Positions 1 to 64,000 of a DNA stretch of 64,000 bases are shown piece after piece. Both the position numbers and the translations under genes were made by a program. The notes beneath the pieces were generated by a model. It saw only the letters and a program-made list of their open reading frames with translations, made no database searches and was not told where the DNA came from. Positions within the stretch are counted from its first letter, which is position 1; each line of letters starts with the position of its first letter. The DNA comes from Clostridia bacterium (GTDB lineage: Bacteria; Bacillota; Clostridia; UMGS1883): contig JAZRFC010000048.1 in the NCBI GenBank assembly GCA_045661145.1, positions 2,071-66,070 on the forward strand, given 5' to 3'.

Positions 1-608
1 CTGTCTATATCAATTGCAAGGTAAATATAGTCGTAGGGGCTTTCCTCGGGCCTGCTTTCACTGTCGAGCAGGCTTCGCGTTTTTCCCGTAGTGCGCACCG
101 TTTCAATGGCGCGGACAACTCTTTTTATATCGTTGGGATGAAGAATTTTTGCCGCTTCGGGGTCTTCCGCAAGGAGAATCTCAAACAAAGCCTCATTCCC
201 GTTTTCCTCTGCATAACGGATAAGCTCATGGGAGAGCTTATCATCCCTCTTGGGCGCAGAAAATGTTGTTGCATAAACCGTATTATCAGCATAAAGTCCC
301 GTGCCGCCAACCATTATGGGGAGCTTACCCCGATTATGTATGTCGCGGATTATACCATGTGCCATAGAACAGTATCTTTCTACGCTGAATTCCTCCCACG
401 GCTCCGCCACGTCAATCATATGGTGGGGTATGTTTCCCGTTTCTTCCTTTGTGGGTTTTGCCGTGCCTATGGATAGGTTTTTGTAAACTTGCATTGAGTC
501 GCAGGAGATAACCTCACCGTCAAATTTTTCGGCTAAGGCTATTCCAAGCCCCGTCTTTCCCGAGGCTGTTGCACCTGCAACTATTACAAGGGGTATCTTT
601 TTTGTCAT
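1..608 (-). CDS. miaA: tRNA dimethylallyltransferase MiaA, C-terminus cut by the window edge
   Basis: Manual translation from ATG (complement of 606-608) gives MTKKIPLVIVAGATASGKTGLGIALAEKF... The P-loop GATASGKT plus DSMQVYK..IGTAKP and GGTGLY motifs are typical of MiaA. It lies 13 nt downstream of mutL. Confidence 0.9.
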   Translation of the reverse strand, partial: MTKKIPLVIVAGATASGKTGLGIALAEKFDGEVISCDSMQVYKNLSIGTAKPTKEETGNIPHHMIDVAEPWEEFSVERYCSMAHGIIRDIHNRGKLPIMVGGTGLYADNTVYATTFSAPKRDDKLSHELIRYAEENGNEALFEILLAEDPEAAKILHPNDIKRVVRAIETVRTTGKTRSLLDSESRPEESPYDYIYLAIDID

Positions 609-621
609 AGCCATACCCCCG

Positions 622-2529
622 TCAGACAATTCTGCCAAACATTTTCTCTATCTGGTAACGGGTAAGCTTTACTGTAATAGGTCTTCCGTGGGGGCAGGTT
701 GTAATGCCTTCAAGAGAAGATGCCTCAGCGTAAAGTTTTTCAAGCTCGGGAAGAGAAAGCTTCTGATGTGCTTTAATGGCACTTCGGCAGGCAATTGTGT
801 AAATTGCCTTGTCAAGCATTGCACAAATCTCTCCCGGCTCGCCTCCTGCCAGAACACCAAGTATTTCGATAAACAATCCCTCGCCCTCGTGGAAAGGGCA
901 GTCAGAGGGAAGAGAACGCAATACTACGCTGTTTGTCCCGAAATCCTCAACCTGAAACCCCATAGAGAGAAGAAGCTCGCTTTGTTCAAGAGAAAGTGTC
1001 TTTTCCTCGGGAGTAAGGTTTACGGTAATTGGCATCAGCAAAAGCTGAGTATCTGTCCTATATCCGCTTCTGCGGATTTCCTCGTAACGGATTCTTTCGT
1101 GGGCGGCGTGTTGGTCCATCAGGAAAAATTCGCCGTCGCCCTCCGCAAGTATATATGTGTCGAAAAGCTGACCGATAATTTTCACATCGCAAGTGGTATC
1201 GGGTTTCTTTTGGGCTCGTGCTTTTTCAATAGCTTCCTGAATTTCCTTAGAAAAATCAATTTTCCTCTCTTTTTCCACAGGCGGTGCAGGTTTTATATTC
1301 TGTACTCCCTCAATCTCTCTTACCGGAAGCTTGCCGTCAAATGAACTTACTTCTTCGCGAATCTGATTTTGGGTAAGAATCCTGGGTTTGGGAGGTTCCT
1401 TTGGGGGAGTGTAGGGGGTAAATGCCGACTTTATCACCTCTGCCTTGGGCTTGGTGAAGGAAATCTGCTCGGCATTTTTTATGGTAACGGGCATCTTGAA
1501 TGCTTCCTTGTTCTTAAAAACGCCCACATCTCTCGGTGCGGCAACTTCTGTAAGTGCATTTTTTACAGCCCAATAAGCCGCCTCGTACACCTCCTGCTCG
1601 GAAGCAAATTTAACCTCTGTTTTACCGGGATGTACATTCACATCCACAAGGGCGGGGTCTATTTCCACGTTCAGTATACATACGGGGAATCTTCCTACCA
1701 TAAGTTCGTTCTTGTAGGCCTCGCTTACAGCGGCAAGAAGTGTTTTGTTTACCACAAATCTGCCATTTATAAAGATTACCTGCATCAGTCTGTTCGGCCT
1801 TGAAAGGTTGTTTTTGCCCGTCAGACCGAAAACACGGATACCGTTTTTTGTGTAGTCAACCAAAGCGGTGGAATTTGCTATATCCTTGCCGTAAACCGAG
1901 TGAACAGCGTTTTTCAGGGTGTTATCTCCCGGAGAGAAAAGCACGTCCTTGCCGTCACGGATAAGACGGATTGAAACATCGGGATGGCTGAGTGCCTGCT
2001 TATTGCAGACATCTGTTACGGCAGAAGCTTCAACGGAATCCTTTTTCAAAAACTTCATTCTCGCAGGGGTGTTGAAGAAAAGGTTTTTCACAATTATTGT
2101 TGTTCCGTCTGGACAGCCTGCACCCTCGAAAAGCTTTTCCTCTCCGCCCTCAACCACTACATGGGTACCCTCGTCGGAAGTGCGTTGCTTTGTAAAAAGC
2201 TCCGTACGGCTCACTGCTGCAATGGAACAAAGTGCCTCTCCACGGAAACCGAGGGTGGCAATATGCTCTAAATCCTTGTCAGTTTTTATCTTGCTTGTGG
2301 CGTGGCGTAAAAATGCTGTACGGGCATCTTCTTTATCCATACCGCTGCCGTTGTCGGCAACTCGCATATATGTGCTGCCACCGTCTTTGATTTCAACGGT
2401 GACGGTTGTAGCACCTGCATCAATGGCATTTTCCACCAGCTCTTTTATAACGCTGGCAGGTCGTTCTACAACTTCACCTGCCGCAATTTTTTCAGCAGTA
2501 AATTTGTCAAGTACATTAATTTTTCCCAT
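622..2529 (-). CDS. mutL: DNA mismatch repair protein MutL
   Basis: 635 aa ORF. The N-terminal GHKL ATPase motifs (IAAGEVVERPASVIKELVENAIDAG, DNGSGM, GFRGEAL) and the C-terminal dimerisation region are present. Confidence 0.95.
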   Translation of the reverse strand: MGKINVLDKFTAEKIAAGEVVERPASVIKELVENAIDAGATTVTVEIKDGGSTYMRVADNGSGMDKEDARTAFLRHATSKIKTDKDLEHIATLGFRGEALCSIAAVSRTELFTKQRTSDEGTHVVVEGGEEKLFEGAGCPDGTTIIVKNLFFNTPARMKFLKKDSVEASAVTDVCNKQALSHPDVSIRLIRDGKDVLFSPGDNTLKNAVHSVYGKDIANSTALVDYTKNGIRVFGLTGKNNLSRPNRLMQVIFINGRFVVNKTLLAAVSEAYKNELMVGRFPVCILNVEIDPALVDVNVHPGKTEVKFASEQEVYEAAYWAVKNALTEVAAPRDVGVFKNKEAFKMPVTIKNAEQISFTKPKAEVIKSAFTPYTPPKEPPKPRILTQNQIREEVSSFDGKLPVREIEGVQNIKPAPPVEKERKIDFSKEIQEAIEKARAQKKPDTTCDVKIIGQLFDTYILAEGDGEFFLMDQHAAHERIRYEEIRRSGYRTDTQLLLMPITVNLTPEEKTLSLEQSELLLSMGFQVEDFGTNSVVLRSLPSDCPFHEGEGLFIEILGVLAGGEPGEICAMLDKAIYTIACRSAIKAHQKLSLPELEKLYAEASSLEGITTCPHGRPITVKLTRYQIEKMFGRIV

Positions 2530-2564
2530 GGAAAGCCTCCTTTCCCGAATGATTGGTTTAAATG

Positions 2565-5159
2565 TTATATAAGTTTCTGTAATTCGTAGAGCTTATTCAT
2601 TGCTTCTATCGGAGTAAGGGTGGTTACGTCAATAGCCCTAAGTGCTTCCACAACTTTGCTGTTTTCCATATCGGCAAAGCCTATCTGCATGGAAGCATCA
2701 TCTTTTTCAGATATATCTGCGGCAATTTTTCCGCCTGTTTCACTTGCACGGGTATTTCCCTCAACAGAAGCCAAAACTTCCTTTGCTCTTTTGATAACGC
2801 TTTCGGGAACACCTGCAAGCTTGGCAACCTCAATACCGAAGCTATCGTCTGTGCCGCCACGGACAATTCTTCTGAGGAATGTGATGTCGTCTCCCCTCTT
2901 TTTGCAGGCAGTGTTATAATTCACAACTCCCGAAAGAGTGCCCTCAAGTGCAGTAAGCTCGTGATAATGTGTGGCAAACAGTGTTTTTGCCCCTACTTTT
3001 TTTGCAATATGTTCAATAACTGCCCAGGCAATGGAAAGCCCGTCAAAGGTGCTTGTACCTCTGCCTATTTCGTCAAGAATACAAAGGCTCTTCTTCGTAG
3101 CGTTTTTAAGGATATAGCTGACCTCGTTCATTTCCAGCATAAATGTACTCTGTCCCGAAGCAAGGTCGTCGGAAGCACCGATTCTTGTAAATATCTTGTC
3201 AATAATTCCGCACTCTGCACTCTGCGCAGGAACGAAAGAGCCAATCTGTGCCATAAGGACAATGAGTGCCGTCTGGCGCATATATGTTGATTTACCTGCC
3301 ATGTTAGGGCCGGTAATAACTGACATTCTGTTATCCTTGCAGTCAAGGATTGTATCATTGGGAACGAAAAGACTGTCGGAGAGAACCTTTTCCACAACGG
3401 GATGTCTGCCCTCTTTTATTACAAGCTTGTCCGAAAGGTTAACCTCGGGCTTTTTGTAGCCGTTTTTAACAGCCGCCTCTGCAAGGGAATAGATAGTATC
3501 TGTTACGGCAATAGCGTGGGCTGTTTTTTCAATTCGTTCCATATGCTCGCAGATTCTCTCGCGGATACGTTGAAATTCCTCATACTCAAGCTGAACAAGT
3601 TTTTCGCTTGCACCGAGGACACTGCTCTCAATATCTTTAAGCTCTGCCGTGATAAACCTCTCTCCGTTGGTGAGAGTCTGCTTTCTCATATAATCATCGG
3701 GTACCTTTGAAAGCTGAGAGGTTGAAACCTCAATAAAGTAACCGAAAACCTTGTTGAATTTAACCTTTAAGGTTTTGATTCCCGTTCTTTCGCGCTCTCT
3801 CGCTTCAAGCTCTGCAATGAAATTACTTCCACCCCGGGTGATACTTCTGAGTCTATCAATCTCTTCAAGGAAACCGTCGCGGATAATGTTACCCTCGCGA
3901 AGTGTTATGGGAGGCTCAGGATTAATAGCCCTCTCGAGCAAATCTCTCAAATCTTCAAGGGTGTCAAGGTTTGCCGCCTGAACACTTAAAATAGTGCTTC
4001 TCGTTCTGCACAGAATTTTGTGCAGAAATGGAAGCCGGGCAAAGGACACACACAAGGATGCAAGGTCACGGGCATTTGCCGTTCCGACACTCAGTCGGCT
4101 CATAAGCCTTTCAATATCGTTTACACCTGTAAGTGCATCGGAAAGGTCATCACGAATGTCCATTGCGGATACCAATTCCTCAACGCCGGAAAGACGGTTG
4201 TTAACAGATGCCGCATTTACCAAGGGGCGTAAAATCCATTGCTTGAGCATTCTCGTACCCATGGATGTCTTTGTATTGTCAAGCACCCAGAAAAGACTGC
4301 CACGCTTGGATTTGTCCCGCATTGTTTCAACGAGTTCAAGATTTCTTACCGTTGCGGCATCGAGGTCCACAAACTCTTGAGAAGTGTAAATATCCATTGT
4401 GTGGATATGTGCCATTTTTGCTTTCTGTGTTTCTAAAATGTACTGAATGAGTGCAGTTGCGGAAACCCTGAGAAGTCTGTCGGAAATATCATTACTGTTT
4501 TTAAGCTGTGATGCCAAAAGCTCACGTGATTCTTTTTCCGCGTCCTCAAAATCGTATGTAAAGGTGAGAGCATCTGTACGGCTCTCGATATACTCTGTGA
4601 TTTTCTTATTCTGAAAGGAGTTTCCTCCAAGGGCAATTTCAACAGGGGAGAAGCGAGCAAGCTCGTTTATAAGCTTGTCGCAGGTAATATCGTCATAAAG
4701 GGTTGTTCCCAAAAGCTCGCCTGTTGAAACATCCACAAATGACACACCGCAATCGTTGCCGATTCGGCAAACGGATGCCATATAATTTGTCTTTCGGGAG
4801 TTAAGGAGTGAATCATCAAGAATTGTGCCGGGTGTGACAATACGGATAATGTCACGCTTTACAATTCCCTTGACCGACCTGGGGTCTTCCATCTGCTCGC
4901 AGATGGCAACCTTGTGCCCCTTGGCAACGAGTCTTGCAATATATGTGTCCGCCGCATGGAAAGGGACACCGCACATGGGAGCACGCTCCTCCTGACCGCA
5001 GTCACGGCCCGTGAGGGTGATTTCAAGGTCCCTGGAAGCCACAATTGCATCTTCAAAGAACATTTCATAAAAATCGCCCAGCCTGAACATCAGGATAGTG
5101 TCAGGGCACTTTTTCTTTATTTCCATGTATTGCTTCATCATTGGAGTAAGCTCTGCCAT
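2565..5159 (-). CDS. mutS: DNA mismatch repair protein MutS
   Basis: 864 aa ORF starting MAELTPMMKQYMEIKKK...FRLGDFYEMF. Walker A GPNMAGKST and DEIGRGTSTFDG are present. Confidence 0.96.
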   Translation of the reverse strand: MAELTPMMKQYMEIKKKCPDTILMFRLGDFYEMFFEDAIVASRDLEITLTGRDCGQEERAPMCGVPFHAADTYIARLVAKGHKVAICEQMEDPRSVKGIVKRDIIRIVTPGTILDDSLLNSRKTNYMASVCRIGNDCGVSFVDVSTGELLGTTLYDDITCDKLINELARFSPVEIALGGNSFQNKKITEYIESRTDALTFTYDFEDAEKESRELLASQLKNSNDISDRLLRVSATALIQYILETQKAKMAHIHTMDIYTSQEFVDLDAATVRNLELVETMRDKSKRGSLFWVLDNTKTSMGTRMLKQWILRPLVNAASVNNRLSGVEELVSAMDIRDDLSDALTGVNDIERLMSRLSVGTANARDLASLCVSFARLPFLHKILCRTRSTILSVQAANLDTLEDLRDLLERAINPEPPITLREGNIIRDGFLEEIDRLRSITRGGSNFIAELEARERERTGIKTLKVKFNKVFGYFIEVSTSQLSKVPDDYMRKQTLTNGERFITAELKDIESSVLGASEKLVQLEYEEFQRIRERICEHMERIEKTAHAIAVTDTIYSLAEAAVKNGYKKPEVNLSDKLVIKEGRHPVVEKVLSDSLFVPNDTILDCKDNRMSVITGPNMAGKSTYMRQTALIVLMAQIGSFVPAQSAECGIIDKIFTRIGASDDLASGQSTFMLEMNEVSYILKNATKKSLCILDEIGRGTSTFDGLSIAWAVIEHIAKKVGAKTLFATHYHELTALEGTLSGVVNYNTACKKRGDDITFLRRIVRGGTDDSFGIEVAKLAGVPESVIKRAKEVLASVEGNTRASETGGKIAADISEKDDASMQIGFADMENSKVVEALRAIDVTTLTPIEAMNKLYELQKLI

Positions 5160-5201
5160 GGGTTTTCCTCCTTAGTAGTAAATTACAAAAGGCTGACTTT
5201 G

Positions 5202-5591
5202 TTAGCCGCAACTTGAACAAGAAGAGCAATTTCCTGTGCAACCGCCGGGGATTTTACCTGTAATGTGGAATGAAAGAATGTTGTTCATCTGGTCAATTAC
5301 TGCCTGAAATGTTCTCTGTGCATTGATGTATGCAGTAATTGTGTCGTTTGTTGTCATTTTGGAATAAGCCTCTTCAAGCTCCTCGCGGATTTCGGCAATT
5401 CTTTCTTCGGAAACATCGCCTTTCTGAATTTCTGCGCCAAGGCGTGTTCTTACATCGCTGTATTCCTTGAGAAGAGCAAGTGCTTCTTCGTCGTTTTCCT
5501 GCTTAAGCTCTGCCGCTTTAAGTTCTTTGTACTCTTTGCTCTCAATGATTGCTTCACCGAGCTCTCTTGCTTTTTCAAAAATTTCTGCCAT
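5202..5591 (-). CDS. YlbF/YmcA-family (UPF0342-like) helical protein with a Cys-rich C-terminal tail
   Basis: 129 aa, helical, with a YlbF-like N-terminus (AxELGxAIxESxEYxxLKxAE). It ends in GGCTGNCSSCSSCG and lies between miaB and mutS. Confidence 0.7.
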   Translation of the reverse strand: MAEIFEKARELGEAIIESKEYKELKAAELKQENDEEALALLKEYSDVRTRLGAEIQKGDVSEERIAEIREELEEAYSKMTTNDTITAYINAQRTFQAVIDQMNNILSFHITGKIPGGCTGNCSSCSSCG

Positions 5592-5619
5592 TTTTAGTTA
5601 CCGTCCTTTTATATAAATT

Positions 5620-7029
5620 TTATTTTAATTCTCCATACAAAATCCAAGTTTGCGCTTTTGTGATATGCACATCGATGATTTTTCCCACAAGGGAAAAATC
5701 ACCCTTGAAATTTACTATCTTGTTGGCATAGTTTCTGCCCGTCATCATATCAGGGTCAGTTTTGCTCTGCCCCTCTACAAGGATTTTTTCAATATTGCCC
5801 TCATGCCGCAGATTAAGCTTGTAACTTATCTCGTTCTGCTTGTCAAGGAGTGTGCGGAATCTTTTGTCAATTACCTCCTTGGTGGAAACATTTTCCCACT
5901 CTGCCGCTTTAGTACCCTCTCTGGGGGAGTAGATGAATGAGAAAATAGAATCAAATCCAACCTCGCTGAGAATAGAGAGCGTGTCCTCAAAATCCTTGTC
6001 CGTTTCTGTGGGGAATCCGACAATAATATCTGTGGTAAGGGAAAGGTCGGGCATAAGCTCCTTTGCCTTTTTAACAATCCCCATATATTTTTCACGGTCA
6101 TAATGTCTGTTCATATCCGAAAGAACCTTGCTGCTTCCAGACTGCAGGGGAAGATGAAGACTCTTGCATATCTTTTCTTCCTGAGCCATTACCCCGAGAA
6201 GCTCCTCGGAAATATCCTTAGGATGGCTGGACATAAAGCGGATTCTTTCAATTCCGTCAATAAGACACACCTTTTTAAGGAGATTTGCAAATCCGTTTTC
6301 CTCGCCACGGTCCTTGCCGTAGGAGTTTACGTTCTGACCAAGGAGCATCACTTCCTTGACACCGCTTTTTGCAAGCATCTCAATTTCGGAGAGGATGTCC
6401 TCTTCCATTCGGCTTCTTTCACGTCCGCGTACGTACGGTACGATGCAGTAGGAACAGAAATTATTACAGCCGTACATAACAGATACAAATGCCTTTGCAC
6501 CGCCGTCGTAATTTACGGGGATTCCCTCACAAATTACTCCCTCGCCCGAAATGTCAATAACCCTTTCCCTGTGCTCCATAACATCGGACAGGAGAGAGGG
6601 GAATTTCCAAAGCACGTGTGTGCCGAAAATAAGGTCCACGTGGCGGTATTTTGACTTAACCCTTTTGGCAATCTGTGGCTGTTGTACCATACAACCGCAG
6701 ATGCCGATTATAAGTGAGGGCTTCCTCGCTTTTACGTGTTTTAATGCACCAAGGTTTCCGTACACCCTCTCGTGGGCGTTTTCACGGATGGCACAGGTGT
6801 TGAAAATTATCACATCTGCCTTTTCTCTGTCATCTGTCAGGTTAAAGCCCATCTCAAGGAGCATTCCCTCGATTCTCTGTGAATCGTTGACATTCTGCTG
6901 ACAGCCATAGGTTTCCACCATCGCGTACTTAGGTTCTCCCGAAAGAGAAGTTTTTATTGAGTTTATATATTCTTTCTGAAGAGCCTTATCCTCAGGAGAG
7001 ATAAATATTTTTTCAGCCAAAAAACTCAT
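5620..7029 (-). CDS. miaB: tRNA (N6-isopentenyl-A37) methylthiotransferase MiaB
   Basis: 469 aa. UPF0004 N-domain (YGCQQNVNDS), radical SAM CxxxCxxC (CNNFCSYC) and a C-terminal TRAM domain. Confidence 0.93.
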   Translation of the reverse strand: MSFLAEKIFISPEDKALQKEYINSIKTSLSGEPKYAMVETYGCQQNVNDSQRIEGMLLEMGFNLTDDREKADVIIFNTCAIRENAHERVYGNLGALKHVKARKPSLIIGICGCMVQQPQIAKRVKSKYRHVDLIFGTHVLWKFPSLLSDVMEHRERVIDISGEGVICEGIPVNYDGGAKAFVSVMYGCNNFCSYCIVPYVRGRERSRMEEDILSEIEMLAKSGVKEVMLLGQNVNSYGKDRGEENGFANLLKKVCLIDGIERIRFMSSHPKDISEELLGVMAQEEKICKSLHLPLQSGSSKVLSDMNRHYDREKYMGIVKKAKELMPDLSLTTDIIVGFPTETDKDFEDTLSILSEVGFDSIFSFIYSPREGTKAAEWENVSTKEVIDKRFRTLLDKQNEISYKLNLRHEGNIEKILVEGQSKTDPDMMTGRNYANKIVNFKGDFSLVGKIIDVHITKAQTWILYGELK

Positions 7030-7073
7030 CCAATCTTTTTATTATAAATGTACACTTTATTATATAATATATA

Positions 7074-7118
7074 ATAAAAAAAGTCAAAGGAAAAACGATG
7101 TTTTCTTTGACTTTTTTC
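7074..7118 (-). terminator. Intrinsic terminator after the M20 dipeptidase gene; flanking A/T runs make it potentially bidirectional
   Basis: Stem AAGTCAAAG (7081-7089) pairs with CTTTGACTT (7105-7113), flanked by an A-run and a T-run. Confidence 0.6.
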
Positions 7119-7124
7119 GCTATA

Positions 7125-8381
7125 TTAGAGTTTTATAATTGCGTCGGAAATTATGTCGAAATTTATATCAATGCTTCTAAAACTCCAGAACTCGTCGGGG
7201 GCGTGCATTGTTTCAGGTTCGTCGGGGAGCATTGCGCCGAATGCAACGCAGTTTTTAAAGGCTTTCGCATAGGTTCCTCCGCCGATTGCAACAGGTTCCA
7301 GAGCCTCTCCCGAATGCTTTCTGTATATGTCTGAAAGTGTAGTTACAAGGTGACTGTCACGGGGAACATAGAGGGGCTTGTCATGAAAGAATATGTCCGC
7401 CGTAAGCCCTTTTTCTTCTGCCGCTTTTTTGATGTTTGAGATAACCTCTTCTCCGTCTGCTGTAATGGGATAGCGGATGTCGTAGCAAAGCTCGCATTTT
7501 GTGCTGTCGGCACAGATTACTGAGGGGTTAACGCTGATTTTTGTCATATCGTCGGCAATATTAATCCCAAGGGCATCAGCCGTGGTAAGAGAACACAGTT
7601 TTGCGAATGTGGAATCGGGATAAAGCGAGGAGATTTTACACGCCAATTTTAAAATTGCATTTTCACCCTTTTCAGGAGTGCTTCCGTGGGCAGATTTACC
7701 CTTTGCATGAAGCTCATTTCCGTCTATAAACGCAGTTGCTTCGTCGGGAACGATATTTATAACTTTGCCACCCTCAAACTTAAAGTCGGGAGCAATATTT
7801 TTTTCAACGCCTGAAATTTTTACACGGAGAAGACCTTTTTCACCGAAAACAACGGGATAATCCGCATCAGGAGAAAAAGCAATTGTGGGAAGCTCTTCTG
7901 TTTCTTTGTATGCCTGCATACATTTCCAGCTCCCAGCTTCTTCATCACCGCCGATTATAAGGCGTACCCTCTTGGAAAGCTCAATTCCACTGTCTTTTAT
8001 GGCTTTCATACAGTAAAGAGCAAGCAGGGCAGGTCCCTTGTTGTCAATTACACCTCTGCCGTAAACTCCGTCGTCGGTTACAGTACACTCGAGAGCAGGA
8101 TAGCTCCAGCCGTCACCCGTTTCAACGGTGTCGGTATGGACAATTATTCCTAGCATTTTATCGCCCTCGCCCATTTCAACAAAGCCACAGTAACCGCCTA
8201 CATTTTTCGTCCTGAATCCAAATCTTTTGCCAATGGACAAAAATTCTTCAATAGCATCGTTTATACCCTTTCCCAAGGGTGCCAAATCGGTCTTTTCACC
8301 GCAGTTTCCGTTAATGCTATTGATTGCAATAAGCTTTTTTAAGTCTTCCAAAAATTCTGTTTTGTTAAGTGTAAATTCCAT
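7125..8381 (-). CDS. M20-family dipeptidase (PepV/Sapep-like)
   Basis: 418 aa with HTDTV, GRGVIDNKGP and GGDEEAGS metal-ligand motifs of M20 peptidases. Confidence 0.85.
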   Translation of the reverse strand: MEFTLNKTEFLEDLKKLIAINSINGNCGEKTDLAPLGKGINDAIEEFLSIGKRFGFRTKNVGGYCGFVEMGEGDKMLGIIVHTDTVETGDGWSYPALECTVTDDGVYGRGVIDNKGPALLALYCMKAIKDSGIELSKRVRLIIGGDEEAGSWKCMQAYKETEELPTIAFSPDADYPVVFGEKGLLRVKISGVEKNIAPDFKFEGGKVINIVPDEATAFIDGNELHAKGKSAHGSTPEKGENAILKLACKISSLYPDSTFAKLCSLTTADALGINIADDMTKISVNPSVICADSTKCELCYDIRYPITADGEEVISNIKKAAEEKGLTADIFFHDKPLYVPRDSHLVTTLSDIYRKHSGEALEPVAIGGGTYAKAFKNCVAFGAMLPDEPETMHAPDEFWSFRSIDINFDIISDAIIKL

Positions 8382-8396
8382 ATTTATTCTCCTAAA

Positions 8397-9557
8397 TCAA
8401 ATATATGACGTTTCTACTGTAATAACCGCATAATAATTTTCGTCAATTTCCGTGATGCATTTTTCAAGCTCTGCAGAAATTTTATCCTTAGCAAAAAATC
8501 TCTCTGCAGGGACAATCAAATCAAAAATTACATTGGTGTGAGTAGGCCCCGGAACAATCCTGAGGTCGTGAACATTCCCCTCAGGACAAACTATGTCCAG
8601 CCTTTTCTGGAGCGTGGTGTAAATTTCTTTCAAAATAGGATTATTAACATCGATGGGGTCCATATGAATAAGTGCTTCGCAGCCAAGCTCTTCGGAAATC
8701 TGTCTTTCCACAAGGTCTGCCGCATCGTGGAGCAGAAAAATCTCCTTGCTTCCGTCAACCTCCATATGAAGAGATACGAAAATCTTGTTGGGACCGTAAT
8801 CGTGTACGACAAGGTCGTGAATCCCTACCGTTTCGGGATTTTGACGAACAATTTCCTCAACTCTTTTCACAAATTCATGGTCGGGAGTGCCTCCAAGCAG
8901 GGGAGAGGAGGTCTTTATGACAGCATCAAGCCCCGATTTTATAATCAGGAGGGAAACAATAACACCGGCAAAACCATCTATCTTAATATTTGTAAAGTGC
9001 ATAACAACAGAGGAAAAAAGGATTGTTGCCGTTGCAATGGCATCGCTTATAGAGTCGGTTGCAACAGCAAAAAGGACAGAAGAGTGTATCTTTTTGCCGC
9101 AATGACGATTGTAGTATGCCATATAAAGCTTAACCAATATGGAAATAACCAATACAACTGCAACATATTTATTAAAAACAAATTCTCCGGGGTGGATAAT
9201 TTTGCTTATTGATGAACGGACAAGCTCGACACCGACAAAAATAATAGCAATGGATATAAACATTCCTGCAATATACTCGATTCTGCCGTGTCCGAAAGGA
9301 TGTTCCTTATCGGCTTTCTGGCCCGAAAGGATGAATCCGAAAAGGCTTATAACAGAAGAGCCTGCATCAGTTAAGTTGTTGAATGCATCGGCGGTTATTG
9401 CAATTGAAGAACTGACAAAACCTATGAAAAGCTTTATCGCAAACAGGAACAGGTTCAAAAATATCCCTGCTCCTCCGCAGACATAACCGTATATAGTTCT
9501 GACTGTTTTTTGGTCGGCATCTTCGGGAAGAAAACGCCCCAGAAGCAGGGATATCAT
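8397..9557 (-). CDS. Cation diffusion facilitator (CDF) family metal efflux transporter
   Basis: 386 aa with six predicted TM segments, ADAFNNLTD and HPFGHGRIEY motifs and a C-terminal cytoplasmic domain. Confidence 0.88.
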   Translation of the reverse strand: MISLLLGRFLPEDADQKTVRTIYGYVCGGAGIFLNLFLFAIKLFIGFVSSSIAITADAFNNLTDAGSSVISLFGFILSGQKADKEHPFGHGRIEYIAGMFISIAIIFVGVELVRSSISKIIHPGEFVFNKYVAVVLVISILVKLYMAYYNRHCGKKIHSSVLFAVATDSISDAIATATILFSSVVMHFTNIKIDGFAGVIVSLLIIKSGLDAVIKTSSPLLGGTPDHEFVKRVEEIVRQNPETVGIHDLVVHDYGPNKIFVSLHMEVDGSKEIFLLHDAADLVERQISEELGCEALIHMDPIDVNNPILKEIYTTLQKRLDIVCPEGNVHDLRIVPGPTHTNVIFDLIVPAERFFAKDKISAELEKCITEIDENYYAVITVETSYI

Positions 9558-9575
9558 ATTATTCCTCCAAATTTT

Positions 9576-10532
9576 TTAGAATGGAAGCATCTCGTATGCT
9601 CTTAAAATAATATATATAACGTAAACGACATATATAACTACGCCGAGGAGTCCCACGGGACGGGAAACCTTGTTTCTTGCCTTGTAGATAAAGAACATAA
9701 GGGCGCTCATACCTATAAGAAGAATGGTGTCAATAACTGCACCGAAATCACAGGTAAGAGGGTGAACAATGCCACTCATACCAAGGATAAAGAGAATGTT
9801 GAATATGTTGGAGCCTACAACATTACCCAAAGCAATTTCGCTTTCACCCTTCTTTGCTGCAACAACACTTGTTACAAGTTCGGGAAGACTTGTTCCCACC
9901 GCAACAATGGTAAGACCGATTAAAAGCTCACTCATATTAAATGCTCTTGCAAAGAATGTTGCGGAATCAACGGTAAGAGTTCCGCCGGCAACGATGCCGA
10001 CAATACCGATTATGATAAAAATAATGCTCTTTAAGGGAGAAAGGGTTTTGTATTCATCAGCACTTTCCTGAGTTCGATTCTTAAGAGCAGAGCGTACAAG
10101 AATGAGAATGTAAACGATAAACAGAACGAAAAGAACAATTGCTTCTGCAACCGAAAGCGTTCTGTCCCACATCATTATAGCTAAAATTACCGCAGAAAGA
10201 ATGCTTAGGGGGAAGTCCCTTTTCATAATTACCTTATCAACAACAAATGGGCAAATAAAAGCAGAAACGCCTACAACACCCAAAAGATTAAAAATATTAG
10301 AGCCAACCACATTGGCAATGGAAAGGTCATAAGCACCTTTGATTGATGCGGAAATACTTACAGCCGCCTCGGGAAGAGAAGTTCCAATAGAAACGATTGT
10401 AAGACCAATTATAACAGCGGGAATCTTAAGCAGTTTCGCAACGGAACTGCTTCCGTCAACAAACAGGTCTGCACCCTTGATAAGAAAGGAAAAACCTAAA
10501 ACTAAAAGGAATAAATTCAATACGTAATCCAT
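9576..10532 (-). CDS. CaCA-family (YrbG-like) cation/Ca2+ antiporter, riboswitch-controlled paralog
   Basis: 318 aa with two alpha-repeats (GTSLPE...GSNIFN, twice). It is highly similar to the ORF at 10762-11715. Confidence 0.88.
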   Translation of the reverse strand: MDYVLNLFLLVLGFSFLIKGADLFVDGSSSVAKLLKIPAVIIGLTIVSIGTSLPEAAVSISASIKGAYDLSIANVVGSNIFNLLGVVGVSAFICPFVVDKVIMKRDFPLSILSAVILAIMMWDRTLSVAEAIVLFVLFIVYILILVRSALKNRTQESADEYKTLSPLKSIIFIIIGIVGIVAGGTLTVDSATFFARAFNMSELLIGLTIVAVGTSLPELVTSVVAAKKGESEIALGNVVGSNIFNILFILGMSGIVHPLTCDFGAVIDTILLIGMSALMFFIYKARNKVSRPVGLLGVVIYVVYVIYIILRAYEMLPF

Positions 10533-10591
10533 AAAAAATCACCTCATAAAAAATTTTTGTGTGGTGAGTCTTTAGTGTATCTCCTTTGCAC

Positions 10592-10634
10592 AAAAAAAGA
10601 CTTTTACCGCACAAATATAATGCAGTAAAAGTCT
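10592..10634 (-). terminator. Intrinsic terminator forming the expression platform of the Mn2+ riboswitch
   Basis: The minus-strand RNA reads AGACUUUUACUGC-loop-GCGGUAAAAGUCU followed by U7. Its 5' arm reuses the 3' strand of the riboswitch P1 helix (CUUUUAC). Confidence 0.75.
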
Positions 10635-10722
10635 TGCTGTTTAATACAAAGGCGGGCAATAGGATTGCCGTACTGACGCCATTGTACCGAATTACATAAA
10701 CTCGGTAGCTACTCCCTTTTAC
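10625..10722 (-). promoter_or_regulatory. yybP-ykoY (Mn2+) riboswitch aptamer
   Basis: The minus-strand RNA is GUAAAAGGGAGUAGCUACCGAG...UAUUAAACAGCAAGACUUUUAC. It has the 5' AAGGGAGUAGC and 3' CAGCAAGAC signatures, a closing P1 (GUAAAAG/CUUUUAC) and internal hairpins UACCGA/UCGGUA and GGCAAU/AUUGCC. Confidence 0.7.
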
Positions 10723-10729
10723 GGAGAGA

Positions 10730-10758
10730 ATTTTAACATAAAAATTACCATTTGTCAA
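10730..10758 (-). promoter_or_regulatory. Sigma-A type promoter for the riboswitch-led operon
   Basis: On the minus strand: TTGACA (10753-10758), a 17 nt spacer, then TAAAAT (10730-10735). Confidence 0.7.
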
Positions 10759-10761
10759 TAA

Positions 10762-11715
10762 TCAAAAAGGCAGTATCTCAAACGCTCTCAATACAGTATA
10801 TGCAACATATATCACATATATTACTACGCAGACAAGTCCCTCGGGACGGTTAACCTTTTTGTTTGTTAGACAAGCAAAATACATAACTACATTTACAAAG
10901 ATAAGAATTATCGTGTCAATGAGGGCTTCTGTTCCGCAATTAAGAGGATGGACAAGACCACTCATACCTAAAATAAACACAATATTGAACAGGCAGGAGC
11001 CTACCACATTGCCGAGGGCAATCTCACTTTCGCCCTTCTTAGCCGCAACAATACTTGTTACAAGCTCGGGAAGAGATGTTCCCACAGCAACTACCGTAAG
11101 GCCGATAAGCATTTCGCTCATACCAAAGGCACCTGCAAAAAATTTGGCACTGTCAACGGTAAATGTTCCTCCAATAATTATACCTGCACCGCCCAGCAGA
11201 ATGAAAACAAGGCTTTTTAAAACGGACATAGGCCTATCATCGCTTTCAGTCTGATGAGGGTTTTTAAGGGCAGACCTTACCAATATAATCATATATGCTA
11301 TAAAAACTACGAACAGAATTACTGCCTCAATACGGGAGAGCGTTCTGTCAATAAGCATAACACCTAATACAACAGTTATTCCTATACAAAGGGGGAAATC
11401 TCTCTTCATAATCATCTTATCCACAACAAAGGGGCAGATAAGAGCGGAAAACCCAACAACCATCAATAAATTAAATATGTTAGAACCTATAACATTTGCG
11501 ATAGAAAGGTCGTAGCTTCCCTGAAGTGATGATGTAATACTTACAGCCGCCTCGGGAAGAGAAGTTCCGATAGAAACTATTGTAAGACCAATTATAACCG
11601 ACGGAATTTTAAATATTTTCGCAACGGAGCTGCTTCCGTCAACGAATAGGTCAGCACCTTTTACAAGAAGAAAAAAACCGCCGATAAGTAAGACTAAATT
11701 CAGAATATAATCCAT
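10762..11715 (-). CDS. CaCA-family (YrbG-like) cation/Ca2+ antiporter, upstream paralog
   Basis: 317 aa and colinear with the 9576-10532 product over its full length (MDYxLNLxLL...GADLFVDGSSSVAK...). Confidence 0.88.
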   Translation of the reverse strand: MDYILNLVLLIGGFFLLVKGADLFVDGSSSVAKIFKIPSVIIGLTIVSIGTSLPEAAVSITSSLQGSYDLSIANVIGSNIFNLLMVVGFSALICPFVVDKMIMKRDFPLCIGITVVLGVMLIDRTLSRIEAVILFVVFIAYMIILVRSALKNPHQTESDDRPMSVLKSLVFILLGGAGIIIGGTFTVDSAKFFAGAFGMSEMLIGLTVVAVGTSLPELVTSIVAAKKGESEIALGNVVGSCLFNIVFILGMSGLVHPLNCGTEALIDTIILIFVNVVMYFACLTNKKVNRPEGLVCVVIYVIYVAYTVLRAFEILPF

Positions 11716-11763
11716 AATTGCACCTCTTTCGATTAGATATTCTATATCTGAAACGAGGAGTTG

Positions 11764-12528
11764 TCAAGAATAAAAACAAAGCTCGACAAAAATTCCGCCA
11801 AGCTCCCTTATATAATACATAGGGAGAAGATAAAGCGGAGTATCGCCCGAAACGCCGTATACTTCAACTCCGTATCTTTTGGCAACTTTCTGTGCTCTGT
11901 ACTGATGAAAATTATTTGTAATCAGGGTAACGGCATGGGGGAGCTTTTCCGTTGCTATTATTTCCTTTGAAAAAGAAAGGTTTTCCTGTGTGGACGTGGA
12001 TTTGTCCTCTATATAAAGTCTTTCTTTTTCAATACCCTTTTCAGTAAGCCAATCATACATTGCCTGTGCCTCGCTGATATGCTCGTCAGAACCTTGTCCG
12101 CCTGATAGAATACAAGGAACTTCGGGATTTTCGCTAAGGTAGGAATATGCCGCCTCCAACCTTTTAAGAAGTGACAGGCTGGGACCATTGGGATTTACCT
12201 TGCAGCCAAGGACAATTACGGTAGTTTTTTTGTCAGGGGAGTTATATGCCGCACGAATCATATTAAATGTGGCAAAGCCCGTGAATATAATGCAAAGTGC
12301 AAGAATGAGTGAAACTGCCGAAAAAACTGCTTTCCAGAGCTTGTTTTTCCACAAAGCCTTGATTGTACAATTGATTTTACCGTACAATGCCCCATAGAAA
12401 AATAAAACTGCACCCAAAAGAAGCCCTGCAATATTTCCTATGTTAAGAATCCCGAACATCGTAAAGGGAAGCAGGAAAATAAAAAACAAAAATAATGAAA
12501 TTGTGATTAGTAAATAATTCTTTTTCAT
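11764..12528 (-). CDS. DUF218 (YdcF/ElyC/SanA-like) membrane-anchored protein
   Basis: The start was moved to the internal ATG (MKKNYLLITISLF...) because the upstream part of the 297 aa ORF overlaps the XRE gene. VIVLGCKVNPNGPS and SGGQGSDE are typical of DUF218. Confidence 0.75.
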   Translation of the reverse strand: MKKNYLLITISLFLFFIFLLPFTMFGILNIGNIAGLLLGAVLFFYGALYGKINCTIKALWKNKLWKAVFSAVSLILALCIIFTGFATFNMIRAAYNSPDKKTTVIVLGCKVNPNGPSLSLLKRLEAAYSYLSENPEVPCILSGGQGSDEHISEAQAMYDWLTEKGIEKERLYIEDKSTSTQENLSFSKEIIATEKLPHAVTLITNNFHQYRAQKVAKRYGVEVYGVSGDTPLYLLPMYYIRELGGIFVELCFYS

Positions 12529-12532
12529 AACA

Positions 12533-12733
12533 TTAACTCTTGAACTCTTTTCCATTAATAAGAAAATCAATGGAAACGTTAAAATATTCAGACATTTTGA
12601 TAAGCATATCAATACTTGGTTCACGTTTACCATTTTCATAATGAGAAAGTGCTTCACGAGTAATGTTTAAATCCATAGCAACCTTTAACTGTGTCAAACG
12701 ACGTTCTTTTCTGATTTGTTTTAATCCTTTCAA
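12533..12733 (-). CDS. XRE-family helix-turn-helix transcriptional regulator (66 aa)
   Basis: TTG start preceded by AGAGGTGA. The HTH reads RRLTQLKVAMDLNITREALSHYENGKREPSIDMLIKMSEYFNVSIDFL. Confidence 0.8.
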   Translation of the reverse strand: MKGLKQIRKERRLTQLKVAMDLNITREALSHYENGKREPSIDMLIKMSEYFNVSIDFLINGKEFKS

Positions 12734-12763
12734 AAAAAATCACCTCTTGATAGAGATATTATG

Positions 12764-13231
12764 TTATAATGTGTCGCTTTTCCCCAAATTGCATTTAGAA
12801 CAAAGAGTCTGTAAATTATCTATTGTTGTTTTCCCGCCTTTTGACCAAGGTATAATGTGGTCAATATGTAATTCAAGAGAAGAGTCTTTCGCAGGAGAAG
12901 AACCGCAAGCACAGCATTTAAAGTTATCTCTCTTCAGAACCTGATACCTTAATTTGACAGATATATTTCTTGAGGAGTTGCGAGAATTCTTTTCTGTCTT
13001 TTGTTGGCACTTCGGACACTTTCTCAACCATACATCACATCCGTTTGCGAAATATTTATGCCCGCAATTAAGACATTCCATTTCAAAGAATTTTTGGTTG
13101 TAATGAGTTTCGGAAATGCCTGCATAACCAAGATTCTTTTGATTGTTTTTGTTTATGTACCCTGTATCTGTTGTTTTCATAGTTTTCCACTCCGCCCTAA
13201 TGCTTGTCCTGTGAAAATCATTTGTATTCAC
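12764..13231 (-). CDS. HNH endonuclease with an N-terminal zinc-ribbon
   Basis: 155 aa. CLNCGH...CPKCQ is followed by the HNH core CCACGS...HIDHIIPWSKGGKTTIDNLQTLCSKCN. Confidence 0.85.
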   Translation of the reverse strand: MNTNDFHRTSIRAEWKTMKTTDTGYINKNNQKNLGYAGISETHYNQKFFEMECLNCGHKYFANGCDVWLRKCPKCQQKTEKNSRNSSRNISVKLRYQVLKRDNFKCCACGSSPAKDSSLELHIDHIIPWSKGGKTTIDNLQTLCSKCNLGKSDTL

Positions 13232-13254
13232 ACTTCCTGTTTTGAAGATATGTT

Positions 13255-13893
13255 TTATTTTTTATGTAGACACTCTGCGACCTGCTCGGAAATTTGTTTC
13301 ATTCCTAACTCGGTAGGATGACCGTTTTCTTTGTCTATTTCTTTAAGATATAAATATTTGACGTTGTTTTTTTCGCAGGCTTCTATAAAGCCATTGGTAA
13401 TCTCTTCTTTCAAATCAGTGTTTATGATAACGATTATATCCTGAGCAACTTTTTTTGCTTTGTCAATCAGATAGCAAAATGCAGGCAACACGCACTTTAA
13501 TTCCTCGGCAGTCCAATCTGAATACTTAAGATTCCCGATAGGAGCATCTATCCAGGAATCGTTAGTTCCTCCGAATATAAGCATTGTGTCGATTTTGTTT
13601 TCAATAAAAACTTTTTCCAATATATATTTGTCTAGTCTGTTAATGAATGATGATTCGTCAGGAAGAGTCGGCCTTACCGTATTACAAATTGTTGAACCCG
13701 AAAAACTATCGTTAAGTATTATGTTAAGGCTGTTTTCGTTTGCGAATATATGCCACCAGGTTTTTTCTACGCCTTTGACGATTGGCTTGTCTTTCCTTTC
13801 GTCGCAATAATAAGCGTGATGTCCTTCGGGAATATATCCCGCATAAGTTGAGTAACTGTCGCCCATTATAAATATGTTTTTCTTAGTTTTCAT
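13255..13893 (-). CDS. SGNH/GDSL-family hydrolase
   Basis: 212 aa with block I GDSYS, block II SGST, block III GGTNDS and a C-terminal GHPT. Confidence 0.75.
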   Translation of the reverse strand: MKTKKNIFIMGDSYSTYAGYIPEGHHAYYCDERKDKPIVKGVEKTWWHIFANENSLNIILNDSFSGSTICNTVRPTLPDESSFINRLDKYILEKVFIENKIDTMLIFGGTNDSWIDAPIGNLKYSDWTAEELKCVLPAFCYLIDKAKKVAQDIIVIINTDLKEEITNGFIEACEKNNVKYLYLKEIDKENGHPTELGMKQISEQVAECLHKK

Positions 13894-13917
13894 TTCTCAC
13901 ACCCCATTTGAATTTAA

Positions 13918-13965
13918 TTATATTTGGCACAGCAACACACAGCACTGAACGTGGGTTGTGCTGTG
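13918..13965 (-). pseudogene. Relic duplicate of the last ~13 codons of the RumA-type methyltransferase gene
   Basis: The minus-strand reading directly after the stop at 13975-13977 is CRRHSTTHVQCCVLLCQI*. The functional C-terminus at 15325-15366 reads QTSHVECCVLLCRT*. Confidence 0.6.
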
Positions 13966-13974
13966 TCTGCGACA

Positions 13975-15126
13975 CTATTGCTTATGACAGTGTTTTCTTA
14001 TAACACATCTGTCGCAATTAGGTTCTGCTGTGCAAATTTTTGCTTGACCATCCGCACAATAGCTCCAAAGAAAATTGTCTAATTCTGCATAAAGTTTATT
14101 TGTGCTATCCTTCATGTCTGTCATAACAGCAAAAAAATCATCATCGGAAATATTTATGTTGTTAGAAATGTTTAATCTCTCGGGGGAGAGTATCCTTTTC
14201 AGGTGAACGTCAGGCTTTGCACCGTCTATGCCGACATTTCGCAAATATTCCCACGCCAATGCAGGGCCTATTGTTTTCATCTTCAAGTTGCTCTCGTTAG
14301 AGGATAACTTTTCAACAATTTTGAATGCTGGTTCGGATAAAAGAAAACCATCAACAGAACCATATAATTTTTCAATCTCGATAAGTTTTCTGATGTTTTG
14401 ATGCAAATTATTAAAATCTCTATTTGTTACTTGACTTCCACATTTGATGTTTTTTATTTGCTCTACAAAGTAATGTTCATCACATTCAAGTATTTTTTTA
14501 TAGTCATAGTCAAAGAAAATCTTTTGTATTATATCTAATTTTTCTTCTATGCGTTGCCATTTTTGCCGATTGCTTAATTTGGACAATATTAATGCTTTGC
14601 AGTGTTCGTTCAAGTCGTAAAATTTTCCTGATTTTCTTAATTTATACTCTTTCAAAGCGATTGAAGGATATAAAAGGTCTGGGTATGTTTCAAAAAACTT
14701 TTCCAAATCATATATAAAATCGTACTTATTTATTCGTGTTTTGTGTTGCAATTCATTGTGTTCTTTGTTCTTTGCTTTGATCTGCTTGCTTTTCGCAGTA
14801 GTGACGGATGCAATCAACTTTCTTCTTATTGTTCCGCATTTGTTAGTTAATGACTTATATACAATTTCAGCAATCTTATTTTTGCGAAACAACAATTCTA
14901 ACCAATATTCAGTTTCAAAACTTTCCTTTAAGGCTATTTCTAATTTGTTTATAAAATCAGCCTTGCTTTGAGCGTATTTTGCCTCGTGAAGGTTTGCACC
15001 TATTGACGAAGAACATCTTAACAATTGATTTACATACACAGAACAACCTTTAATGTTATCGCAAATGTCGGATATTTCTATTGCAAAATTTATAGTTTCT
15101 TCTCTTAATAAGTTTTTCTGGCCCAT
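13975..15126 (-). CDS. Fusion of a four-helix-bundle (23S rRNA IVS / Avd-like) domain to an HhH-type DNA glycosylase-like domain with an Fe-S cluster loop
   Basis: 383 aa single ORF. The N-terminal ~115 aa match the four-helix-bundle family (QLLRCSSSIGANLHEAKYAQSKADFINKLEIALKESFETEYWLELL). The C-terminus has GPALAWEYLRNVGIDGAKPDVHLKRIL (EndoIII-like HhH plus DxH) and CTAEPNCDRCVIRKHC. Confidence 0.65.
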   Translation of the reverse strand: MGQKNLLREETINFAIEISDICDNIKGCSVYVNQLLRCSSSIGANLHEAKYAQSKADFINKLEIALKESFETEYWLELLFRKNKIAEIVYKSLTNKCGTIRRKLIASVTTAKSKQIKAKNKEHNELQHKTRINKYDFIYDLEKFFETYPDLLYPSIALKEYKLRKSGKFYDLNEHCKALILSKLSNRQKWQRIEEKLDIIQKIFFDYDYKKILECDEHYFVEQIKNIKCGSQVTNRDFNNLHQNIRKLIEIEKLYGSVDGFLLSEPAFKIVEKLSSNESNLKMKTIGPALAWEYLRNVGIDGAKPDVHLKRILSPERLNISNNINISDDDFFAVMTDMKDSTNKLYAELDNFLWSYCADGQAKICTAEPNCDRCVIRKHCHKQ

Positions 15127-15140
15127 ACACTTTTCTCCTT

Positions 15141-15320
15141 TGTCGATATACTCGCTTTGCTCGTTCGATATATTTTGCTTCGCAAAATTCGATATAACCT
15201 CGCTTTGCTCGGTTTCGATATGATATAAATCTCGTTGCCGTAAGGCAACATATCGAGCCGTTAGGCATATCGAGTTCTAACAGAACATATCAAAAATCTC
15301 GCAAGAGATTTATATCGATG
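15141..15320. repeat. Repeat field of eight TCGATAT / ATATCGA heptamers in two opposed sets, with GNRA-loop hairpins
   Basis: TCGATAT(A/G) occurs at 15143, 15165, 15189 and 15215. (C/T)ATATCGA(G/T) occurs at 15249, 15266 and 15311, with a degenerate copy at 15286. CTCGCTTTGCTCG occurs twice. Hairpins seen: TTGCC-GTAA-GGCAA, ATCTC-GCAA-GAGAT, ATTTTGC-TTC-GCAAAAT. Confidence 0.8.
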
Positions 15321-15324
15321 AGTG

Positions 15325-16668
15325 CTATGTGCGACATAATAGCACACAGCACTCAACATGTGAAGTTTGTGGGAATTGGTCGAACACGTGGACTTCCTTT
15401 AGTATATATCCGTTTTGACATAGGTATTTTGTATCCCTTGCCATTGTGGCAGGGTCGCAGGAAACATAAACAATTCTCTCCGGCTTCATTTCTGCAATAG
15501 AGGAGAGAAGCTTTTCATCGCATCCTTTTCTGGGTGGGTCGAGAACAACTACGTCGGCTTTTTCACCGTTTCTTATAAGCTTCGGCGCAACATCCTCTGC
15601 AGGCCCACAATAAAATTCCGTGTTGTCAATGCCGTTTAATTCTGCGTTTTCCTTTGCGTTTTTCACGGCATCCTCTACTATTTCAATGCCTATAACTTTC
15701 TTCGCTTTTGGGGCAAGGAAAAGACTGATGCTTCCCGTTCCGCAGTAAAGGTCGAACACGGTTTTTTCTTTATCAAGGGCAGCAAGCTCCAACGCTTTTT
15801 CGTAAAGCAGTCTGGTGGTGCAGGGGTTTACCTGATAAAAACTTTTATAATGCACCTTATATTTAACTTCGCCAACATTATCGATAATGTACGGAACTCC
15901 ATATATTACCTTATCTCTGTCGCCGTACACATTATTTGTTCTGTCGGGGTTTATGTTTACAACAATCCCTTTCACAAAAGGAAATTTTTCCGTAATTGCA
16001 TCAACAAGGATTTCGGTAGAGGGGAGCGACTTTTTTGCAACAAGTACAAGCACCGCCTCGTCTTTACCTGTTCGCATACATATTCTGCGAAGATTTCCCG
16101 AAGCCGTTTCTTCATCATAAATATCTATGCCGTTATCGGTTGCCCATTTGCATACGGCACCGACAACCTCGTTTGTTCTTACGTCCTGCAAACTGCATGC
16201 CTCGGGGACAACAACTCTGTGGCTGTGTGGTGCGTAGAAGCCTGCACAAACCTCTCCGTCAATAACTGTTACGGGAAACTGTGCCTTATTTCTGTAATTA
16301 TAGCAAGGATTGCTTCCCGTGACAGAATCAATTTTAGCACCGGAAAATCCGCCGATTCTTACAAGGGCGTCAAGGACTTTATTCTTTTTGTACTCAAGCT
16401 GATAGCTGTATTCAACACTCTGCATACTGCAGCCGCCGCACTTCTGGAAAACCTCACAACGGGGAGTGGTTCTCAGCGGTGACGGTTCTATAACCTCCAG
16501 AAGCTTGCCGTAGCCGTAATTCTTCTTTTCCTTAACAATCAGAATTTTTGCAATATCGCCCTTGACTGCACCGGGTACAAATACCGTAAAACCGTCAGGC
16601 TTGGCAATTCCCTCGCCATCGGAGCCGAATCCAATAATCTCTGTTATATGTTCTGTATTTTTGTACAT
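15325..16668 (-). CDS. 23S rRNA (uracil-C5)-methyltransferase, RumA/RlmD/TrmA family
   Basis: 447 aa with an N-terminal TRAM domain, Fe-S cysteines (CEVFQKCGGC), a SAM-binding DLYCGTGS motif and a C-terminal DPPRKG...SCDPATMARD. Confidence 0.9.
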   Translation of the reverse strand: MYKNTEHITEIIGFGSDGEGIAKPDGFTVFVPGAVKGDIAKILIVKEKKNYGYGKLLEVIEPSPLRTTPRCEVFQKCGGCSMQSVEYSYQLEYKKNKVLDALVRIGGFSGAKIDSVTGSNPCYNYRNKAQFPVTVIDGEVCAGFYAPHSHRVVVPEACSLQDVRTNEVVGAVCKWATDNGIDIYDEETASGNLRRICMRTGKDEAVLVLVAKKSLPSTEILVDAITEKFPFVKGIVVNINPDRTNNVYGDRDKVIYGVPYIIDNVGEVKYKVHYKSFYQVNPCTTRLLYEKALELAALDKEKTVFDLYCGTGSISLFLAPKAKKVIGIEIVEDAVKNAKENAELNGIDNTEFYCGPAEDVAPKLIRNGEKADVVVLDPPRKGCDEKLLSSIAEMKPERIVYVSCDPATMARDTKYLCQNGYILKEVHVFDQFPQTSHVECCVLLCRT

Positions 16669-18599
16669 TTGTCCTGCTTCCTTTCGGGAGTAAATATTCT
16701 GTATGAAAGGGGATGAATTTCCATAGAAAGATTATGACCGTCAGTTATTTTTTCTCCGCTTAATGTGTCGGAAAGAGAAGTAATTCTCCAGGGAGATAAA
16801 TTAAGGTCTATATATTGATTATCGTTGCCTGCATTAACGATAATGATAGTCTCTTCCCCATTTTGTTTGTTGCCGAAAGCATCCTTGCCGTTTTCAAAGT
16901 TTCGCATAAAGGCAAAGACTCCGCCTTCTGCAAAGATAGTTGAACATAGACCCGTACGGAGAGAGGGGGCTTCGTTTCTTAATTTAGTGAAAAGCTTTAA
17001 CTGTCTCATTATCTCGCTTTCGCCATGCTCCCAATCCATGGGTGCACGGTTAAAGGGGTCTGCAAATCCCGTCATTTCCATTTCGTCCCCGTAGTATACG
17101 GTAGGGGCACCGGGGAGAGTCATCTGCAGACATATTGCAAGGACCATTCGCCTTTTTGCAAGGTTCAGCTTATCCTCAGATATAACATAGTCGTGTTGCT
17201 CCTGCCTTGAAAGTGTGCGGAAATCAGGAGTGTCTGCAAGCACCGTAAGTGCTCTCGGTACATCATGAGAGGAAAGAAGATTCATAGCAGTGTAAAGAGC
17301 TTCTTTCGGGTAATTCTCCAGAAGAGAATGTATCTTTCCCGAAAACGCTTTTGCATCTCCCGTTGTAAGATAGGAAAGTACCCCGTCGCGAAAAACATAA
17401 TTCATCACGCTGTCCAGCTCATCACCCATCAAAAAGTGACGGTTTTCCCCGTAGCTTACCTTATTGGAAGCATCTTCCCATACCTCACCAATCAGAAGTG
17501 AATCGGGATTTTCCTCTTTAAGAGATTTTCTGAGAATTTTTATAAATTTGTCAGGAAGCTCGTCTGCTACATCAAGACGGAAGCCTGATGCCCCGCGGCG
17601 AAGCCATTTTTTTATAACGCTGTCTTTTCCCTCTGCAATATATTCTGTAAAATTCTTATCCAATTCATTAACATTGGGAAGTGTATCGAACCCCCACCAG
17701 GATTCATATTTGTCGGGGTAAGAGGTAAAGTTATACCAACTGTAAAAAGGAGATTTCTTGCTTTGATATGCGCCAATACTGTCGTAGTGACCGTATTTGT
17801 TGAAATATCTGCTGTCGGCACCCGTATGGCTGAAAACCCCGTCAAGGATAATACGGATTCCCTGTCTTTTTGCTTCTTTGGAAAGCTCCTCAAAATCCTT
17901 TACACTGCCCAAAAGCTCATCAGGGGTTTCATAATCTCCCGTGTCGTATCGGTGGTTAGAAAAAGCCTTGGAAATGGGGTTTAAATATATTGCAGTGATC
18001 CCCAAATCCTTAAGGTAGGGAAGCTTCTTTTTTATACCGTCAAAATTGCCACCAAAAAAGTCGTTGGAAAGATACTCTCCTCCGAATTGGTCGGGACGGT
18101 AGAAAGGCTCGTCATTCCATTTCCTTTCTATTCCATGGAAAGGAGTTTCTTTCCCTCTCATAAACCTGTCGGGGAAAATCTGGTACACAACTGCATTTTT
18201 CATCCAATCAGGTGTTTTAAAGTTCTTGTTGTAAACCGTTATCTGATACATACTGACAGGCACCGAAATACATTCTTCACCCAAACCGCCCGTATGCGCG
18301 GAATTGTTCCCGTAATAGAGTATACATCCGTCAGCACATACCTTAAAATAGTAAAACAAAAGTCTTCCCTCAGAGGGTGTTTCTATTTTGCACTCATAGA
18401 TTTTGTTCCCGTTTGCTTCGAAAGAAAACGCCATCTCCGTTTCGACATTATCGATAATGCAACAAACTTTCTCGGGAACGGAAAAGGACTCCACACAAAG
18501 TCTTAATATAATCTCTGTATCAGTAGGGCAGGCACCAAAAGGGGTGCGGTAAAAAAGCTCGCCCGAATTATGTTCTATACGCAATGTATACCACCTCAA
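16644..18599 (-). CDS. GH13 alpha-glycosidase (neopullulanase / cyclomaltodextrinase-like)
   Basis: 651 aa. GH13 conserved regions DGVFSHTG, GFRLDVADE, EVWED and LLSSHDVPR are present, plus an N-terminal beta-sandwich domain. Confidence 0.88.
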   Translation of the reverse strand: MRWYTLRIEHNSGELFYRTPFGACPTDTEIILRLCVESFSVPEKVCCIIDNVETEMAFSFEANGNKIYECKIETPSEGRLLFYYFKVCADGCILYYGNNSAHTGGLGEECISVPVSMYQITVYNKNFKTPDWMKNAVVYQIFPDRFMRGKETPFHGIERKWNDEPFYRPDQFGGEYLSNDFFGGNFDGIKKKLPYLKDLGITAIYLNPISKAFSNHRYDTGDYETPDELLGSVKDFEELSKEAKRQGIRIILDGVFSHTGADSRYFNKYGHYDSIGAYQSKKSPFYSWYNFTSYPDKYESWWGFDTLPNVNELDKNFTEYIAEGKDSVIKKWLRRGASGFRLDVADELPDKFIKILRKSLKEENPDSLLIGEVWEDASNKVSYGENRHFLMGDELDSVMNYVFRDGVLSYLTTGDAKAFSGKIHSLLENYPKEALYTAMNLLSSHDVPRALTVLADTPDFRTLSRQEQHDYVISEDKLNLAKRRMVLAICLQMTLPGAPTVYYGDEMEMTGFADPFNRAPMDWEHGESEIMRQLKLFTKLRNEAPSLRTGLCSTIFAEGGVFAFMRNFENGKDAFGNKQNGEETIIIVNAGNDNQYIDLNLSPWRITSLSDTLSGEKITDGHNLSMEIHPLSYRIFTPERKQDKCTKIQNI

Positions 18600-18704
18600 T
18601 GTTATATTATATCCTATTTCAGTTAAAAGGGCAATAAATTTCTTGTAAAACTGTCTTATTTATTATATAATACAATAGATATATAATGTTTTGGAGGAAA
18701 TTCC

Positions 18705-19829
18705 ATGTCATCTAAGCGACTTCTTCTGACTATACCGACCTTTTTTGGTACGGAAGCAACCCTTGCCCACGAGGTGCGTTCCTTAGGATACGAAACTACT
18801 GAGGTTACAGACGGCAGAGTGACTTTTGAGGGCGATTTTGAAGCAATTGCCCTTGCCAATGTGAATGTACGCTCGGGACAGCGCGTCCTTATAAAAATGG
18901 CTCAGTTCAAGGCAACCACCTTTGAGGAGCTTTTTCAGGGAGTGTACAATATAGAGTGGGAAAATTTCATACAGCAGGACTGTGCATTTCCCGTCAAAGG
19001 AACATCGCTTAAAAGTCAGCTTTCCAGCGTGCCTGCCTGCACAAGTATCGTTAAAAAAGCAGTTGTAAAAAGACTCGCGGCAAAGTACAGAATTGAACAG
19101 TTTGAGGAAACAGGACCCATGATGCGCATTCAGTTCTCCCTGATGCGTGATGTTGCGACAATATACCTTGATACCACGGGAGAACCTCTTTACAAGCGAG
19201 GATACAGAGCCCAGGGTGTAGTTGCTCCTATGCGTGAAACTCTGGCATTCTCTATGATAGATATTACCCGTTGGCGTGGGGACAGACCTTTTATTGACCC
19301 GTTCTGCGGAAGCGGAACAATTCCCATAGAGGCGGCACTGTATGCAAAGAAAATTGCCCCCGGTCTTAACCGAAGCTTTGTCAGCGAAAAATGGCGTGTA
19401 ATGGGAAGAGGCCTCTATGATGATGTTCGTGAGGAAGCACGTTCCATTATCGATAATGTGATTGAGCCGACGATTTTTGCTTCTGATATTGATAAGGAAG
19501 CGGTCAGACTTGCAATGGAAAACGCACGGAAAGCCGGTGTTGACAAATATATCCGCTTTTCTGTGTGTGATGCGGCAAAGGTTCCTCTTTTTGAGGAAAA
19601 AGGCGTTCTTGTTTCCAATCCCCCTTACGGAGAAAGGCTTATGGACAACACGAGCTGCGAAAGTCTTTACAGAAGAATCGGCAAGCACTTCTCGAAGCAT
19701 ACAAACATCGGCAAGTATATACTTACATCCCACGAGGGGTTTGAGGAATGTTATGGCAGACCTGCCGACAAAAAGAGAAAGCTCTACAACGGAATGCTGA
19801 AATGTTACCTCTATCAGTATTTTAAATGA
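18705..19829 (+). CDS. THUMP-domain class I SAM-dependent RNA methyltransferase (RlmL N-half / YpsC-like)
   Basis: 374 aa with THUMP-like N-terminus, DPFCGSGTI and NPPYGERL motifs. Confidence 0.85.
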   Translation: MSSKRLLLTIPTFFGTEATLAHEVRSLGYETTEVTDGRVTFEGDFEAIALANVNVRSGQRVLIKMAQFKATTFEELFQGVYNIEWENFIQQDCAFPVKGTSLKSQLSSVPACTSIVKKAVVKRLAAKYRIEQFEETGPMMRIQFSLMRDVATIYLDTTGEPLYKRGYRAQGVVAPMRETLAFSMIDITRWRGDRPFIDPFCGSGTIPIEAALYAKKIAPGLNRSFVSEKWRVMGRGLYDDVREEARSIIDNVIEPTIFASDIDKEAVRLAMENARKAGVDKYIRFSVCDAAKVPLFEEKGVLVSNPPYGERLMDNTSCESLYRRIGKHFSKHTNIGKYILTSHEGFEECYGRPADKKRKLYNGMLKCYLYQYFK

Positions 19830-19862
19830 TTTTTTCGCATACCTTGTACAGAGGTGAGCGAA

Positions 19863-20066
19863 ATGAAAGAAAAAACAAAAAAATACCTTATAATGCTTGC
19901 ATACAGAACAGCCTTTGCAATTGGTATTTTCGTTATTTTATTTGTAATCGGAATTTTTGCGTCGGGATTTATTGAAAAATTGAGTCCCGTCTGGACAAAA
20001 AGTATAAATATACGGAAAGCGGGAGGTTTCTTTTTAAACTTTTTAAAGGAGATTTTTCCTTTCTGA
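19863..20066 (+). CDS. Small hypothetical membrane protein (67 aa)
   Basis: ATG is preceded by GAGGTGA. It has one hydrophobic helix (AFAIGIFVILFVIGIFASGFI) and ends in KEIFPF. Confidence 0.4.
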   Translation: MKEKTKKYLIMLAYRTAFAIGIFVILFVIGIFASGFIEKLSPVWTKSINIRKAGGFFLNFLKEIFPF

Positions 20067-20083
20067 AAACACAGGAGAATAAG

Positions 20084-21937
20084 ATGAACACTTTACAAAA
20101 TCTAGATAAGCTTTTTTCAAAAATACAGAAAGCAACTCACTACGCTGGTGGGGAGCTTAACAGCGTAATAAAAAACCCCGAAGATGTTAAAATCCGCTAT
20201 GCTTTTGCCTTTCCCGACACCTACGAGGTGGGGATGAGCCACCTGGGTATGAAAATCCTTTACCATATTTTGAATGAGAGGGAGGATACCTACTGCGAGC
20301 GTGTTTTTGCTCCATGGATTGATATGGAGGAGGAAATGCGAAAAGCCGGCGTACCCCTTTTTACAAACGAAACCCACACTCCCGTAAAAGAGTTTGATTT
20401 CCTCGGAATAACACTCCAATACGAAATGTGCTATTCAAATGTCCTCAATATGCTTTCTCTTGCAGGTATACCGCTTCTTTCATCCGAACGTGGGGAGGAT
20501 GACCCCTTTGTAAACGGCGGAGGTCCCTGTGCATACAACCCCGAACCTCTTGCTGATATTTTCGACTTTTTCACTATGGGTGAGGGGGAAGATGTAATCG
20601 GTGAGCTGATGGACGCTTTCAACGAATGGAAAGAAGAGGGCGGTACAAGGAAAGACTACCTTAAAAAAATTGCAAAGATTGAGGGTATATATGTCCCCTC
20701 GCTCTACGACGTTTCATATAACGAAGACGGCACAATAAAGAGTATGATTCCCAACTGTCCCGAAGCATCTGAAAAGGTTAAAAAGAGAATTATCTCTGAT
20801 TTGGACAAGGTTACTTATCCCGACAAATTTATTGTTCCTTTCTCCGATATTGTGCACGACAGAAGTAATATCGAGGTTTTCCGCGGTTGTATCCGTGGTT
20901 GCAGATTCTGTCAGGCAGGTATGATTTACCGTCCCGTCAGGGAAAAAAGTGCAGATACCCTTGTAAAGGATGCCTGTGCCCTTATTGAATCCACGGGGTA
21001 TGAGGAAATGGGGCTTTCCAGCCTTTCTACGAGTGACTACACACAGCTTCCCGAGCTTACGGACAAGCTGTTGGCTCTTACGGAAAAGGGGAAAGTCAGC
21101 CTTTCTCTGCCATCGCTTAGGGTGGATAATTTCAGCCTTGACCTTATGGAAAGAGTGCAGAAGGTCAGGAAAAGCGGACTTACTTTTGCTCCCGAAGCAG
21201 GAAGTCAGCGTATGCGTGATGTTATAAACAAAAATGTTTCCGAGGAAGACCTTATAAAATCGGCAACCCTTGCCTTTGAGGGCGGTTGGAACAGCGTGAA
21301 GCTGTACTTTATGATTGGACTTCCCTACGAGGATTACCCTGATATAAAGGGAATTTCCGAGCTTGCGGAAAAGGTTGTGGAATGCTTCTACAAAAGTGAT
21401 AAAACCAACAAACGCCGTCCCCCGTCAGTGACGCTTAGTGTTGCAAGCTTTGTGCCTAAGCCATTTACTCCTTTCCAATGGGCGGCTCAGGACAGTATTG
21501 AAACTCTTTCGGAAAAACAGCTCTTCCTGAAAAATGAAATCAGGAACCGTAAAATCCGCTATAACTACCACCAGAGTGATGTCAGTGTGCTTGAGGGCGT
21601 GTTTGCCCGCGGTGACAGAAAATTAAACAAGGTGCTTTTACGTGCTCACGAGCTAGGATGTAAGCTTGACGGCTGGAACGAATGCTTCAGCCTCGAAAAG
21701 TGGGAGCAGGCATTTAGTGACTGTGGTATAGATATGGAATTTTACACCCGTGCTCGTGATTACGACGAAATTCTTCCTTGGGATTTCGTGGACATCGGTG
21801 TAACGAGAGAATTTATGATAAACGAAAACGAAAAGGCAAAGCAGGCACTTACAACACCCAACTGCCGTGAAAAATGCAGCGGCTGCGGTGCGGCAAAGCT
21901 GTGCAAGGAAAAGAAAGGATGTGTGTGCTTTGAATAA
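20084..21937 (+). CDS. B12-binding-domain radical SAM protein (TIGR03960-like)
   Basis: 617 aa with the radical SAM CxxxCxxC motif (CIRGCRFCQAG). It is followed by the usual partner gene. Confidence 0.85.
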   Translation: MNTLQNLDKLFSKIQKATHYAGGELNSVIKNPEDVKIRYAFAFPDTYEVGMSHLGMKILYHILNEREDTYCERVFAPWIDMEEEMRKAGVPLFTNETHTPVKEFDFLGITLQYEMCYSNVLNMLSLAGIPLLSSERGEDDPFVNGGGPCAYNPEPLADIFDFFTMGEGEDVIGELMDAFNEWKEEGGTRKDYLKKIAKIEGIYVPSLYDVSYNEDGTIKSMIPNCPEASEKVKKRIISDLDKVTYPDKFIVPFSDIVHDRSNIEVFRGCIRGCRFCQAGMIYRPVREKSADTLVKDACALIESTGYEEMGLSSLSTSDYTQLPELTDKLLALTEKGKVSLSLPSLRVDNFSLDLMERVQKVRKSGLTFAPEAGSQRMRDVINKNVSEEDLIKSATLAFEGGWNSVKLYFMIGLPYEDYPDIKGISELAEKVVECFYKSDKTNKRRPPSVTLSVASFVPKPFTPFQWAAQDSIETLSEKQLFLKNEIRNRKIRYNYHQSDVSVLEGVFARGDRKLNKVLLRAHELGCKLDGWNECFSLEKWEQAFSDCGIDMEFYTRARDYDEILPWDFVDIGVTREFMINENEKAKQALTTPNCREKCSGCGAAKLCKEKKGCVCFE

Positions 21938-22559
21938 TAATTACTACCTCCGCTACGAAAAAACGGAAAATGTAAAGTATGTATCGCACCTTGACTTTGT
22001 CAGGATGTTCGGCAGAGCACTCCGCCGTGCACATCTTCCCATTGCCTATTCCGAGGGATTCAATCCACATCCGCTTTTAGGTTTTGCTCTGCCCTTGTCG
22101 GTAGGATACACAAGTGAGTGCGAAATTCTCGAAATAGCACTTACGGAAGAAATTGCCCCCGACGAAATTATGGAAAGGTTTAACAGGGTTTTGCCCGACG
22201 GTGTTAAAATTCTTTCTGTTCACGAGGGAAAGAGCAATATGAAAAAACTTGACATTGCCCTTTATCAGGTGTTCCCCGAAAAAACACCTGCAGGAATTGC
22301 AGCGTTTCTTGCTATGGACGAAATTCTTATTGAAAAGAAAACGAAAAGCGGAATTAAGGAAACTGACATCCGCCCCGACATCAAGGATATAAAAGTAACC
22401 TTGGGCAAAATAGAAATGACACTTTCTGCGGGAAGCCGAAGTAACCTTAAGCCTGAGGTTGTAATTGCGGCAATGAACAAATACATTGCAGGATATAACA
22501 GCGGCGACTGCCGTTATCACAGAAAACAGATTTTTGATTTAGAAATGAATGTGATTTAA
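21930..22559 (+). CDS. Radical SAM-associated DUF2344 protein (TIGR03936-like)
   Basis: YLRYEKTENVKYVSHLDFVRMFGRALRRAHLPIAYSEGFNPHP is typical of the family. The start is uncertain: TTG 21930 or GTG 21921 was chosen over the long overlapping ORF start at 21867. Confidence 0.75.
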   Translation: MNNNYYLRYEKTENVKYVSHLDFVRMFGRALRRAHLPIAYSEGFNPHPLLGFALPLSVGYTSECEILEIALTEEIAPDEIMERFNRVLPDGVKILSVHEGKSNMKKLDIALYQVFPEKTPAGIAAFLAMDEILIEKKTKSGIKETDIRPDIKDIKVTLGKIEMTLSAGSRSNLKPEVVIAAMNKYIAGYNSGDCRYHRKQIFDLEMNVI

Positions 22560-24034
22560 TGAAAAAGCAAAGCTTTCTTTACGGTGCGACGGTACTTGCC
22601 GCCGCATCCATACTGTGCAAAATAATGAGTGCTGCACTTAAAATTCCTCTGGACAGGCTGTTTCTTCACGAGGAGGGGATAGGTGTTTACCAGAGTGCCT
22701 ATGCTATATATAATGTAGTGCTGGCTTTCTGTGTGACGGGTATTCCCATTGCACTTTCAAGCCTTATTGCAGGAAGTGACGAAAAAGAGGCATCCTCACT
22801 TTGCAAATCAACTCTTTTATTCGTTACGGTTATAACCACACTTGCGGGAATACTGCTCTTTGTATTTGCGGAGCCGTTGGCAAGGATTCTTTCAGGAGGT
22901 GGAGATGCTTTTGCCGCACCGTCACTAAGAGTCCTTTCGATAGCCTTTCCCTTTATGGGAATAATCAGCTCGCGAAGAGGCTATTTTCAGGGAAAAAGCA
23001 TAATGACTCCCTCGGGAATAAGCCAGCTTGCAGAAAGTCTGGCAAAGGTAATCCTGGGAATAGGCATTTGTGCAATGACATATAAAATGGGTATTTCCTA
23101 TGGTGCCGCAGGGGCAATAGCAGGCGTAAGTGCAGGTGCAATTTTTGCCTCGCTTGTTCTTGAAATTTCGTTCCGTCGTGAAAGAATCGAAAAAGGAGAA
23201 GTTTCCTTAAAAAAAGCGTGGTCGGTATTTAAAATTTCAGTTCCGATGACCTTGGGTGCTTTCGGCTTTACGGCAGTAATGCTCCTTGATACGGTAAGCG
23301 TTCCTCAGATTCTTTCCCGTATAGGGATTGTGGAGGGAGAAAGACTTAAGCTTTTCGGTTACCTGACCCGTGCAAACACAATCTATAACCTGCCTGCTAC
23401 TGTAATTTCAGCCTTTACGGCAAGTGCTGTGCCCGTGCTGGCATTTTCAAAAGGCGACAGAAGAGCCCTCGGTGAAAACAGCGTCAGGGTAATAAAGCTC
23501 ATATTCCTTGCGGCACTTCCCTGTGCGCTTGGAATGATTCTTTTTCCCAAAGAGCTTCTTCTTTTGATATACTCCTCACAAAATCATTGGGGGCTTCTGG
23601 CACTTACGGGCGTAACGGTAATGGTTATACCTTATATGCAAACCGTTACGGCAATGCTTCAGACTCTCGGCAAGGTGTGGTCGCCAATATGGATAACCAT
23701 GGGTGCAGTTATACTGAAGTTTGCTCTTAATATCTTTTTTATAAATCTCTACGGAGTGGAGGGAGCCGTTCTTTCAACGGCAGCAGCATTTGGAACGGGT
23801 GCAATTTTAAATACCCTGCTTCTCCTTAAAATTACCCCTCTTTCAGGCGGTGGAAAGATTATAGGGAAGCTGATTGCGTGTGCACTCATTGCCTGTATGG
23901 GAGCAAAAACCCTGCATCTTTTTACGGGCGGCACACTGATGCTTCTTGTAAGCATAGCTCTTGCAGCGGCAGTGTATTTTGTGCTTGTGATTAAAACAAG
24001 GTGTATTGTTAAGGAAGAATTTAAAAGGGGATGA
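22559..24034 (+). CDS. MOP-superfamily flippase (YabM / SpoVB / MurJ-like polysaccharide biosynthesis protein)
   Basis: 491 aa with about 14 TM segments. The synteny with mazG resembles B. subtilis yabM-yabN. Confidence 0.8.
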   Translation: MKKQSFLYGATVLAAASILCKIMSAALKIPLDRLFLHEEGIGVYQSAYAIYNVVLAFCVTGIPIALSSLIAGSDEKEASSLCKSTLLFVTVITTLAGILLFVFAEPLARILSGGGDAFAAPSLRVLSIAFPFMGIISSRRGYFQGKSIMTPSGISQLAESLAKVILGIGICAMTYKMGISYGAAGAIAGVSAGAIFASLVLEISFRRERIEKGEVSLKKAWSVFKISVPMTLGAFGFTAVMLLDTVSVPQILSRIGIVEGERLKLFGYLTRANTIYNLPATVISAFTASAVPVLAFSKGDRRALGENSVRVIKLIFLAALPCALGMILFPKELLLLIYSSQNHWGLLALTGVTVMVIPYMQTVTAMLQTLGKVWSPIWITMGAVILKFALNIFFINLYGVEGAVLSTAAAFGTGAILNTLLLLKITPLSGGGKIIGKLIACALIACMGAKTLHLFTGGTLMLLVSIALAAAVYFVLVIKTRCIVKEEFKRG

Positions 24035-24038
24035 CAGT

Positions 24039-24680
24039 ATGGAAAAGAAAATAGATTTTTACGAATTTTGTGATATAATCGAAAAGCTCCGTGCACCGGG
24101 CGGATGCCCCTGGGACAGAGAGCAGACCCATAAATCCCTCGCAACCTGTCTCCTTGAAGAAGCTTATGAGGCAAATGATGCAATTGACGAGGGGGACCCA
24201 ATGAAAATTGCGGACGAGCTTGGTGACGTGCTTTTGCAGGTGGTTATGCACGCACAGATTGGAAAGGAAGAGGGGACATTCACCATTGATGATGTTACCG
24301 ATGCCGTAGCGAAAAAAATGATAGAGCGTCATCCTCATGTATTTGGAGATGTCTCGGTGAAAAACAGCGAGGAAGTTCTGGATAATTGGGAGAAAATCAA
24401 AAAGAGCCAGAGGGGACAGAAAACTGTGTATGAGGCAATAGAATCCATCACAAAATCCCTCCCGTCACTTTCAAGAGCAACCAAGGTTATAGGAAAGGCT
24501 GTTAAGGCAGAACTTTACACTTTTGACAGTGAAGAAAAGCTTTCGGGAGAGGAAATCGGAGCCAAACTTTTTGAGATTTGTGCCCTTGCCCGTAAAAATG
24601 GGGTAGACCCCGAGGCAGAATTGGCGTTATTTACAAAAAAATTTATCAAAAATTTCAAGAATATTGAAGAAAACACTTGA
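24039..24680 (+). CDS. mazG: MazG nucleoside triphosphate pyrophosphohydrolase
   Basis: Internal ATG start (MEKKIDFYEFCDIIEKLRAPGGCPWDREQTHKSL), with EExYEaxDAI and ELGDVLLQV motifs. Confidence 0.88.
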   Translation: MEKKIDFYEFCDIIEKLRAPGGCPWDREQTHKSLATCLLEEAYEANDAIDEGDPMKIADELGDVLLQVVMHAQIGKEEGTFTIDDVTDAVAKKMIERHPHVFGDVSVKNSEEVLDNWEKIKKSQRGQKTVYEAIESITKSLPSLSRATKVIGKAVKAELYTFDSEEKLSGEEIGAKLFEICALARKNGVDPEAELALFTKKFIKNFKNIEENT

Positions 24681-24774
24681 ATATAGGCAAAAAATATGGT
24701 ATTATAAGGAAGACATCAAAGTGCGATATAATCGCAAGATTTATATTTTACAAAAAATAAAAGGAGGAAAAATT

Positions 24775-25047
24775 ATGAATAAGACAGAACTCGTAGCAGC
24801 AATTGCAGCAAATGCAGAGCTTTCCAAGAAGGATGCTGAAAAGGCTCTCAACGCTTTTGTTGGTGCTGTTGAAGATGCTCTTAAGAAGGGTGACAAGATT
24901 CAGCTCGTTGGCTTCGGTACATTCGAAGTTAGAGAAAGAGCTGCTCGTGAATGCATCAATCCCCAGACTAAGGCTAAGGTTAAGGTTCCTGCTTCTAAGG
25001 TTCCCGCTTTCAAGGCTGGTCAGGCTCTTAAGAACATCGTTAAATAA
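24775..25047 (+). CDS. hup: HU-family DNA-binding protein
   Basis: 90 aa reading MNKTELVAAIA...GFGTFEVRERAARECINPQT..., with an AAGGAGG RBS 7 nt upstream. Confidence 0.95.
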   Translation: MNKTELVAAIAANAELSKKDAEKALNAFVGAVEDALKKGDKIQLVGFGTFEVRERAARECINPQTKAKVKVPASKVPAFKAGQALKNIVK

Positions 25048-25066
25048 TTTAGCGATAAATAAAAAA

Positions 25067-25095
25067 GGCAGTACGCATAGCGTACTGCCTTTTTG
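25067..25095 (+). terminator. Intrinsic terminator of hup
   Basis: GGCAGTACGC-ATA-GCGTACTGCC followed by TTTTT. Confidence 0.85.
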
Positions 25096-25112
25096 TTTGT
25101 GTAAAGCGAGCT

Positions 25113-25140
25113 AAAAAAGCCGTTCTCATTCGAGAACGGC
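25113..25140 (-). terminator. Intrinsic terminator of the convergent membrane-protein gene
   Basis: GCCGTTCTC-ATTC-GAGAACGGC, with a U-run on the minus strand (A-run 25113-25118). Confidence 0.75.
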
Positions 25141-25160
25141 TTTCCCATATTTCAACAAAC

Positions 25161-25655
25161 TTAAAAGGGAAGAATTTCCCAGAAACGGGGTTCTGCTGCT
25201 GCAACAACAAGTATTGCAATGCTTACAAATGTAACGGACAAAAACGCGATTTTCCAACCACCCTCATACTTTCTGCGGATTTTAAGAGCGTAATAAACCT
25301 GTGTAAGCACAAATGCAATTAAAAGACCTAAATAAGCAATCATATACGCTCTGTTATCCTGAAGCGGTGAACGGATAATTTGCATACTGAGGAAAACAAA
25401 CAGGAACATACCGCTGTAAAGATAGTAGCCCTTTCTGTCCTTATACGCACTCCATGCGGCACAAACCATCGCACCCGCAAGAGAAATCCATTTGAGAAAA
25501 TCCATGAACGTTATTGCTCCTAAAACTGTTGAGGAGAACGAGCACATTCTTCTGAAAAACATAAGAAGCAATGCATATAAAATTATAAATGAAGAAAGCA
25601 GGACAATTCTGTTGCTGAGTTTTTCTTTATCCTGTTTTGTAAAATCGTTTTTCAT
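25161..25655 (-). CDS. Hypothetical polytopic membrane protein (164 aa)
   Basis: Four to five hydrophobic segments and no recognisable motif. It ends in RFWEILPF. Confidence 0.6.
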   Translation of the reverse strand: MKNDFTKQDKEKLSNRIVLLSSFIILYALLLMFFRRMCSFSSTVLGAITFMDFLKWISLAGAMVCAAWSAYKDRKGYYLYSGMFLFVFLSMQIIRSPLQDNRAYMIAYLGLLIAFVLTQVYYALKIRRKYEGGWKIAFLSVTFVSIAILVVAAAEPRFWEILPF

Positions 25656-25747
25656 TTTATCCCTCCGAGAGATTTTATCTACCCTCTTATTTTACAATGT
25701 ATAGTGTAAAAAGTCAATCTTTTTCCTAAAAATTTCATATATTTAGG

Positions 25748-26809
25748 TCAGATTTTGTCGGTGCTCTGTGAGTAAAATTTCCTTATTATATCCTCATAAA
25801 CTCCGTCGGTTCTTGTAAAATCCATTGCATCAATATAAAAGGCTTCCAAATCGTCGTGTATATCCTTTGCCTTTTTTACAAGGGCACAAGCCTTGCCCAG
25901 AAGCTCTTTTGCGTATTTCTGTCTTGATGCACATTCTTCCGTAGAGGAAAGCGGACTGTAAAAACTTTCTTCCGCTGCATTTTCATTAAAGCGGAGAAAA
26001 CTATTCTGAGTGACTACCGCAACACGGCTGTCTGGAAAAATCAGGTGGTCGCATTTTCTGGGCATTACGGAACAGGGGCAGTAAATAAAGCTTTCTCCTT
26101 TAAGCTTTGCTCCGCAGGAGATTGCTTTCATAATAAAATCGGAAGCTGCTCCCATATCGTCATCAATTATAAATACTTTGTCGGCAAAGACAGACGGTGT
26201 CTCGGGAAACATCTTTATTTCTCCTACGCTGACGGCACTTAACAGCCTTTTTTCTGTTCTTGACTCCTCTGCCCCCTTAAGCTTTTCAATAACGCTGTTT
26301 GCAAAGGCAAGAGCCTTTTTTTTGAGGATATAACTTTCCGCATACCTCATATTTTCGGAAAGGAGTGCGGCGGCACTCTTTATATATGCCCCTGCCCCCT
26401 TGTGACAGTCGGAAACATCTATCGTGAGCCTTTCTATTTCACGGTTATTGGCAGAAAGCTTTGTTGTATCCCATAAATCACCCGTGTATACGATGTGGTG
26501 CCTTGCCCCCGGAAGATAAGGGTCCTCTGTATGCGGTGCTGTACCGTCCATCATTGCAAAAGAGGCGGTGTGGTCAATTACCGCATCTAAGGAGCTTGGG
26601 TCCGAGGCACAGGCAATAGCCTCAATTGTGTGCCCTTTGGCTTCGGCAAATTTCATAACCCTTTTCATAAGGGATGACTTTCCGCTGCCCGGTCCTCCTT
26701 TGAAAATAAGCAGCTGCATAGAACAATTCTGTCTTTGCAGCTGCTTAAAATAAGTAACAAAATCACTCCCCGAATTAGCACCGAGGAAAAATCTGATTTT
26801 TGAATCCAT
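25748..26809 (-). CDS. P-loop NTPase of unknown function (PRK06851-like)
   Basis: 353 aa with Walker A GGPGSGKSS near the N-terminus and Walker B-like VFIIDDD. Confidence 0.6.
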   Translation of the reverse strand: MDSKIRFFLGANSGSDFVTYFKQLQRQNCSMQLLIFKGGPGSGKSSLMKRVMKFAEAKGHTIEAIACASDPSSLDAVIDHTASFAMMDGTAPHTEDPYLPGARHHIVYTGDLWDTTKLSANNREIERLTIDVSDCHKGAGAYIKSAAALLSENMRYAESYILKKKALAFANSVIEKLKGAEESRTEKRLLSAVSVGEIKMFPETPSVFADKVFIIDDDMGAASDFIMKAISCGAKLKGESFIYCPCSVMPRKCDHLIFPDSRVAVVTQNSFLRFNENAAEESFYSPLSSTEECASRQKYAKELLGKACALVKKAKDIHDDLEAFYIDAMDFTRTDGVYEDIIRKFYSQSTDKI

Positions 26810-26873
26810 AATATCATCCTCCCTATCGCTTTTAGTATATTCAAAAAGGATGAATTATGTGTGTTTTTTTATT

Positions 26874-27284
26874 TTATTTTACTGTAACTGTGGATGTTGC
26901 TTCGTCGAAACTTACCTCTACGCCGAATGCTTTTGCAATAACATCGCCTGTTACGAAAGTTCTGTCAATTACCAAAACGGGAGCAACCTGAGCATTTATA
27001 ACCTCATTAGAAGTAAAGATGCTTGAGTTTCCTATCTGCAGAGTTGTCACAACGTCACCAAGAGCTGTAAATACAGTCTTTGTATCTCCGTCCCATGCAA
27101 CTGTTGCACCAAGTTTTTCTGCAACGAAGCGGTAAGGAATCATAACATTTTCGCCCTCCATATAAGGCTGGCGGTCAAATGTAACAACCTCATCGTTTAC
27201 CTTTACCGTAATGTCTGCGGCAAATGCTGCAGTAGCACCGAATACTGTAATAAGTGCTATAAGTACTGCCAAAATCTTTTTCAT
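26874..27284 (-). CDS. Secreted protein with a copper-amine-oxidase N-terminal-like (stalk) domain
   Basis: Signal peptide MKKILAVLIALITVFGATAAFA, followed by VKVNDEVVTFDRQPYMEGENVMIPYRFVAEKLGATVAWDGDTKTV. Confidence 0.7.
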   Translation of the reverse strand: MKKILAVLIALITVFGATAAFAADITVKVNDEVVTFDRQPYMEGENVMIPYRFVAEKLGATVAWDGDTKTVFTALGDVVTTLQIGNSSIFTSNEVINAQVAPVLVIDRTFVTGDVIAKAFGVEVSFDEATSTVTVK

Positions 27285-27320
27285 GAAAATCTCTCCTTTT
27301 GTTTTTATATATTTAAATAA

Positions 27321-29039
27321 TTAATTTAAATCAATCTCATAGAAAACCCGTCCAGAGGGCGTGTTTGTGTACCACATTACCTTGCCGTCAATCTGGGTAG
27401 GCTGACAATCTGCTGAAAGATAACCCTCTGCAGCTTTTGCCTCGCCCAAAAGGTTTCCGTTTTTGTCTAAAAATGCATAGCAGAAAATATTGCTTGTATT
27501 TGACCTTTCGTCAAATCTTTGCCATAACACCATAAATTTGCCGCTTTCAAGCTTTACAAGATAGGGTACAGATGCCGTCTTTCCCTCTCCGGAGTAGTAG
27601 GTGAGGACTGTCTTTTTTGTTTCCTTGCTGTCCTTGTCGGTTGACAGTATGACAATATCTCTTTCCTCGGAATTTATGCCCTCAATTGCCGTATCGGAAT
27701 AATCCGTAGCAAGAGAATGGTCAATAGAACTCAGTGCCGTAATATATGAATTGCCCGAAATCCCGAAACCGCCCGGCATTGCACCTGTACAGTTTGCGGA
27801 AGCAGGTCCCGGAACCTTGAATATACTTTTTGTTGAAAGAAGCTTTCCGTCAAGGTCCATTTCGTGGATAAATGCACCTCTCACGGGATTTGCATCAGAG
27901 TAGTTAAGAGTGACAATTTTATCTCTGTCAAAATCTGCATACCCTTTAAGGGCATGGCTTGTGTGGTTAGGCTGGAACTTGTCAAGGGAGTTTACAACAG
28001 TCCAACTGCTTTTATCTATAACTACTGTAAGCTGTGTCTGGGGATTTGTGCCGTTTTCTTCCTTGTATTGGCTTCTTGCCGTGTGAAGAACAAGAAGATT
28101 GCCGTTTTCCGCCAATGAAACATTGGAAGCATCGAAAGGAACAGAAGTCTTACAGTCCTTTATGGGAATGTCCTTGACCTTTTTGAATTTCTTGTCGTAA
28201 ACGGATATGTTTATAACCGCAAGAGTGTCACTCTCTTTCTGATTTTCCTGACCGCATACCACATAGTTGTATTCAAGTCCTGCCAGAAAACCACCGAAAA
28301 TGGGGTAATCAAGCTTAATTTTCTGGGAAGAGATGTGTTTGAAATCACTGTCATACTGTTCAATATTCAGTCCGCCCGAAAATTCGATTGTGCTGTATGT
28401 CCCGTCTTCGTTTTGCACAAGATAACTTTTTTGAGATCTTCCCCAACGAACCATCGTGTCACCTTTTGAGATGATGCTTTCATTTGCAGGAAGCTTGGCA
28501 GTGGTTTGCTTGCTGAACGCTTCACCCTTTGCCTCGTCTTTCTGCCTGAAAATATCAACTGCACGGGTGTCCTCGTTAAATGTGTACCGACCGTAAAGTG
28601 TTGCAAGGTCAGTTGCATAAATACAGGTGAATCCGCCTATATTAAAGCTTTCTAATTTTTTCCCCTGATAGAAAGTTTCAATATCCGTGTAAAGAACATC
28701 CATAATCGGAGTTCCGATAGGTGCAGAGGATTCGTTGTCGGCAAAGTGGAAATAATCCCTCTCGCCGCCTTTACCCTCGGAAATTGAAAGAGTGCGGGTA
28801 GTATCGTCATACCAGACCTCAAAGGGAAGTTCCATTGCGTTGAGGTTTTCTACAACAACGGCTGTACGGCCTGCAATATTGAAAGAGGGCACCTTTACCC
28901 CCTCGATATATGTCACAATATCCGTGGACAAAACATCGCCTGTTTTATCGCCTACGTTTGCGGAAAAAGCACACGGCACAGCCGAAAAAACTGCAATCGC
29001 AAGAAAGGCACAGGTAAATTTTTTAATTGTGTTTTTCAT
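27321..29039 (-). CDS. Secreted hypothetical protein with two N-terminal repeat modules
   Basis: 572 aa with a signal peptide. Repeats DVLSTDIVTYIEGVKVPSFNIAGRTAVVVENL... and DVLYTDIETFYQGKKLESFNIGGFTCIYATDL... are followed by ~400 aa of uncharacterised sequence. Confidence 0.6.
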   Translation of the reverse strand: MKNTIKKFTCAFLAIAVFSAVPCAFSANVGDKTGDVLSTDIVTYIEGVKVPSFNIAGRTAVVVENLNAMELPFEVWYDDTTRTLSISEGKGGERDYFHFADNESSAPIGTPIMDVLYTDIETFYQGKKLESFNIGGFTCIYATDLATLYGRYTFNEDTRAVDIFRQKDEAKGEAFSKQTTAKLPANESIISKGDTMVRWGRSQKSYLVQNEDGTYSTIEFSGGLNIEQYDSDFKHISSQKIKLDYPIFGGFLAGLEYNYVVCGQENQKESDTLAVINISVYDKKFKKVKDIPIKDCKTSVPFDASNVSLAENGNLLVLHTARSQYKEENGTNPQTQLTVVIDKSSWTVVNSLDKFQPNHTSHALKGYADFDRDKIVTLNYSDANPVRGAFIHEMDLDGKLLSTKSIFKVPGPASANCTGAMPGGFGISGNSYITALSSIDHSLATDYSDTAIEGINSEERDIVILSTDKDSKETKKTVLTYYSGEGKTASVPYLVKLESGKFMVLWQRFDERSNTSNIFCYAFLDKNGNLLGEAKAAEGYLSADCQPTQIDGKVMWYTNTPSGRVFYEIDLN

Positions 29040-29124
29040 AATAAACCTCCAAATAAAGGCTAACTCTAGTTATTATAGCACATAAAGTACATTTCTTCAA
29101 GTGGTTTTCAGTGATTTTATCTGC

Positions 29125-29153
29125 TTGACTTATGAATATAAAAATGGTAAAAT
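29125..29153 (+). promoter_or_regulatory. Sigma-A type promoter of thyA-folA
   Basis: TTGACT (29125-29130), 17 nt spacer, then TG-n-TAAAAT (29148-29153). Confidence 0.6.
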
Positions 29154-29181
29154 TAACAGGTACGAAAGCGAGGTAGCAGTT

Positions 29182-30012
29182 ATGAGCTATGCTGATATTG
29201 TTTTTAAGAAAAATTGCGAGGAAATATTAAACCACGGATACTCTGATGAATTGCTGGATGTCCGCCCCGTGTGGGAGGATGGAGTGAAGGCACATACGGT
29301 TAAAAAATTCTGTATTGTAAACCGCTACGATTTGCAAAAGGAGTTTCCCGTAATCACCCTCCGCAAGACCAATCTTTCTGCCGCAGTTGATGAGCTTTTG
29401 TGGATATGGCAGAAAAAGAGTAATAATATTAAAGATTTGGGAAGCCATATCTGGGATTCGTGGGCAGATGAACACGGCACTATCGGTAAGGCATACGGCT
29501 ATCAGCTGGGTGTTAAGCATCAGTATAAAGAGGGCGAGTTTGACCAGGTTGACAGAGTGCTCTTTGACCTTAAAAACAATCCACAGAGCCGCAGAATTAT
29601 GACAAATATCTACAACCATCAGGACCTTAATGAGATGGGGCTGTACCCTTGTGCATATTCTATGACCTTTAATGTAAGCGGAGATACGCTTAATGCAATT
29701 CTCAATCAGCGTTCACAGGATATGCTCACGGCAAACAATTGGAATGTGTGCCAATATGCAGTGCTTGTCCATATGATGGCACAGGTATCAGGACTTAAGG
29801 TAGGCGAGCTTGTTCACGTAATTGCCGATGCCCATATCTATGACAGACATATTCCTCTCGTGGAGGAAATTCTTTCCAAAACCCCTTACGATGCTCCAGA
29901 ATTTGTAATGGATAAATCCATTGACGATTTCTATAAATTTACGGTAGACAGCTTCAAATTTGAGAACTACAATTTCCACACTTTAGGTAAAAAAATCCCC
30001 GTGGCTATATAA
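29182..30012 (+). CDS. thyA: Thymidylate synthase (ThyA, B. subtilis ThyA-like)
   Basis: Internal ATG start. ELLWIWQKKSNN, RRIMTNIYN, the catalytic-Cys region LYPCAYSMTF and DAHIYDRH are present. Confidence 0.93.
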   Translation: MSYADIVFKKNCEEILNHGYSDELLDVRPVWEDGVKAHTVKKFCIVNRYDLQKEFPVITLRKTNLSAAVDELLWIWQKKSNNIKDLGSHIWDSWADEHGTIGKAYGYQLGVKHQYKEGEFDQVDRVLFDLKNNPQSRRIMTNIYNHQDLNEMGLYPCAYSMTFNVSGDTLNAILNQRSQDMLTANNWNVCQYAVLVHMMAQVSGLKVGELVHVIADAHIYDRHIPLVEEILSKTPYDAPEFVMDKSIDDFYKFTVDSFKFENYNFHTLGKKIPVAI

Positions 30013-30030
30013 AAGATTGGAGCAAATACT

Positions 30031-30519
30031 ATGAAAATGATTGTTTGTGTTGCCGAGGATTTAGGCATCGGAAATAATGGCGACCTTCTTTTTTCTCTTC
30101 CTCCCGATATGAAATTTTTCCGTGGAACCACCATGGGAAAAGTTGTTATTATGGGGAGAGGCACTCTTGATTCTTTCCCAGGTGGAAAACCTCTCAAGAA
30201 CAGAACGAACATTGTCCTTACAAGGGACAAGGATTTTTCAAGAGAAGGTGCCGTTGTTCTTCATTCCAGAGAAGAAATTCTGGATTATGTAAAACAGTTT
30301 GACACCGATGATGTCTTTGTTATCGGCGGAGGGCAGATTTACGGAATGTTTAAGGATGTGTGCGATGAAGCACTTATTACAAAAGTCAGAAAAAGTGTTA
30401 CTGCAGATACATTCTTCTTTGATATTGACAGTGACAGTGAATGGTACCTTTCCTCTGAAAGCGAGGTTATGGAGCACGAAGGACTTTCTTTCAGCTTCTG
30501 TAGTTATAAACGGAAATAA
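30031..30519 (+). CDS. folA: Dihydrofolate reductase
   Basis: 162 aa reading MIVCVAEDLGIGNNGDLLF..., with IMGRGTLDS and VIGGGQIY. It is adjacent to thyA. Confidence 0.9.
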   Translation: MKMIVCVAEDLGIGNNGDLLFSLPPDMKFFRGTTMGKVVIMGRGTLDSFPGGKPLKNRTNIVLTRDKDFSREGAVVLHSREEILDYVKQFDTDDVFVIGGGQIYGMFKDVCDEALITKVRKSVTADTFFFDIDSDSEWYLSSESEVMEHEGLSFSFCSYKRK

Positions 30520-30543
30520 TAACCTTTGAAAGGCGGTTTGATT

Positions 30544-30768
30544 ATGTTTTGTCCCAAATGCGGGAAAATAAATCCCGACAACCACGATTTGTGCAGCAAC
30601 TGCGGTGCAGTGCTTCGCGAGGGGAGAGATAAAACTCCCAAGAAAAGAGATGGAATTGTAAAAGCTATTCTCACTATTTTATTGGCGATTGCAGTTATTG
30701 CTGCATTCGCAGTGTTGCTTAACGGCTGTGACCCCGGAAACATTATGCAGGATAATGTTACTTTCTAA
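30544..30768 (+). CDS. Zinc-ribbon membrane protein (74 aa)
   Basis: MFCPKCGKINPDNHDLCSNCGAVL is followed by one TM helix. Confidence 0.6.
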   Translation: MFCPKCGKINPDNHDLCSNCGAVLREGRDKTPKKRDGIVKAILTILLAIAVIAAFAVLLNGCDPGNIMQDNVTF

Positions 30769-30813
30769 GTCTATCCTCGTATTGTATGAAAACATAACTG
30801 AGTAGGTGTAACT

Positions 30814-32853
30814 TTGGAACGACATAAGAAAAGCGGGAAATTTTTTGCTTTTTTAAAAAACTCATTAGACAATCACCCTATATTGTTTTTTGCCGGACTT
30901 AGCATTTTTGAAAATCTCTTTGTTGAAAGCTTAAGCAGGCATTCTCTTTTTAAAGGCTTGTATCATATGATAACAAGCCCTGTTGTGTTTTTCTACAATT
31001 CCCTGATAATAATGCTTGTGCTGTCCTTTGCCCTGCTTTTCAGACGACGGGTTTTCGGTCTGGTGATGCTCTCTGTTCCGTGGGCAGTATGCGGTATAGC
31101 AAATGCCGCCGTGCTTGCATTCAGGGTAACGCCCATCGGTGCAATTGACTTTCAGATTATGAGGCTTAGTCTGATGCTCATGTATCTTAACAATTGGCAG
31201 AGAGTTTTGCTTTACAGTGTGGTGGGAATTTTTCTTCTGTCAATGATTGCCTTGTGGATTGTAGGGCCGAAAATCAGCGGAAAAATGAACTACGGAAAAA
31301 AGCTTGCCTCAATTGCAGGTATAGGGGTGGCACTTGCAGTGGTTTCGTTTGTGTCCCACAGCATATTTGCCATAGGAACTGATTTTGAAAATATGGCAGG
31401 TGCATATGAAAACTACGGCTTTGTCTACTGCTTTTCCACAAGTGTGCTGGATACGGGTATAGATGAACCGATAGATTATGATAAAGGACAAATGGACGGT
31501 ATACTGTCACTGCTTCCAAAAACTAATGGTACGGTAAACAAGGAAAAGCCTGACGTAATACTGATTCAGATGGAATCCTTTTTTGATACAAGAACCATTA
31601 AGGGACTATCATTCTCCAAAAATCCTGTTCCCGTGCATACATATTTAAAAGAAAACTTTTCTTCGGGATTTATGGAGGTACCGTCATTCGGCGGAGGAAC
31701 AGCCAATACAGAATTTGAAGTTCTGACGGGAATTAATCTTGACAGATTCGGACCTGGTGAATACCCTTATAAAACGGTTTTGCTGAAAGAAACCTGTGAA
31801 ACAATGGCGTATAACTTAAAGGAAAACGGTTACAGCACCCACGCAATTCACAACCACACGGGTGATTTTTACGGCCGTGATAAGGTGTACCCGATGATGG
31901 GGTTTGACAGCTTTCAGTCGATAGAGTATATGAATGACTATGAAACCACCCCCTACGGATGGTGCAAGGACAAGGCTCTTACGAAAGAGATTATGACGGC
32001 ACTCACCTATAAGGACAAGAAAAACAATATAAATTCCAAGACTCCCCGTTTTGTGTGGACTGTTTCCGTGCAGGGACACGGGGCGTATCCGTCAGAGCCT
32101 ATTGAGGGAGAAGCAAACAGCATTAAAATCAAGAGCGATAAGTTTGACGAGAAAGATAAGTGTGCAATTGAGTACTATGTACAGCAGGCATGGGAAATGG
32201 ATATGTTCCTCGGAAACCTTATTTCCGAATTGGAAAAAAGGGATAAGCCCACTCTGCTTATTGCATACGGCGACCACTTGCCATCGCTTAATATCAAGGA
32301 CGAGGACCTTACCACGGGAAGCGTATATATGACGGAATATGTAACGTGGAATAATTTCGGGCTGAAAAAATCCGATAAAAATGTTAAAACATACGAGCTT
32401 TCTGCAGAGATTATGAGCTGGCTCGGTTTTAATAACGGAAACATAACAAAACTGCACCAATACCATTCCTCGGGAAAAAGCAAGCTTTCCGAGGAGGAAT
32501 ATCAGAAGGGCATTACGTTTCTTGCGTATGATATGCTCTATGGAGAGAATTTGCAGTTTGGCGGAAATAAGCCGTACATAAAACAGAATATGCGAATGGG
32601 AACGTTACCCGTAAGTGTGACCGGTGCGGAGGTTCTGGACGGATGCTTGTACATTCATGGAAAAGGCTTTACGGCAAAGAGCAAAATTTTCGTAAACGGA
32701 GAGAAAATCTCTACACAAATGATAAGTGAGCATAGCCTCATGGCGGATGATACAGAGCTTCAGGCAGGGGACATAATAACAGTAGGGCAGACCGACAGTA
32801 AGAGGGATGTTCTGAGTTATTCTGACCCGATAACATATACTCCGAAAGAGTAA
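30814..32853 (+). CDS. LTA synthase family (sulfatase-domain) membrane protein
   Basis: 679 aa with an N-terminal multi-TM domain and an extracellular sulfatase-like domain (IQMESFFD, FGGGTANTEFEVLTG). The TTG start is uncertain. Confidence 0.8.
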   Translation: MERHKKSGKFFAFLKNSLDNHPILFFAGLSIFENLFVESLSRHSLFKGLYHMITSPVVFFYNSLIIMLVLSFALLFRRRVFGLVMLSVPWAVCGIANAAVLAFRVTPIGAIDFQIMRLSLMLMYLNNWQRVLLYSVVGIFLLSMIALWIVGPKISGKMNYGKKLASIAGIGVALAVVSFVSHSIFAIGTDFENMAGAYENYGFVYCFSTSVLDTGIDEPIDYDKGQMDGILSLLPKTNGTVNKEKPDVILIQMESFFDTRTIKGLSFSKNPVPVHTYLKENFSSGFMEVPSFGGGTANTEFEVLTGINLDRFGPGEYPYKTVLLKETCETMAYNLKENGYSTHAIHNHTGDFYGRDKVYPMMGFDSFQSIEYMNDYETTPYGWCKDKALTKEIMTALTYKDKKNNINSKTPRFVWTVSVQGHGAYPSEPIEGEANSIKIKSDKFDEKDKCAIEYYVQQAWEMDMFLGNLISELEKRDKPTLLIAYGDHLPSLNIKDEDLTTGSVYMTEYVTWNNFGLKKSDKNVKTYELSAEIMSWLGFNNGNITKLHQYHSSGKSKLSEEEYQKGITFLAYDMLYGENLQFGGNKPYIKQNMRMGTLPVSVTGAEVLDGCLYIHGKGFTAKSKIFVNGEKISTQMISEHSLMADDTELQAGDIITVGQTDSKRDVLSYSDPITYTPKE

Positions 32854-32865
32854 TAAACAGAAAAA

Positions 32866-32898
32866 GCGGACAAATTTCAAAAGCATTTGTCCGCTTTT
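32866..32898 (+). terminator. Intrinsic terminator of the LtaS-family gene
   Basis: GCGGACAAAT...ATTTGTCCGC followed by TTTT. Confidence 0.8.
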
Positions 32899-32918
32899 AA
32901 AATTTTTCAAAATTTTAC

Positions 32919-32947
32919 TTGACATTCTTATAATCATTAGTTATAAT
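32919..32947 (+). promoter_or_regulatory. Sigma-A type promoter of tRNA-Pro
   Basis: TTGACA (32919-32924), 17 nt spacer, TATAAT (32942-32947). The tRNA starts 16 nt downstream. Confidence 0.75.
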
Positions 32948-32962
32948 AGTCGAGTAGCATAT

Positions 32963-33039
32963 CTGGGTGTAGCGCAGTTTGGTAGCGTGCTTGAATGGGG
33001 TTCAAGAGGCCGGGAGTTCAAGTCTCCCCACTCAGACCA
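32963..33039 (+). tRNA. tRNA-Pro (anticodon GGG)
   Basis: A 77 nt cloverleaf was folded by hand. Acceptor CTGGGTG/CACTCAG has the bacterial tRNA-Pro C1:G72 pair and A73. Anticodon loop is AT-GGG-GT, T-arm is GGGAG-TTCAAGT-CTCCC, and CCA is encoded. Confidence 0.9.
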
Positions 33040-33047
33040 AAAACAGA

Positions 33048-33076
33048 AACCATATCCTTTTGGATATGGTTTTTTG
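33048..33076 (+). terminator. Intrinsic terminator after tRNA-Pro
   Basis: ACCATATCC-TTTT-GGATATGGT followed by TTTTT. Confidence 0.85.
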
Positions 33077-33097
33077 TTTTTGTCGGGGAGACTTGAA

Positions 33098-33128
33098 GAA
33101 AAAGACTTCACGAAAGTGAAGCCTTTTT
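33098..33128 (+). repeat. GAAA-tetraloop hairpin, copy 1 of a repeated terminator-like element
   Basis: AAAGACTTCACGAAAGTGAAG (33101-33121) is identical to 63512-63532 and is followed by a T-run. Confidence 0.7.
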
Positions 33129-33289
33129 GCTTTCTATCTTACGACTCGCTATCTGTTTTAAAGTCCCTTTGGGACACCAAGCGGGGAGCTTACCGCCAGC
33201 CCACTTATCAATAATTAAATATTTCATCATTTGTGTGTATAGCAGTCAGTAAGATTATTTATATATTATCACATAAAAAGTAAAAAGTC

Positions 33290-33323
33290 AATCCGTAAAA
33301 CATATTTATATGTTTTACGGATT
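33290..33323. promoter_or_regulatory. Perfect 16 bp inverted repeat; candidate operator just upstream of the XRE gene
   Basis: AATCCGTAAAACATAT-TT-ATATGTTTTACGGATT ends 11 nt before the ATG at 33335. Confidence 0.45.
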
Positions 33324-33334
33324 GTTTGAAATCA

Positions 33335-33718
33335 ATGTATGAGAGGGTAAACTATACTTGTGAAGTTGATTTTGGAAGTGATAATGTGGAATTAAGCTAT
33401 TATGATATGATTCTTGCAGGAAAAAGAATACAACAAGCACGAAAAGCAATGGGTTATACTCAAGAGAGTCTGGCAGAACTGATAACTATGAATCCCAAGA
33501 ATGTAAGTCGATTGGAAAATGGTACAATGGGTTTATCTCTCTCAACTCTTGTTGCTTTAAGCCGTGTATTGGAGGTTTCTACCGATTATATTCTGTTTGG
33601 AAATGATGGCGGAAAGCTCAATAACACAGCAACTTTGCTATTGTCAAAACTTCCCGAGGAAAAACAAATTCAGGCAGAAAAGGTGCTTCAGGCATTTGTC
33701 GACGCGTACGAAGAATAA
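33335..33718 (+). CDS. XRE-family HTH transcriptional regulator
   Basis: HTH reads RIQQARKAMGYTQESLAELITMNPKNVSRLENGTMGLSLSTLVALSRVLEVSTDYIL. The start is uncertain (TTG 33326, ATG 33335 or an internal ATG). Confidence 0.75.
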   Translation: MYERVNYTCEVDFGSDNVELSYYDMILAGKRIQQARKAMGYTQESLAELITMNPKNVSRLENGTMGLSLSTLVALSRVLEVSTDYILFGNDGGKLNNTATLLLSKLPEEKQIQAEKVLQAFVDAYEE

Positions 33719-33720
33719 TA

Positions 33721-33759
33721 AAAAAGATACAAAAATCTTGGATTTTTGTATCTTTTTTT
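33721..33759 (+). terminator. Intrinsic terminator of the XRE gene
   Basis: AGATACAAAAATC-TTG-GATTTTTGTATCT followed by TTTTTT. Confidence 0.85.
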
Positions 33760-33821
33760 CCACTTGCAATAAATTTTTTATTATGTTACAATACTTTAGG
33801 CTGAAAAAGGAGTTGAGACCT

Positions 33822-34634
33822 ATGAAAAAGTTTGAAGGAATTCTTATTACCACAGACCTTGACGGTACTATTTTAAAAAATGACAAATCAGTTTCTCAAA
33901 AGAATCTTGATGCAATAGAATATTTTAAGGAAAACGGCGGTTTTTTCACTTTTGTAACAGGCAGACCTACATCCATTGTAGAAAGCATTTTTAATACGCT
34001 TCATCCGAATGCCCCCATTGGCTGTTATAACGGCGGAGGTATTTACGATGTGGAGAAGAAAGAGTATTTGTGGCAGGTGCCTCTGTCCCGTGATGCTCTC
34101 CAATTGGTAGAATATATTGACAAGGAATTTCCCGAGATGTCAATTCAGCTTTGCGGTTTTGAAAACTGTTACTTCTGCAAAACCAATGAATCTATGGAAA
34201 AGCATATTTTGTTGGGCGGTTTTCCCGACATCCGCTGTCATTATTCCGAGGTGGAGGAAACTCTTGCAAAGGTGCTTTTTGCAGATTTGTGCGAGGAAAA
34301 TCTCTTTAAGCTTGCAGATTTACTGAAAAATCACCCCATGGCAGATATGTTTGACTTTATCCGTTCAGACCCCGAGTATTACGAAATTCTTCCCAAAGGT
34401 GTAAGCAAGGGCGACCTTCTTATGAAGCTTGCCGACCTTCTGGGCGTAGACAGAAAAAATACCATTGCCGTAGGGGATAACGACAACGACGTATCCATGA
34501 TAAAGGTGGCAGGAGTCGGCTATGCCGTGGCAAATGGCAGCAAGGCGGCAAAGGACGCGGCAGATATTATAACTGTCAGCAACGAAGAGGATGCCATTGC
34601 AGAAATTATAGACGATTTGGATAAAAAAAGGTGA
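33822..34634 (+). CDS. Cof-type HAD-IIB family phosphatase
   Basis: Internal ATG start with an AAAGGAG RBS. DLDGT motif I, TGR and GDNDND motif IV are present. Confidence 0.88.
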   Translation: MKKFEGILITTDLDGTILKNDKSVSQKNLDAIEYFKENGGFFTFVTGRPTSIVESIFNTLHPNAPIGCYNGGGIYDVEKKEYLWQVPLSRDALQLVEYIDKEFPEMSIQLCGFENCYFCKTNESMEKHILLGGFPDIRCHYSEVEETLAKVLFADLCEENLFKLADLLKNHPMADMFDFIRSDPEYYEILPKGVSKGDLLMKLADLLGVDRKNTIAVGDNDNDVSMIKVAGVGYAVANGSKAAKDAADIITVSNEEDAIAEIIDDLDKKR

Positions 34635-34640
34635 TAAAAA

Positions 34641-36029
34641 ATGACTCAGAACACAAAAGAAAATAAAATGGGAACGCAGAAAATCAATTCATTGCTTCTT
34701 TCTATGGCAATTCCCATGATGATTTCAATGCTTGTACAGGCACTCTATAACATTGTGGACACAATGTTTGTATCAAGGCTGGGGCAGGATGCCCTGACGG
34801 CACTCTCCCTTGCATTTCCCGTGCAGAATTTTCTGATTGCCGTAGGCGTAGGTACGGGCGTGGGTGTAAACGCACTGCTTTCAAGGAGTCTTGGTGAAAA
34901 GAATGCTGAAAGGGCAAACCGTACTGCGGAAAACGGAATATTCCTTTTTATAATCAGCTCAATTGTTGTAATGCTTCTTGGAATTTTCTGTGTAAAGCCC
35001 TATTTTCAGTCATTCGGCACTACTGAAAACATTGCAGAGCTGGGTACAGATTACCTCAGCATATGTATGATATTTTCAATCGGTCTTTTCGGGCAGATAA
35101 TGTATGAAAAGCTTCTGCAATCAACGGGCAAAACTGCTTACAGTATGATTATTCAGCTTTTCGGTGCCGTTATTAACATAATACTTGACCCCATTATGAT
35201 TTTCGGTTATATGGGCTTTCCTGCTATGGGTGTAACGGGTGCGGCAATTGCCACCGTTACGGGACAGATAATTGCCCTTTTCGTGGGGATTTTTATAAAC
35301 AGAAGATTCAACCGTGAGATTTCCATATCTCTCAAAAATATTATAAAGCCCAGCGGAGAAATAATAAAAAGAATTTATTCCGTAGGCTTCCCGTCTATTT
35401 GTATGGCATCAATCGGCTCCGTGATGAATGTTGGAATAAATCAGATTATGCGTCTGTTTAGTGCAACAACCGCCGCAACGGGACAGGCTGTATTCGGTGT
35501 GTATTTCAAACTCCAGAGCTTTGTGTTTATGCCAATATTCGGACTTAACAACGGTATGGTGCCCATCGTTGCATACAATTTCGGTGCGAAAAACAAGGAA
35601 CGAATCAAAAAGACCATTCGCCTTGCAATTATTTATGCAACGGGAATTATGCTTGTTGGTTTTGCTCTCTTCCAGATTATTCCCGAGGCGCTCCTTCGAA
35701 TTTTTGATACGGGAACAGACGATATGAAAGCCATCATTGAAATCGGTACTCCCATGATGCGCCTTATTTCAATCAGCTTCCTTGCGGCAGGGTACTGCAT
35801 CGTGGCAGGCTCGGTTTTTCAGGCACTCGGCAGCGGATTTTTAAGTCTGTGGGTGTCAATCTGCAGACAGCTTGCAGTTTTGGTGCCTGTGGCATTTGTG
35901 CTTGCATATTTTACAAGGGATATAAATATTATGTGGCTTTCATTCCCCATTGCGGAGATTGCTTCCTTTGTCCTTTCTATGATTTTTATGAAACGAATTT
36001 ACAAAAAAGAAATAGATATAATTAAATAA
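34641..36029 (+). CDS. MATE-family efflux transporter
   Basis: 462 aa with 12 TM segments and the typical N-terminus (LLSMAIPMMISMLVQALYNIVDTMFVSRLGQDALTA). Confidence 0.9.
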   Translation: MTQNTKENKMGTQKINSLLLSMAIPMMISMLVQALYNIVDTMFVSRLGQDALTALSLAFPVQNFLIAVGVGTGVGVNALLSRSLGEKNAERANRTAENGIFLFIISSIVVMLLGIFCVKPYFQSFGTTENIAELGTDYLSICMIFSIGLFGQIMYEKLLQSTGKTAYSMIIQLFGAVINIILDPIMIFGYMGFPAMGVTGAAIATVTGQIIALFVGIFINRRFNREISISLKNIIKPSGEIIKRIYSVGFPSICMASIGSVMNVGINQIMRLFSATTAATGQAVFGVYFKLQSFVFMPIFGLNNGMVPIVAYNFGAKNKERIKKTIRLAIIYATGIMLVGFALFQIIPEALLRIFDTGTDDMKAIIEIGTPMMRLISISFLAAGYCIVAGSVFQALGSGFLSLWVSICRQLAVLVPVAFVLAYFTRDINIMWLSFPIAEIASFVLSMIFMKRIYKKEIDIIK

Positions 36030-36204
36030 AAATATGGGCGGTAAAATTACCGCCCATACTCTTATTATATAATAGTAAAATGCCCTTTGTAAATACTTTT
36101 TTGAAAGTATGAAAAAAATTCTCCCATTTGCATAAAAAAAGGTTTTTTGATTTTCGGAAAATGCCAATTGAAAACGGTCAAAAAAGCTGTTACACTTAAA
36201 TCAA

Positions 36205-36605
36205 GGAAAGGGAGGTACACTCCGATGGAAAAGTAAGTAAGGAAACTTTTTTAAGAAGTTAATAATCTGATTCACACCTGCGGTAATTGATGGAGTATAT
36301 TAAGAAAACACGGCGGTGTGACGCTTAACATAGATTGTTTGGAATGAAAGGAACAAACAGTGCAGGGAGAGTCGGAAGAGTAACTTTTTAAGAAAGTACA
36401 AAAATTCACCTTTTGCGAAAAACACAGAAAGACCAGGGAATTCTCCTTAGAGAAAAGTAATTGCTGAAACGAGTTCTGTAAACAGTGTAATGGTGAAAGG
36501 TAGACGAAGAAAGAGAGGATAACAAAAGATGTTAGATATCAAGAGTGACCAGAAGTGACCTCTGATTGTTGTAAAGAAAGCAGTCAGAGGTCACTTCTAT
36601 TTTTG
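36205..36605 (+). ncRNA. Candidate ~400 nt purine-rich non-coding RNA or long leader of unknown class
   Basis: The 660 bp gap has no ORF of 60 aa or more on the plus strand and stop codons in all three frames. Also seen: a possible promoter (TTGAAA 36168-36173, 17 nt, TACACT 36191-36196), several hairpins, an internal duplicated ~40 nt module and a perfect 15 bp terminator stem. Confidence 0.35.
36551..36605 (+). terminator. Strong intrinsic terminator at the end of the non-coding region
   Basis: AGAAGTGACCTCTGA (36551-36565) pairs perfectly with TCAGAGGTCACTTCT (36584-36598), followed by ATTTTT. Confidence 0.85.
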
Positions 36606-36688
36606 CCTAAAAATATTCATATTCGTGTTGAAAAAATAAAAAATTGTGGTATACTTAAAAAGGAAGTTTTCAAAAGAGGTGACACAAT

Positions 36689-37840
36689 ATGAATATTACT
36701 CAGGACATCAAGTACATCGGTGTAAACGACCGTGATATAGATTTGTTTGAGGGACAGTACATTGTTCCTAACGGAATGGCATATAATTCTTATGTAATAA
36801 CAGACGACAAAATTGCAGTTATGGACACTGTCGATGCAAGGTTTAAGGATGAATGGCTTTCAAATCTGGAAAAAGCTACAGACGGAAAAGCCCCTGACTA
36901 TCTTATCATTCAGCATATGGAGCCTGACCACAGTGCCAATATCAAGCATTTTGCAGAAAAATATCCCAATGCAAAAATTGTTTCATCTGCAAAGTCTTTT
37001 GTAATGATGAAGGGATTTTTCGGCACAGACTTTCTTGAAAATCAGATTGTAGTGGGAGAGGGGGATACCCTTTCATTGGGAAGTCACACCCTCACCTTTG
37101 TAACTGCACCCATGGTGCATTGGCCCGAGGTTATCGTAACCTACGATTCCAAAGACAAGGTGCTTTTCTCAGCCGACGGCTTCGGTAAATTCGGTGCATA
37201 CGATACAGACGAGGATTGGGCTTGCGAGGCAAGACGCTACTATATTGGTATAGTGGGCAAATACGGACAGCAGGTGCAGGCACTTCTTAAAAAGGCGGCA
37301 GGACTTGATATAGAAATTATCTGTCCTCTCCACGGCCCCGTTCTGACAGAAAATCTTGGATACTATATTAATCTTTACGATATATGGTCAAGTTACCGTG
37401 TTGAGTCGGAGGGTGTTGTAATTGCGTACACTTCCGTTTACGGAAACACGAAAAAGGCTGTTGAAATTCTTCGTGACAAGCTCACGGAAAAGGGAGTCAA
37501 GGTTGTTGTAAACGACCTTGCCAGATGCGATATGGCAGAAGCGGTGGAGGATAGCTTCCGCTACTCGGTAACGGTGCTTGCGACAACAACATATAATGCC
37601 GATATTTTCCCTTTTATGAGGGAGTTTATAAACCATCTTACAGAGCGTAACTTCCAAAGCAGAACAGTTGCATTTATCGAAAACGGAAGCTGGGCACCTA
37701 TGGCAACCAAGGTTATGAAGGGTATGCTTGAAAAGAGCAAGAATCTTACCTATGCTGAAAACGAGGTAAAGATTATGTCTGCTCTTAATGAAGAAAGTGA
37801 AAAACAGCTCGAAGCACTTGCTGAAGAGTTGTGTAAATAA
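36689..37840 (+). CDS. FprA-family A-type flavodiiron protein (O2/NO reductase)
   Basis: 383 aa with a metallo-beta-lactamase-like domain (HMEPDHS) and a C-terminal flavodoxin-like domain. Confidence 0.88.
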   Translation: MNITQDIKYIGVNDRDIDLFEGQYIVPNGMAYNSYVITDDKIAVMDTVDARFKDEWLSNLEKATDGKAPDYLIIQHMEPDHSANIKHFAEKYPNAKIVSSAKSFVMMKGFFGTDFLENQIVVGEGDTLSLGSHTLTFVTAPMVHWPEVIVTYDSKDKVLFSADGFGKFGAYDTDEDWACEARRYYIGIVGKYGQQVQALLKKAAGLDIEIICPLHGPVLTENLGYYINLYDIWSSYRVESEGVVIAYTSVYGNTKKAVEILRDKLTEKGVKVVVNDLARCDMAEAVEDSFRYSVTVLATTTYNADIFPFMREFINHLTERNFQSRTVAFIENGSWAPMATKVMKGMLEKSKNLTYAENEVKIMSALNEESEKQLEALAEELCK

Positions 37841-37861
37841 AGATATTTTGGAGGTAAAATT

Positions 37862-38020
37862 ATGAAAAAGTATGTATGTGACATTTGCGGTTGGATTTAT
37901 GACGAGGCTGAGGGTGCTCCCGATATGGGAATCGAGCCTGGTACAAAGTTTGAAGACCTTCCCGAAGATTTTGTCTGCCCCCTTTGCGGAGTAGGTAAGG
38001 ATAGCTTCTCAGAAGAATAA
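37862..38020 (+). CDS. Rubredoxin (52 aa; too short for the supplied ORF track)
   Basis: Manual translation gives [52 protein letters not shown], with both CxxCG knuckles. A GGAGG RBS lies upstream. Confidence 0.9.
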
Positions 38021-38046
38021 AAAAAGGGGGATTCCCCCTTTTTTTG
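38021..38046 (+). terminator. Intrinsic terminator of the fprA-rubredoxin operon
   Basis: AAAAAGGGGG-ATT-CCCCCTTTTTTT. Confidence 0.85.
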
Positions 38047-38065
38047 ATAATATGAGGTGATTTTT

Positions 38066-38818
38066 ATGTCTATGGTTTTATTAACCGCGCTGGGAGTCGG
38101 CGGTGCTACGGTATTCGGTGCATTTATAGGCTTTATGTTTAAGAAAATGAGCCACAAATTTTCCGATATAATTCTTTCCTTTGCAGCAGGTGTTATGCTT
38201 GCAGCAGCGGTGCTGGGACTTATTATGCCCTCTCTGGAATACGGCGGAAAGTTTGGGCTTCTGACAACTGTTGCAGGGATTTTTACAGGAGCAATCTGTC
38301 TTAATCTTATTGATAAGCTTGTACCTCATCTTCATAAAATGGCAGGTCAGGAATTGGAGGAGCATAGTAATACCAAGCTTTCAAAGGTGCTTCTTTTTGT
38401 TACCGCCATTGCAATACATAATCTGCCCGAGGGTATTGCGGCAGGTGTAGGCTTTGGCTCGGGGAATACATCTCAGGCACTTTTAATTGCGGGGGGTATC
38501 GCACTTCAGAATATCCCCGAGGGTATGGTTATAATTGCCCCTATGCTTGCGGCAGGAGTTTCTCCCAAGAGAACCTTTGTAATTGCCATGCTGACAGGAC
38601 TTGTTGAGGTTATAGGAACATTCATGGGCTATTTTGCAGTAAGCATATCTTCCTTGATTCTGCCTTTTGCACTTGCCTTTGCAGGCGGTACTATGCTTTA
38701 TGTAATAAGCGATGAAATGATTCCCGAAACCCACGCCCACGGAGAACAGAGATGGGCGACATATGCTCTTTTAATCGGATTTTGCATAATGCTTGTAAGC
38801 GATGTTTTGTTAGGGTGA
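38066..38818 (+). CDS. ZIP-family divalent metal transporter (ZupT-like)
   Basis: About 250 aa with IAIHNLPEGIA and ALQNIPEGM signatures. The ATG follows GAGGTGA. Confidence 0.85.
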   Translation: MSMVLLTALGVGGATVFGAFIGFMFKKMSHKFSDIILSFAAGVMLAAAVLGLIMPSLEYGGKFGLLTTVAGIFTGAICLNLIDKLVPHLHKMAGQELEEHSNTKLSKVLLFVTAIAIHNLPEGIAAGVGFGSGNTSQALLIAGGIALQNIPEGMVIIAPMLAAGVSPKRTFVIAMLTGLVEVIGTFMGYFAVSISSLILPFALAFAGGTMLYVISDEMIPETHAHGEQRWATYALLIGFCIMLVSDVLLG

Positions 38819-38822
38819 TATT

Positions 38823-39695
38823 ATGATAGATTATCAGATAGAATTTCTTAGATTACTCGAGGGTATGAGAACGGACTTCCTTATCAGCTTTTTTGAATTA
38901 ATCACAATGCTCGCGGAAGAAACGCTGATGATTTTTGCCGTAGTTACATTGTGGTTTGCCGTTGATAAAAGGATTGCGCAAAAATTATTTTTTGTTACAG
39001 CCTTTTCCCTTGGGGTAAACGGAATTATAAAAAATTTTGTGAAAATGCCCCGACCTTTTGCTGACGGAAAAGTTTCCTGCGTAAGAGAGCATACCGCAAC
39101 GGGATACTCTTTTCCAAGCGGACACACACAGAATTTTGCAACCTGGAGTACGCTTATTGCGCTTAAGATAAAGAGAATTTCGGTATGGACAGTGACGGTT
39201 GTACTTATCCTTCTGGTTGCGTTTTCGAGGATGTTTCTGGGTGCTCATTACCCGATGGATGTTATTGCAGGTGCACTGCTGGGTGTTCTGTTTGCAATTA
39301 TCGGAAACTCGGTTTACGATAAAACTGACGATAAAAATAAACTGTTTTTGTGGGCTTCGGCAATTTTTACGCCCTTTATAATATGGTTTATAATTTTCCC
39401 GAATCCGCTGTATGGGGATTTTCTCAAGGTGTACGGTATGTTGGCAGGAACCTGTGTGGGAATAAGATTCGAGGAAAAGCATGCCCCTCTAAATTACAAT
39501 ATCCCTGTATTCAAAAAAGTGATAAGAGTAGTATTGGGTATAATAATTGCGTTGGTTTTCAAGGCAGGACTCAAAACGCTTTTTGCCACGGATATTGTAC
39601 GTCTTGGGCTGGTTTTTGATGCGGTACGGTATTTTGTGCTTTTGTTTATAATGGTGGGACTTTGTCCGTTGCTTTTTAAAAAATTGAAGATTTGA
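38823..39695 (+). CDS. PAP2-family lipid phosphate phosphatase (possible undecaprenyl-diphosphatase)
   Basis: 290 aa with PAP2 motifs KxxxxxxRP (KNFVKMPRP), PSGHT and SRMFLGAHYPMDV. Confidence 0.82.
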   Translation: MIDYQIEFLRLLEGMRTDFLISFFELITMLAEETLMIFAVVTLWFAVDKRIAQKLFFVTAFSLGVNGIIKNFVKMPRPFADGKVSCVREHTATGYSFPSGHTQNFATWSTLIALKIKRISVWTVTVVLILLVAFSRMFLGAHYPMDVIAGALLGVLFAIIGNSVYDKTDDKNKLFLWASAIFTPFIIWFIIFPNPLYGDFLKVYGMLAGTCVGIRFEEKHAPLNYNIPVFKKVIRVVLGIIIALVFKAGLKTLFATDIVRLGLVFDAVRYFVLLFIMVGLCPLLFKKLKI

Positions 39696-39698
39696 GAA

Positions 39699-39729
39699 AA
39701 GCGTGCTGAATTTTTCAGCACGCTTTTTA
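39699..39729 (+). terminator. Intrinsic terminator after the PAP2 gene
   Basis: GCGTGCTGAA-TTT-TTCAGCACGC followed by TTTTT. Confidence 0.85.
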
Positions 39730-39848
39730 GTACGAAGAAATATATATTGCTAAGTGTAAACAGTTATGCTATAATGAAATTAAGTATACTCAATTAGCCC
39801 AAGCATAGTTTTTAAGGCTTTTTGAAGTGCAGAAAGAAGGGGACAGAA

Positions 39849-40472
39849 ATGCATGGTATCGGGAAAAGACTTTTTGCTGTCATAAACTATCCGAGAACGC
39901 TTCCGGTTTATTTGTGTGCAATATGTTCCAGACAAAAACATCTGATTAAAGCAGATGTTGCCAGATGGAATGAAATTGACCAGATAAAATTCAATTTATT
40001 TGAATCGATTAATTGGTATATGACGTATAAAAAGGAGTTTCGCAATCTTATTCAGCATCGTTTGAAAAATCCATCACGCACATTTGCAGCTATGGTGCAT
40101 TTCGTAATTGCCCGCATTTTATGGAAACCGATGGAAAGCCTTTACATATACACAGAAAATATAGGCGGAGGCCTTTATATTCAGCATGGCTTTGCCACTA
40201 TTATAACGGCTGAAAGAATAGGCGAAAACTGCAGAATATACCAGCAGGTAACTATTGGCTATAAAAACGGAGCCTCTCCCCCTGTTTTAGAAGATAATGT
40301 TTCTGTTACCTGCGGTGCAAAAGTGCTGGGTGATATAACAATGCATTCGGGCAGTTTGGCAGCGGCAGGTGCTGTTGTTGTTAAGGATGTTCCCGAAAAT
40401 GCCATCGTGGCAGGTGTTCCTGCTAAGGTGATTGGGTACAAGGATGAAAAAAACCTCAATTTTCAGGGCTGA
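39849..40472 (+). CDS. Left-handed beta-helix O-acetyltransferase (serine acetyltransferase-like)
   Basis: Hexapeptide repeats (IGENCRIYQQVTIG...VSVTCGAKVLGDITMHSGSLAAAGAVVVKDVPENAIVAGVPAKVI). Confidence 0.8.
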   Translation: MHGIGKRLFAVINYPRTLPVYLCAICSRQKHLIKADVARWNEIDQIKFNLFESINWYMTYKKEFRNLIQHRLKNPSRTFAAMVHFVIARILWKPMESLYIYTENIGGGLYIQHGFATIITAERIGENCRIYQQVTIGYKNGASPPVLEDNVSVTCGAKVLGDITMHSGSLAAAGAVVVKDVPENAIVAGVPAKVIGYKDEKNLNFQG

Positions 40473-40590
40473 AGACAGTGATTATATAGGAAAAAATAAC
40501 AATCATATACTTGTGGAAGCAAGAACTTTATGGTATAATTAATAAGATAATGGCATTTTTTTACATATTACAGAAAGAAGATGCAAATAT

Positions 40591-42891
40591 ATGGCAAAAA
40601 CTTATGAAAGAAAAAAAGAAAGGCAAAATAATATTTTGTATACCGTTGTCACTGCAATTTTAATTTGTGCGGTGTTTTTTGCTATGGTTGTTTCATTTTA
40701 TTTTGAAGCTGAGGACGAAGCATATGAAATGCTTCACATTCAGACAAAACAGATTAAAGACGACCTTACTTTGCAGATGAAGTCAGACAAAGAAAATCTT
40801 GTTACCATGGCGAACTTTGCGGCAAAGCTCTATGCAGACGGTGAAAGTTATGAGCGTATGTTTGACTCATTTAAGCCTATCGGCTTATTCTCGAGAATCG
40901 GTATTTTAAACCCTGACGGCACCTTTATTACCAAGGATGAAACCGTTAATTTAAGAGATAGGCTCTCTTTTGAGGAAGAAGCCTTAAAGGGTGAACATAT
41001 CACAGGCAGAACACAGAGCTACTCAAGACCGGGGGAGGAGGTAGTTCGAAGCGTTGTTCCCTTTCAGGTAAACGGGGAAACCGTCGGTATTATATACGGT
41101 ATCATTAAGATTGAAACCATCAACGAAAAATACAATAACATGGCTCGGGAATTAGATGCGCAGCTTTTCGTTTATGATAAAGAAACCGGAAAGTTTATTA
41201 TAGATACAATTGATAAAAATCCCGGTGAGTTGTCAAATTTTAAAGACAGAGAATATAATGACGGCTATTCCTATGAGGCTTTGGAAACTACTGACAAAGG
41301 ATATTCCTCGTTCAAATCCAAGTTTACAGGTGAAGATTTGTATATTCACTATTCTACGATTGAAGATTTTAATTGGGGTATAATGCTTGCCCGCTATGAA
41401 ACACAGGTGTTTGCGGAAACACATAAAATTTTCCGAAATTTAGTTTTTAGTTTTACTTTAGTAATTTTAATTATAGCTGTTTACCTGCAGTTGGTTTTAA
41501 AAAGAGAGAGAGACAGAACGAAACTGCAGGCAGAATCTTCAACTATCAGAAAGCTTCTTCTGGAAATAGCTGAAGAGTACACAAATGTTACTGAAGCGAT
41601 GAAGAAAATTAAGGAATTTTCAAACGCACGTTCTGCTTTTTTTGCGGATACGGACGGGGAAGATTTCTTCTATATCAAACCGTCTTTAAGAGAAAAGCTT
41701 TTAGTAGGAGCTGACAGGAAATATTTCCAAACAGAGCTTTTCAGGTATGCTGCAAATATTCATAATAAAAGAAAATCAGCTATTGGTTTTATGCAGATTG
41801 TCCCGAACAAGCACCTTGCTAAAACCAATCGGGAACTATATCAATTTTTAATAAATCACAATATCAATGACATATCCTTTGCAATTGTCACAGATAAGAA
41901 TAACCATGCGGGAATTCTGGGAACGATTAATCCGAAGAAAAGCTCTTTTACCCGAAAACTCCTTGAGGAAGTTGCAGTTTGTTTTTCTATTGCTATGTAC
42001 AATAAAAAACATCTTAATAAAACAGAGCTTGCCGCAACAACTGATTCTCTTACAGGGGCATTAAATCGTGTGGCATATAAAAAAGATATTTTGAAATTAG
42101 ACGATGAGAAACCTGAAGAATTTTCCTGTATTTATATTGACGTAAATGAACTTCATCTCAGAAACAACAAATACGGACATGCTGCAGGCGATGAAATGCT
42201 TATCTATATTGCCAATACCTTGAAAGAGGTGTTCTACGGACATAGTATTTACCGTATGGGCGGAGATGAGTTTTTAGTATTCACAAAGGATACCACACAG
42301 GAAAAGATTAAAGAGAATATAGAAATATTTATCAGCCAATTAAAACCCATGGGATATAATGTGGCAATAGGTATGTCTTACAGAAGCCAGAATACAAACT
42401 GCGAAGAAATGGTTCGCGAAGCTGAAATAAGAATGTATGAAGCGAAAGCACAGTACTATCAGAATAAAGACAATAGCAGTGTATCTGAGGATAAAGACAA
42501 AGAATATGTGTATACAAAAACGGGCATCAAAGAAATTGATACAATGATATCTGTCATAAAGGAAAACTACAACGGCATTTACAGAGTGTCTCTTGAGAAT
42601 GATAATGCTCATCGCATACTTATGCCTGCATATCTCGGATATAACGAAGATGAAGAAAACTTTTCAAAACTTTTGGCAAAATACATTGATGAGATTGTGC
42701 ATCCCGATTTCCACAGAGCTGTTATGAGCTTTCTGAATTATGATGCATTAAGAAGACAATTGCTGGAAGGCAAAGTACCGACAATTACATATAAAAAAAT
42801 ACACGGTGAAGCAGTTACACTCAGTGTCTATAATTTAACCGATGATAAAGGCGACGTAAAAGATACTCTTTGGGTTTTTGCTAACGAGTGA
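40591..42891 (+). CDS. Membrane sensor diguanylate cyclase: TM, Cache-like, TM, GAF-like, GGDEF, then a C-terminal PAS-like domain
   Basis: 766 aa. The extracytoplasmic region between two TM helices resembles dCache. An intact GGDEF domain is present (DSLTGALNRVAY, IDVNELHLRNNKYGHAAGDE, YRMGGDEFLVF), followed by ~150 extra C-terminal residues. Confidence 0.85.
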   Translation: MAKTYERKKERQNNILYTVVTAILICAVFFAMVVSFYFEAEDEAYEMLHIQTKQIKDDLTLQMKSDKENLVTMANFAAKLYADGESYERMFDSFKPIGLFSRIGILNPDGTFITKDETVNLRDRLSFEEEALKGEHITGRTQSYSRPGEEVVRSVVPFQVNGETVGIIYGIIKIETINEKYNNMARELDAQLFVYDKETGKFIIDTIDKNPGELSNFKDREYNDGYSYEALETTDKGYSSFKSKFTGEDLYIHYSTIEDFNWGIMLARYETQVFAETHKIFRNLVFSFTLVILIIAVYLQLVLKRERDRTKLQAESSTIRKLLLEIAEEYTNVTEAMKKIKEFSNARSAFFADTDGEDFFYIKPSLREKLLVGADRKYFQTELFRYAANIHNKRKSAIGFMQIVPNKHLAKTNRELYQFLINHNINDISFAIVTDKNNHAGILGTINPKKSSFTRKLLEEVAVCFSIAMYNKKHLNKTELAATTDSLTGALNRVAYKKDILKLDDEKPEEFSCIYIDVNELHLRNNKYGHAAGDEMLIYIANTLKEVFYGHSIYRMGGDEFLVFTKDTTQEKIKENIEIFISQLKPMGYNVAIGMSYRSQNTNCEEMVREAEIRMYEAKAQYYQNKDNSSVSEDKDKEYVYTKTGIKEIDTMISVIKENYNGIYRVSLENDNAHRILMPAYLGYNEDEENFSKLLAKYIDEIVHPDFHRAVMSFLNYDALRRQLLEGKVPTITYKKIHGEAVTLSVYNLTDDKGDVKDTLWVFANE

Positions 42892-42911
42892 TTAAACGGA
42901 GGAACAACAAA

Positions 42912-43298
42912 GTGATACTGCAACTAATCAAATTTGGAGTGGTAGGCGTTATTGCTACCTTTGTAGACGTGGGAGTTCTTGTCGTATTAAAGGAACTGCT
43001 TCACGTGGATATTTTGCTTGCTTCGGCAATTTCCTTTTGTGCTTCCGTTACAGTAAATTACATTTTGAGTATGTCCTTTGTTTTCAAAAGAAAAAAACAA
43101 AGCAAGCTCAAGGAATTTATTATATTTGTATTACTCAGTATTGGCGGACTGTGCTTAAACCAATTGATTTTATGGATTGGAGTTAAGTTTACGTCTGTGT
43201 ATTATCTGATAGTAAAATTGTTTGCCGTGGTAATTGTACCGATTTACAATTTTATAACAAGAAAAATTTTTTTAGAGGCAAAAGGGAAATCGTTATGA
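42912..43298 (+). CDS. GtrA-family membrane protein (polyprenyl-phosphate sugar translocase-like)
   Basis: LIKFGVVGVIATFVDVGVLVVL and four TM segments. GTG 42912, preceded by GGAGG, was preferred over GTG 42888. Confidence 0.8.
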   Translation: MILQLIKFGVVGVIATFVDVGVLVVLKELLHVDILLASAISFCASVTVNYILSMSFVFKRKKQSKLKEFIIFVLLSIGGLCLNQLILWIGVKFTSVYYLIVKLFAVVIVPIYNFITRKIFLEAKGKSL

Positions 43299-43840
43299 AC
43301 AGTGTTTTTAAAAAAGACCTATACAGATATTACGGTGAAAGCGGAGAACCGTTTTTGAAAAAGGTGTTCCTTCCCCTCGAAATAAAATACATATCTGTAT
43401 TCCGAAAAGCAAATATGTGTAAATTCCTGCCTCTAAAACTTTTTTATATGTTAAGGCTCATGCATATGTCGAGCAGGACACAAATTCAGATTCCTGCAAG
43501 AACAAGCATAGGTGAGGGGCTGTATATCGGGCATCTCGGCCGTGTGATAATTCATCCCGATGCAAAATTGGGTAAAAACATTAATATTGCAACAGGTGTA
43601 ACAATAGGGATGGAAAACCGCGGAAAAAGAAAAGGTGTGCCCGAAATTTCTGACAATTGCTGGATTGGTACAAATGCCGTCATAGTGGGAAATATTAAAA
43701 TAGGCAGTGATGTTCTCATTGCACCGCTTACCTATGTTAATTTTGATGTTCCCGACCACAGCATTGTTATAGGAAATCCCGGAAAAATAATTCCTAAGGA
43801 AAATGCCACCGCAGACTATATTTGCAACTGCATACATTAA
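43295..43840 (+). CDS. Left-handed beta-helix O-acetyltransferase (second copy)
   Basis: 181 aa with hexapeptide repeats (IGEGLYIGHLGRVIIHPDAKLGKNINIATGVTIG...IGTNAVIVGNIKIGSDVLIAP). Confidence 0.8.
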   Translation: MNSVFKKDLYRYYGESGEPFLKKVFLPLEIKYISVFRKANMCKFLPLKLFYMLRLMHMSSRTQIQIPARTSIGEGLYIGHLGRVIIHPDAKLGKNINIATGVTIGMENRGKRKGVPEISDNCWIGTNAVIVGNIKIGSDVLIAPLTYVNFDVPDHSIVIGNPGKIIPKENATADYICNCIH

Positions 43841-43855
43841 TAAGGGAGTGGCGAA

Positions 43856-45361
43856 TTGAATAATAAAGATTCAAGAATTAAAAATAATTTAATATCGTCA
43901 CTTGTTTATCAGGTTGTGCTTATATCACTGAGTTTCCTCCTGCCGAGATTATATCTTGAAAATTTTGGTTCAGAGGTTAACGGTGTACTTTCGACCATAA
44001 AACAGATTTTTATGTATCTGTTCCTTTTGGAAGCTGGCGTAGGTCTTGCCACAACACAGGCTCTTTATAAAAGAATCGGGGAAAAGGATTACAAGAGTGC
44101 AAACGAAGTTCTTTCTGCCACCAATTCTTATTATATCAAAACAGGAATAATTTACCTAGCCATCGTACTTGTTATTGCCATTGTATATGCTTATGTAATA
44201 CCAACCTCAATAGACAGCAATGTAGTGTTTTTAATAATTATATTAACTGCTTTGCCCGCACTTTTCAGTTATTTTGTTCAGGCAAAATACAGAATACTTA
44301 TGGAGGTTGACGGAAGAAAGTATGTAATAAATAACTCTGAAACAATTCTTCAGCTTGCTTCAAATGCAGGCAAAATACTTGTTTTGGTTTTAACAGACAG
44401 TCTTCTTCTTATTCAGCTGGTTTATTGCATAATGTCACTTATTCAGCTTGCATATTTATATTTTTATGCAAGGCAGAGATATAAATGGCTTGATTTAAAT
44501 GTAAAACCTGATTTTGAGGCTATTTCACAGAAAAACTCGGTATTGGTACATCAGCTTTCAGGTATGGTATTCAATAATACCGACGTAATACTTATTTCCG
44601 TTCTTTGCGATTTTAAGGCGGTAAGTATTTATGCCATATATAATATTTTCTTTTCTCAGGTGCAGAATTTTATAACAAGTGTGGTTTCGTCCTTTACTTT
44701 CGCATTGGGACAGATGTTTCATACTGACAGAGAAAAGTTTGACAAGCTGTTTAATGTATACGAAACTTTTTACATAATGGCAACTTCTCTCATTTATACT
44801 CTTATGGCAGTATTTTTATTGCCTTTGATACAGATATATACGAGCGGAATAAACGATGCACAGTACACAAACACATTACTTGTATTGCTTTTTGTAATAA
44901 TGAATTTGCTCTCCAACTGTAAAATCCCTGCCAACAGTGTTATTGAATATTCGGGCGATTTTGAAAAAACCCGTTCCTATGCAATATGGGAAATGGTTAT
45001 AAATATCACGGTTTCCATTGCCGCAATTCTTTATATGGGAATATGCGGGGCAATAGTAGGAACAATTGCGGCGCTTTTATACCGCGGAGCAGTTACAATT
45101 TACTATTCAAACAGAAAAGTTCTTAAAAGAAGTCAGATGCATACATATAAAACCCTGATTTCAAACTGTGCGGTATTTGCTCTGATTATGGGAATATTTT
45201 TTGTTGACACATTCAGTAATGTTTCCTTCTTACAATTGCTAGCAAAAGGAGTTGTACACTCGGTATGGATTGCAGGATTGTACTTACTTGTAAACCTTGT
45301 ATTCAATAAGTCTGCTTTTAAAACTATTTTTGAAGTATACAGGGGGAATAAAAATCAATGA
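43856..45361 (+). CDS. Wzx-type oligosaccharide flippase (MOP superfamily)
   Basis: 501 aa with about 12-14 TM segments, inside the glycosyltransferase cluster. Confidence 0.8.
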   Translation: MNNKDSRIKNNLISSLVYQVVLISLSFLLPRLYLENFGSEVNGVLSTIKQIFMYLFLLEAGVGLATTQALYKRIGEKDYKSANEVLSATNSYYIKTGIIYLAIVLVIAIVYAYVIPTSIDSNVVFLIIILTALPALFSYFVQAKYRILMEVDGRKYVINNSETILQLASNAGKILVLVLTDSLLLIQLVYCIMSLIQLAYLYFYARQRYKWLDLNVKPDFEAISQKNSVLVHQLSGMVFNNTDVILISVLCDFKAVSIYAIYNIFFSQVQNFITSVVSSFTFALGQMFHTDREKFDKLFNVYETFYIMATSLIYTLMAVFLLPLIQIYTSGINDAQYTNTLLVLLFVIMNLLSNCKIPANSVIEYSGDFEKTRSYAIWEMVINITVSIAAILYMGICGAIVGTIAALLYRGAVTIYYSNRKVLKRSQMHTYKTLISNCAVFALIMGIFFVDTFSNVSFLQLLAKGVVHSVWIAGLYLLVNLVFNKSAFKTIFEVYRGNKNQ

Positions 45362-46092
45362 GTATTCCAAAAGTAATTCACTACTGCTGGTTTGGAAAAG
45401 GCAAAATGCCTGCACTTTCTGAAAAATGCATTGAAAGCTGGAAAAAATACTGCCCTGAATATAAAATAGTTTGCTGGAACGAAGACAATTTTGATATAAC
45501 ACAAAACAATTATGCCAGGGAAGCGTATGAGGCAGGTAAATGGGCTTTTGTCAGCGATTACGTCAGACTTAAAGTCTTGTATGACGAGGGCGGAATTTAT
45601 CTTGACACAGATGTAGAGCTTATAAAACCCCTTGACAAGCTTATAGAAAAAAGCGGATATATGGGATTTGATGATAACGGAGTTATATCAACAGGTCTTG
45701 GATTTGCCTGCGAAAAGGGAAATGAACTTATAGGTGCTCTTCTGAAAGATTATGAAGATATACATTTTTTGCTTTCTGACGGCACTTATGACCTTACTCC
45801 ATGCCCTGACAGAAATACAAAAACTATGCAAGAACTAGGACTTGATATCAGTATCCAAAAACAGCGTTTTATGGGGATACAAATGCTTCCCGAAGAATAT
45901 CTTTGCCCTATGAAATATTATACGGGAAAAAAGATAATAACCGAAAATACTTATTCCATACATCATTTTTGTGCATCGTGGACATCAAAAACCGCCAAGC
46001 GGACCCTGTTTGTAAAGCGGATTATAGGTGTAAAGCTGTACGATAAACTGTACGGAAAATTTTTACATAAAGTTAAATGGCTGGAGTGGTAA
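45358..46092 (+). CDS. GT32-like glycosyltransferase (DXD sugar-transferase family)
   Basis: IPKVIHYCWFGKG...VSDYVRLKVLYDEGGIYLDTDVE. Confidence 0.8.
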   Translation: MSIPKVIHYCWFGKGKMPALSEKCIESWKKYCPEYKIVCWNEDNFDITQNNYAREAYEAGKWAFVSDYVRLKVLYDEGGIYLDTDVELIKPLDKLIEKSGYMGFDDNGVISTGLGFACEKGNELIGALLKDYEDIHFLLSDGTYDLTPCPDRNTKTMQELGLDISIQKQRFMGIQMLPEEYLCPMKYYTGKKIITENTYSIHHFCASWTSKTAKRTLFVKRIIGVKLYDKLYGKFLHKVKWLEW

Positions 46093-47645
46093 GTTTGCCC
46101 GAAAAAGTATTGAAAAAACTTAATACACATGTCTTGCCCGAATGGAAGGTTTGCTTTATTTCAGCTCTTTTGGTTGGATTATTTGCCCATTTATACAAGA
46201 TAACAAATTGGCTTCCCAATTGGGATTCATTAGTGTTCAGGTATGATTCACAGAATATGATTACTCTTGGAAGATGGTTTTTGCCTGTTGTCTGCTCGCT
46301 TAGCTCGTTTTATGACCTGCCGTTTTTAAACGGTATAATTGCAATTATTTTTCACGCGTTGAGTGCCGTGTGTATTTGCAGGATACTTAATGTACAGAAA
46401 AAAATTACCGCAGGCTTAATAGGTGCAGTTATCGTTTCGTTTCCGACGGTTACTTCGGTTATGATGTATAACTATGTGGCTGACGGTTACAGTATTGCAT
46501 TCTTCCTTTCAACTCTTGCGGCACTGTATATGACGAAAGAAAAACCGAGGTATCTTCTCTCAGCGGTACTTATTGCTTTATCAACGGGGATTTATCAGGC
46601 GTACATAACCGTTACAATAATGCTTGTTTTACTCCATTTAACAGATGAAATGATTTTCAGTAACACCTCTTTTCGGGTTATTTTGAAAAAGGCTGTGTGT
46701 ATGCTTTTATCGGGAGTTTCAGGTGTAGCATTATACAGCATTATACTTAAAGTAACTCTTGGTCTCTTTTCTGTAGAATTGCTTGATTATCAGGGAGCTA
46801 ATGATGCGGCATCACTTTCAAATATAGATATACTTGCTTCGCTTTACGTTGTTAAAGAAACCTTTATTAAATGCTTCTTTGATTTATCGGGCGGTGTAAA
46901 TGTATATATTGTACTTAATACCGCTATATTGATTTTTACACTCGTGTATTACCTTAAAGGTGTAATAAAGAACAGACTCTATAAAAATCCTGCAAACATC
47001 TTTATGATTATTATTTTGAGTGTTTTGCTCATATTTGGAGCAGGAGCACTTGCTTTTATAAATGCAGGTGTTGACTATCACAACCTGATGCTTATGGGAT
47101 ATGTTGTATTCTATTTGTTTTTCCTGATAATTTATGAAAGAGGGGAAGAAGCAAAGGAAAAACATACTGCTATCAAATGCTGGAGTGTACTTATAACAGC
47201 AGTTGTAATCATCGCAAATCAGGTTGTCATATCGAATGTAAGCTACCATAAAGCACAGATAGCTTATGAAAAGTCCTATGGGGTTTTGATGCGTATAGCA
47301 GACCGTATAGAACAGACCTCGGGAGCCGCAGATTGTGACAAAATTCTTGTAATCGGTGCTCTTGATAACAGTGACGCATACAGCGTTAATCTCACACCTG
47401 ATATTACGGGAATAACAGATGGATATATAATCCGTGCAGATGATGAAACAGTGGGACAAAGTGTATTCTGCAGTGCTGTTAACGATTACTGCGGTAAGAA
47501 TTACGAATTTGTAAGCGGTAAAGAAAAGAAAAAAATTACTCAAAGAGAAGATGTTAAATCTATGGGAAAATGGCCGTCAGAGGATTGTGTGGCAATCATA
47601 GATGATACAGTTGTTATTAAACTTGGTACAGAGGGTGAAAAGTAA
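46077..47645 (+). CDS. GtrII-type (Glucos_trans_II-like) polytopic membrane glycosyltransferase
   Basis: 522 aa with about 11 TM segments. The N-terminal HLYKITNWLPNWDSLVF motif is typical of glucosyltransferase-domain proteins. The start is uncertain. Confidence 0.65.
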   Translation: MAGVVSLPEKVLKKLNTHVLPEWKVCFISALLVGLFAHLYKITNWLPNWDSLVFRYDSQNMITLGRWFLPVVCSLSSFYDLPFLNGIIAIIFHALSAVCICRILNVQKKITAGLIGAVIVSFPTVTSVMMYNYVADGYSIAFFLSTLAALYMTKEKPRYLLSAVLIALSTGIYQAYITVTIMLVLLHLTDEMIFSNTSFRVILKKAVCMLLSGVSGVALYSIILKVTLGLFSVELLDYQGANDAASLSNIDILASLYVVKETFIKCFFDLSGGVNVYIVLNTAILIFTLVYYLKGVIKNRLYKNPANIFMIIILSVLLIFGAGALAFINAGVDYHNLMLMGYVVFYLFFLIIYERGEEAKEKHTAIKCWSVLITAVVIIANQVVISNVSYHKAQIAYEKSYGVLMRIADRIEQTSGAADCDKILVIGALDNSDAYSVNLTPDITGITDGYIIRADDETVGQSVFCSAVNDYCGKNYEFVSGKEKKKITQREDVKSMGKWPSEDCVAIIDDTVVIKLGTEGEK

Positions 47646-48506
47646 GTGATATATTTTTGTGCTGACGATTATGGTCTGAATGATATATCATCATTGCATA
47701 TACAGGAGTGTATCGATAAAGGTGCACTTAATAAGGTTAGTGTGTTTCCCAATTTTGAACAAGTTGATTTGGGCAAAATATCAGAAAATAAAAACATCAG
47801 AATTTCTCTGCACTTAAACCTTGTTGAGGGGAAGTGTATGGCAGAGGCAGGCGAAATAAATCTGCTTGCAGACGAAAACGGGAATTTTAAGCATACCTTT
47901 GTAGGTCTTTTTAAACTCAGTTTATTTCACAGAAAAAAACTTGAGGAGGAAGCGTATAAAGAAATCAAGGCACAGGTTTTATTCTGGAAAAGCATTTTGC
48001 CGGAGGATATACCTTTTTGTATCGACGGCCATCAGCATACTCATATGATTCCGGCTGTGTTTAAAGCCCTGATTAGAGTTTTAAGTGATGAAAAAATCAA
48101 TTTAAAATATATGCGGATTCCGGCAGAACCGATTTTGCCGTATATAAAAACACCATCTCTTTATTTTACATACAGTGCAGTAAATATTATTAAACAATGG
48201 CTTCTTAAATTCTTGTGGCTGATTAATAAAAATCAGTCAGGAAAATACAAAATACCAACATCGCATTTTATGGGAATCCTTTTTTCGGGAAATATGGATG
48301 AAAAAAGAGTAAAAAAAATCCTGCCAAAATACATTAAAATGGCAGAAAAAGACGGCAGGGATATAGAAGTGTTATTCCATCCCGGATATATTGACAAGGA
48401 TGAATTTAAATACGAAAATATAGCTTTTAAGGATTTTTATTTATCGGAAAACAGAAAAACAGAATTTGATTCTGTAATGAAAATATTAGAAAGAAGTGTG
48501 CTGTAA
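47646..48506 (+). CDS. ChbG/HpnK (YdjC-like) carbohydrate deacetylase
   Basis: MIYFCADDYGLN...HLNLVEGK...DGHQHTHMIP. Confidence 0.8.
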   Translation: MIYFCADDYGLNDISSLHIQECIDKGALNKVSVFPNFEQVDLGKISENKNIRISLHLNLVEGKCMAEAGEINLLADENGNFKHTFVGLFKLSLFHRKKLEEEAYKEIKAQVLFWKSILPEDIPFCIDGHQHTHMIPAVFKALIRVLSDEKINLKYMRIPAEPILPYIKTPSLYFTYSAVNIIKQWLLKFLWLINKNQSGKYKIPTSHFMGILFSGNMDEKRVKKILPKYIKMAEKDGRDIEVLFHPGYIDKDEFKYENIAFKDFYLSENRKTEFDSVMKILERSVL

Positions 48507-49186
48507 TGCCCTATATTGATCAGGACAAGGTTGACGCTAAAACAAGAGAAAAATTGGAAGCAATTATCGAAAAATCATACGCCACCTTTTGGAGGGGGAA
48601 AAGACTTTTTGACATCTTTTTTGCTACACTGATTTTGTTGTTTTTCTTACCTTTGATGGCTGTAATTGCCATTGTGATTGTAATTGATGACCCCAGCGCC
48701 GGGCCTTTCTACAAGCAGATAAGAATAGGCCGTCACGGAAAAGAGTTTTATATGTACAAGTTCAGAACTATGCGTGCAAATGCCGACAAAATGATTGAAG
48801 AGCTTGCAAAACAGAACGAAATGGACGGCCCCGTATTTAAAATGAAAGAGGACCCCCGTATAACAAGAGTTGGCAAATATTTAAGAAAGCTTTCTCTTGA
48901 CGAGCTTATGCAGTTTTTTAATGTTCTTAAGGGAGATATGACCCTTGTAGGTCCGAGACCTCCGCTTCCGAGAGAGGTTCAGTATTATACTGATTATCAA
49001 AGACTCAGACTTCTTGTTACTCCCGGACTTACCTGCACATGGCAGATTTCCAAAAACAGAAATGACATCCCCTTTGAACAGTGGGTTGAAATGGATATTG
49101 AATACATACAGACAAGAACGTATCTTAATGATATAAAAATTATGCTTAAAACACCGATAGTTATGCTTACCGCTACCGGACGATAA
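48506..49186 (+). CDS. Undecaprenyl-phosphate sugar phosphotransferase (bacterial sugar transferase; initiating enzyme)
   Basis: 226 aa with KRLFDIFFA..., PFYKQIRIGRHGKEFYMYKFRTM, DELMQFFNVLKGDMTLVGPRP. Confidence 0.9.
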   Translation: MPYIDQDKVDAKTREKLEAIIEKSYATFWRGKRLFDIFFATLILLFFLPLMAVIAIVIVIDDPSAGPFYKQIRIGRHGKEFYMYKFRTMRANADKMIEELAKQNEMDGPVFKMKEDPRITRVGKYLRKLSLDELMQFFNVLKGDMTLVGPRPPLPREVQYYTDYQRLRLLVTPGLTCTWQISKNRNDIPFEQWVEMDIEYIQTRTYLNDIKIMLKTPIVMLTATGR

Positions 49187-49206
49187 CGGAAATTGGGGTG
49201 AAGAAA

Positions 49207-50325
49207 ATGAAAGTTGCTATGATTGGGCACAAGGTTGTTCCGTCAAGACGAGGCGGAATAGAAAATGTTCTTACAACACTATGTCCGATGCTTTGTGAAA
49301 TGGGACTTGACGTAACCTGTTACAATCGTTCATCGGATAAGGTTGAAAATGAATATGTGGGAACCGTTAAGAACAATATGTACAAGGGTGTTAAAATCAA
49401 AAATGCATGGACACTCAATTTTCGGGGATTTGCTGCAATGATAGCATCATTCACAGCGGCAATATCAGCTTCCTTTGGGGACTATGATGTTGTTCATTTT
49501 CATGCGGAGGGTCCCTGTGCAGCGCTCTGGATTCCAAAGCTTTTCGGGAAAAAATGTGTTGCCACGGTTCACGGGCTTGATTGGCAGAGAGAAAAATGGG
49601 GCAAGGGTTTTGCATCAAAGTACATAAAATTCGGCGAAAAAATTCTTGCCAAATATGCAGACGAGGTTATTGTGTTAAGTCAGGCAGCTTATGACTATTT
49701 CAAGGAAACGTATAACCGTGAAACGACTATTATCCATAACGGAATAAGCCGCCCTAAGAGAAAAGATGCGGAGATTATTACAGAAAAGTACGGGCTTACA
49801 AAAGGAAGCTATATAACTGTTGTTTCAAGGCTGACTGCCGAAAAAGGTATTCACTATCTTATTGATGCGTACAGCAAAATCACAACCGATAAAAAGCTTG
49901 TTATTGCAGGAGATACAAGCGATACCGATGATTATGTGAGAATGCTTAAGGAAAAAGCGGAGGGAAATCCCAATATTATTTTTACAGGGTTTATATCAGG
50001 TGATATTTTAAACGAAATATATTCAAATGCCTATATAAACGTATTACCCTCCGACCTTGAAGGAATGTCATTATGTCTTTTGGAGTCGCTTGCATATAGG
50101 AATGCACTCTTGTGCTCGGATATTCCCGAAAACAGTGCAGTTGCTGAAGACAAGGCAATCTACTTTAAGAAAGGGAACATAGACGATCTGGCTGAAAAAC
50201 TTCAGATGCTGTGTGATGACAGCCAGCTTGTTGAAAAACTGAGAGACGGTGCAGACGAATTTATTTTAAACAAATACAGCTGGCAGGATGTTGCAGAGGC
50301 AACCTGCAGGCTTTATGAAAAATAA
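49207..50325 (+). CDS. GT4-family glycosyltransferase
   Basis: N-terminal MKVAMIGHKVVPSRRGGIE. The C-terminal E-x7-E region reads EGMSLCLLESLAY. Confidence 0.85.
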   Translation: MKVAMIGHKVVPSRRGGIENVLTTLCPMLCEMGLDVTCYNRSSDKVENEYVGTVKNNMYKGVKIKNAWTLNFRGFAAMIASFTAAISASFGDYDVVHFHAEGPCAALWIPKLFGKKCVATVHGLDWQREKWGKGFASKYIKFGEKILAKYADEVIVLSQAAYDYFKETYNRETTIIHNGISRPKRKDAEIITEKYGLTKGSYITVVSRLTAEKGIHYLIDAYSKITTDKKLVIAGDTSDTDDYVRMLKEKAEGNPNIIFTGFISGDILNEIYSNAYINVLPSDLEGMSLCLLESLAYRNALLCSDIPENSAVAEDKAIYFKKGNIDDLAEKLQMLCDDSQLVEKLRDGADEFILNKYSWQDVAEATCRLYEK

Positions 50326-50403
50326 GCCGGAAGCGAATAATCCGAACCCGCCTGAAACAGCGTTGTTTCGGTATATTTCGGCTAAAGTAAAGGTTTGGTT
50401 AAT

Positions 50404-51405
50404 ATGGTTAAGAAAATAAGAATATTTAAAAAGAATATTTACGAAGCTTTAAGCCCCGCAATGAAAAAGAATATCAGGGCTCTTAAATTTTTTGCTATCG
50501 GTATGATTTTTGTTTGTATCGCAACAGCTATAATTGTTATTATGTGCAGTTATATCGGTAACAGAAATTTCAGAGAAACCTTTTACAGTGCAAGCAGTAT
50601 CAAGGTTGACAGCCCTGTGCGTGTCATTCAATTATCAGATTTACACGGCTCGTCTTACGGAAAAAACAACAAAAAGCTCCTGGAACGTGTTAAAGCTCTG
50701 GAGCCTGACATAATAATCTGCACGGGCGATATGGTGGATTCTGCGAAGGAGGATGTTGATTTTGCGGTGTCTTTAGGGGAAGAGCTGTCAAAGATTGCTC
50801 CCTCATACTATGTATACGGCAATAATGAAGTGGAAACCATCTATGATTTCCCGCTTAACGAAAAAGAACTTGATAAGAAATTCGGATTTGATAAAAATAA
50901 CCGTGATGAAACCGCACTTTTAAAACTTGAGGACTCTTTTGAAGAAAAGCTTGAAAATGCAGGGATAAAGGTTCTCAAAAACGAAAAGGACACAATAAAG
51001 GTAAAAACCATGTCAATTGATGTGTACGGGGTTTTAAACTCAAATCCCTCTTCATTCTGGTCTTATTCGGAAAAAGCCTTTTTCGATTATATTTATGAAA
51101 ATCCAGATAATCTTAAAATTACAGCAGTACACGAGCCTTTCATTTTTGAAGAGTTCCAACCTGAATTCTGGGGTGATTTACTGCTCTCAGGACATACCCA
51201 CGGCGGAGTTATGCGTATCCCCGTACTCGGTCCTTTGTTTACACGGGAGGGCGGTTTGTTCCCCGAACGAAACGGTAAGTTTGTTTACGGAAGATATGAA
51301 GCCGCAGGAAAGCTTTTAATCGTGAGTGGAGGACTTGAAAATTCAAATGTTTTTCGTATAAACAATCAGCCGGAATTGGTTGTTATCGATATTAACAAAT
51401 TTTAA
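50404..51405 (+). CDS. Membrane-anchored metallophosphoesterase
   Basis: LSDLHG, GDMVD, GNNE and GHTHGG motifs after an N-terminal TM helix. Confidence 0.8.
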   Translation: MVKKIRIFKKNIYEALSPAMKKNIRALKFFAIGMIFVCIATAIIVIMCSYIGNRNFRETFYSASSIKVDSPVRVIQLSDLHGSSYGKNNKKLLERVKALEPDIIICTGDMVDSAKEDVDFAVSLGEELSKIAPSYYVYGNNEVETIYDFPLNEKELDKKFGFDKNNRDETALLKLEDSFEEKLENAGIKVLKNEKDTIKVKTMSIDVYGVLNSNPSSFWSYSEKAFFDYIYENPDNLKITAVHEPFIFEEFQPEFWGDLLLSGHTHGGVMRIPVLGPLFTREGGLFPERNGKFVYGRYEAAGKLLIVSGGLENSNVFRINNQPELVVIDINKF

Positions 51406-51425
51406 TTTTGGGAGGGATACGGACA

Positions 51426-52787
51426 ATGTTTAATGTACTTCAAAAATTAATTATTTTAATTATCGGCGTGTTGTTTGCAACTGCAGTAACAACAATATTT
51501 TTCCGTTCTAAAAATATTAATCGCACAGAACGTACTCAGATTTTCAAAACCGCGGAATATTTTAATGCATGGATAATCCTGATATGCTTTATTGTCACTA
51601 TGATGTATGGAATTTTTAATCATTTTGAACTTAAAAAGTCCGTTCATGCAATCGTTTCTTTGAATTATTCTGAAGCCTCGCAGGCACTCAATTCCAACGG
51701 AACAAGATACAATATGGCAGAAATTATCAGTGACGAGGTTGTGGAAAGAGCTATAAAAAAAGGTGCTCTCCAGGATGTAACGGTAAAACAGCTCAAAAAC
51801 TGCCTTGTAGTTTATCCTTGTGTGCAGGGCGGTGTCGGCGATGAATCGCAGTATCATATTTCCACAGAGTTTGCGGTGGAATACCACGCCTCAAAAGACA
51901 CAGCGCATCTTGATTCGGAAAATGTTATTAAACTGATAACTTCGGCATACAAAGAATACTATATAGGAAAATATACCGATAATTTCAGCCTTGATACCGA
52001 AGTACCTGATTTTAACGAAATGGAGTATATGGATATAGTGTCCTATCTCGATAAGGAAACACAGGCTATTTTGAATTATCTCTATGGTATGGCAGGAAAA
52101 AATCCGAGCTTCGTTACGGAAAACGGAAGCACCTTCAATTCCATTGCAGGAAAGGTGCATCAGTTCAAGGAAACCCAGATAAATCAGAATTTAAAATCTC
52201 TCATTCTGCAAAACGGTATTGCAAGAGATAAAGACGGGTATGTTGACAGATTGTCATATCATAATAAAAATGTAGATTTTGACCGTCGGAAAAACGATGC
52301 ATCCTATAAGCTTTGCAATCAGGCAATTGATATGTACAGCGAGGAAATGACAAGAGTAGTGCTTGTTCCTACATGGGATCAGGCGGGCAAATACTACATG
52401 GGCAGAACGAAAGTCGGTGTCGATGAGCTGTCTGTTATGGCGACGGATTTCAGTAATTATGTTGCATCCAATGAAAAAGAAATTATGGATAATAAATTGG
52501 TGATTGATAAAATTTCTTCAAGCAGTCAGGCATCACAGCTTTATGTGTCCGCAGATTCTCTTATAGATTCTGTTTATGAGAGTATCAAGGGCTTTGAAAA
52601 AGAAGCAATAAGTGCAGGAAGAGAATATTTCCGTCACAAGATGAATCAGTGTATTGCGGTAAGTATTTACGGAATTTCGCTTATGAGTGAACTTAAAACA
52701 CTTATCATATTTGCGGCTTTTGCATACGTGTCGCTTATACTTTATCGGATTTCCAGAAAATTCGATAAAAAGGGAGGATGGCAATGA
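51426..52787 (+). CDS. Hypothetical bitopic membrane protein, possibly a second co-polymerase (PCP/Wzz-like)
   Basis: It has N-terminal TM helices, a ~350 aa extracytoplasmic region (MAEIISDEVVERAIKKGAL resembles the PCP motif) and a C-terminal TM helix. Its stop overlaps the next start (ATGA). Confidence 0.5.
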   Translation: MFNVLQKLIILIIGVLFATAVTTIFFRSKNINRTERTQIFKTAEYFNAWIILICFIVTMMYGIFNHFELKKSVHAIVSLNYSEASQALNSNGTRYNMAEIISDEVVERAIKKGALQDVTVKQLKNCLVVYPCVQGGVGDESQYHISTEFAVEYHASKDTAHLDSENVIKLITSAYKEYYIGKYTDNFSLDTEVPDFNEMEYMDIVSYLDKETQAILNYLYGMAGKNPSFVTENGSTFNSIAGKVHQFKETQINQNLKSLILQNGIARDKDGYVDRLSYHNKNVDFDRRKNDASYKLCNQAIDMYSEEMTRVVLVPTWDQAGKYYMGRTKVGVDELSVMATDFSNYVASNEKEIMDNKLVIDKISSSSQASQLYVSADSLIDSVYESIKGFEKEAISAGREYFRHKMNQCIAVSIYGISLMSELKTLIIFAAFAYVSLILYRISRKFDKKGGWQ

Positions 52788-54649
52788 AAAACTTTCAGAT
52801 TTTAAGATATTTAAAAAAGCTTTTACCCGTCATTGTCGTTTTTTGCCTTTTGGCAACCTATGCTGTTTATTTTAAACTTTCAACATCGAATACATATATA
52901 GCATCTGAGGTTATCCATTATAACGATGAACAGGCGGAAAAAGGTCTTGCACCAACGGGGGATAAGCTGGACGTAAACGAAATCAAATCCTCTGCAGTAA
53001 TGTCAAAAGTGGTTGATAAAATGGGACTTACAGGTATTTATTCGGTTGACAGTCTTATTTCAAGAATTAACATTACCCCTATCGAGGATAAGGATAAGGT
53101 AGCGCAGAAAGATGCAAAGCTTGAAGAAGGCGAAGAATATATATATAAGCCAAGCACATTTATTGTTTCCTTTTCTTCAACAAGCGGTGAGGGACCTGAT
53201 TTTGCAAGAACAATACTTGATGAAACGCTGGACGTTTATTTTGAGCAGTTCAGTCAGAAGTATGTAAATGTAGCTCCTGCAAACAATACTATCGAAAACC
53301 TCAATAAAAATGATTACGATTTTATTGAAATGATGGAGCTCATTGATACAAGTATTGACAACACTCTCACAACCTTGTACCAGAGAATGGAGCAGAACAA
53401 TTATTACAGAGCAACCGAAACAGGCGTGTCGTTTGCCGAGCTTGTGGATGGATTTAACTATTTAAGGCAGGTTAAGGTTTCTGCCCTTTTCTCAAAGATT
53501 TATAAGTATCAGATTACAAAAAATAAGGAAGTCCTCGTTTCTGACTATACAACAAGAATAGACAATAACAATATCTCCAATGCAAAGGACGAAAGTATTG
53601 TCGAGGATGTTGTTACTGTAATAAATGCCTATGTCAAAAAAATGAGAGAGTCGGGGAACACAAATATAAGCTATGAATACATTCTTGATAATCTCCATGA
53701 GAGAAATCTGCAGGATTATGTCGGAGACCAGACTGTAACCTATGATGAATTGATTTATAGCTGGAGGGACCGTAACGAAAGTAAAGAGCACGCAATTATT
53801 GACTCTGCATACTGCAATTATATTTTAAATACATTTACTTCCTGTACGGGTAATTGCAGGGGTGCCTGCAAATCCTCTGACTTGACCTGCGCGGAGCTTA
53901 GTAATAAAGAATATGCAGATATAAGAGAAGATGTTGAGCATGAAATTGATACACTTCTTAATGAGCTGTCTGTTCTTTACGACACAACAATGAAAACCAA
54001 TGATGAATACAACAAATACCTTGGTGCCAGCTATATTTCGGTATTGTCATCGGCATCTGTAAGGGAAAGCGTTAATGTACCCCTTTATACAGCAATTGCA
54101 TTTTTCTTCCTTATGGTTCTTTGTTGCGGAGGTGCAATTATGCTGGTAAGAACGGGAGAGATAGTAAACTACATTTTCTATACAGACCATCTTACAGAAT
54201 TTAATAACAGGGCATATCTTGACAAATACTTAAAATCCAAGGACAAAAAGCTTCTTGATGACGGCGTTGTGTACTGTATGGTTGATATATCCAATCTGAT
54301 ACACATCAACACCGAGTATTCGAGAGATGCGGGTGACGATATTATAAAGATGTTCACAAGCTACATAAAAGAATCCTTTGGCAAATCCAGAACTGAGTAC
54401 ATTTATAATGGAAACGGCAGTTTTGTTATGCTGACAGAAGAGTCTGATTACATTACCGTTGAAGATATAATGAGACTTTTCAGACTCAGACTTGATGAAA
54501 GAGAAGAACGCAGAGAAATTGTTATCGAATATAAGATTGGTATTGCCGAAACCTTTAAAGAAAATAAAACGGCAAGAAAATTGCTCTCGGAGGCAATCGA
54601 AAATAAAAAGAACTATATTTCAGATTTAAAAAGCAAAAGTTCATTGTAA
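52784..54649 (+). CDS. Wzz/PCP-like chain-length determinant fused to a degenerate cytoplasmic GGDEF domain
   Basis: The order is TM, long extracytoplasmic helical region (EIKSSAVMSKVVDKMGLTG), TM, then DHLTEFNNRAYL, VDISNLIHINTEYSRDAGDD and YNGNGSF in place of GGDEF. Confidence 0.7.
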   Translation: MKNFQILRYLKKLLPVIVVFCLLATYAVYFKLSTSNTYIASEVIHYNDEQAEKGLAPTGDKLDVNEIKSSAVMSKVVDKMGLTGIYSVDSLISRINITPIEDKDKVAQKDAKLEEGEEYIYKPSTFIVSFSSTSGEGPDFARTILDETLDVYFEQFSQKYVNVAPANNTIENLNKNDYDFIEMMELIDTSIDNTLTTLYQRMEQNNYYRATETGVSFAELVDGFNYLRQVKVSALFSKIYKYQITKNKEVLVSDYTTRIDNNNISNAKDESIVEDVVTVINAYVKKMRESGNTNISYEYILDNLHERNLQDYVGDQTVTYDELIYSWRDRNESKEHAIIDSAYCNYILNTFTSCTGNCRGACKSSDLTCAELSNKEYADIREDVEHEIDTLLNELSVLYDTTMKTNDEYNKYLGASYISVLSSASVRESVNVPLYTAIAFFFLMVLCCGGAIMLVRTGEIVNYIFYTDHLTEFNNRAYLDKYLKSKDKKLLDDGVVYCMVDISNLIHINTEYSRDAGDDIIKMFTSYIKESFGKSRTEYIYNGNGSFVMLTEESDYITVEDIMRLFRLRLDEREERREIVIEYKIGIAETFKENKTARKLLSEAIENKKNYISDLKSKSSL

Positions 54650-54684
54650 TCTTTTTCTAAAAAAGAAGGGAGGGCAGGGGCAAG

Positions 54685-55989
54685 GTGGAAAATAAAATTC
54701 TTGAAAGAGCAAAAGTGTTTTATTTTATGGTTGTAGCTGTAATGATGTACTATTTTCTCAATGAATACATTGACATAGGCCTGCACGTTACATACCGTCA
54801 TGCATTTGCCCTCGTTCTCTTCGGCTCTGCAACTCTTTTGTTTTTATATAAGCCTGATATTGCAAGAGGATTCACCGCTTTTAAGGAAGCGTGCATTTAC
54901 AGTGCCCCCCTATTAGTTACCACGATAGTTTCACTTTTTATATGGTTTGTGGAAACGGTAGACGTTGGTGTTATTTCAAGAGGTCTTTCAAGCTCCTTTG
55001 TATATGCCAATATGCTTTCATTTGCTTTGGGAGCAGGTGCTCTGCTTTATATTTTCGGAAGAAAAGGTATATGGTATAATCTTGTGGCTATTCTGATTGC
55101 AAATATTTTAATGATAGTTACGGTTATTGCACAGAACGGACTTGGAAGCTATCTTTCTGAATTTGTAACTCTTGTAACCACCTTTGCGGGCGTAACGGGA
55201 GATATTATTGTTCAGGCGGAAATTCACGAGCTTGCTTTTTGCCTTGGTGCATACCTCATTTATATGCTTTATAAACCGCAAAAAAACATAATATATTTTA
55301 TATTGCTTTTCTTAAGTCTTTTCTGTTTTTTATCGGCATTTAAGAGAATTGCAATAATTGCCATAGCAATAGCCCTTGTGTTTGGCTATCTTTTAAAATT
55401 TATTGCACGGTACAACAAGAAAACAGCAAGCAGACTCATTACAATCCTTACATTTCTTGTGGTTATTTTGCTTATAGGCTACATTGCCCTTATAAAGATG
55501 GATGCATTTGAGCTTCTTGAAAATGCAGGAATAAACACAAGCGGGCGTGTTGAGATTTATAATGCAGTAGATGAGTTTTATGAATTCAGCCCGAGCTTTT
55601 TGGGTAACGGAATCGGCTTTCTGACCTATCAGCTGAATACATTTATGAATGTCGGTGTTGCATCTGTTCATAATGACTTTCTTCAGCACTTCATTGATTT
55701 GGGTTTCTGGGGCTATATTATATGGCTTGTGTCTATGACTTTAGTCAGAGTGTGGTATTTCGGAAGGCACGGCAATGTGGAAAACGCCATTATTACATTT
55801 ATGCTTACCATGTATCTCATAGTTGTATCCAGCACAGACAACACTATGAACTATCCGCTCTTAACGGGGGTTCTTGCAATACTTATGATGGGAAACAACT
55901 ATGAGGAAAAGGTACGCCACAGTGAATATAAAATTTTTGGTTATGTTTCGGATGCCAACAAAAAAGAGGAAAGTGATTCATTGTTATGA
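54685..55989 (+). CDS. O-antigen ligase/polymerase family membrane protein (Wzy-like)
   Basis: 434 aa with about 10-12 TM segments and a large loop containing HNDFLQHFIDLGFWG. Confidence 0.75.
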   Translation: MENKILERAKVFYFMVVAVMMYYFLNEYIDIGLHVTYRHAFALVLFGSATLLFLYKPDIARGFTAFKEACIYSAPLLVTTIVSLFIWFVETVDVGVISRGLSSSFVYANMLSFALGAGALLYIFGRKGIWYNLVAILIANILMIVTVIAQNGLGSYLSEFVTLVTTFAGVTGDIIVQAEIHELAFCLGAYLIYMLYKPQKNIIYFILLFLSLFCFLSAFKRIAIIAIAIALVFGYLLKFIARYNKKTASRLITILTFLVVILLIGYIALIKMDAFELLENAGINTSGRVEIYNAVDEFYEFSPSFLGNGIGFLTYQLNTFMNVGVASVHNDFLQHFIDLGFWGYIIWLVSMTLVRVWYFGRHGNVENAIITFMLTMYLIVVSSTDNTMNYPLLTGVLAILMMGNNYEEKVRHSEYKIFGYVSDANKKEESDSLL

Positions 55990-57194
55990 AAATTCTGATG
56001 GTAAATAAATTTCTGTACCCTCGCGGAGGCAGTGAAAGCTATATGCTCTACCTTGGCGAGCATCTTAAAAAGATTGGTCACGAAGTTGAGTATTTCGGTA
56101 TGTACGACGAAAATAATACGGTAGGAAACTCCGCAGGGTTATATACTCAAAATATGGATTTCCACTCAAAAGGACTTGCAAGGTTTTTATATCCCTTTAA
56201 AATAATTTATTCCTTTGAAGCAAAGAAAAAGATTATGCAGGTAATAGATGATTTTAAACCCGATATAGTTCATATGAATAATATAAACTTTCAGCTTACA
56301 CCGTCAATCATCTATGGCATAAAGAAGAAAGGTATATCCCTTGTCCAGACTGTACACGACTATCAGATGATTTGTCCCAATCATCTTCTCTATAACTTTG
56401 ACAAAAACACACCCTGCGAAAAGTGTGTTAAAGGCTCGCATATAAACTGTATTAAGAATAAATGTATTCACGGCTCTCTTGTTAAGAGTATTATAGGTGT
56501 TATAGAAGCAAAGTTTTATTCGATGTTTAAAACCTACAAAAAGGTGGATTTATATGTCTGCCCGAGTAATTTCCTTGAAAACAAGCTTTTGTCGGCAAAG
56601 GGGTATTATGAGGGAAAGACCAAAACAATACATAATTTTATCGACAAAGAAAAATTTTCCAATAATGACCGAAAGGAAGATTCCTATATTGTATTTATAG
56701 GAAGACTATCCAAGGAAAAAGGTATTGAAAATATTGCAGGGGCAGCCAGGCTTCTTCCCCAATATGATTTTGTGGTAGCAGGAAGCGGTCCTGATGAAGA
56801 TATGCTGAAAGATATTCCAAACGTCAATCTGGCAGGCTTTCTTACCGGGGACAAGCTTACAGAACTTATGGGAAATGCAAAAGTTCTTCTTTTGCCGTCT
56901 GTGTGCTATGAAAACTGTCCGCTTTCCATACTTGAGGCACACTCTTTGGGTGTTCCCGTCGTTACCATGAACAGCGGAGGAATGGCAGAGCTTGTAAAAG
57001 ACGGTGTTACAGGAACCCTTGTAAAAGAGCCCACTCCCGAGGGAATTGCACTTAAATTAAAGGAAGCTATTGAAAATGAGGACTATTACAATAGTCTAAG
57101 TGAAAATTGTAAAAAAGAAAAAGACAATATATTAAGTGTTGAAGCATACGCTGATATTTTAATCAAAGAATATGAAAAACTAGCCCGGAGGTGA
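55986..57194 (+). CDS. GT4-family glycosyltransferase
   Basis: MKILMVNKFLYPRGGSE..., with the C-terminal region YENCPLSILEAHSLGVPVV. Confidence 0.85.
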   Translation: MKILMVNKFLYPRGGSESYMLYLGEHLKKIGHEVEYFGMYDENNTVGNSAGLYTQNMDFHSKGLARFLYPFKIIYSFEAKKKIMQVIDDFKPDIVHMNNINFQLTPSIIYGIKKKGISLVQTVHDYQMICPNHLLYNFDKNTPCEKCVKGSHINCIKNKCIHGSLVKSIIGVIEAKFYSMFKTYKKVDLYVCPSNFLENKLLSAKGYYEGKTKTIHNFIDKEKFSNNDRKEDSYIVFIGRLSKEKGIENIAGAARLLPQYDFVVAGSGPDEDMLKDIPNVNLAGFLTGDKLTELMGNAKVLLLPSVCYENCPLSILEAHSLGVPVVTMNSGGMAELVKDGVTGTLVKEPTPEGIALKLKEAIENEDYYNSLSENCKKEKDNILSVEAYADILIKEYEKLARR

Positions 57195-58255
57195 AAAAAG
57201 TGCCGCAGCCGAAAGTAAGCATTATCGTTCCCGTGTATAATGTAGAGAATTATCTTGAAAGATGCATAAATTCCTTGAGAAATCAAACTCTCCGCGATAT
57301 TGAAATAATTCTTGTAGACGATTCTTCAACCGATTCGTCGCTTGAAATATGCAATAAGATGGCAATGGAAGATTCCCGCATAAAGGTTATTCATAAGGTG
57401 AACGGGGGTGCAGGTCTTGCGCGGAATGAGGCACTTCGGATTGCAACGGGGGAGTATATCGGCTTTCTGGATTCTGACGATTTTGTTGAGGAAGATATGT
57501 TTAAAACACTTTATGATAAAGCGGAAAAATATAGTTCAGACCTCGTAATGTCAGGAGTCTTGTTTGTAGACGGAAATATGTTCAGTAAAGAGGGCGAATG
57601 TATCCGCAAAACATATTTTGATAGGGATACTCATTTTGAGACGGAGGAAGAACTGAAAAAATTAAGAATGGGTATTGTGGGCGCATTGCCCGAGGATGCT
57701 GATGACAGTAAATACGGAATGAGCATCTGGAAGAATCTGTTCAAACACCAAGTGATAAAGGACAATAACATTGTTTTTAAATCCGAACGTGAGATGCTTT
57801 CAGAGGATGCGCTTTTTATGATAGATTATATTTCCTGCATTAAAAAGGCAACGGGAATTAACGAAGCATTTTATAATTACTGCAGAAATGAGGATTCAAT
57901 TTCAAAATCGTATAAAAAGGACAGATTTGAAAAAAGCCTTGTCTTTGTAAACGAGGTTCAGAAAAGATTTGAAAAAGATATTGCTCCCGAAGAATATCAG
58001 ATTTATATATGTAGATTCTGGCAGGCAATGTGCAGGGTGATTTGCTCTCAGGAAATAATGTATGCCGCGGATAACAACATTAAATATACTGACTTAAAGA
58101 AAAGGTTAAAGGCAGTGTGCACACACAGTTTAACTGTCAGGGCAATGAATTCATACCCAATTGGAACACTGCCCTTTAAACAAAGAGTGTTTGCATACTG
58201 CATAAAGTACAGATTATACTTTCTGTTAAAAGTGCTTGTAGGATTAAGAAGATAG
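57191..58255 (+). CDS. GT2-family glycosyltransferase
   Basis: VSIIVPVYNVENYLERCINSL...VDDSSTD...LDSDD. The start is GTG 57191 or GTG 57200. Confidence 0.85.
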   Translation: MKKVPQPKVSIIVPVYNVENYLERCINSLRNQTLRDIEIILVDDSSTDSSLEICNKMAMEDSRIKVIHKVNGGAGLARNEALRIATGEYIGFLDSDDFVEEDMFKTLYDKAEKYSSDLVMSGVLFVDGNMFSKEGECIRKTYFDRDTHFETEEELKKLRMGIVGALPEDADDSKYGMSIWKNLFKHQVIKDNNIVFKSEREMLSEDALFMIDYISCIKKATGINEAFYNYCRNEDSISKSYKKDRFEKSLVFVNEVQKRFEKDIAPEEYQIYICRFWQAMCRVICSQEIMYAADNNIKYTDLKKRLKAVCTHSLTVRAMNSYPIGTLPFKQRVFAYCIKYRLYFLLKVLVGLRR

Positions 58256-58264
58256 GAGAAAGAT

Positions 58265-59284
58265 ATGTTTTTTTCTGTAATAGTGCCTGTTTATAAGGTT
58301 GAGAAGTATTTATCGGGATGTATAGAGAGCGTTTTAAATCAGACCTTTTCTGATTTTGAACTTATTCTGGTTGACGACGGCTCTCCTGATACTTGCCCTC
58401 AAATTTGTGAAGAATATGCCAAAAAAGACAACCGCATAAAGGTGCTCCATAAGGAAAACGGCGGACTTGCAAGTGCAAGAAGAGCAGGAATAAAGGTAGC
58501 CGAGGGTGACTATGTATTTAATCTTGATTCAGACGACCTTATTGAAAATGACACTTTGGAATATGCGTATAAGATAATAAAAGAGACGGCTTGTGAAATT
58601 GTAGCTTTCTCATACAGATGGGTTAAAAACGGTCATACTGTAAATATCACAAATGACGGTCTTGATGAGGGTTTATATAATAAAAATGATATTGAAAAAC
58701 AAATTTTCCCAAGGCTTCTTATGGACAAAAATATGAATCATATTTCATATTATCTGTCGGGCAAGGCGGTAAAAAGAGACCTTTTGACACCTCATCAGCT
58801 TAATGTAAGTGAAAAAATATCATTGGGTGAGGATTTATGTTGCACAGTTTCTTGTTATCTTCACGCAAAAAGCGTATACATAAGCAAAAAAACGGCGTAC
58901 TTATACACCGTAAGAGAGGATTCCTTGTCAAAGGAGTTTAACACAAAGCAAATTTATCTCATAGAAGATGTTATAAATGAAATAAGCAAAAATGATATGG
59001 AAAAAGTGGTTGATTTTAACGAACAGCTTTGCCGTTACTCCTGTTTTATGTGCTTTACAATATTAGCATCGGCAGCAGAGGGCAATCACTTTAAAAGTAT
59101 AAAAGCGATAAAGGAAAATATCATAAACTCACTTCATAACGAAAAAATTTTGTGTGCGGAGTTTGACAATATATCAATTAAAAGCAAAATATCCATATTC
59201 TTTATGAAGAAGAACTGTTACAGAACAGTGTTTTATTTCCTTAATCTGTGCAAAAATATCAAGAAAATTCTTAAGAAAGGGTGA
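58265..59284 (+). CDS. GT2-family glycosyltransferase
   Basis: FSVIVPVYKVEKYLSGCIESV...VDDGSPD...LDSDD. Confidence 0.85.
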   Translation: MFFSVIVPVYKVEKYLSGCIESVLNQTFSDFELILVDDGSPDTCPQICEEYAKKDNRIKVLHKENGGLASARRAGIKVAEGDYVFNLDSDDLIENDTLEYAYKIIKETACEIVAFSYRWVKNGHTVNITNDGLDEGLYNKNDIEKQIFPRLLMDKNMNHISYYLSGKAVKRDLLTPHQLNVSEKISLGEDLCCTVSCYLHAKSVYISKKTAYLYTVREDSLSKEFNTKQIYLIEDVINEISKNDMEKVVDFNEQLCRYSCFMCFTILASAAEGNHFKSIKAIKENIINSLHNEKILCAEFDNISIKSKISIFFMKKNCYRTVFYFLNLCKNIKKILKKG

Positions 59285-59292
59285 AACATCTG

Positions 59293-60357
59293 ATGAAGCC
59301 TGAAATATCAGTAATTATGAGTGTGTATAATGGTGAAACATACCTTAGAGAAGCGATAGAAAGTGTCATAAAGCAGACTTTCAGGAGCTGGGAGCTTATT
59401 ATTATAAATGATTGTTCAACGGATTCTACGGGTGAAATTCTTGCGGAATTTGCATCAAAGGATGAACGTATAAAGGTACACCCCAATGAAGTTAATCTCA
59501 GATTACCAACATCGTTAAACAAAGCAATTTCTTTGTGTAACGGTAAATACATAGCAAGAATGGATGCAGATGACATCTGCCTTCCCGACAGACTTCAGAA
59601 GCAATATAAATTTATGGAAGAAAACAGTGATGTGGCATTATCTTCCTGCAGATTTATGACTGTTAAAAATGGTGTGTATTCATCGGGGGGAGCAGGGGGA
59701 AGATGTGACAATAAGGCTTTACGTGCAATGCTTCTCGTTGCAAATCCGATACTTCATCCCGGTGTTATTGCCAGGGCGGAGGTTATGAAAAAGTTTAATT
59801 ATGACACCACCCTTACCTGTACCGAGGACCTTGAATTGTGGACAAGAATGGCAATGGAGAATCAGAAAATTGAGATTCTTCCCGAGTGCCTTTTGATATA
59901 CAGATTGCACGATAAGCAAATTACAAGCACTACCCTTGAAAGACAGCATATTGAGGTGCTTAAAATACAGAATAAATACTATGCTTCGCTTATTCAGGAA
60001 ATGGATAAAGAAATGCAGGAGTTTTATATCAGCGGGATTTATTTTAAAGAGCATACTGATATACATAAATTACTCCAATACGCAAAATGGCTTAGAAGTG
60101 TGGCACCTAAAAACTTTGATAAGCATACCATAAACTATGTACTTTTTGAAATTTTAGCAGAATACAAAAGATGCGGTGTGCCAAAATCCGAGGTTTTAAA
60201 AGCCATGCTCGGGTTTACCCCATTATTTTTAGCAAAAGAAATCATCCGAAGAAAACAAACTGCCCGAAAAGACATTGAAAAATGTATGAGGGTTGCAAAA
60301 AATATTGGTCTTAGACAGACCGCAGGAACGAAGGAGTTTCCAATTTTCGAAAAATAG
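59293..60357 (+). CDS. GT2-family glycosyltransferase
   Basis: ISVIMSVYNGETYLREAIESV...INDCSTD...MDADD. Confidence 0.85.
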   Translation: MKPEISVIMSVYNGETYLREAIESVIKQTFRSWELIIINDCSTDSTGEILAEFASKDERIKVHPNEVNLRLPTSLNKAISLCNGKYIARMDADDICLPDRLQKQYKFMEENSDVALSSCRFMTVKNGVYSSGGAGGRCDNKALRAMLLVANPILHPGVIARAEVMKKFNYDTTLTCTEDLELWTRMAMENQKIEILPECLLIYRLHDKQITSTTLERQHIEVLKIQNKYYASLIQEMDKEMQEFYISGIYFKEHTDIHKLLQYAKWLRSVAPKNFDKHTINYVLFEILAEYKRCGVPKSEVLKAMLGFTPLFLAKEIIRRKQTARKDIEKCMRVAKNIGLRQTAGTKEFPIFEK

Positions 60358-60375
60358 ATTACAGGAGTCTGAAAA

Positions 60376-61743
60376 ATGAAATTTTTTGAATATCCTTATG
60401 TGATTATAACTATTCTTGCGATAATTTTTCTTGCAATGGGACTTATCGGACTGTATTTTACGATGAAATCGGTAAAAACAGCGAAAGGAACAGCGGAGAA
60501 AAATTTTTGCGGGATAGGTAAAATAGAAAATGATTTTGAAAAAGCGGGAGCTTCCAGAAAAAATCGCTCAATTGTATATATTTCAATATCCCTTGACAGT
60601 ATGAAAAGACTGTATTCGGAATCAAAGGCTATAAGAATGTATGAGCAACTTAAAAGAATTTTACTGAGTCATTTTTGCCTTAGTATAGGCGGAGAGATTT
60701 CCCTTTACGGCACAGAAAATTTCATTGCACTAAACGGTCTGGAATCAGCTGAAACAGTTAAGTGTATTGAAAGTTGTTTTGAAGAAATTAACGAAGCTTT
60801 TGTAAACCACGGTGCAGTGGGTGTTGTCCGTATAAATTTTGGATACCACCAGACCAGCTCAACCGAGGTTTCGTTCAAAACTGCCCTTGGGCGAGCAAAA
60901 CAGGCTTGCAGTATGGCAGAAGATAAAGATGTTTTATACTGTCAGTGGGACAGCTCAAACGGAAAAGAATTTGAAAGAAAACTAAAAATCGAAAATAACA
61001 TACAAAACGAGATTGACAACAACAGATTTTTTCTCGAGTATCAGCCCATTTTGGACGCAAAGACAAATAAAATTATGGGTGCAGAGGTACTGTCAAGACT
61101 TAATTCACCTACCGAGGGGGTGTTGACACCGTCAGCGTTCCTTTCTGCGGTAAATAATGTTGGATTAAACGAAAAGTTCGATTATTATATTTTTGAAAAA
61201 AACTGCAAATGGATTTCAAGTGATAAAGAAAACCGAACTAAATATGTATATACAATAAATTTTTCACGCTACACTCTTTGCGACCCGAATCTGGCAGACA
61301 GGATAATAGAAATTGTAGAAAAATACGGCATTGACTATTCGTGTATAGCTGTTGAAATTCTCGAGGATAAAAGTCTCGATAAGGATGAAAAATCCACAAT
61401 GATAAAAAATTTAACCCGTTTAAAAGAAAAAGGAGTTTTAATTCTTCTCGACGATTTCGGAAAGGGCTATACAAGTTTTAGCGATTTAACGGATTTTGAT
61501 ATAAATATTGTAAAAATTGATAAATCAATAACCCAGAACGCAACGAATCAGACAGGACTTTTAATTCTCAAAAATATTATAAGAACCGCACATGACTTGG
61601 GATTTAGGACACTATGCGAGGGCATAGAAACAGAAGAGCACAGAAAAACAGCCGTGGAGTCAGGTTGCGATATGCTTCAGGGATATTATTTTTACCGTCC
61701 GATACCCGTTACACAATTAGAAAAATTATTTGAGAAACAGTAA
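60376..61743 (+). CDS. Membrane-anchored degenerate-GGDEF / EAL protein (putative c-di-GMP phosphodiesterase)
   Basis: An N-terminal TM helix is followed by a GGDEF-like fold with YGTENF in place of GGDEF. The EAL domain landmarks are EYQPIL, EVLSR, EILED, DDFGKGYTS, KIDKS, EGIETEE and QGYYF. Confidence 0.8.
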   Translation: MKFFEYPYVIITILAIIFLAMGLIGLYFTMKSVKTAKGTAEKNFCGIGKIENDFEKAGASRKNRSIVYISISLDSMKRLYSESKAIRMYEQLKRILLSHFCLSIGGEISLYGTENFIALNGLESAETVKCIESCFEEINEAFVNHGAVGVVRINFGYHQTSSTEVSFKTALGRAKQACSMAEDKDVLYCQWDSSNGKEFERKLKIENNIQNEIDNNRFFLEYQPILDAKTNKIMGAEVLSRLNSPTEGVLTPSAFLSAVNNVGLNEKFDYYIFEKNCKWISSDKENRTKYVYTINFSRYTLCDPNLADRIIEIVEKYGIDYSCIAVEILEDKSLDKDEKSTMIKNLTRLKEKGVLILLDDFGKGYTSFSDLTDFDINIVKIDKSITQNATNQTGLLILKNIIRTAHDLGFRTLCEGIETEEHRKTAVESGCDMLQGYYFYRPIPVTQLEKLFEKQ

Positions 61744-61753
61744 GGTGATTTTT

Positions 61754-62677
61754 ATGTTATCTGTCATCATTCCTGCTTATAACGAAGAGAAGTGTATAAA
61801 GCGTGCATATAACGCAATACATTCTTTGTTAGCGGAAAATAACATCGAAAGCGAATTTATTTTTGTGGATGATGGTTCGCAGGACCGGACCTACGAAATG
61901 ATAGCCGTGCTTTCTTCAGAGAAAGACAACGTGGTGGGACTGCATTTTTCCAGAAACTTTGGAAAAGAATCTGCTATATCTGCAGGTTTATCCGCAGTAA
62001 ACGGTGCTTGTGCAGTCGTCATTGACTGTGACCTTCAGCACCCTCCCGAAAAAATAGTTGAAATGTACCGTTTGTGGGAACAAGGATACGAAATTGTTGA
62101 GGGGATAAAAAAAGAGCGCGGACAGGAAAAGAAGATGCACAGTATCGGCGCAAAGTTTTTCTATTCCCTTATCAGCCGTATGGCAGGCTTTGATATGGCT
62201 AATTCATCAGATTTCAAACTTCTGGACAGAAAAGTGGTGGATGTGCTGAATAAAATGCCCGAAAGAGGATTTTTCAGAGCGATCTCTTATTGGGTAGGAT
62301 ATAACAAGGCAACAGTTGAATATGATGTCGGGGAACGCGTGGACGGCGAATCCAAATGGTCAACAATGGGACTTGTAAAGTATGCACTTTCAAACATTTC
62401 ATCATTCTCTACTGCGCCAATGCAAACAGTAACAATTCTTGGATTTATAATGCTGGTAATATCAGTTATTTTCGGAGTATGGGCACTTATTGATAAAATA
62501 GTCGGAAGAGCTCTTGAAGGTATGACAACGGTTATAATTATAACTATCTTCATAGGAAGTATAATTATGATAAGCCTTGGCATTATAGGATACTATATTG
62601 CCCGTATTTACGAAGAAATCAAAGGCAGACCCAAATATATAATATCATCAACCACAAAGAGCACAGAGAGAAACTAG
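61754..62677 (+). CDS. GtrB/ArnC-like polyprenyl-phosphate glycosyltransferase (GT2 with C-terminal TM pair)
   Basis: LSVIIPAYNEE...VDDGSQD...SRNFGKESA...DCDLQHPPE, plus two C-terminal TM helices. The ATG at 61754 follows AAGGTGA. Confidence 0.88.
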   Translation: MLSVIIPAYNEEKCIKRAYNAIHSLLAENNIESEFIFVDDGSQDRTYEMIAVLSSEKDNVVGLHFSRNFGKESAISAGLSAVNGACAVVIDCDLQHPPEKIVEMYRLWEQGYEIVEGIKKERGQEKKMHSIGAKFFYSLISRMAGFDMANSSDFKLLDRKVVDVLNKMPERGFFRAISYWVGYNKATVEYDVGERVDGESKWSTMGLVKYALSNISSFSTAPMQTVTILGFIMLVISVIFGVWALIDKIVGRALEGMTTVIIITIFIGSIIMISLGIIGYYIARIYEEIKGRPKYIISSTTKSTERN

Positions 62678-62723
62678 GCAACTTTCATATACTAAATAAA
62701 TTGTATAAGGAGATTGTACGAGA

Positions 62724-63497
62724 ATGGAAAAGGTAATCACAAAAAGCATTTTAAAAGGTCTTGAAAATAATGAGTTTAAGATGTACTTGCAGTTTATAGT
62801 AGATAATAAATCTAAAAATATTATTTCCGCGGAAGCACTTTCAAGATGGGATAACCCGGAAAAAGGTGTTATAGGTCCGGGAAATTATATTGGAAATATG
62901 GAAGCAGAAGGACTTATCAGCAGGCACGATTTCTATATGTTTGAGCTTGCCTGCCGTCAGCTTGAAAAATGGAAAAATACTGAGTATGAAGATATTTCAA
63001 TCTCTTGTAACTTTACAAGAATAACTCTTTCTGAAGAGGATTGCATTGACAAACTTAAAACGATTTCCGAGTGCTATGATTTCGATAAATCAAAGCTTGC
63101 AATCGAAATAACCGAAGATGCAATGGAAAAGGATAGAGAAACTGCAAAGAAAAATGTCAGACTCTGCAAAGAGCTCGGTTTCAGAATTTATCTTGACGAC
63201 ATGGGATGCGGATATACATCTTTGGTTAACCTTTGTGACTATCCGATTGATGTCGTTAAAATTGACCGTGATATTCTGCTCAGAACCAATACTTCAAGAG
63301 GAAAAGCTTTGTTTTCAGGAATTGTGGCACTTGCTCACAGCCTGAATATATCTGTAATATGCGAGGGCGTGGAAACAGAAGAACAAAATACACTCGTATC
63401 CAAATCTGACTGTGATTATATTCAGGGGTGGTATTACGCAAAAGCTCTTCCTTTAGAAGAATGTGAAGCGTTTGTAGAAGACTATCATAAAATATAA
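62724..63497 (+). CDS. Stand-alone EAL-domain protein (putative c-di-GMP phosphodiesterase)
   Basis: 257 aa with EALSRW, CNFT, EITED, DDMGCGYTS, KIDRD, EGVETEEQ and QGWYY. Confidence 0.85.
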   Translation: MEKVITKSILKGLENNEFKMYLQFIVDNKSKNIISAEALSRWDNPEKGVIGPGNYIGNMEAEGLISRHDFYMFELACRQLEKWKNTEYEDISISCNFTRITLSEEDCIDKLKTISECYDFDKSKLAIEITEDAMEKDRETAKKNVRLCKELGFRIYLDDMGCGYTSLVNLCDYPIDVVKIDRDILLRTNTSRGKALFSGIVALAHSLNISVICEGVETEEQNTLVSKSDCDYIQGWYYAKALPLEECEAFVEDYHKI

Positions 63498-63506
63498 TAT
63501 AGATTT

Positions 63507-63542
63507 AAAAGAAAGACTTCACGAAAGTGAAGTCTTTCTTTG
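63507..63542. terminator. GAAA-tetraloop hairpin between convergent genes; copy 2 of the repeated element
   Basis: GAAAGACTTCAC-GAAA-GTGAAGTCTTTC (63511-63538), flanked by A-rich and T-rich runs. Confidence 0.75.
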
Positions 63543-63569
63543 TTGGTCGAAATAAAAACAGTTTGAAGA

Positions 63570-64000
63570 CTAAAACAGAGCTTTAATATCATTGGTTGGA
63601 GGCAGACAATTGTAGCTTTTACATACATAAAATGTTGTCTGATTGTTTAAAAGAGGGTAATTTTTGTTTTCTGTAACTACCGATACGTTTGCTATAAAAG
63701 GCAGTTTTTCTGTTATTTGTTTTAAATCAGAGTCCTTTTTCAGTGCAATCGTAATATGAGGTATGGAATTTTCATATAACAACATTGCAATTAAAAACAT
63801 ACTGTTACCTGACGGATATTCGTATGTTCGGGCAGACATAAAAGTTATCTGCTTCTCAAAAAGCTCCTTATATTCATTTTTCTCTGTGATTTGATACAAT
63901 CTGACCAAATTATATGCCATAACCGAATTTCCGCTGGGGATTGCTCCGTCATAAGTTTCCTTTGGATTTATAAACAGGTCTGTATTATTGGGGTCAGAAA
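63570..64000 (-). CDS. Thioredoxin-domain / YyaL (DUF255, six-hairpin glycosidase-like) protein; C-terminal part only, N-terminus off-window
   Basis: The reading frame stays open to the window edge. Upstream of the track's Met it reads ...YDGAIPSGNSVMAYNLVRLY, and the C-terminus is FYVCKSYNCLPPTND. Both are typical of YyaL-like proteins. Confidence 0.75.
   Translation of the reverse strand, partial: SDPNNTDLFINPKETYDGAIPSGNSVMAYNLVRLYQITEKNEYKELFEKQITFMSARTYEYPSGNSMFLIAMLLYENSIPHITIALKKDSDLKQITEKLPFIANVSVVTENKNYPLLNNQTTFYVCKSYNCLPPTNDIKALF

Follow-up and report, generated by a model that had tools for sequence, protein, structure and literature searches.

It has long been unclear how co-polymerases control Wzy polymerases, and tyrosine autophosphorylation is the one form of cytoplasmic control known for them. 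Capsule loci of Firmicutes encode the co-polymerase CpsC (PCP-2b), a separate BY-kinase, CpsD, and the CpsB phosphatase. The locus described here, which lies in a 64,000-nt stretch of DNA from a Clostridia bacterium (the window), raises the question of what might control a co-polymerase that has a domain of another kind on its cytoplasmic side. The original prediction, made from the sequence of the window, was that one gene encodes a polysaccharide co-polymerase (PCP) fused to a degenerate GGDEF domain (GGDEF*) in a Wzx/Wzy locus lacking a BY-kinase, and that the GGDEF-like module may have replaced the tyrosine-kinase switch. We followed up this prediction for the protein, here termed PCP-B, and for its neighbours and relatives.

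Gene layout and locus

The open reading frame of the PCP-B gene spans 52778..54649, with translation beginning, as predicted, at the ATG of position 52784: this ATG overlaps the stop codon of the upstream PCP-A gene (ATGA), the two genes being translationally coupled, a Shine–Dalgarno sequence (AAGGGAGGA) is located 7 nt 5′ of it, and the database orthologues, which form more than 120 clusters at 85–100% identity, are 621 aa long. Hydropathy and the full-length AlphaFold model (pLDDT 91) agree on the order of TM1, an extracytoplasmic domain of ~400 aa, TM2 and a cytoplasmic GGDEF fold, which is the topology originally proposed. The hydrophobic segments lie at about residues 12–34 and 432–455, ~400 aa apart; the N terminus is rich in Lys and Arg and is therefore cytoplasmic; and in the model TM2 runs without a break as a stalk helix straight into the GGDEF fold (Table 1).

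The predicted Wzx/Wzy setting held, although the prediction had missed the diguanylate cyclase, the two EAL phosphodiesterases, PCP-A and the calcineurin-like phosphoesterase (Metallophos). The Wzy_C gene lies directly 3′ of PCP-B, and the locus also holds glycosyltransferases and four c-di-GMP genes. Homologues of the putative flippase adjoin Wzy in two related loci (L083 and L086), and the gene at the equivalent position of a third (L089) carries Polysacc_synt. PCP-A is linked to the N-domain of PCP-B by BLASTP (E 1e-4) and more strongly via intermediates. Most PCP-A orthologues have no Pfam Wzz match (the intermediate in L084 reaches 24.5 bits, gathering score 25.5), so PCP-A is labelled PCP-like solely on account of its topology and because it is a paralogue of PCP-B. 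Searching the window against Rfam gave no c-di-GMP riboswitch, which fits post-translational control. Promoter and terminator scans of the window performed no better than on shuffled sequence, and a candidate degenerate GGDEF domain in the N-terminal half of the EAL protein at 60376 was dropped after phmmer gave it no support.

Table 1 Features of the PCP-B gene and its locus, in window coordinates
Feature	Position	Strand	Evidence
PCP-B-GGDEF* gene, 621 aa + stop	52784..54649	+	ORF, start/SD, Pfam, AlphaFold, orthologues
TM1, about aa 12–34	52817..52885	+	hydropathy; model helix 14–34
Extracytoplasmic PCP domain (supported by model), aa 35–431	52886..54076	+	secondary structure, Foldseek, weak Pfam Wzz in relatives
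TM2 + stalk helix, aa 432–466	54077..54181	+	one unbroken model helix 432–466; hydropathy peak 437–455
Degenerate GGDEF domain, aa 466–604	54179..54595	+	Pfam, NCBIfam, Foldseek, residue analysis, dN/dS
YNGNGSF signature, aa 541–547, in place of RYGGEEF	54404..54424	+	alignments
PCP-A, paralogous 2-TM protein, 459 aa, short cytoplasmic tail	51408..52787	+	BLASTP, synteny
Membrane-anchored calcineurin-like phosphoesterase, conserved core member	50395..51405	+	Pfam Metallophos; N-terminal TM
Wzy-type polymerase	54685..55989	+	Pfam Wzy_C 38.9 bits
Membrane diguanylate cyclase, intact RMGGDEF	40591..42891	+	Pfam GGDEF 72.8 bits; sequence
Membrane-anchored EAL phosphodiesterase (EVL, DDFGKGYTS, EGIE motifs)	60376..61743	+	Pfam EAL 203 bits; sequence
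Stand-alone EAL phosphodiesterase	62724..63497	+	Pfam EAL 200 bits
Initiating phosphoglycosyl transferase	48506..49186	+	Pfam Bac_transf 217 bits
Putative Wzx flippase, polytopic, no Pfam match	43856..45361	+	several hydrophobic segments; homologues elsewhere

The N-domain resembles co-polymerase ectodomains

Because full-length Foldseek searches were dominated by GGDEF matches, the N-domain was modelled separately (AlphaFold, pLDDT 85.7). The model consists of an alpha/beta base and long antiparallel helical hairpins, like Wzz and Wzc, and every one of its top 13 Foldseek matches in the PDB is a Wzc, Wzz or WzzE protein (probability 1.00, E 2.6e-6 to 2.3e-3). The best of them is Wzc, the PCP-2a of the E. 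coli group 1 capsule (PDB 7NHR, 9EXO, 9R68); Wzz and WzzE (PCP-1; PDB 6RBG, 8P3P) are matches 9, 10 and 13. Global TM-scores to PCPs are low (0.17–0.28), so the PCP assignment relies on 3Di similarity of a local kind, together with Pfam matches that are weak. Pfam Wzz (PF02706) has no match in PCP-B itself at E≤1 and matches weakly in 53 of 115 representatives of the PCP-B family, namely in 22/39 stand-alone relatives (best E 1e-6) and in 31/76 long-form relatives (best E 3e-5). A PDB-sequence profile search with the N-domain family returned coiled-coil noise only (PI3K p85 iSH2, keratin); sequence alone thus gives no link from the N-domain to solved PCPs. The predicted PCP identity is favoured by structure and by the weak PF02706 matches of relatives, whereas the target lacks such a match; of the checks proposed with the prediction, PF00990 agreed for the GGDEF fold and the models for both folds, and PF02706 gave no match on the target. 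On the strength of the model, the N-domain is supported as a divergent co-polymerase ectodomain.

The ectodomain also contains a Cys-rich, low-confidence loop at aa 343–372. At the start of TM2, where a Pro/Gly-rich motif is usual in PCPs, PCP-B reads NVPLY...CCGGAI; the Gly pair is kept in the family (GCxGAI), and the Pro falls outside the family consensus. The low TM-scores to PCPs and the lack of conservation of the Pro-rich motif are both counted against the reading that we favour below.

The GGDEF domain is degenerate and conserved

The predicted GGDEF fold of the C terminus was recovered by Pfam PF00990 (47.4 bits over aa 466–604, gathering score 23.8), by TIGR00254 (40 bits) and by Foldseek, in which the C-terminal part of the model groups with PleD, WspR and DgcR. 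Alignments bore out both the unusual signature and the missing I-site. Y541-N-G-N-G-S-F547 stands where RYGGEEF is expected and is kept in 64 of 71 PCP-B orthologues; the consensus of the wider family is YNG[SG]GQF, and GG[DE]EF occurs in none of the 74 fused representatives. Upstream of the signature there is no RxxD motif, and PCP-B reads KSRTEYIY there; the family columns matching R359 and D362 are not conserved, and the secondary-site Arg is also absent. No known c-di-GMP-binding motif is present, and PCP-B has lost the residues that would coordinate triphosphate and Mg2+ for GTP to bind tightly; both observations are counted against our favoured reading.

Among the catalytic residues (PleD numbering throughout), the E370 position is Gly family-wide, and in PCP-B the equivalents of E370/E371 are Gly/Ser. 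The D327 equivalent is variable in the family and kept in PCP-B as D501, and the phosphate ligands K442 and R446 are lost in PCP-B and not kept in the family. The guanine-contacting Asn and Asp are both kept in PCP-B (N509 = N335, D518 = D344); N335 is found in 54/74 fused representatives and D344 in 59/74, with Asn in 13 more. N299 is kept in 73/74 and R300 in 66/74, and the H340 equivalent is Arg in 59/74. Across the large Clostridia family the degenerate GGDEF domain has a fixed motif set: YNGxGQF, PNR and N..GR..GD. The domain is under strong purifying selection, with a dN/dS of 0.055 that is comparable with that of the ectodomain (0.048), both values being approximate because dS is saturated. 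Judged by its residues, the PCP-B GGDEF domain is predicted to be catalytically dead and to make no c-di-GMP. Public records annotate family members as 'diguanylate cyclase' or as 'GGDEF domain-containing protein'; on the same residue evidence, the label 'diguanylate cyclase' would be wrong on activity, and it also appears to overlook the co-polymerase half.

Kinase-less loci and family spread

As predicted, we found no BY-kinase at 39.8–63.5 kb: none of the ORFs of 100 aa or more in this interval, PCP-B included, has a Walker-A motif, and a Pfam scan of all its large ORFs gave the same result. PCP-B has neither a P-loop nor a C-terminal Tyr cluster, and the Pfam scan of locus ORFs detected no PHP-family CpsB. 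The survey of PCP–GGDEF fusions suggested with the prediction agreed, in that none of 81 related loci contains a kinase-like P-loop protein within ±10 kb; no BY-kinase was found by Pfam in the distant loci L083–L091.

PCP-A is directly 5′ of PCP-B, with an ATGA overlap, in 79/79 related loci and is also directly 5′ in the distant loci L083–L091, and PCP-B is conserved wherever PCP-A occurs. Wzy is present in 79/81 related loci, and an EAL gene lies 3′ in all 55 that have enough flank. The Metallophos gene adjoins the PCP pair in L083, L084, L088, L089, L090 and L091, and the core of Metallophos, PCP-A, PCP-B and Wzy recurs in divergent Clostridia, where PCP-B is only 26–48% identical to the target's. 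This conserved core marks out a kinase-less Clostridial EPS locus type. Dedicated cyclase and EAL genes were seen only in the window's own clade, which is counted against our favoured reading; they are absent within ±10 kb in the distant fused loci L083, L089, L090 and L091.

The N-domain search yielded 630 representatives at 50% clustering and, among the matches listed, roughly two in three full-length representatives are fused forms. Some family members have an EAL domain after TM2, where PCP-B has GGDEF, and others have no domain there. The stand-alone members (~450–480 aa) and the EAL-bearing members also sit in kinase-less loci, so the cytoplasmic domain looks to have been added to a kinase-less PCP, not swapped. 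The data thus do not support the proposal that the GGDEF-like module replaced the tyrosine-kinase switch, and its addition to a kinase-less ancestor looks the better fit.

Comparison with known systems

Like PCP-B, Wzc consists of TM1, a large helical ectodomain, TM2 and a regulatory cytoplasmic domain, and works with Wzy and Wzx. At the position of its Walker-A BY-kinase and C-terminal Tyr cluster, however, PCP-B has the apparently dead GGDEF domain, and the PCP-B locus has the paralogous partner PCP-A; the host is of Gram-positive type and thus, unlike Wzc, PCP-B has no Wza partner. Wzz shares with PCP-B the lack of a kinase, and relatives of PCP-B match PF02706 weakly, but Wzz is shorter (~330 aa), has no cytoplasmic domain and acts in the O-antigen or ECA pathways of Gram-negative bacteria. 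The CpsC/CpsD loci are, like this one, Firmicute and Wzy-dependent with the PCP beside the polymerase. The CpsC ectodomain is roughly 150 aa in length, whereas that of PCP-B is about 400 aa, and instead of a CpsD-like kinase and a PHP-family CpsB the conserved neighbour here is the calcineurin-like phosphoesterase.

Degenerate GGDEF domains are known from other EPS systems: Listeria PssE and B. subtilis YdaK are c-di-GMP receptors of this kind that activate synthase-dependent EPS machines. In B. cereus, PelD with CdgF and CdgE provides a degenerate-GGDEF receptor in an EPS operon that has its own cyclase/phosphodiesterase, and in PelD-type receptors c-di-GMP is bound by an RxxD I-site that is intact (PMC7112168). 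PelD, PssE and YdaK resemble PCP-B in being membrane-anchored degenerate GGDEF proteins encoded in an EPS operon with cyclase and phosphodiesterase, but they serve synthase-dependent pathways, are not fused to a PCP and have the I-site that PCP-B lacks. Caulobacter PdeA (CC3396) is a GTP-sensing degenerate GGDEF protein that regulates its fused EAL domain. Its degenerate A-site with retained guanine-recognition residues is similar to that of PCP-B; PdeA, however, retains the phosphate/metal ligands and has EAL as its output, whereas PCP-B has lost those ligands and its output would be a PCP. We found no description of a PCP–GGDEF fusion in the full-text literature searched, which omits some journals; the original prediction had likewise noted no characterised example of such coupling.

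Possible roles of PCP-B

The reading that we favour, with about even confidence, is that PCP-B is a kinase-less Wzx/Wzy co-polymerase whose dead GGDEF domain serves as a c-di-GMP-pathway input gating polymerisation or chain length. PCP-B would be made together with PCP-A and act beside Wzy, and the two would probably form a hetero-oligomeric ring, as other PCPs do. The dead GGDEF domain would be the input module that ties the EPS pathway to c-di-GMP signalling, either by binding c-di-GMP or GTP as a guanine nucleotide in the remodelled pocket of the former active site, or by docking the locus-encoded cyclase and phosphodiesterases. In both cases TM2 would relay the signal to the ring of ectodomains, which would thereby gate polymerisation or chain length, in a functional parallel to the phosphorylation cycle of the Wzc BY-kinase domain; the role in chain length is hypothetical. 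With a dead cyclase domain where capsule systems normally have a tyrosine kinase, polymerisation may be under the direct control of a second messenger.

A more specific form of this proposal is that PCP-B is an I-site-free c-di-GMP/GTP receptor, with a pocket formed by YNGxGQF and N..GR..GD, in which ligand binding changes the assembly or conformation of the hetero-oligomeric PCP-A/PCP-B ring and so switches Wzy polymerisation or sets chain length. We put it forward tentatively and think it rather doubtful. What is left for nucleotide sensing would be the guanine-contacting Asn/Asp and the new conserved YNGxGQF motif. If it were true, PCP-B would provide the first case of a Wzx/Wzy pathway controlled directly by a second messenger at its co-polymerase, and gut Clostridia would have a widespread functional substitute for the BY-kinase cycle.

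Alternatively, the dead GGDEF domain may bind no nucleotide and be a structural oligomerisation or docking module, for instance one that keeps the PCP ring assembled or brings in glycosyltransferases or Wzx, with c-di-GMP acting elsewhere in the pathway. This is possible, and we would not bet on it. The absent I-site and the lost metal and phosphate ligands argue for it, as do the many family members that work without any cytoplasmic domain and the distant fused loci that have no cyclase or EAL gene nearby. The family-wide retention of the guanine-contacting Asn/Asp, the distinctive motif in the former active-site hairpin, the occurrence of EAL, a c-di-GMP binder, at the same position in other members and the four c-di-GMP genes of the locus argue against it.

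It is unlikely that PCP-B is mainly a signalling sensor whose ectodomain senses polymer or an external cue and whose GGDEF* domain heterodimerises with the cyclase or phosphodiesterases to regulate them. The succession of TM, periplasmic domain, TM, stalk and GGDEF is indeed the layout of sensory cyclases, PCP-A could be the true co-polymerase, and the locus encodes partner enzymes. In Foldseek, however, the ectodomain resembles Wzc and Wzz, and sensor folds do not come near their significance, the best sensor-domain match being McpS at E 0.03. Moreover, stand-alone members without an output domain fill the same slot beside Wzy, and PCP-B accompanies PCP-A throughout.

That PCP-B is a working diguanylate cyclase whose signature is merely unorthodox, as the public annotation implies and as the presence of D501, N509 and D518 would allow, is very improbable given the Gly/Ser at the E370/E371 positions, the loss of K442 and R446, the variability of D327 in the family and the lack of GG[DE]EF in every fused representative. 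Least probable of all is a functionless, decaying remnant: its catalytic motifs are degenerate, but this reading appears already contradicted by the conservation data, since dN/dS matches that of the ectodomain, the signature persists among orthologues and representatives only 25–50% identical to each other share one degenerate consensus.

On the favoured reading, the PCP-B family would offer a variant, made by nature, of co-polymerase control, with a domain of the c-di-GMP family as the control module: a dead GGDEF or, in some relatives, an EAL. Ruminant and human gut genomes of at least 80 species-level groups contain orthologues of PCP-B, and its relatives are found in MAGs of Clostridia, Oscillospiraceae and Acutalibacteraceae. 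The kinase-less Clostridial EPS locus type is open to study, and cultured carriers exist of both the GGDEF* form (Lacrimispora sp. 210928-DFI.3.58) and the EAL form (Acetivibrio sp. MSJd-27).

Architecture of the target gene

The start of the 621-aa target protein, PCP-B, had been placed at 52784, and this coordinate proved right: its ATG shares an ATGA overlap with the TGA of the upstream gene, AAGGGAGGA sits 7 nt 5′ of it, and orthologues in databases are also 621 aa long. Hydropathy analysis revealed membrane segments at about aa 12–34 and 437–455 that enclose a hydrophilic region of ~400 aa, in agreement with the proposed topology. Pfam GGDEF (PF00990) matched aa 466–604 at 47.4 bits (gathering score, 23.8) and TIGR00254 scored 40 bits, and alignment to DgcR and PleD showed that YNGNGSF occupies the place of RYGGEEF and KSRTEYIY that of the RxxD I-site. 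The ORF, hydropathy, Pfam match and alignments thus upheld every sequence statement of the original prediction, including a degenerate GGDEF domain (GGDEF*) that lacks the I-site. In the full-length AlphaFold model (pLDDT 91), TM2 and the stalk form one helix (aa 432–466) entering the GGDEF fold directly, a predicted geometry that would suit conformational coupling.

Features of the window locus and of related loci (L numbers)
Feature	Sequence	Position	Strand	Remarks
Diguanylate cyclase	Window	40591..42891		Membrane protein, intact; RMGGDEF; 72.8 bits
GtrA-like flippase	Window	42888-43298
GtrII-type glucosyltransferase	Window	46077-47645
YdjC-like deacetylase	Window	47646-48506
Calcineurin-like phosphoesterase (Metallophos)	Window	50395..51405		Membrane-anchored; flanks PCP pair
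PCP-A	Window	51408..52787	+	459 aa; two outer TM segments, short tail
PCP-B ORF	Window	52778..54649	+	Functional start, ATG at 52784
Cys-rich loop of PCP-B	Window	53810-53899		aa 343-372
Wzy_C polymerase	Window	54685..55989		Flanks PCP pair
EAL phosphodiesterase	Window	60376..61743		203 bits
EAL phosphodiesterase	Window	62724..63497		200 bits
PCP-B-EAL	L084	4960-7179
PCP-B-EAL	L088	10001-12295
Metallophos neighbour	L083	15405-16250
Metallophos neighbour	L084	7298-8161
Metallophos neighbour	L088	12279-13115
Metallophos neighbour	L089	5113-5958
Metallophos neighbour	L090	10442-11752
Metallophos neighbour	L091	7284-8579
Stand-alone PCP-B locus and adjoining Pel-like operon	L086	1-7521 (minus strand) and 7870-11876

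The N-terminal domain resembles co-polymerases

The assignment of the N-terminal domain to the polysaccharide co-polymerases (PCPs) held at the level of relatives and fold, but the target itself has no match to Pfam Wzz (PF02706), even at E ≤ 1, and its N-domain family profile returned only coiled-coil noise from PDB sequences. Among the 630 representatives (50% clustering) gathered by exhaustive HMMER search with target aa 1–465, PF02706 weakly matched 22 of 39 stand-alone proteins with no domain after TM2 (~450–480 aa; best E 1e-6) and 31 of 76 long forms (best E 3e-5). Both the full-length model and that of the N-domain alone (pLDDT 85.7) comprise TM1, a small α/β base, several 25–45-residue helices and TM2. 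In Foldseek searches, co-polymerases made up all top 13 PDB matches of the N-domain model, namely multiple states of E. coli Wzc (E 2.6e-6 to 1.3e-3), full-length Wzz (6RBG; E 4.4e-4) and WzzE (8P3P, E 1.0e-3; 8P3O, E 2.3e-3), and the best match thereafter was an unrelated ABC transporter (E 0.02). Because global TM-scores to PCPs were low (0.17–0.28), as expected with long flexible hairpins, we treat the modelled domain as a member of the PCP superfamily rather than as close kin. Inside the helical part lies a Cys-rich loop of low model confidence, CNYILNTFTSCTGNCRGACKSSDLTC, which is limited to the target's nearest relatives (it is missing from representatives P0124, P0127 and P0130) and is unusual, given that the domain is extracytoplasmic and the organism a strict anaerobe.

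PCP-A lies directly 5′ of PCP-B in all 79 related loci and is a distant paralogue of its N-domain (BLASTP E 1e-4 for the window pair); the link is much stronger through intermediates, as between the upstream gene of L084 and its PCP-EAL (E 1.6e-35). Metallophos, PCP-A, PCP-B and Wzy form a core that is shared by L083, L084, L088, L089, L090 and L091, whose PCP-B proteins are only 26–48% identical to the target; L091 matches a protein of cultured Lacrimispora sp. 210928-DFI.3.58. The Metallophos gene constantly adjoins the PCP pair in these divergent Clostridia EPS loci, and one long-form family member has a Metallophos match within the same polypeptide; the enzyme could act in polymer release, polymer transfer or phosphodiester processing.

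GGDEF* is degenerate but conserved

Residue states were tallied over 74 fused representatives in PleD numbering. The signature R366-Y-G-G-E-E-F372 has the family state Y-N-G-[S/G]-G-Q-F, with Gly at the metal ligand E370 in 42 of 74; the metal ligand D327, the phosphate ligands K442 and R446, and the I-site residues R359 and D362 are not conserved. The guanine contacts N335 (54/74) and D344 (59/74, plus 13 Asn) are retained, as are N299 (73/74) and R300 (66/74) of the DxLTxLxNR motif, and H340 is Arg in 59. Target counterparts are N475, R476, D501, N509, R514, D518 and Y541–F547. Judged by these residues, GGDEF* appears dead as a cyclase yet conserved in a specific form. An active cyclase is at odds with the finding of GG[DE]EF in 0 of 74 fused representatives and the lack of conservation at K442, R446 and D327. 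Nor does GGDEF* look like a decaying remnant, since in 71 orthologous genes its dN/dS is 0.055 versus 0.048 for the ectodomain (approximate values, dS being saturated) and YNGNGSF is kept in 64.

The locus lacks a tyrosine kinase

The remaining genes (a Bac_transf initiating transferase, eight glycosyltransferases, a putative Wzx, acetyltransferases, GtrA/GtrII and YdjC) make this a normal repeat-unit pathway; GtrA, GtrII and YdjC suggest that the polymer is glucosylated and deacetylated after polymerisation. The window contains both ends of the locus, with PAP2, ZIP and flavoprotein genes upstream and a small opposite-strand ORF downstream (an HTH gene in L001). As originally noted, the BY-kinase is absent at the locus level, here and in related loci: no ORF of ≥100 aa between 39.8 and 63.5 kb has a Walker-A motif, P-loops occur in the window only at 0.6, 3.3, 9, 10.6 and 26.7 kb, none of 81 related loci (±10 kb) encodes a short protein that combines a P-loop with a Tyr-rich tail, and distant loci contain no kinase-type Pfam families. 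The proposal that GGDEF* replaced the kinase found no support, because stand-alone relatives are kinase-less too, which suggests that the domain was added to a kinase-less PCP.

A possible link to c-di-GMP signalling

Among the full-length family representatives listed, about a third end after TM2 with no further domain, and two carry EAL in place of GGDEF*. One, P0262, has the EAL, DDFGT and EGIE motifs and looks catalytically intact (its cluster contains WP_216424180.1 of cultured Acetivibrio sp. MSJd-27); the other, P0252, shows partial degeneration (DNFG, KLS). Of the related loci, all 55 whose flank was long enough contain a downstream EAL gene. Rfam detected no c-di-GMP riboswitch upstream of the EPS locus, its sole match in the window being a tRNA gene (32963-33036). 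In the locus cyclase, 766 aa long, an external domain of ~250 aa lies between two TM segments; the GGDEF is intact and carries no RxxD, and a C-terminal extension of ~145 aa matched nothing in Pfam.

We suggest that PCP-A and PCP-B together would form a co-polymerase acting with Wzy, and that GGDEF* may be a cytoplasmic input tying it to c-di-GMP signalling. The link could be a guanine nucleotide bound at a remodelled A-site, or the cyclase and phosphodiesterases of the locus docking onto the domain; the signal would then travel via the TM2 helix. This proposal draws on the single slot filled by GGDEF* or EAL according to lineage, the guanine contacts kept while catalysis is lost, the four c-di-GMP genes of the window locus and the missing riboswitch. 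Its weak points are that GGDEF* has no known c-di-GMP motif and that neither cyclase nor EAL genes lie nearby in the distant fused loci. The main rival, a nucleotide-independent scaffold, is a less probable but serious option.

Wzc assembly is governed by the state of its cytoplasmic kinase ring; by analogy, the control logic of PCP-A/PCP-B-GGDEF* might work in a similar way. Wzc (PCP-2a) and Wzz (PCP-1) are closest to the target by fold and layout, although the kinase criterion for PCP-2a and PCP-2b excludes it. In its logic the target comes nearest to the PelD-type receptors, which have a degenerate GGDEF and are encoded in EPS operons; B. cereus PelD, with CdgF and CdgE, uses an RxxD I-site, absent in the target, and serves a synthase-dependent pathway (PMC7112168). 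In keeping with the original prediction, we found no report of a PCP–GGDEF fusion in our full-text literature searches, and public records label the family only "diguanylate cyclase" or "GGDEF domain-containing protein". In L086, a stand-alone PCP-B locus adjoins, in back-to-back orientation, a Pel-like operon that contains PelG, a DUF3492 glycosyltransferase and DUF2194.
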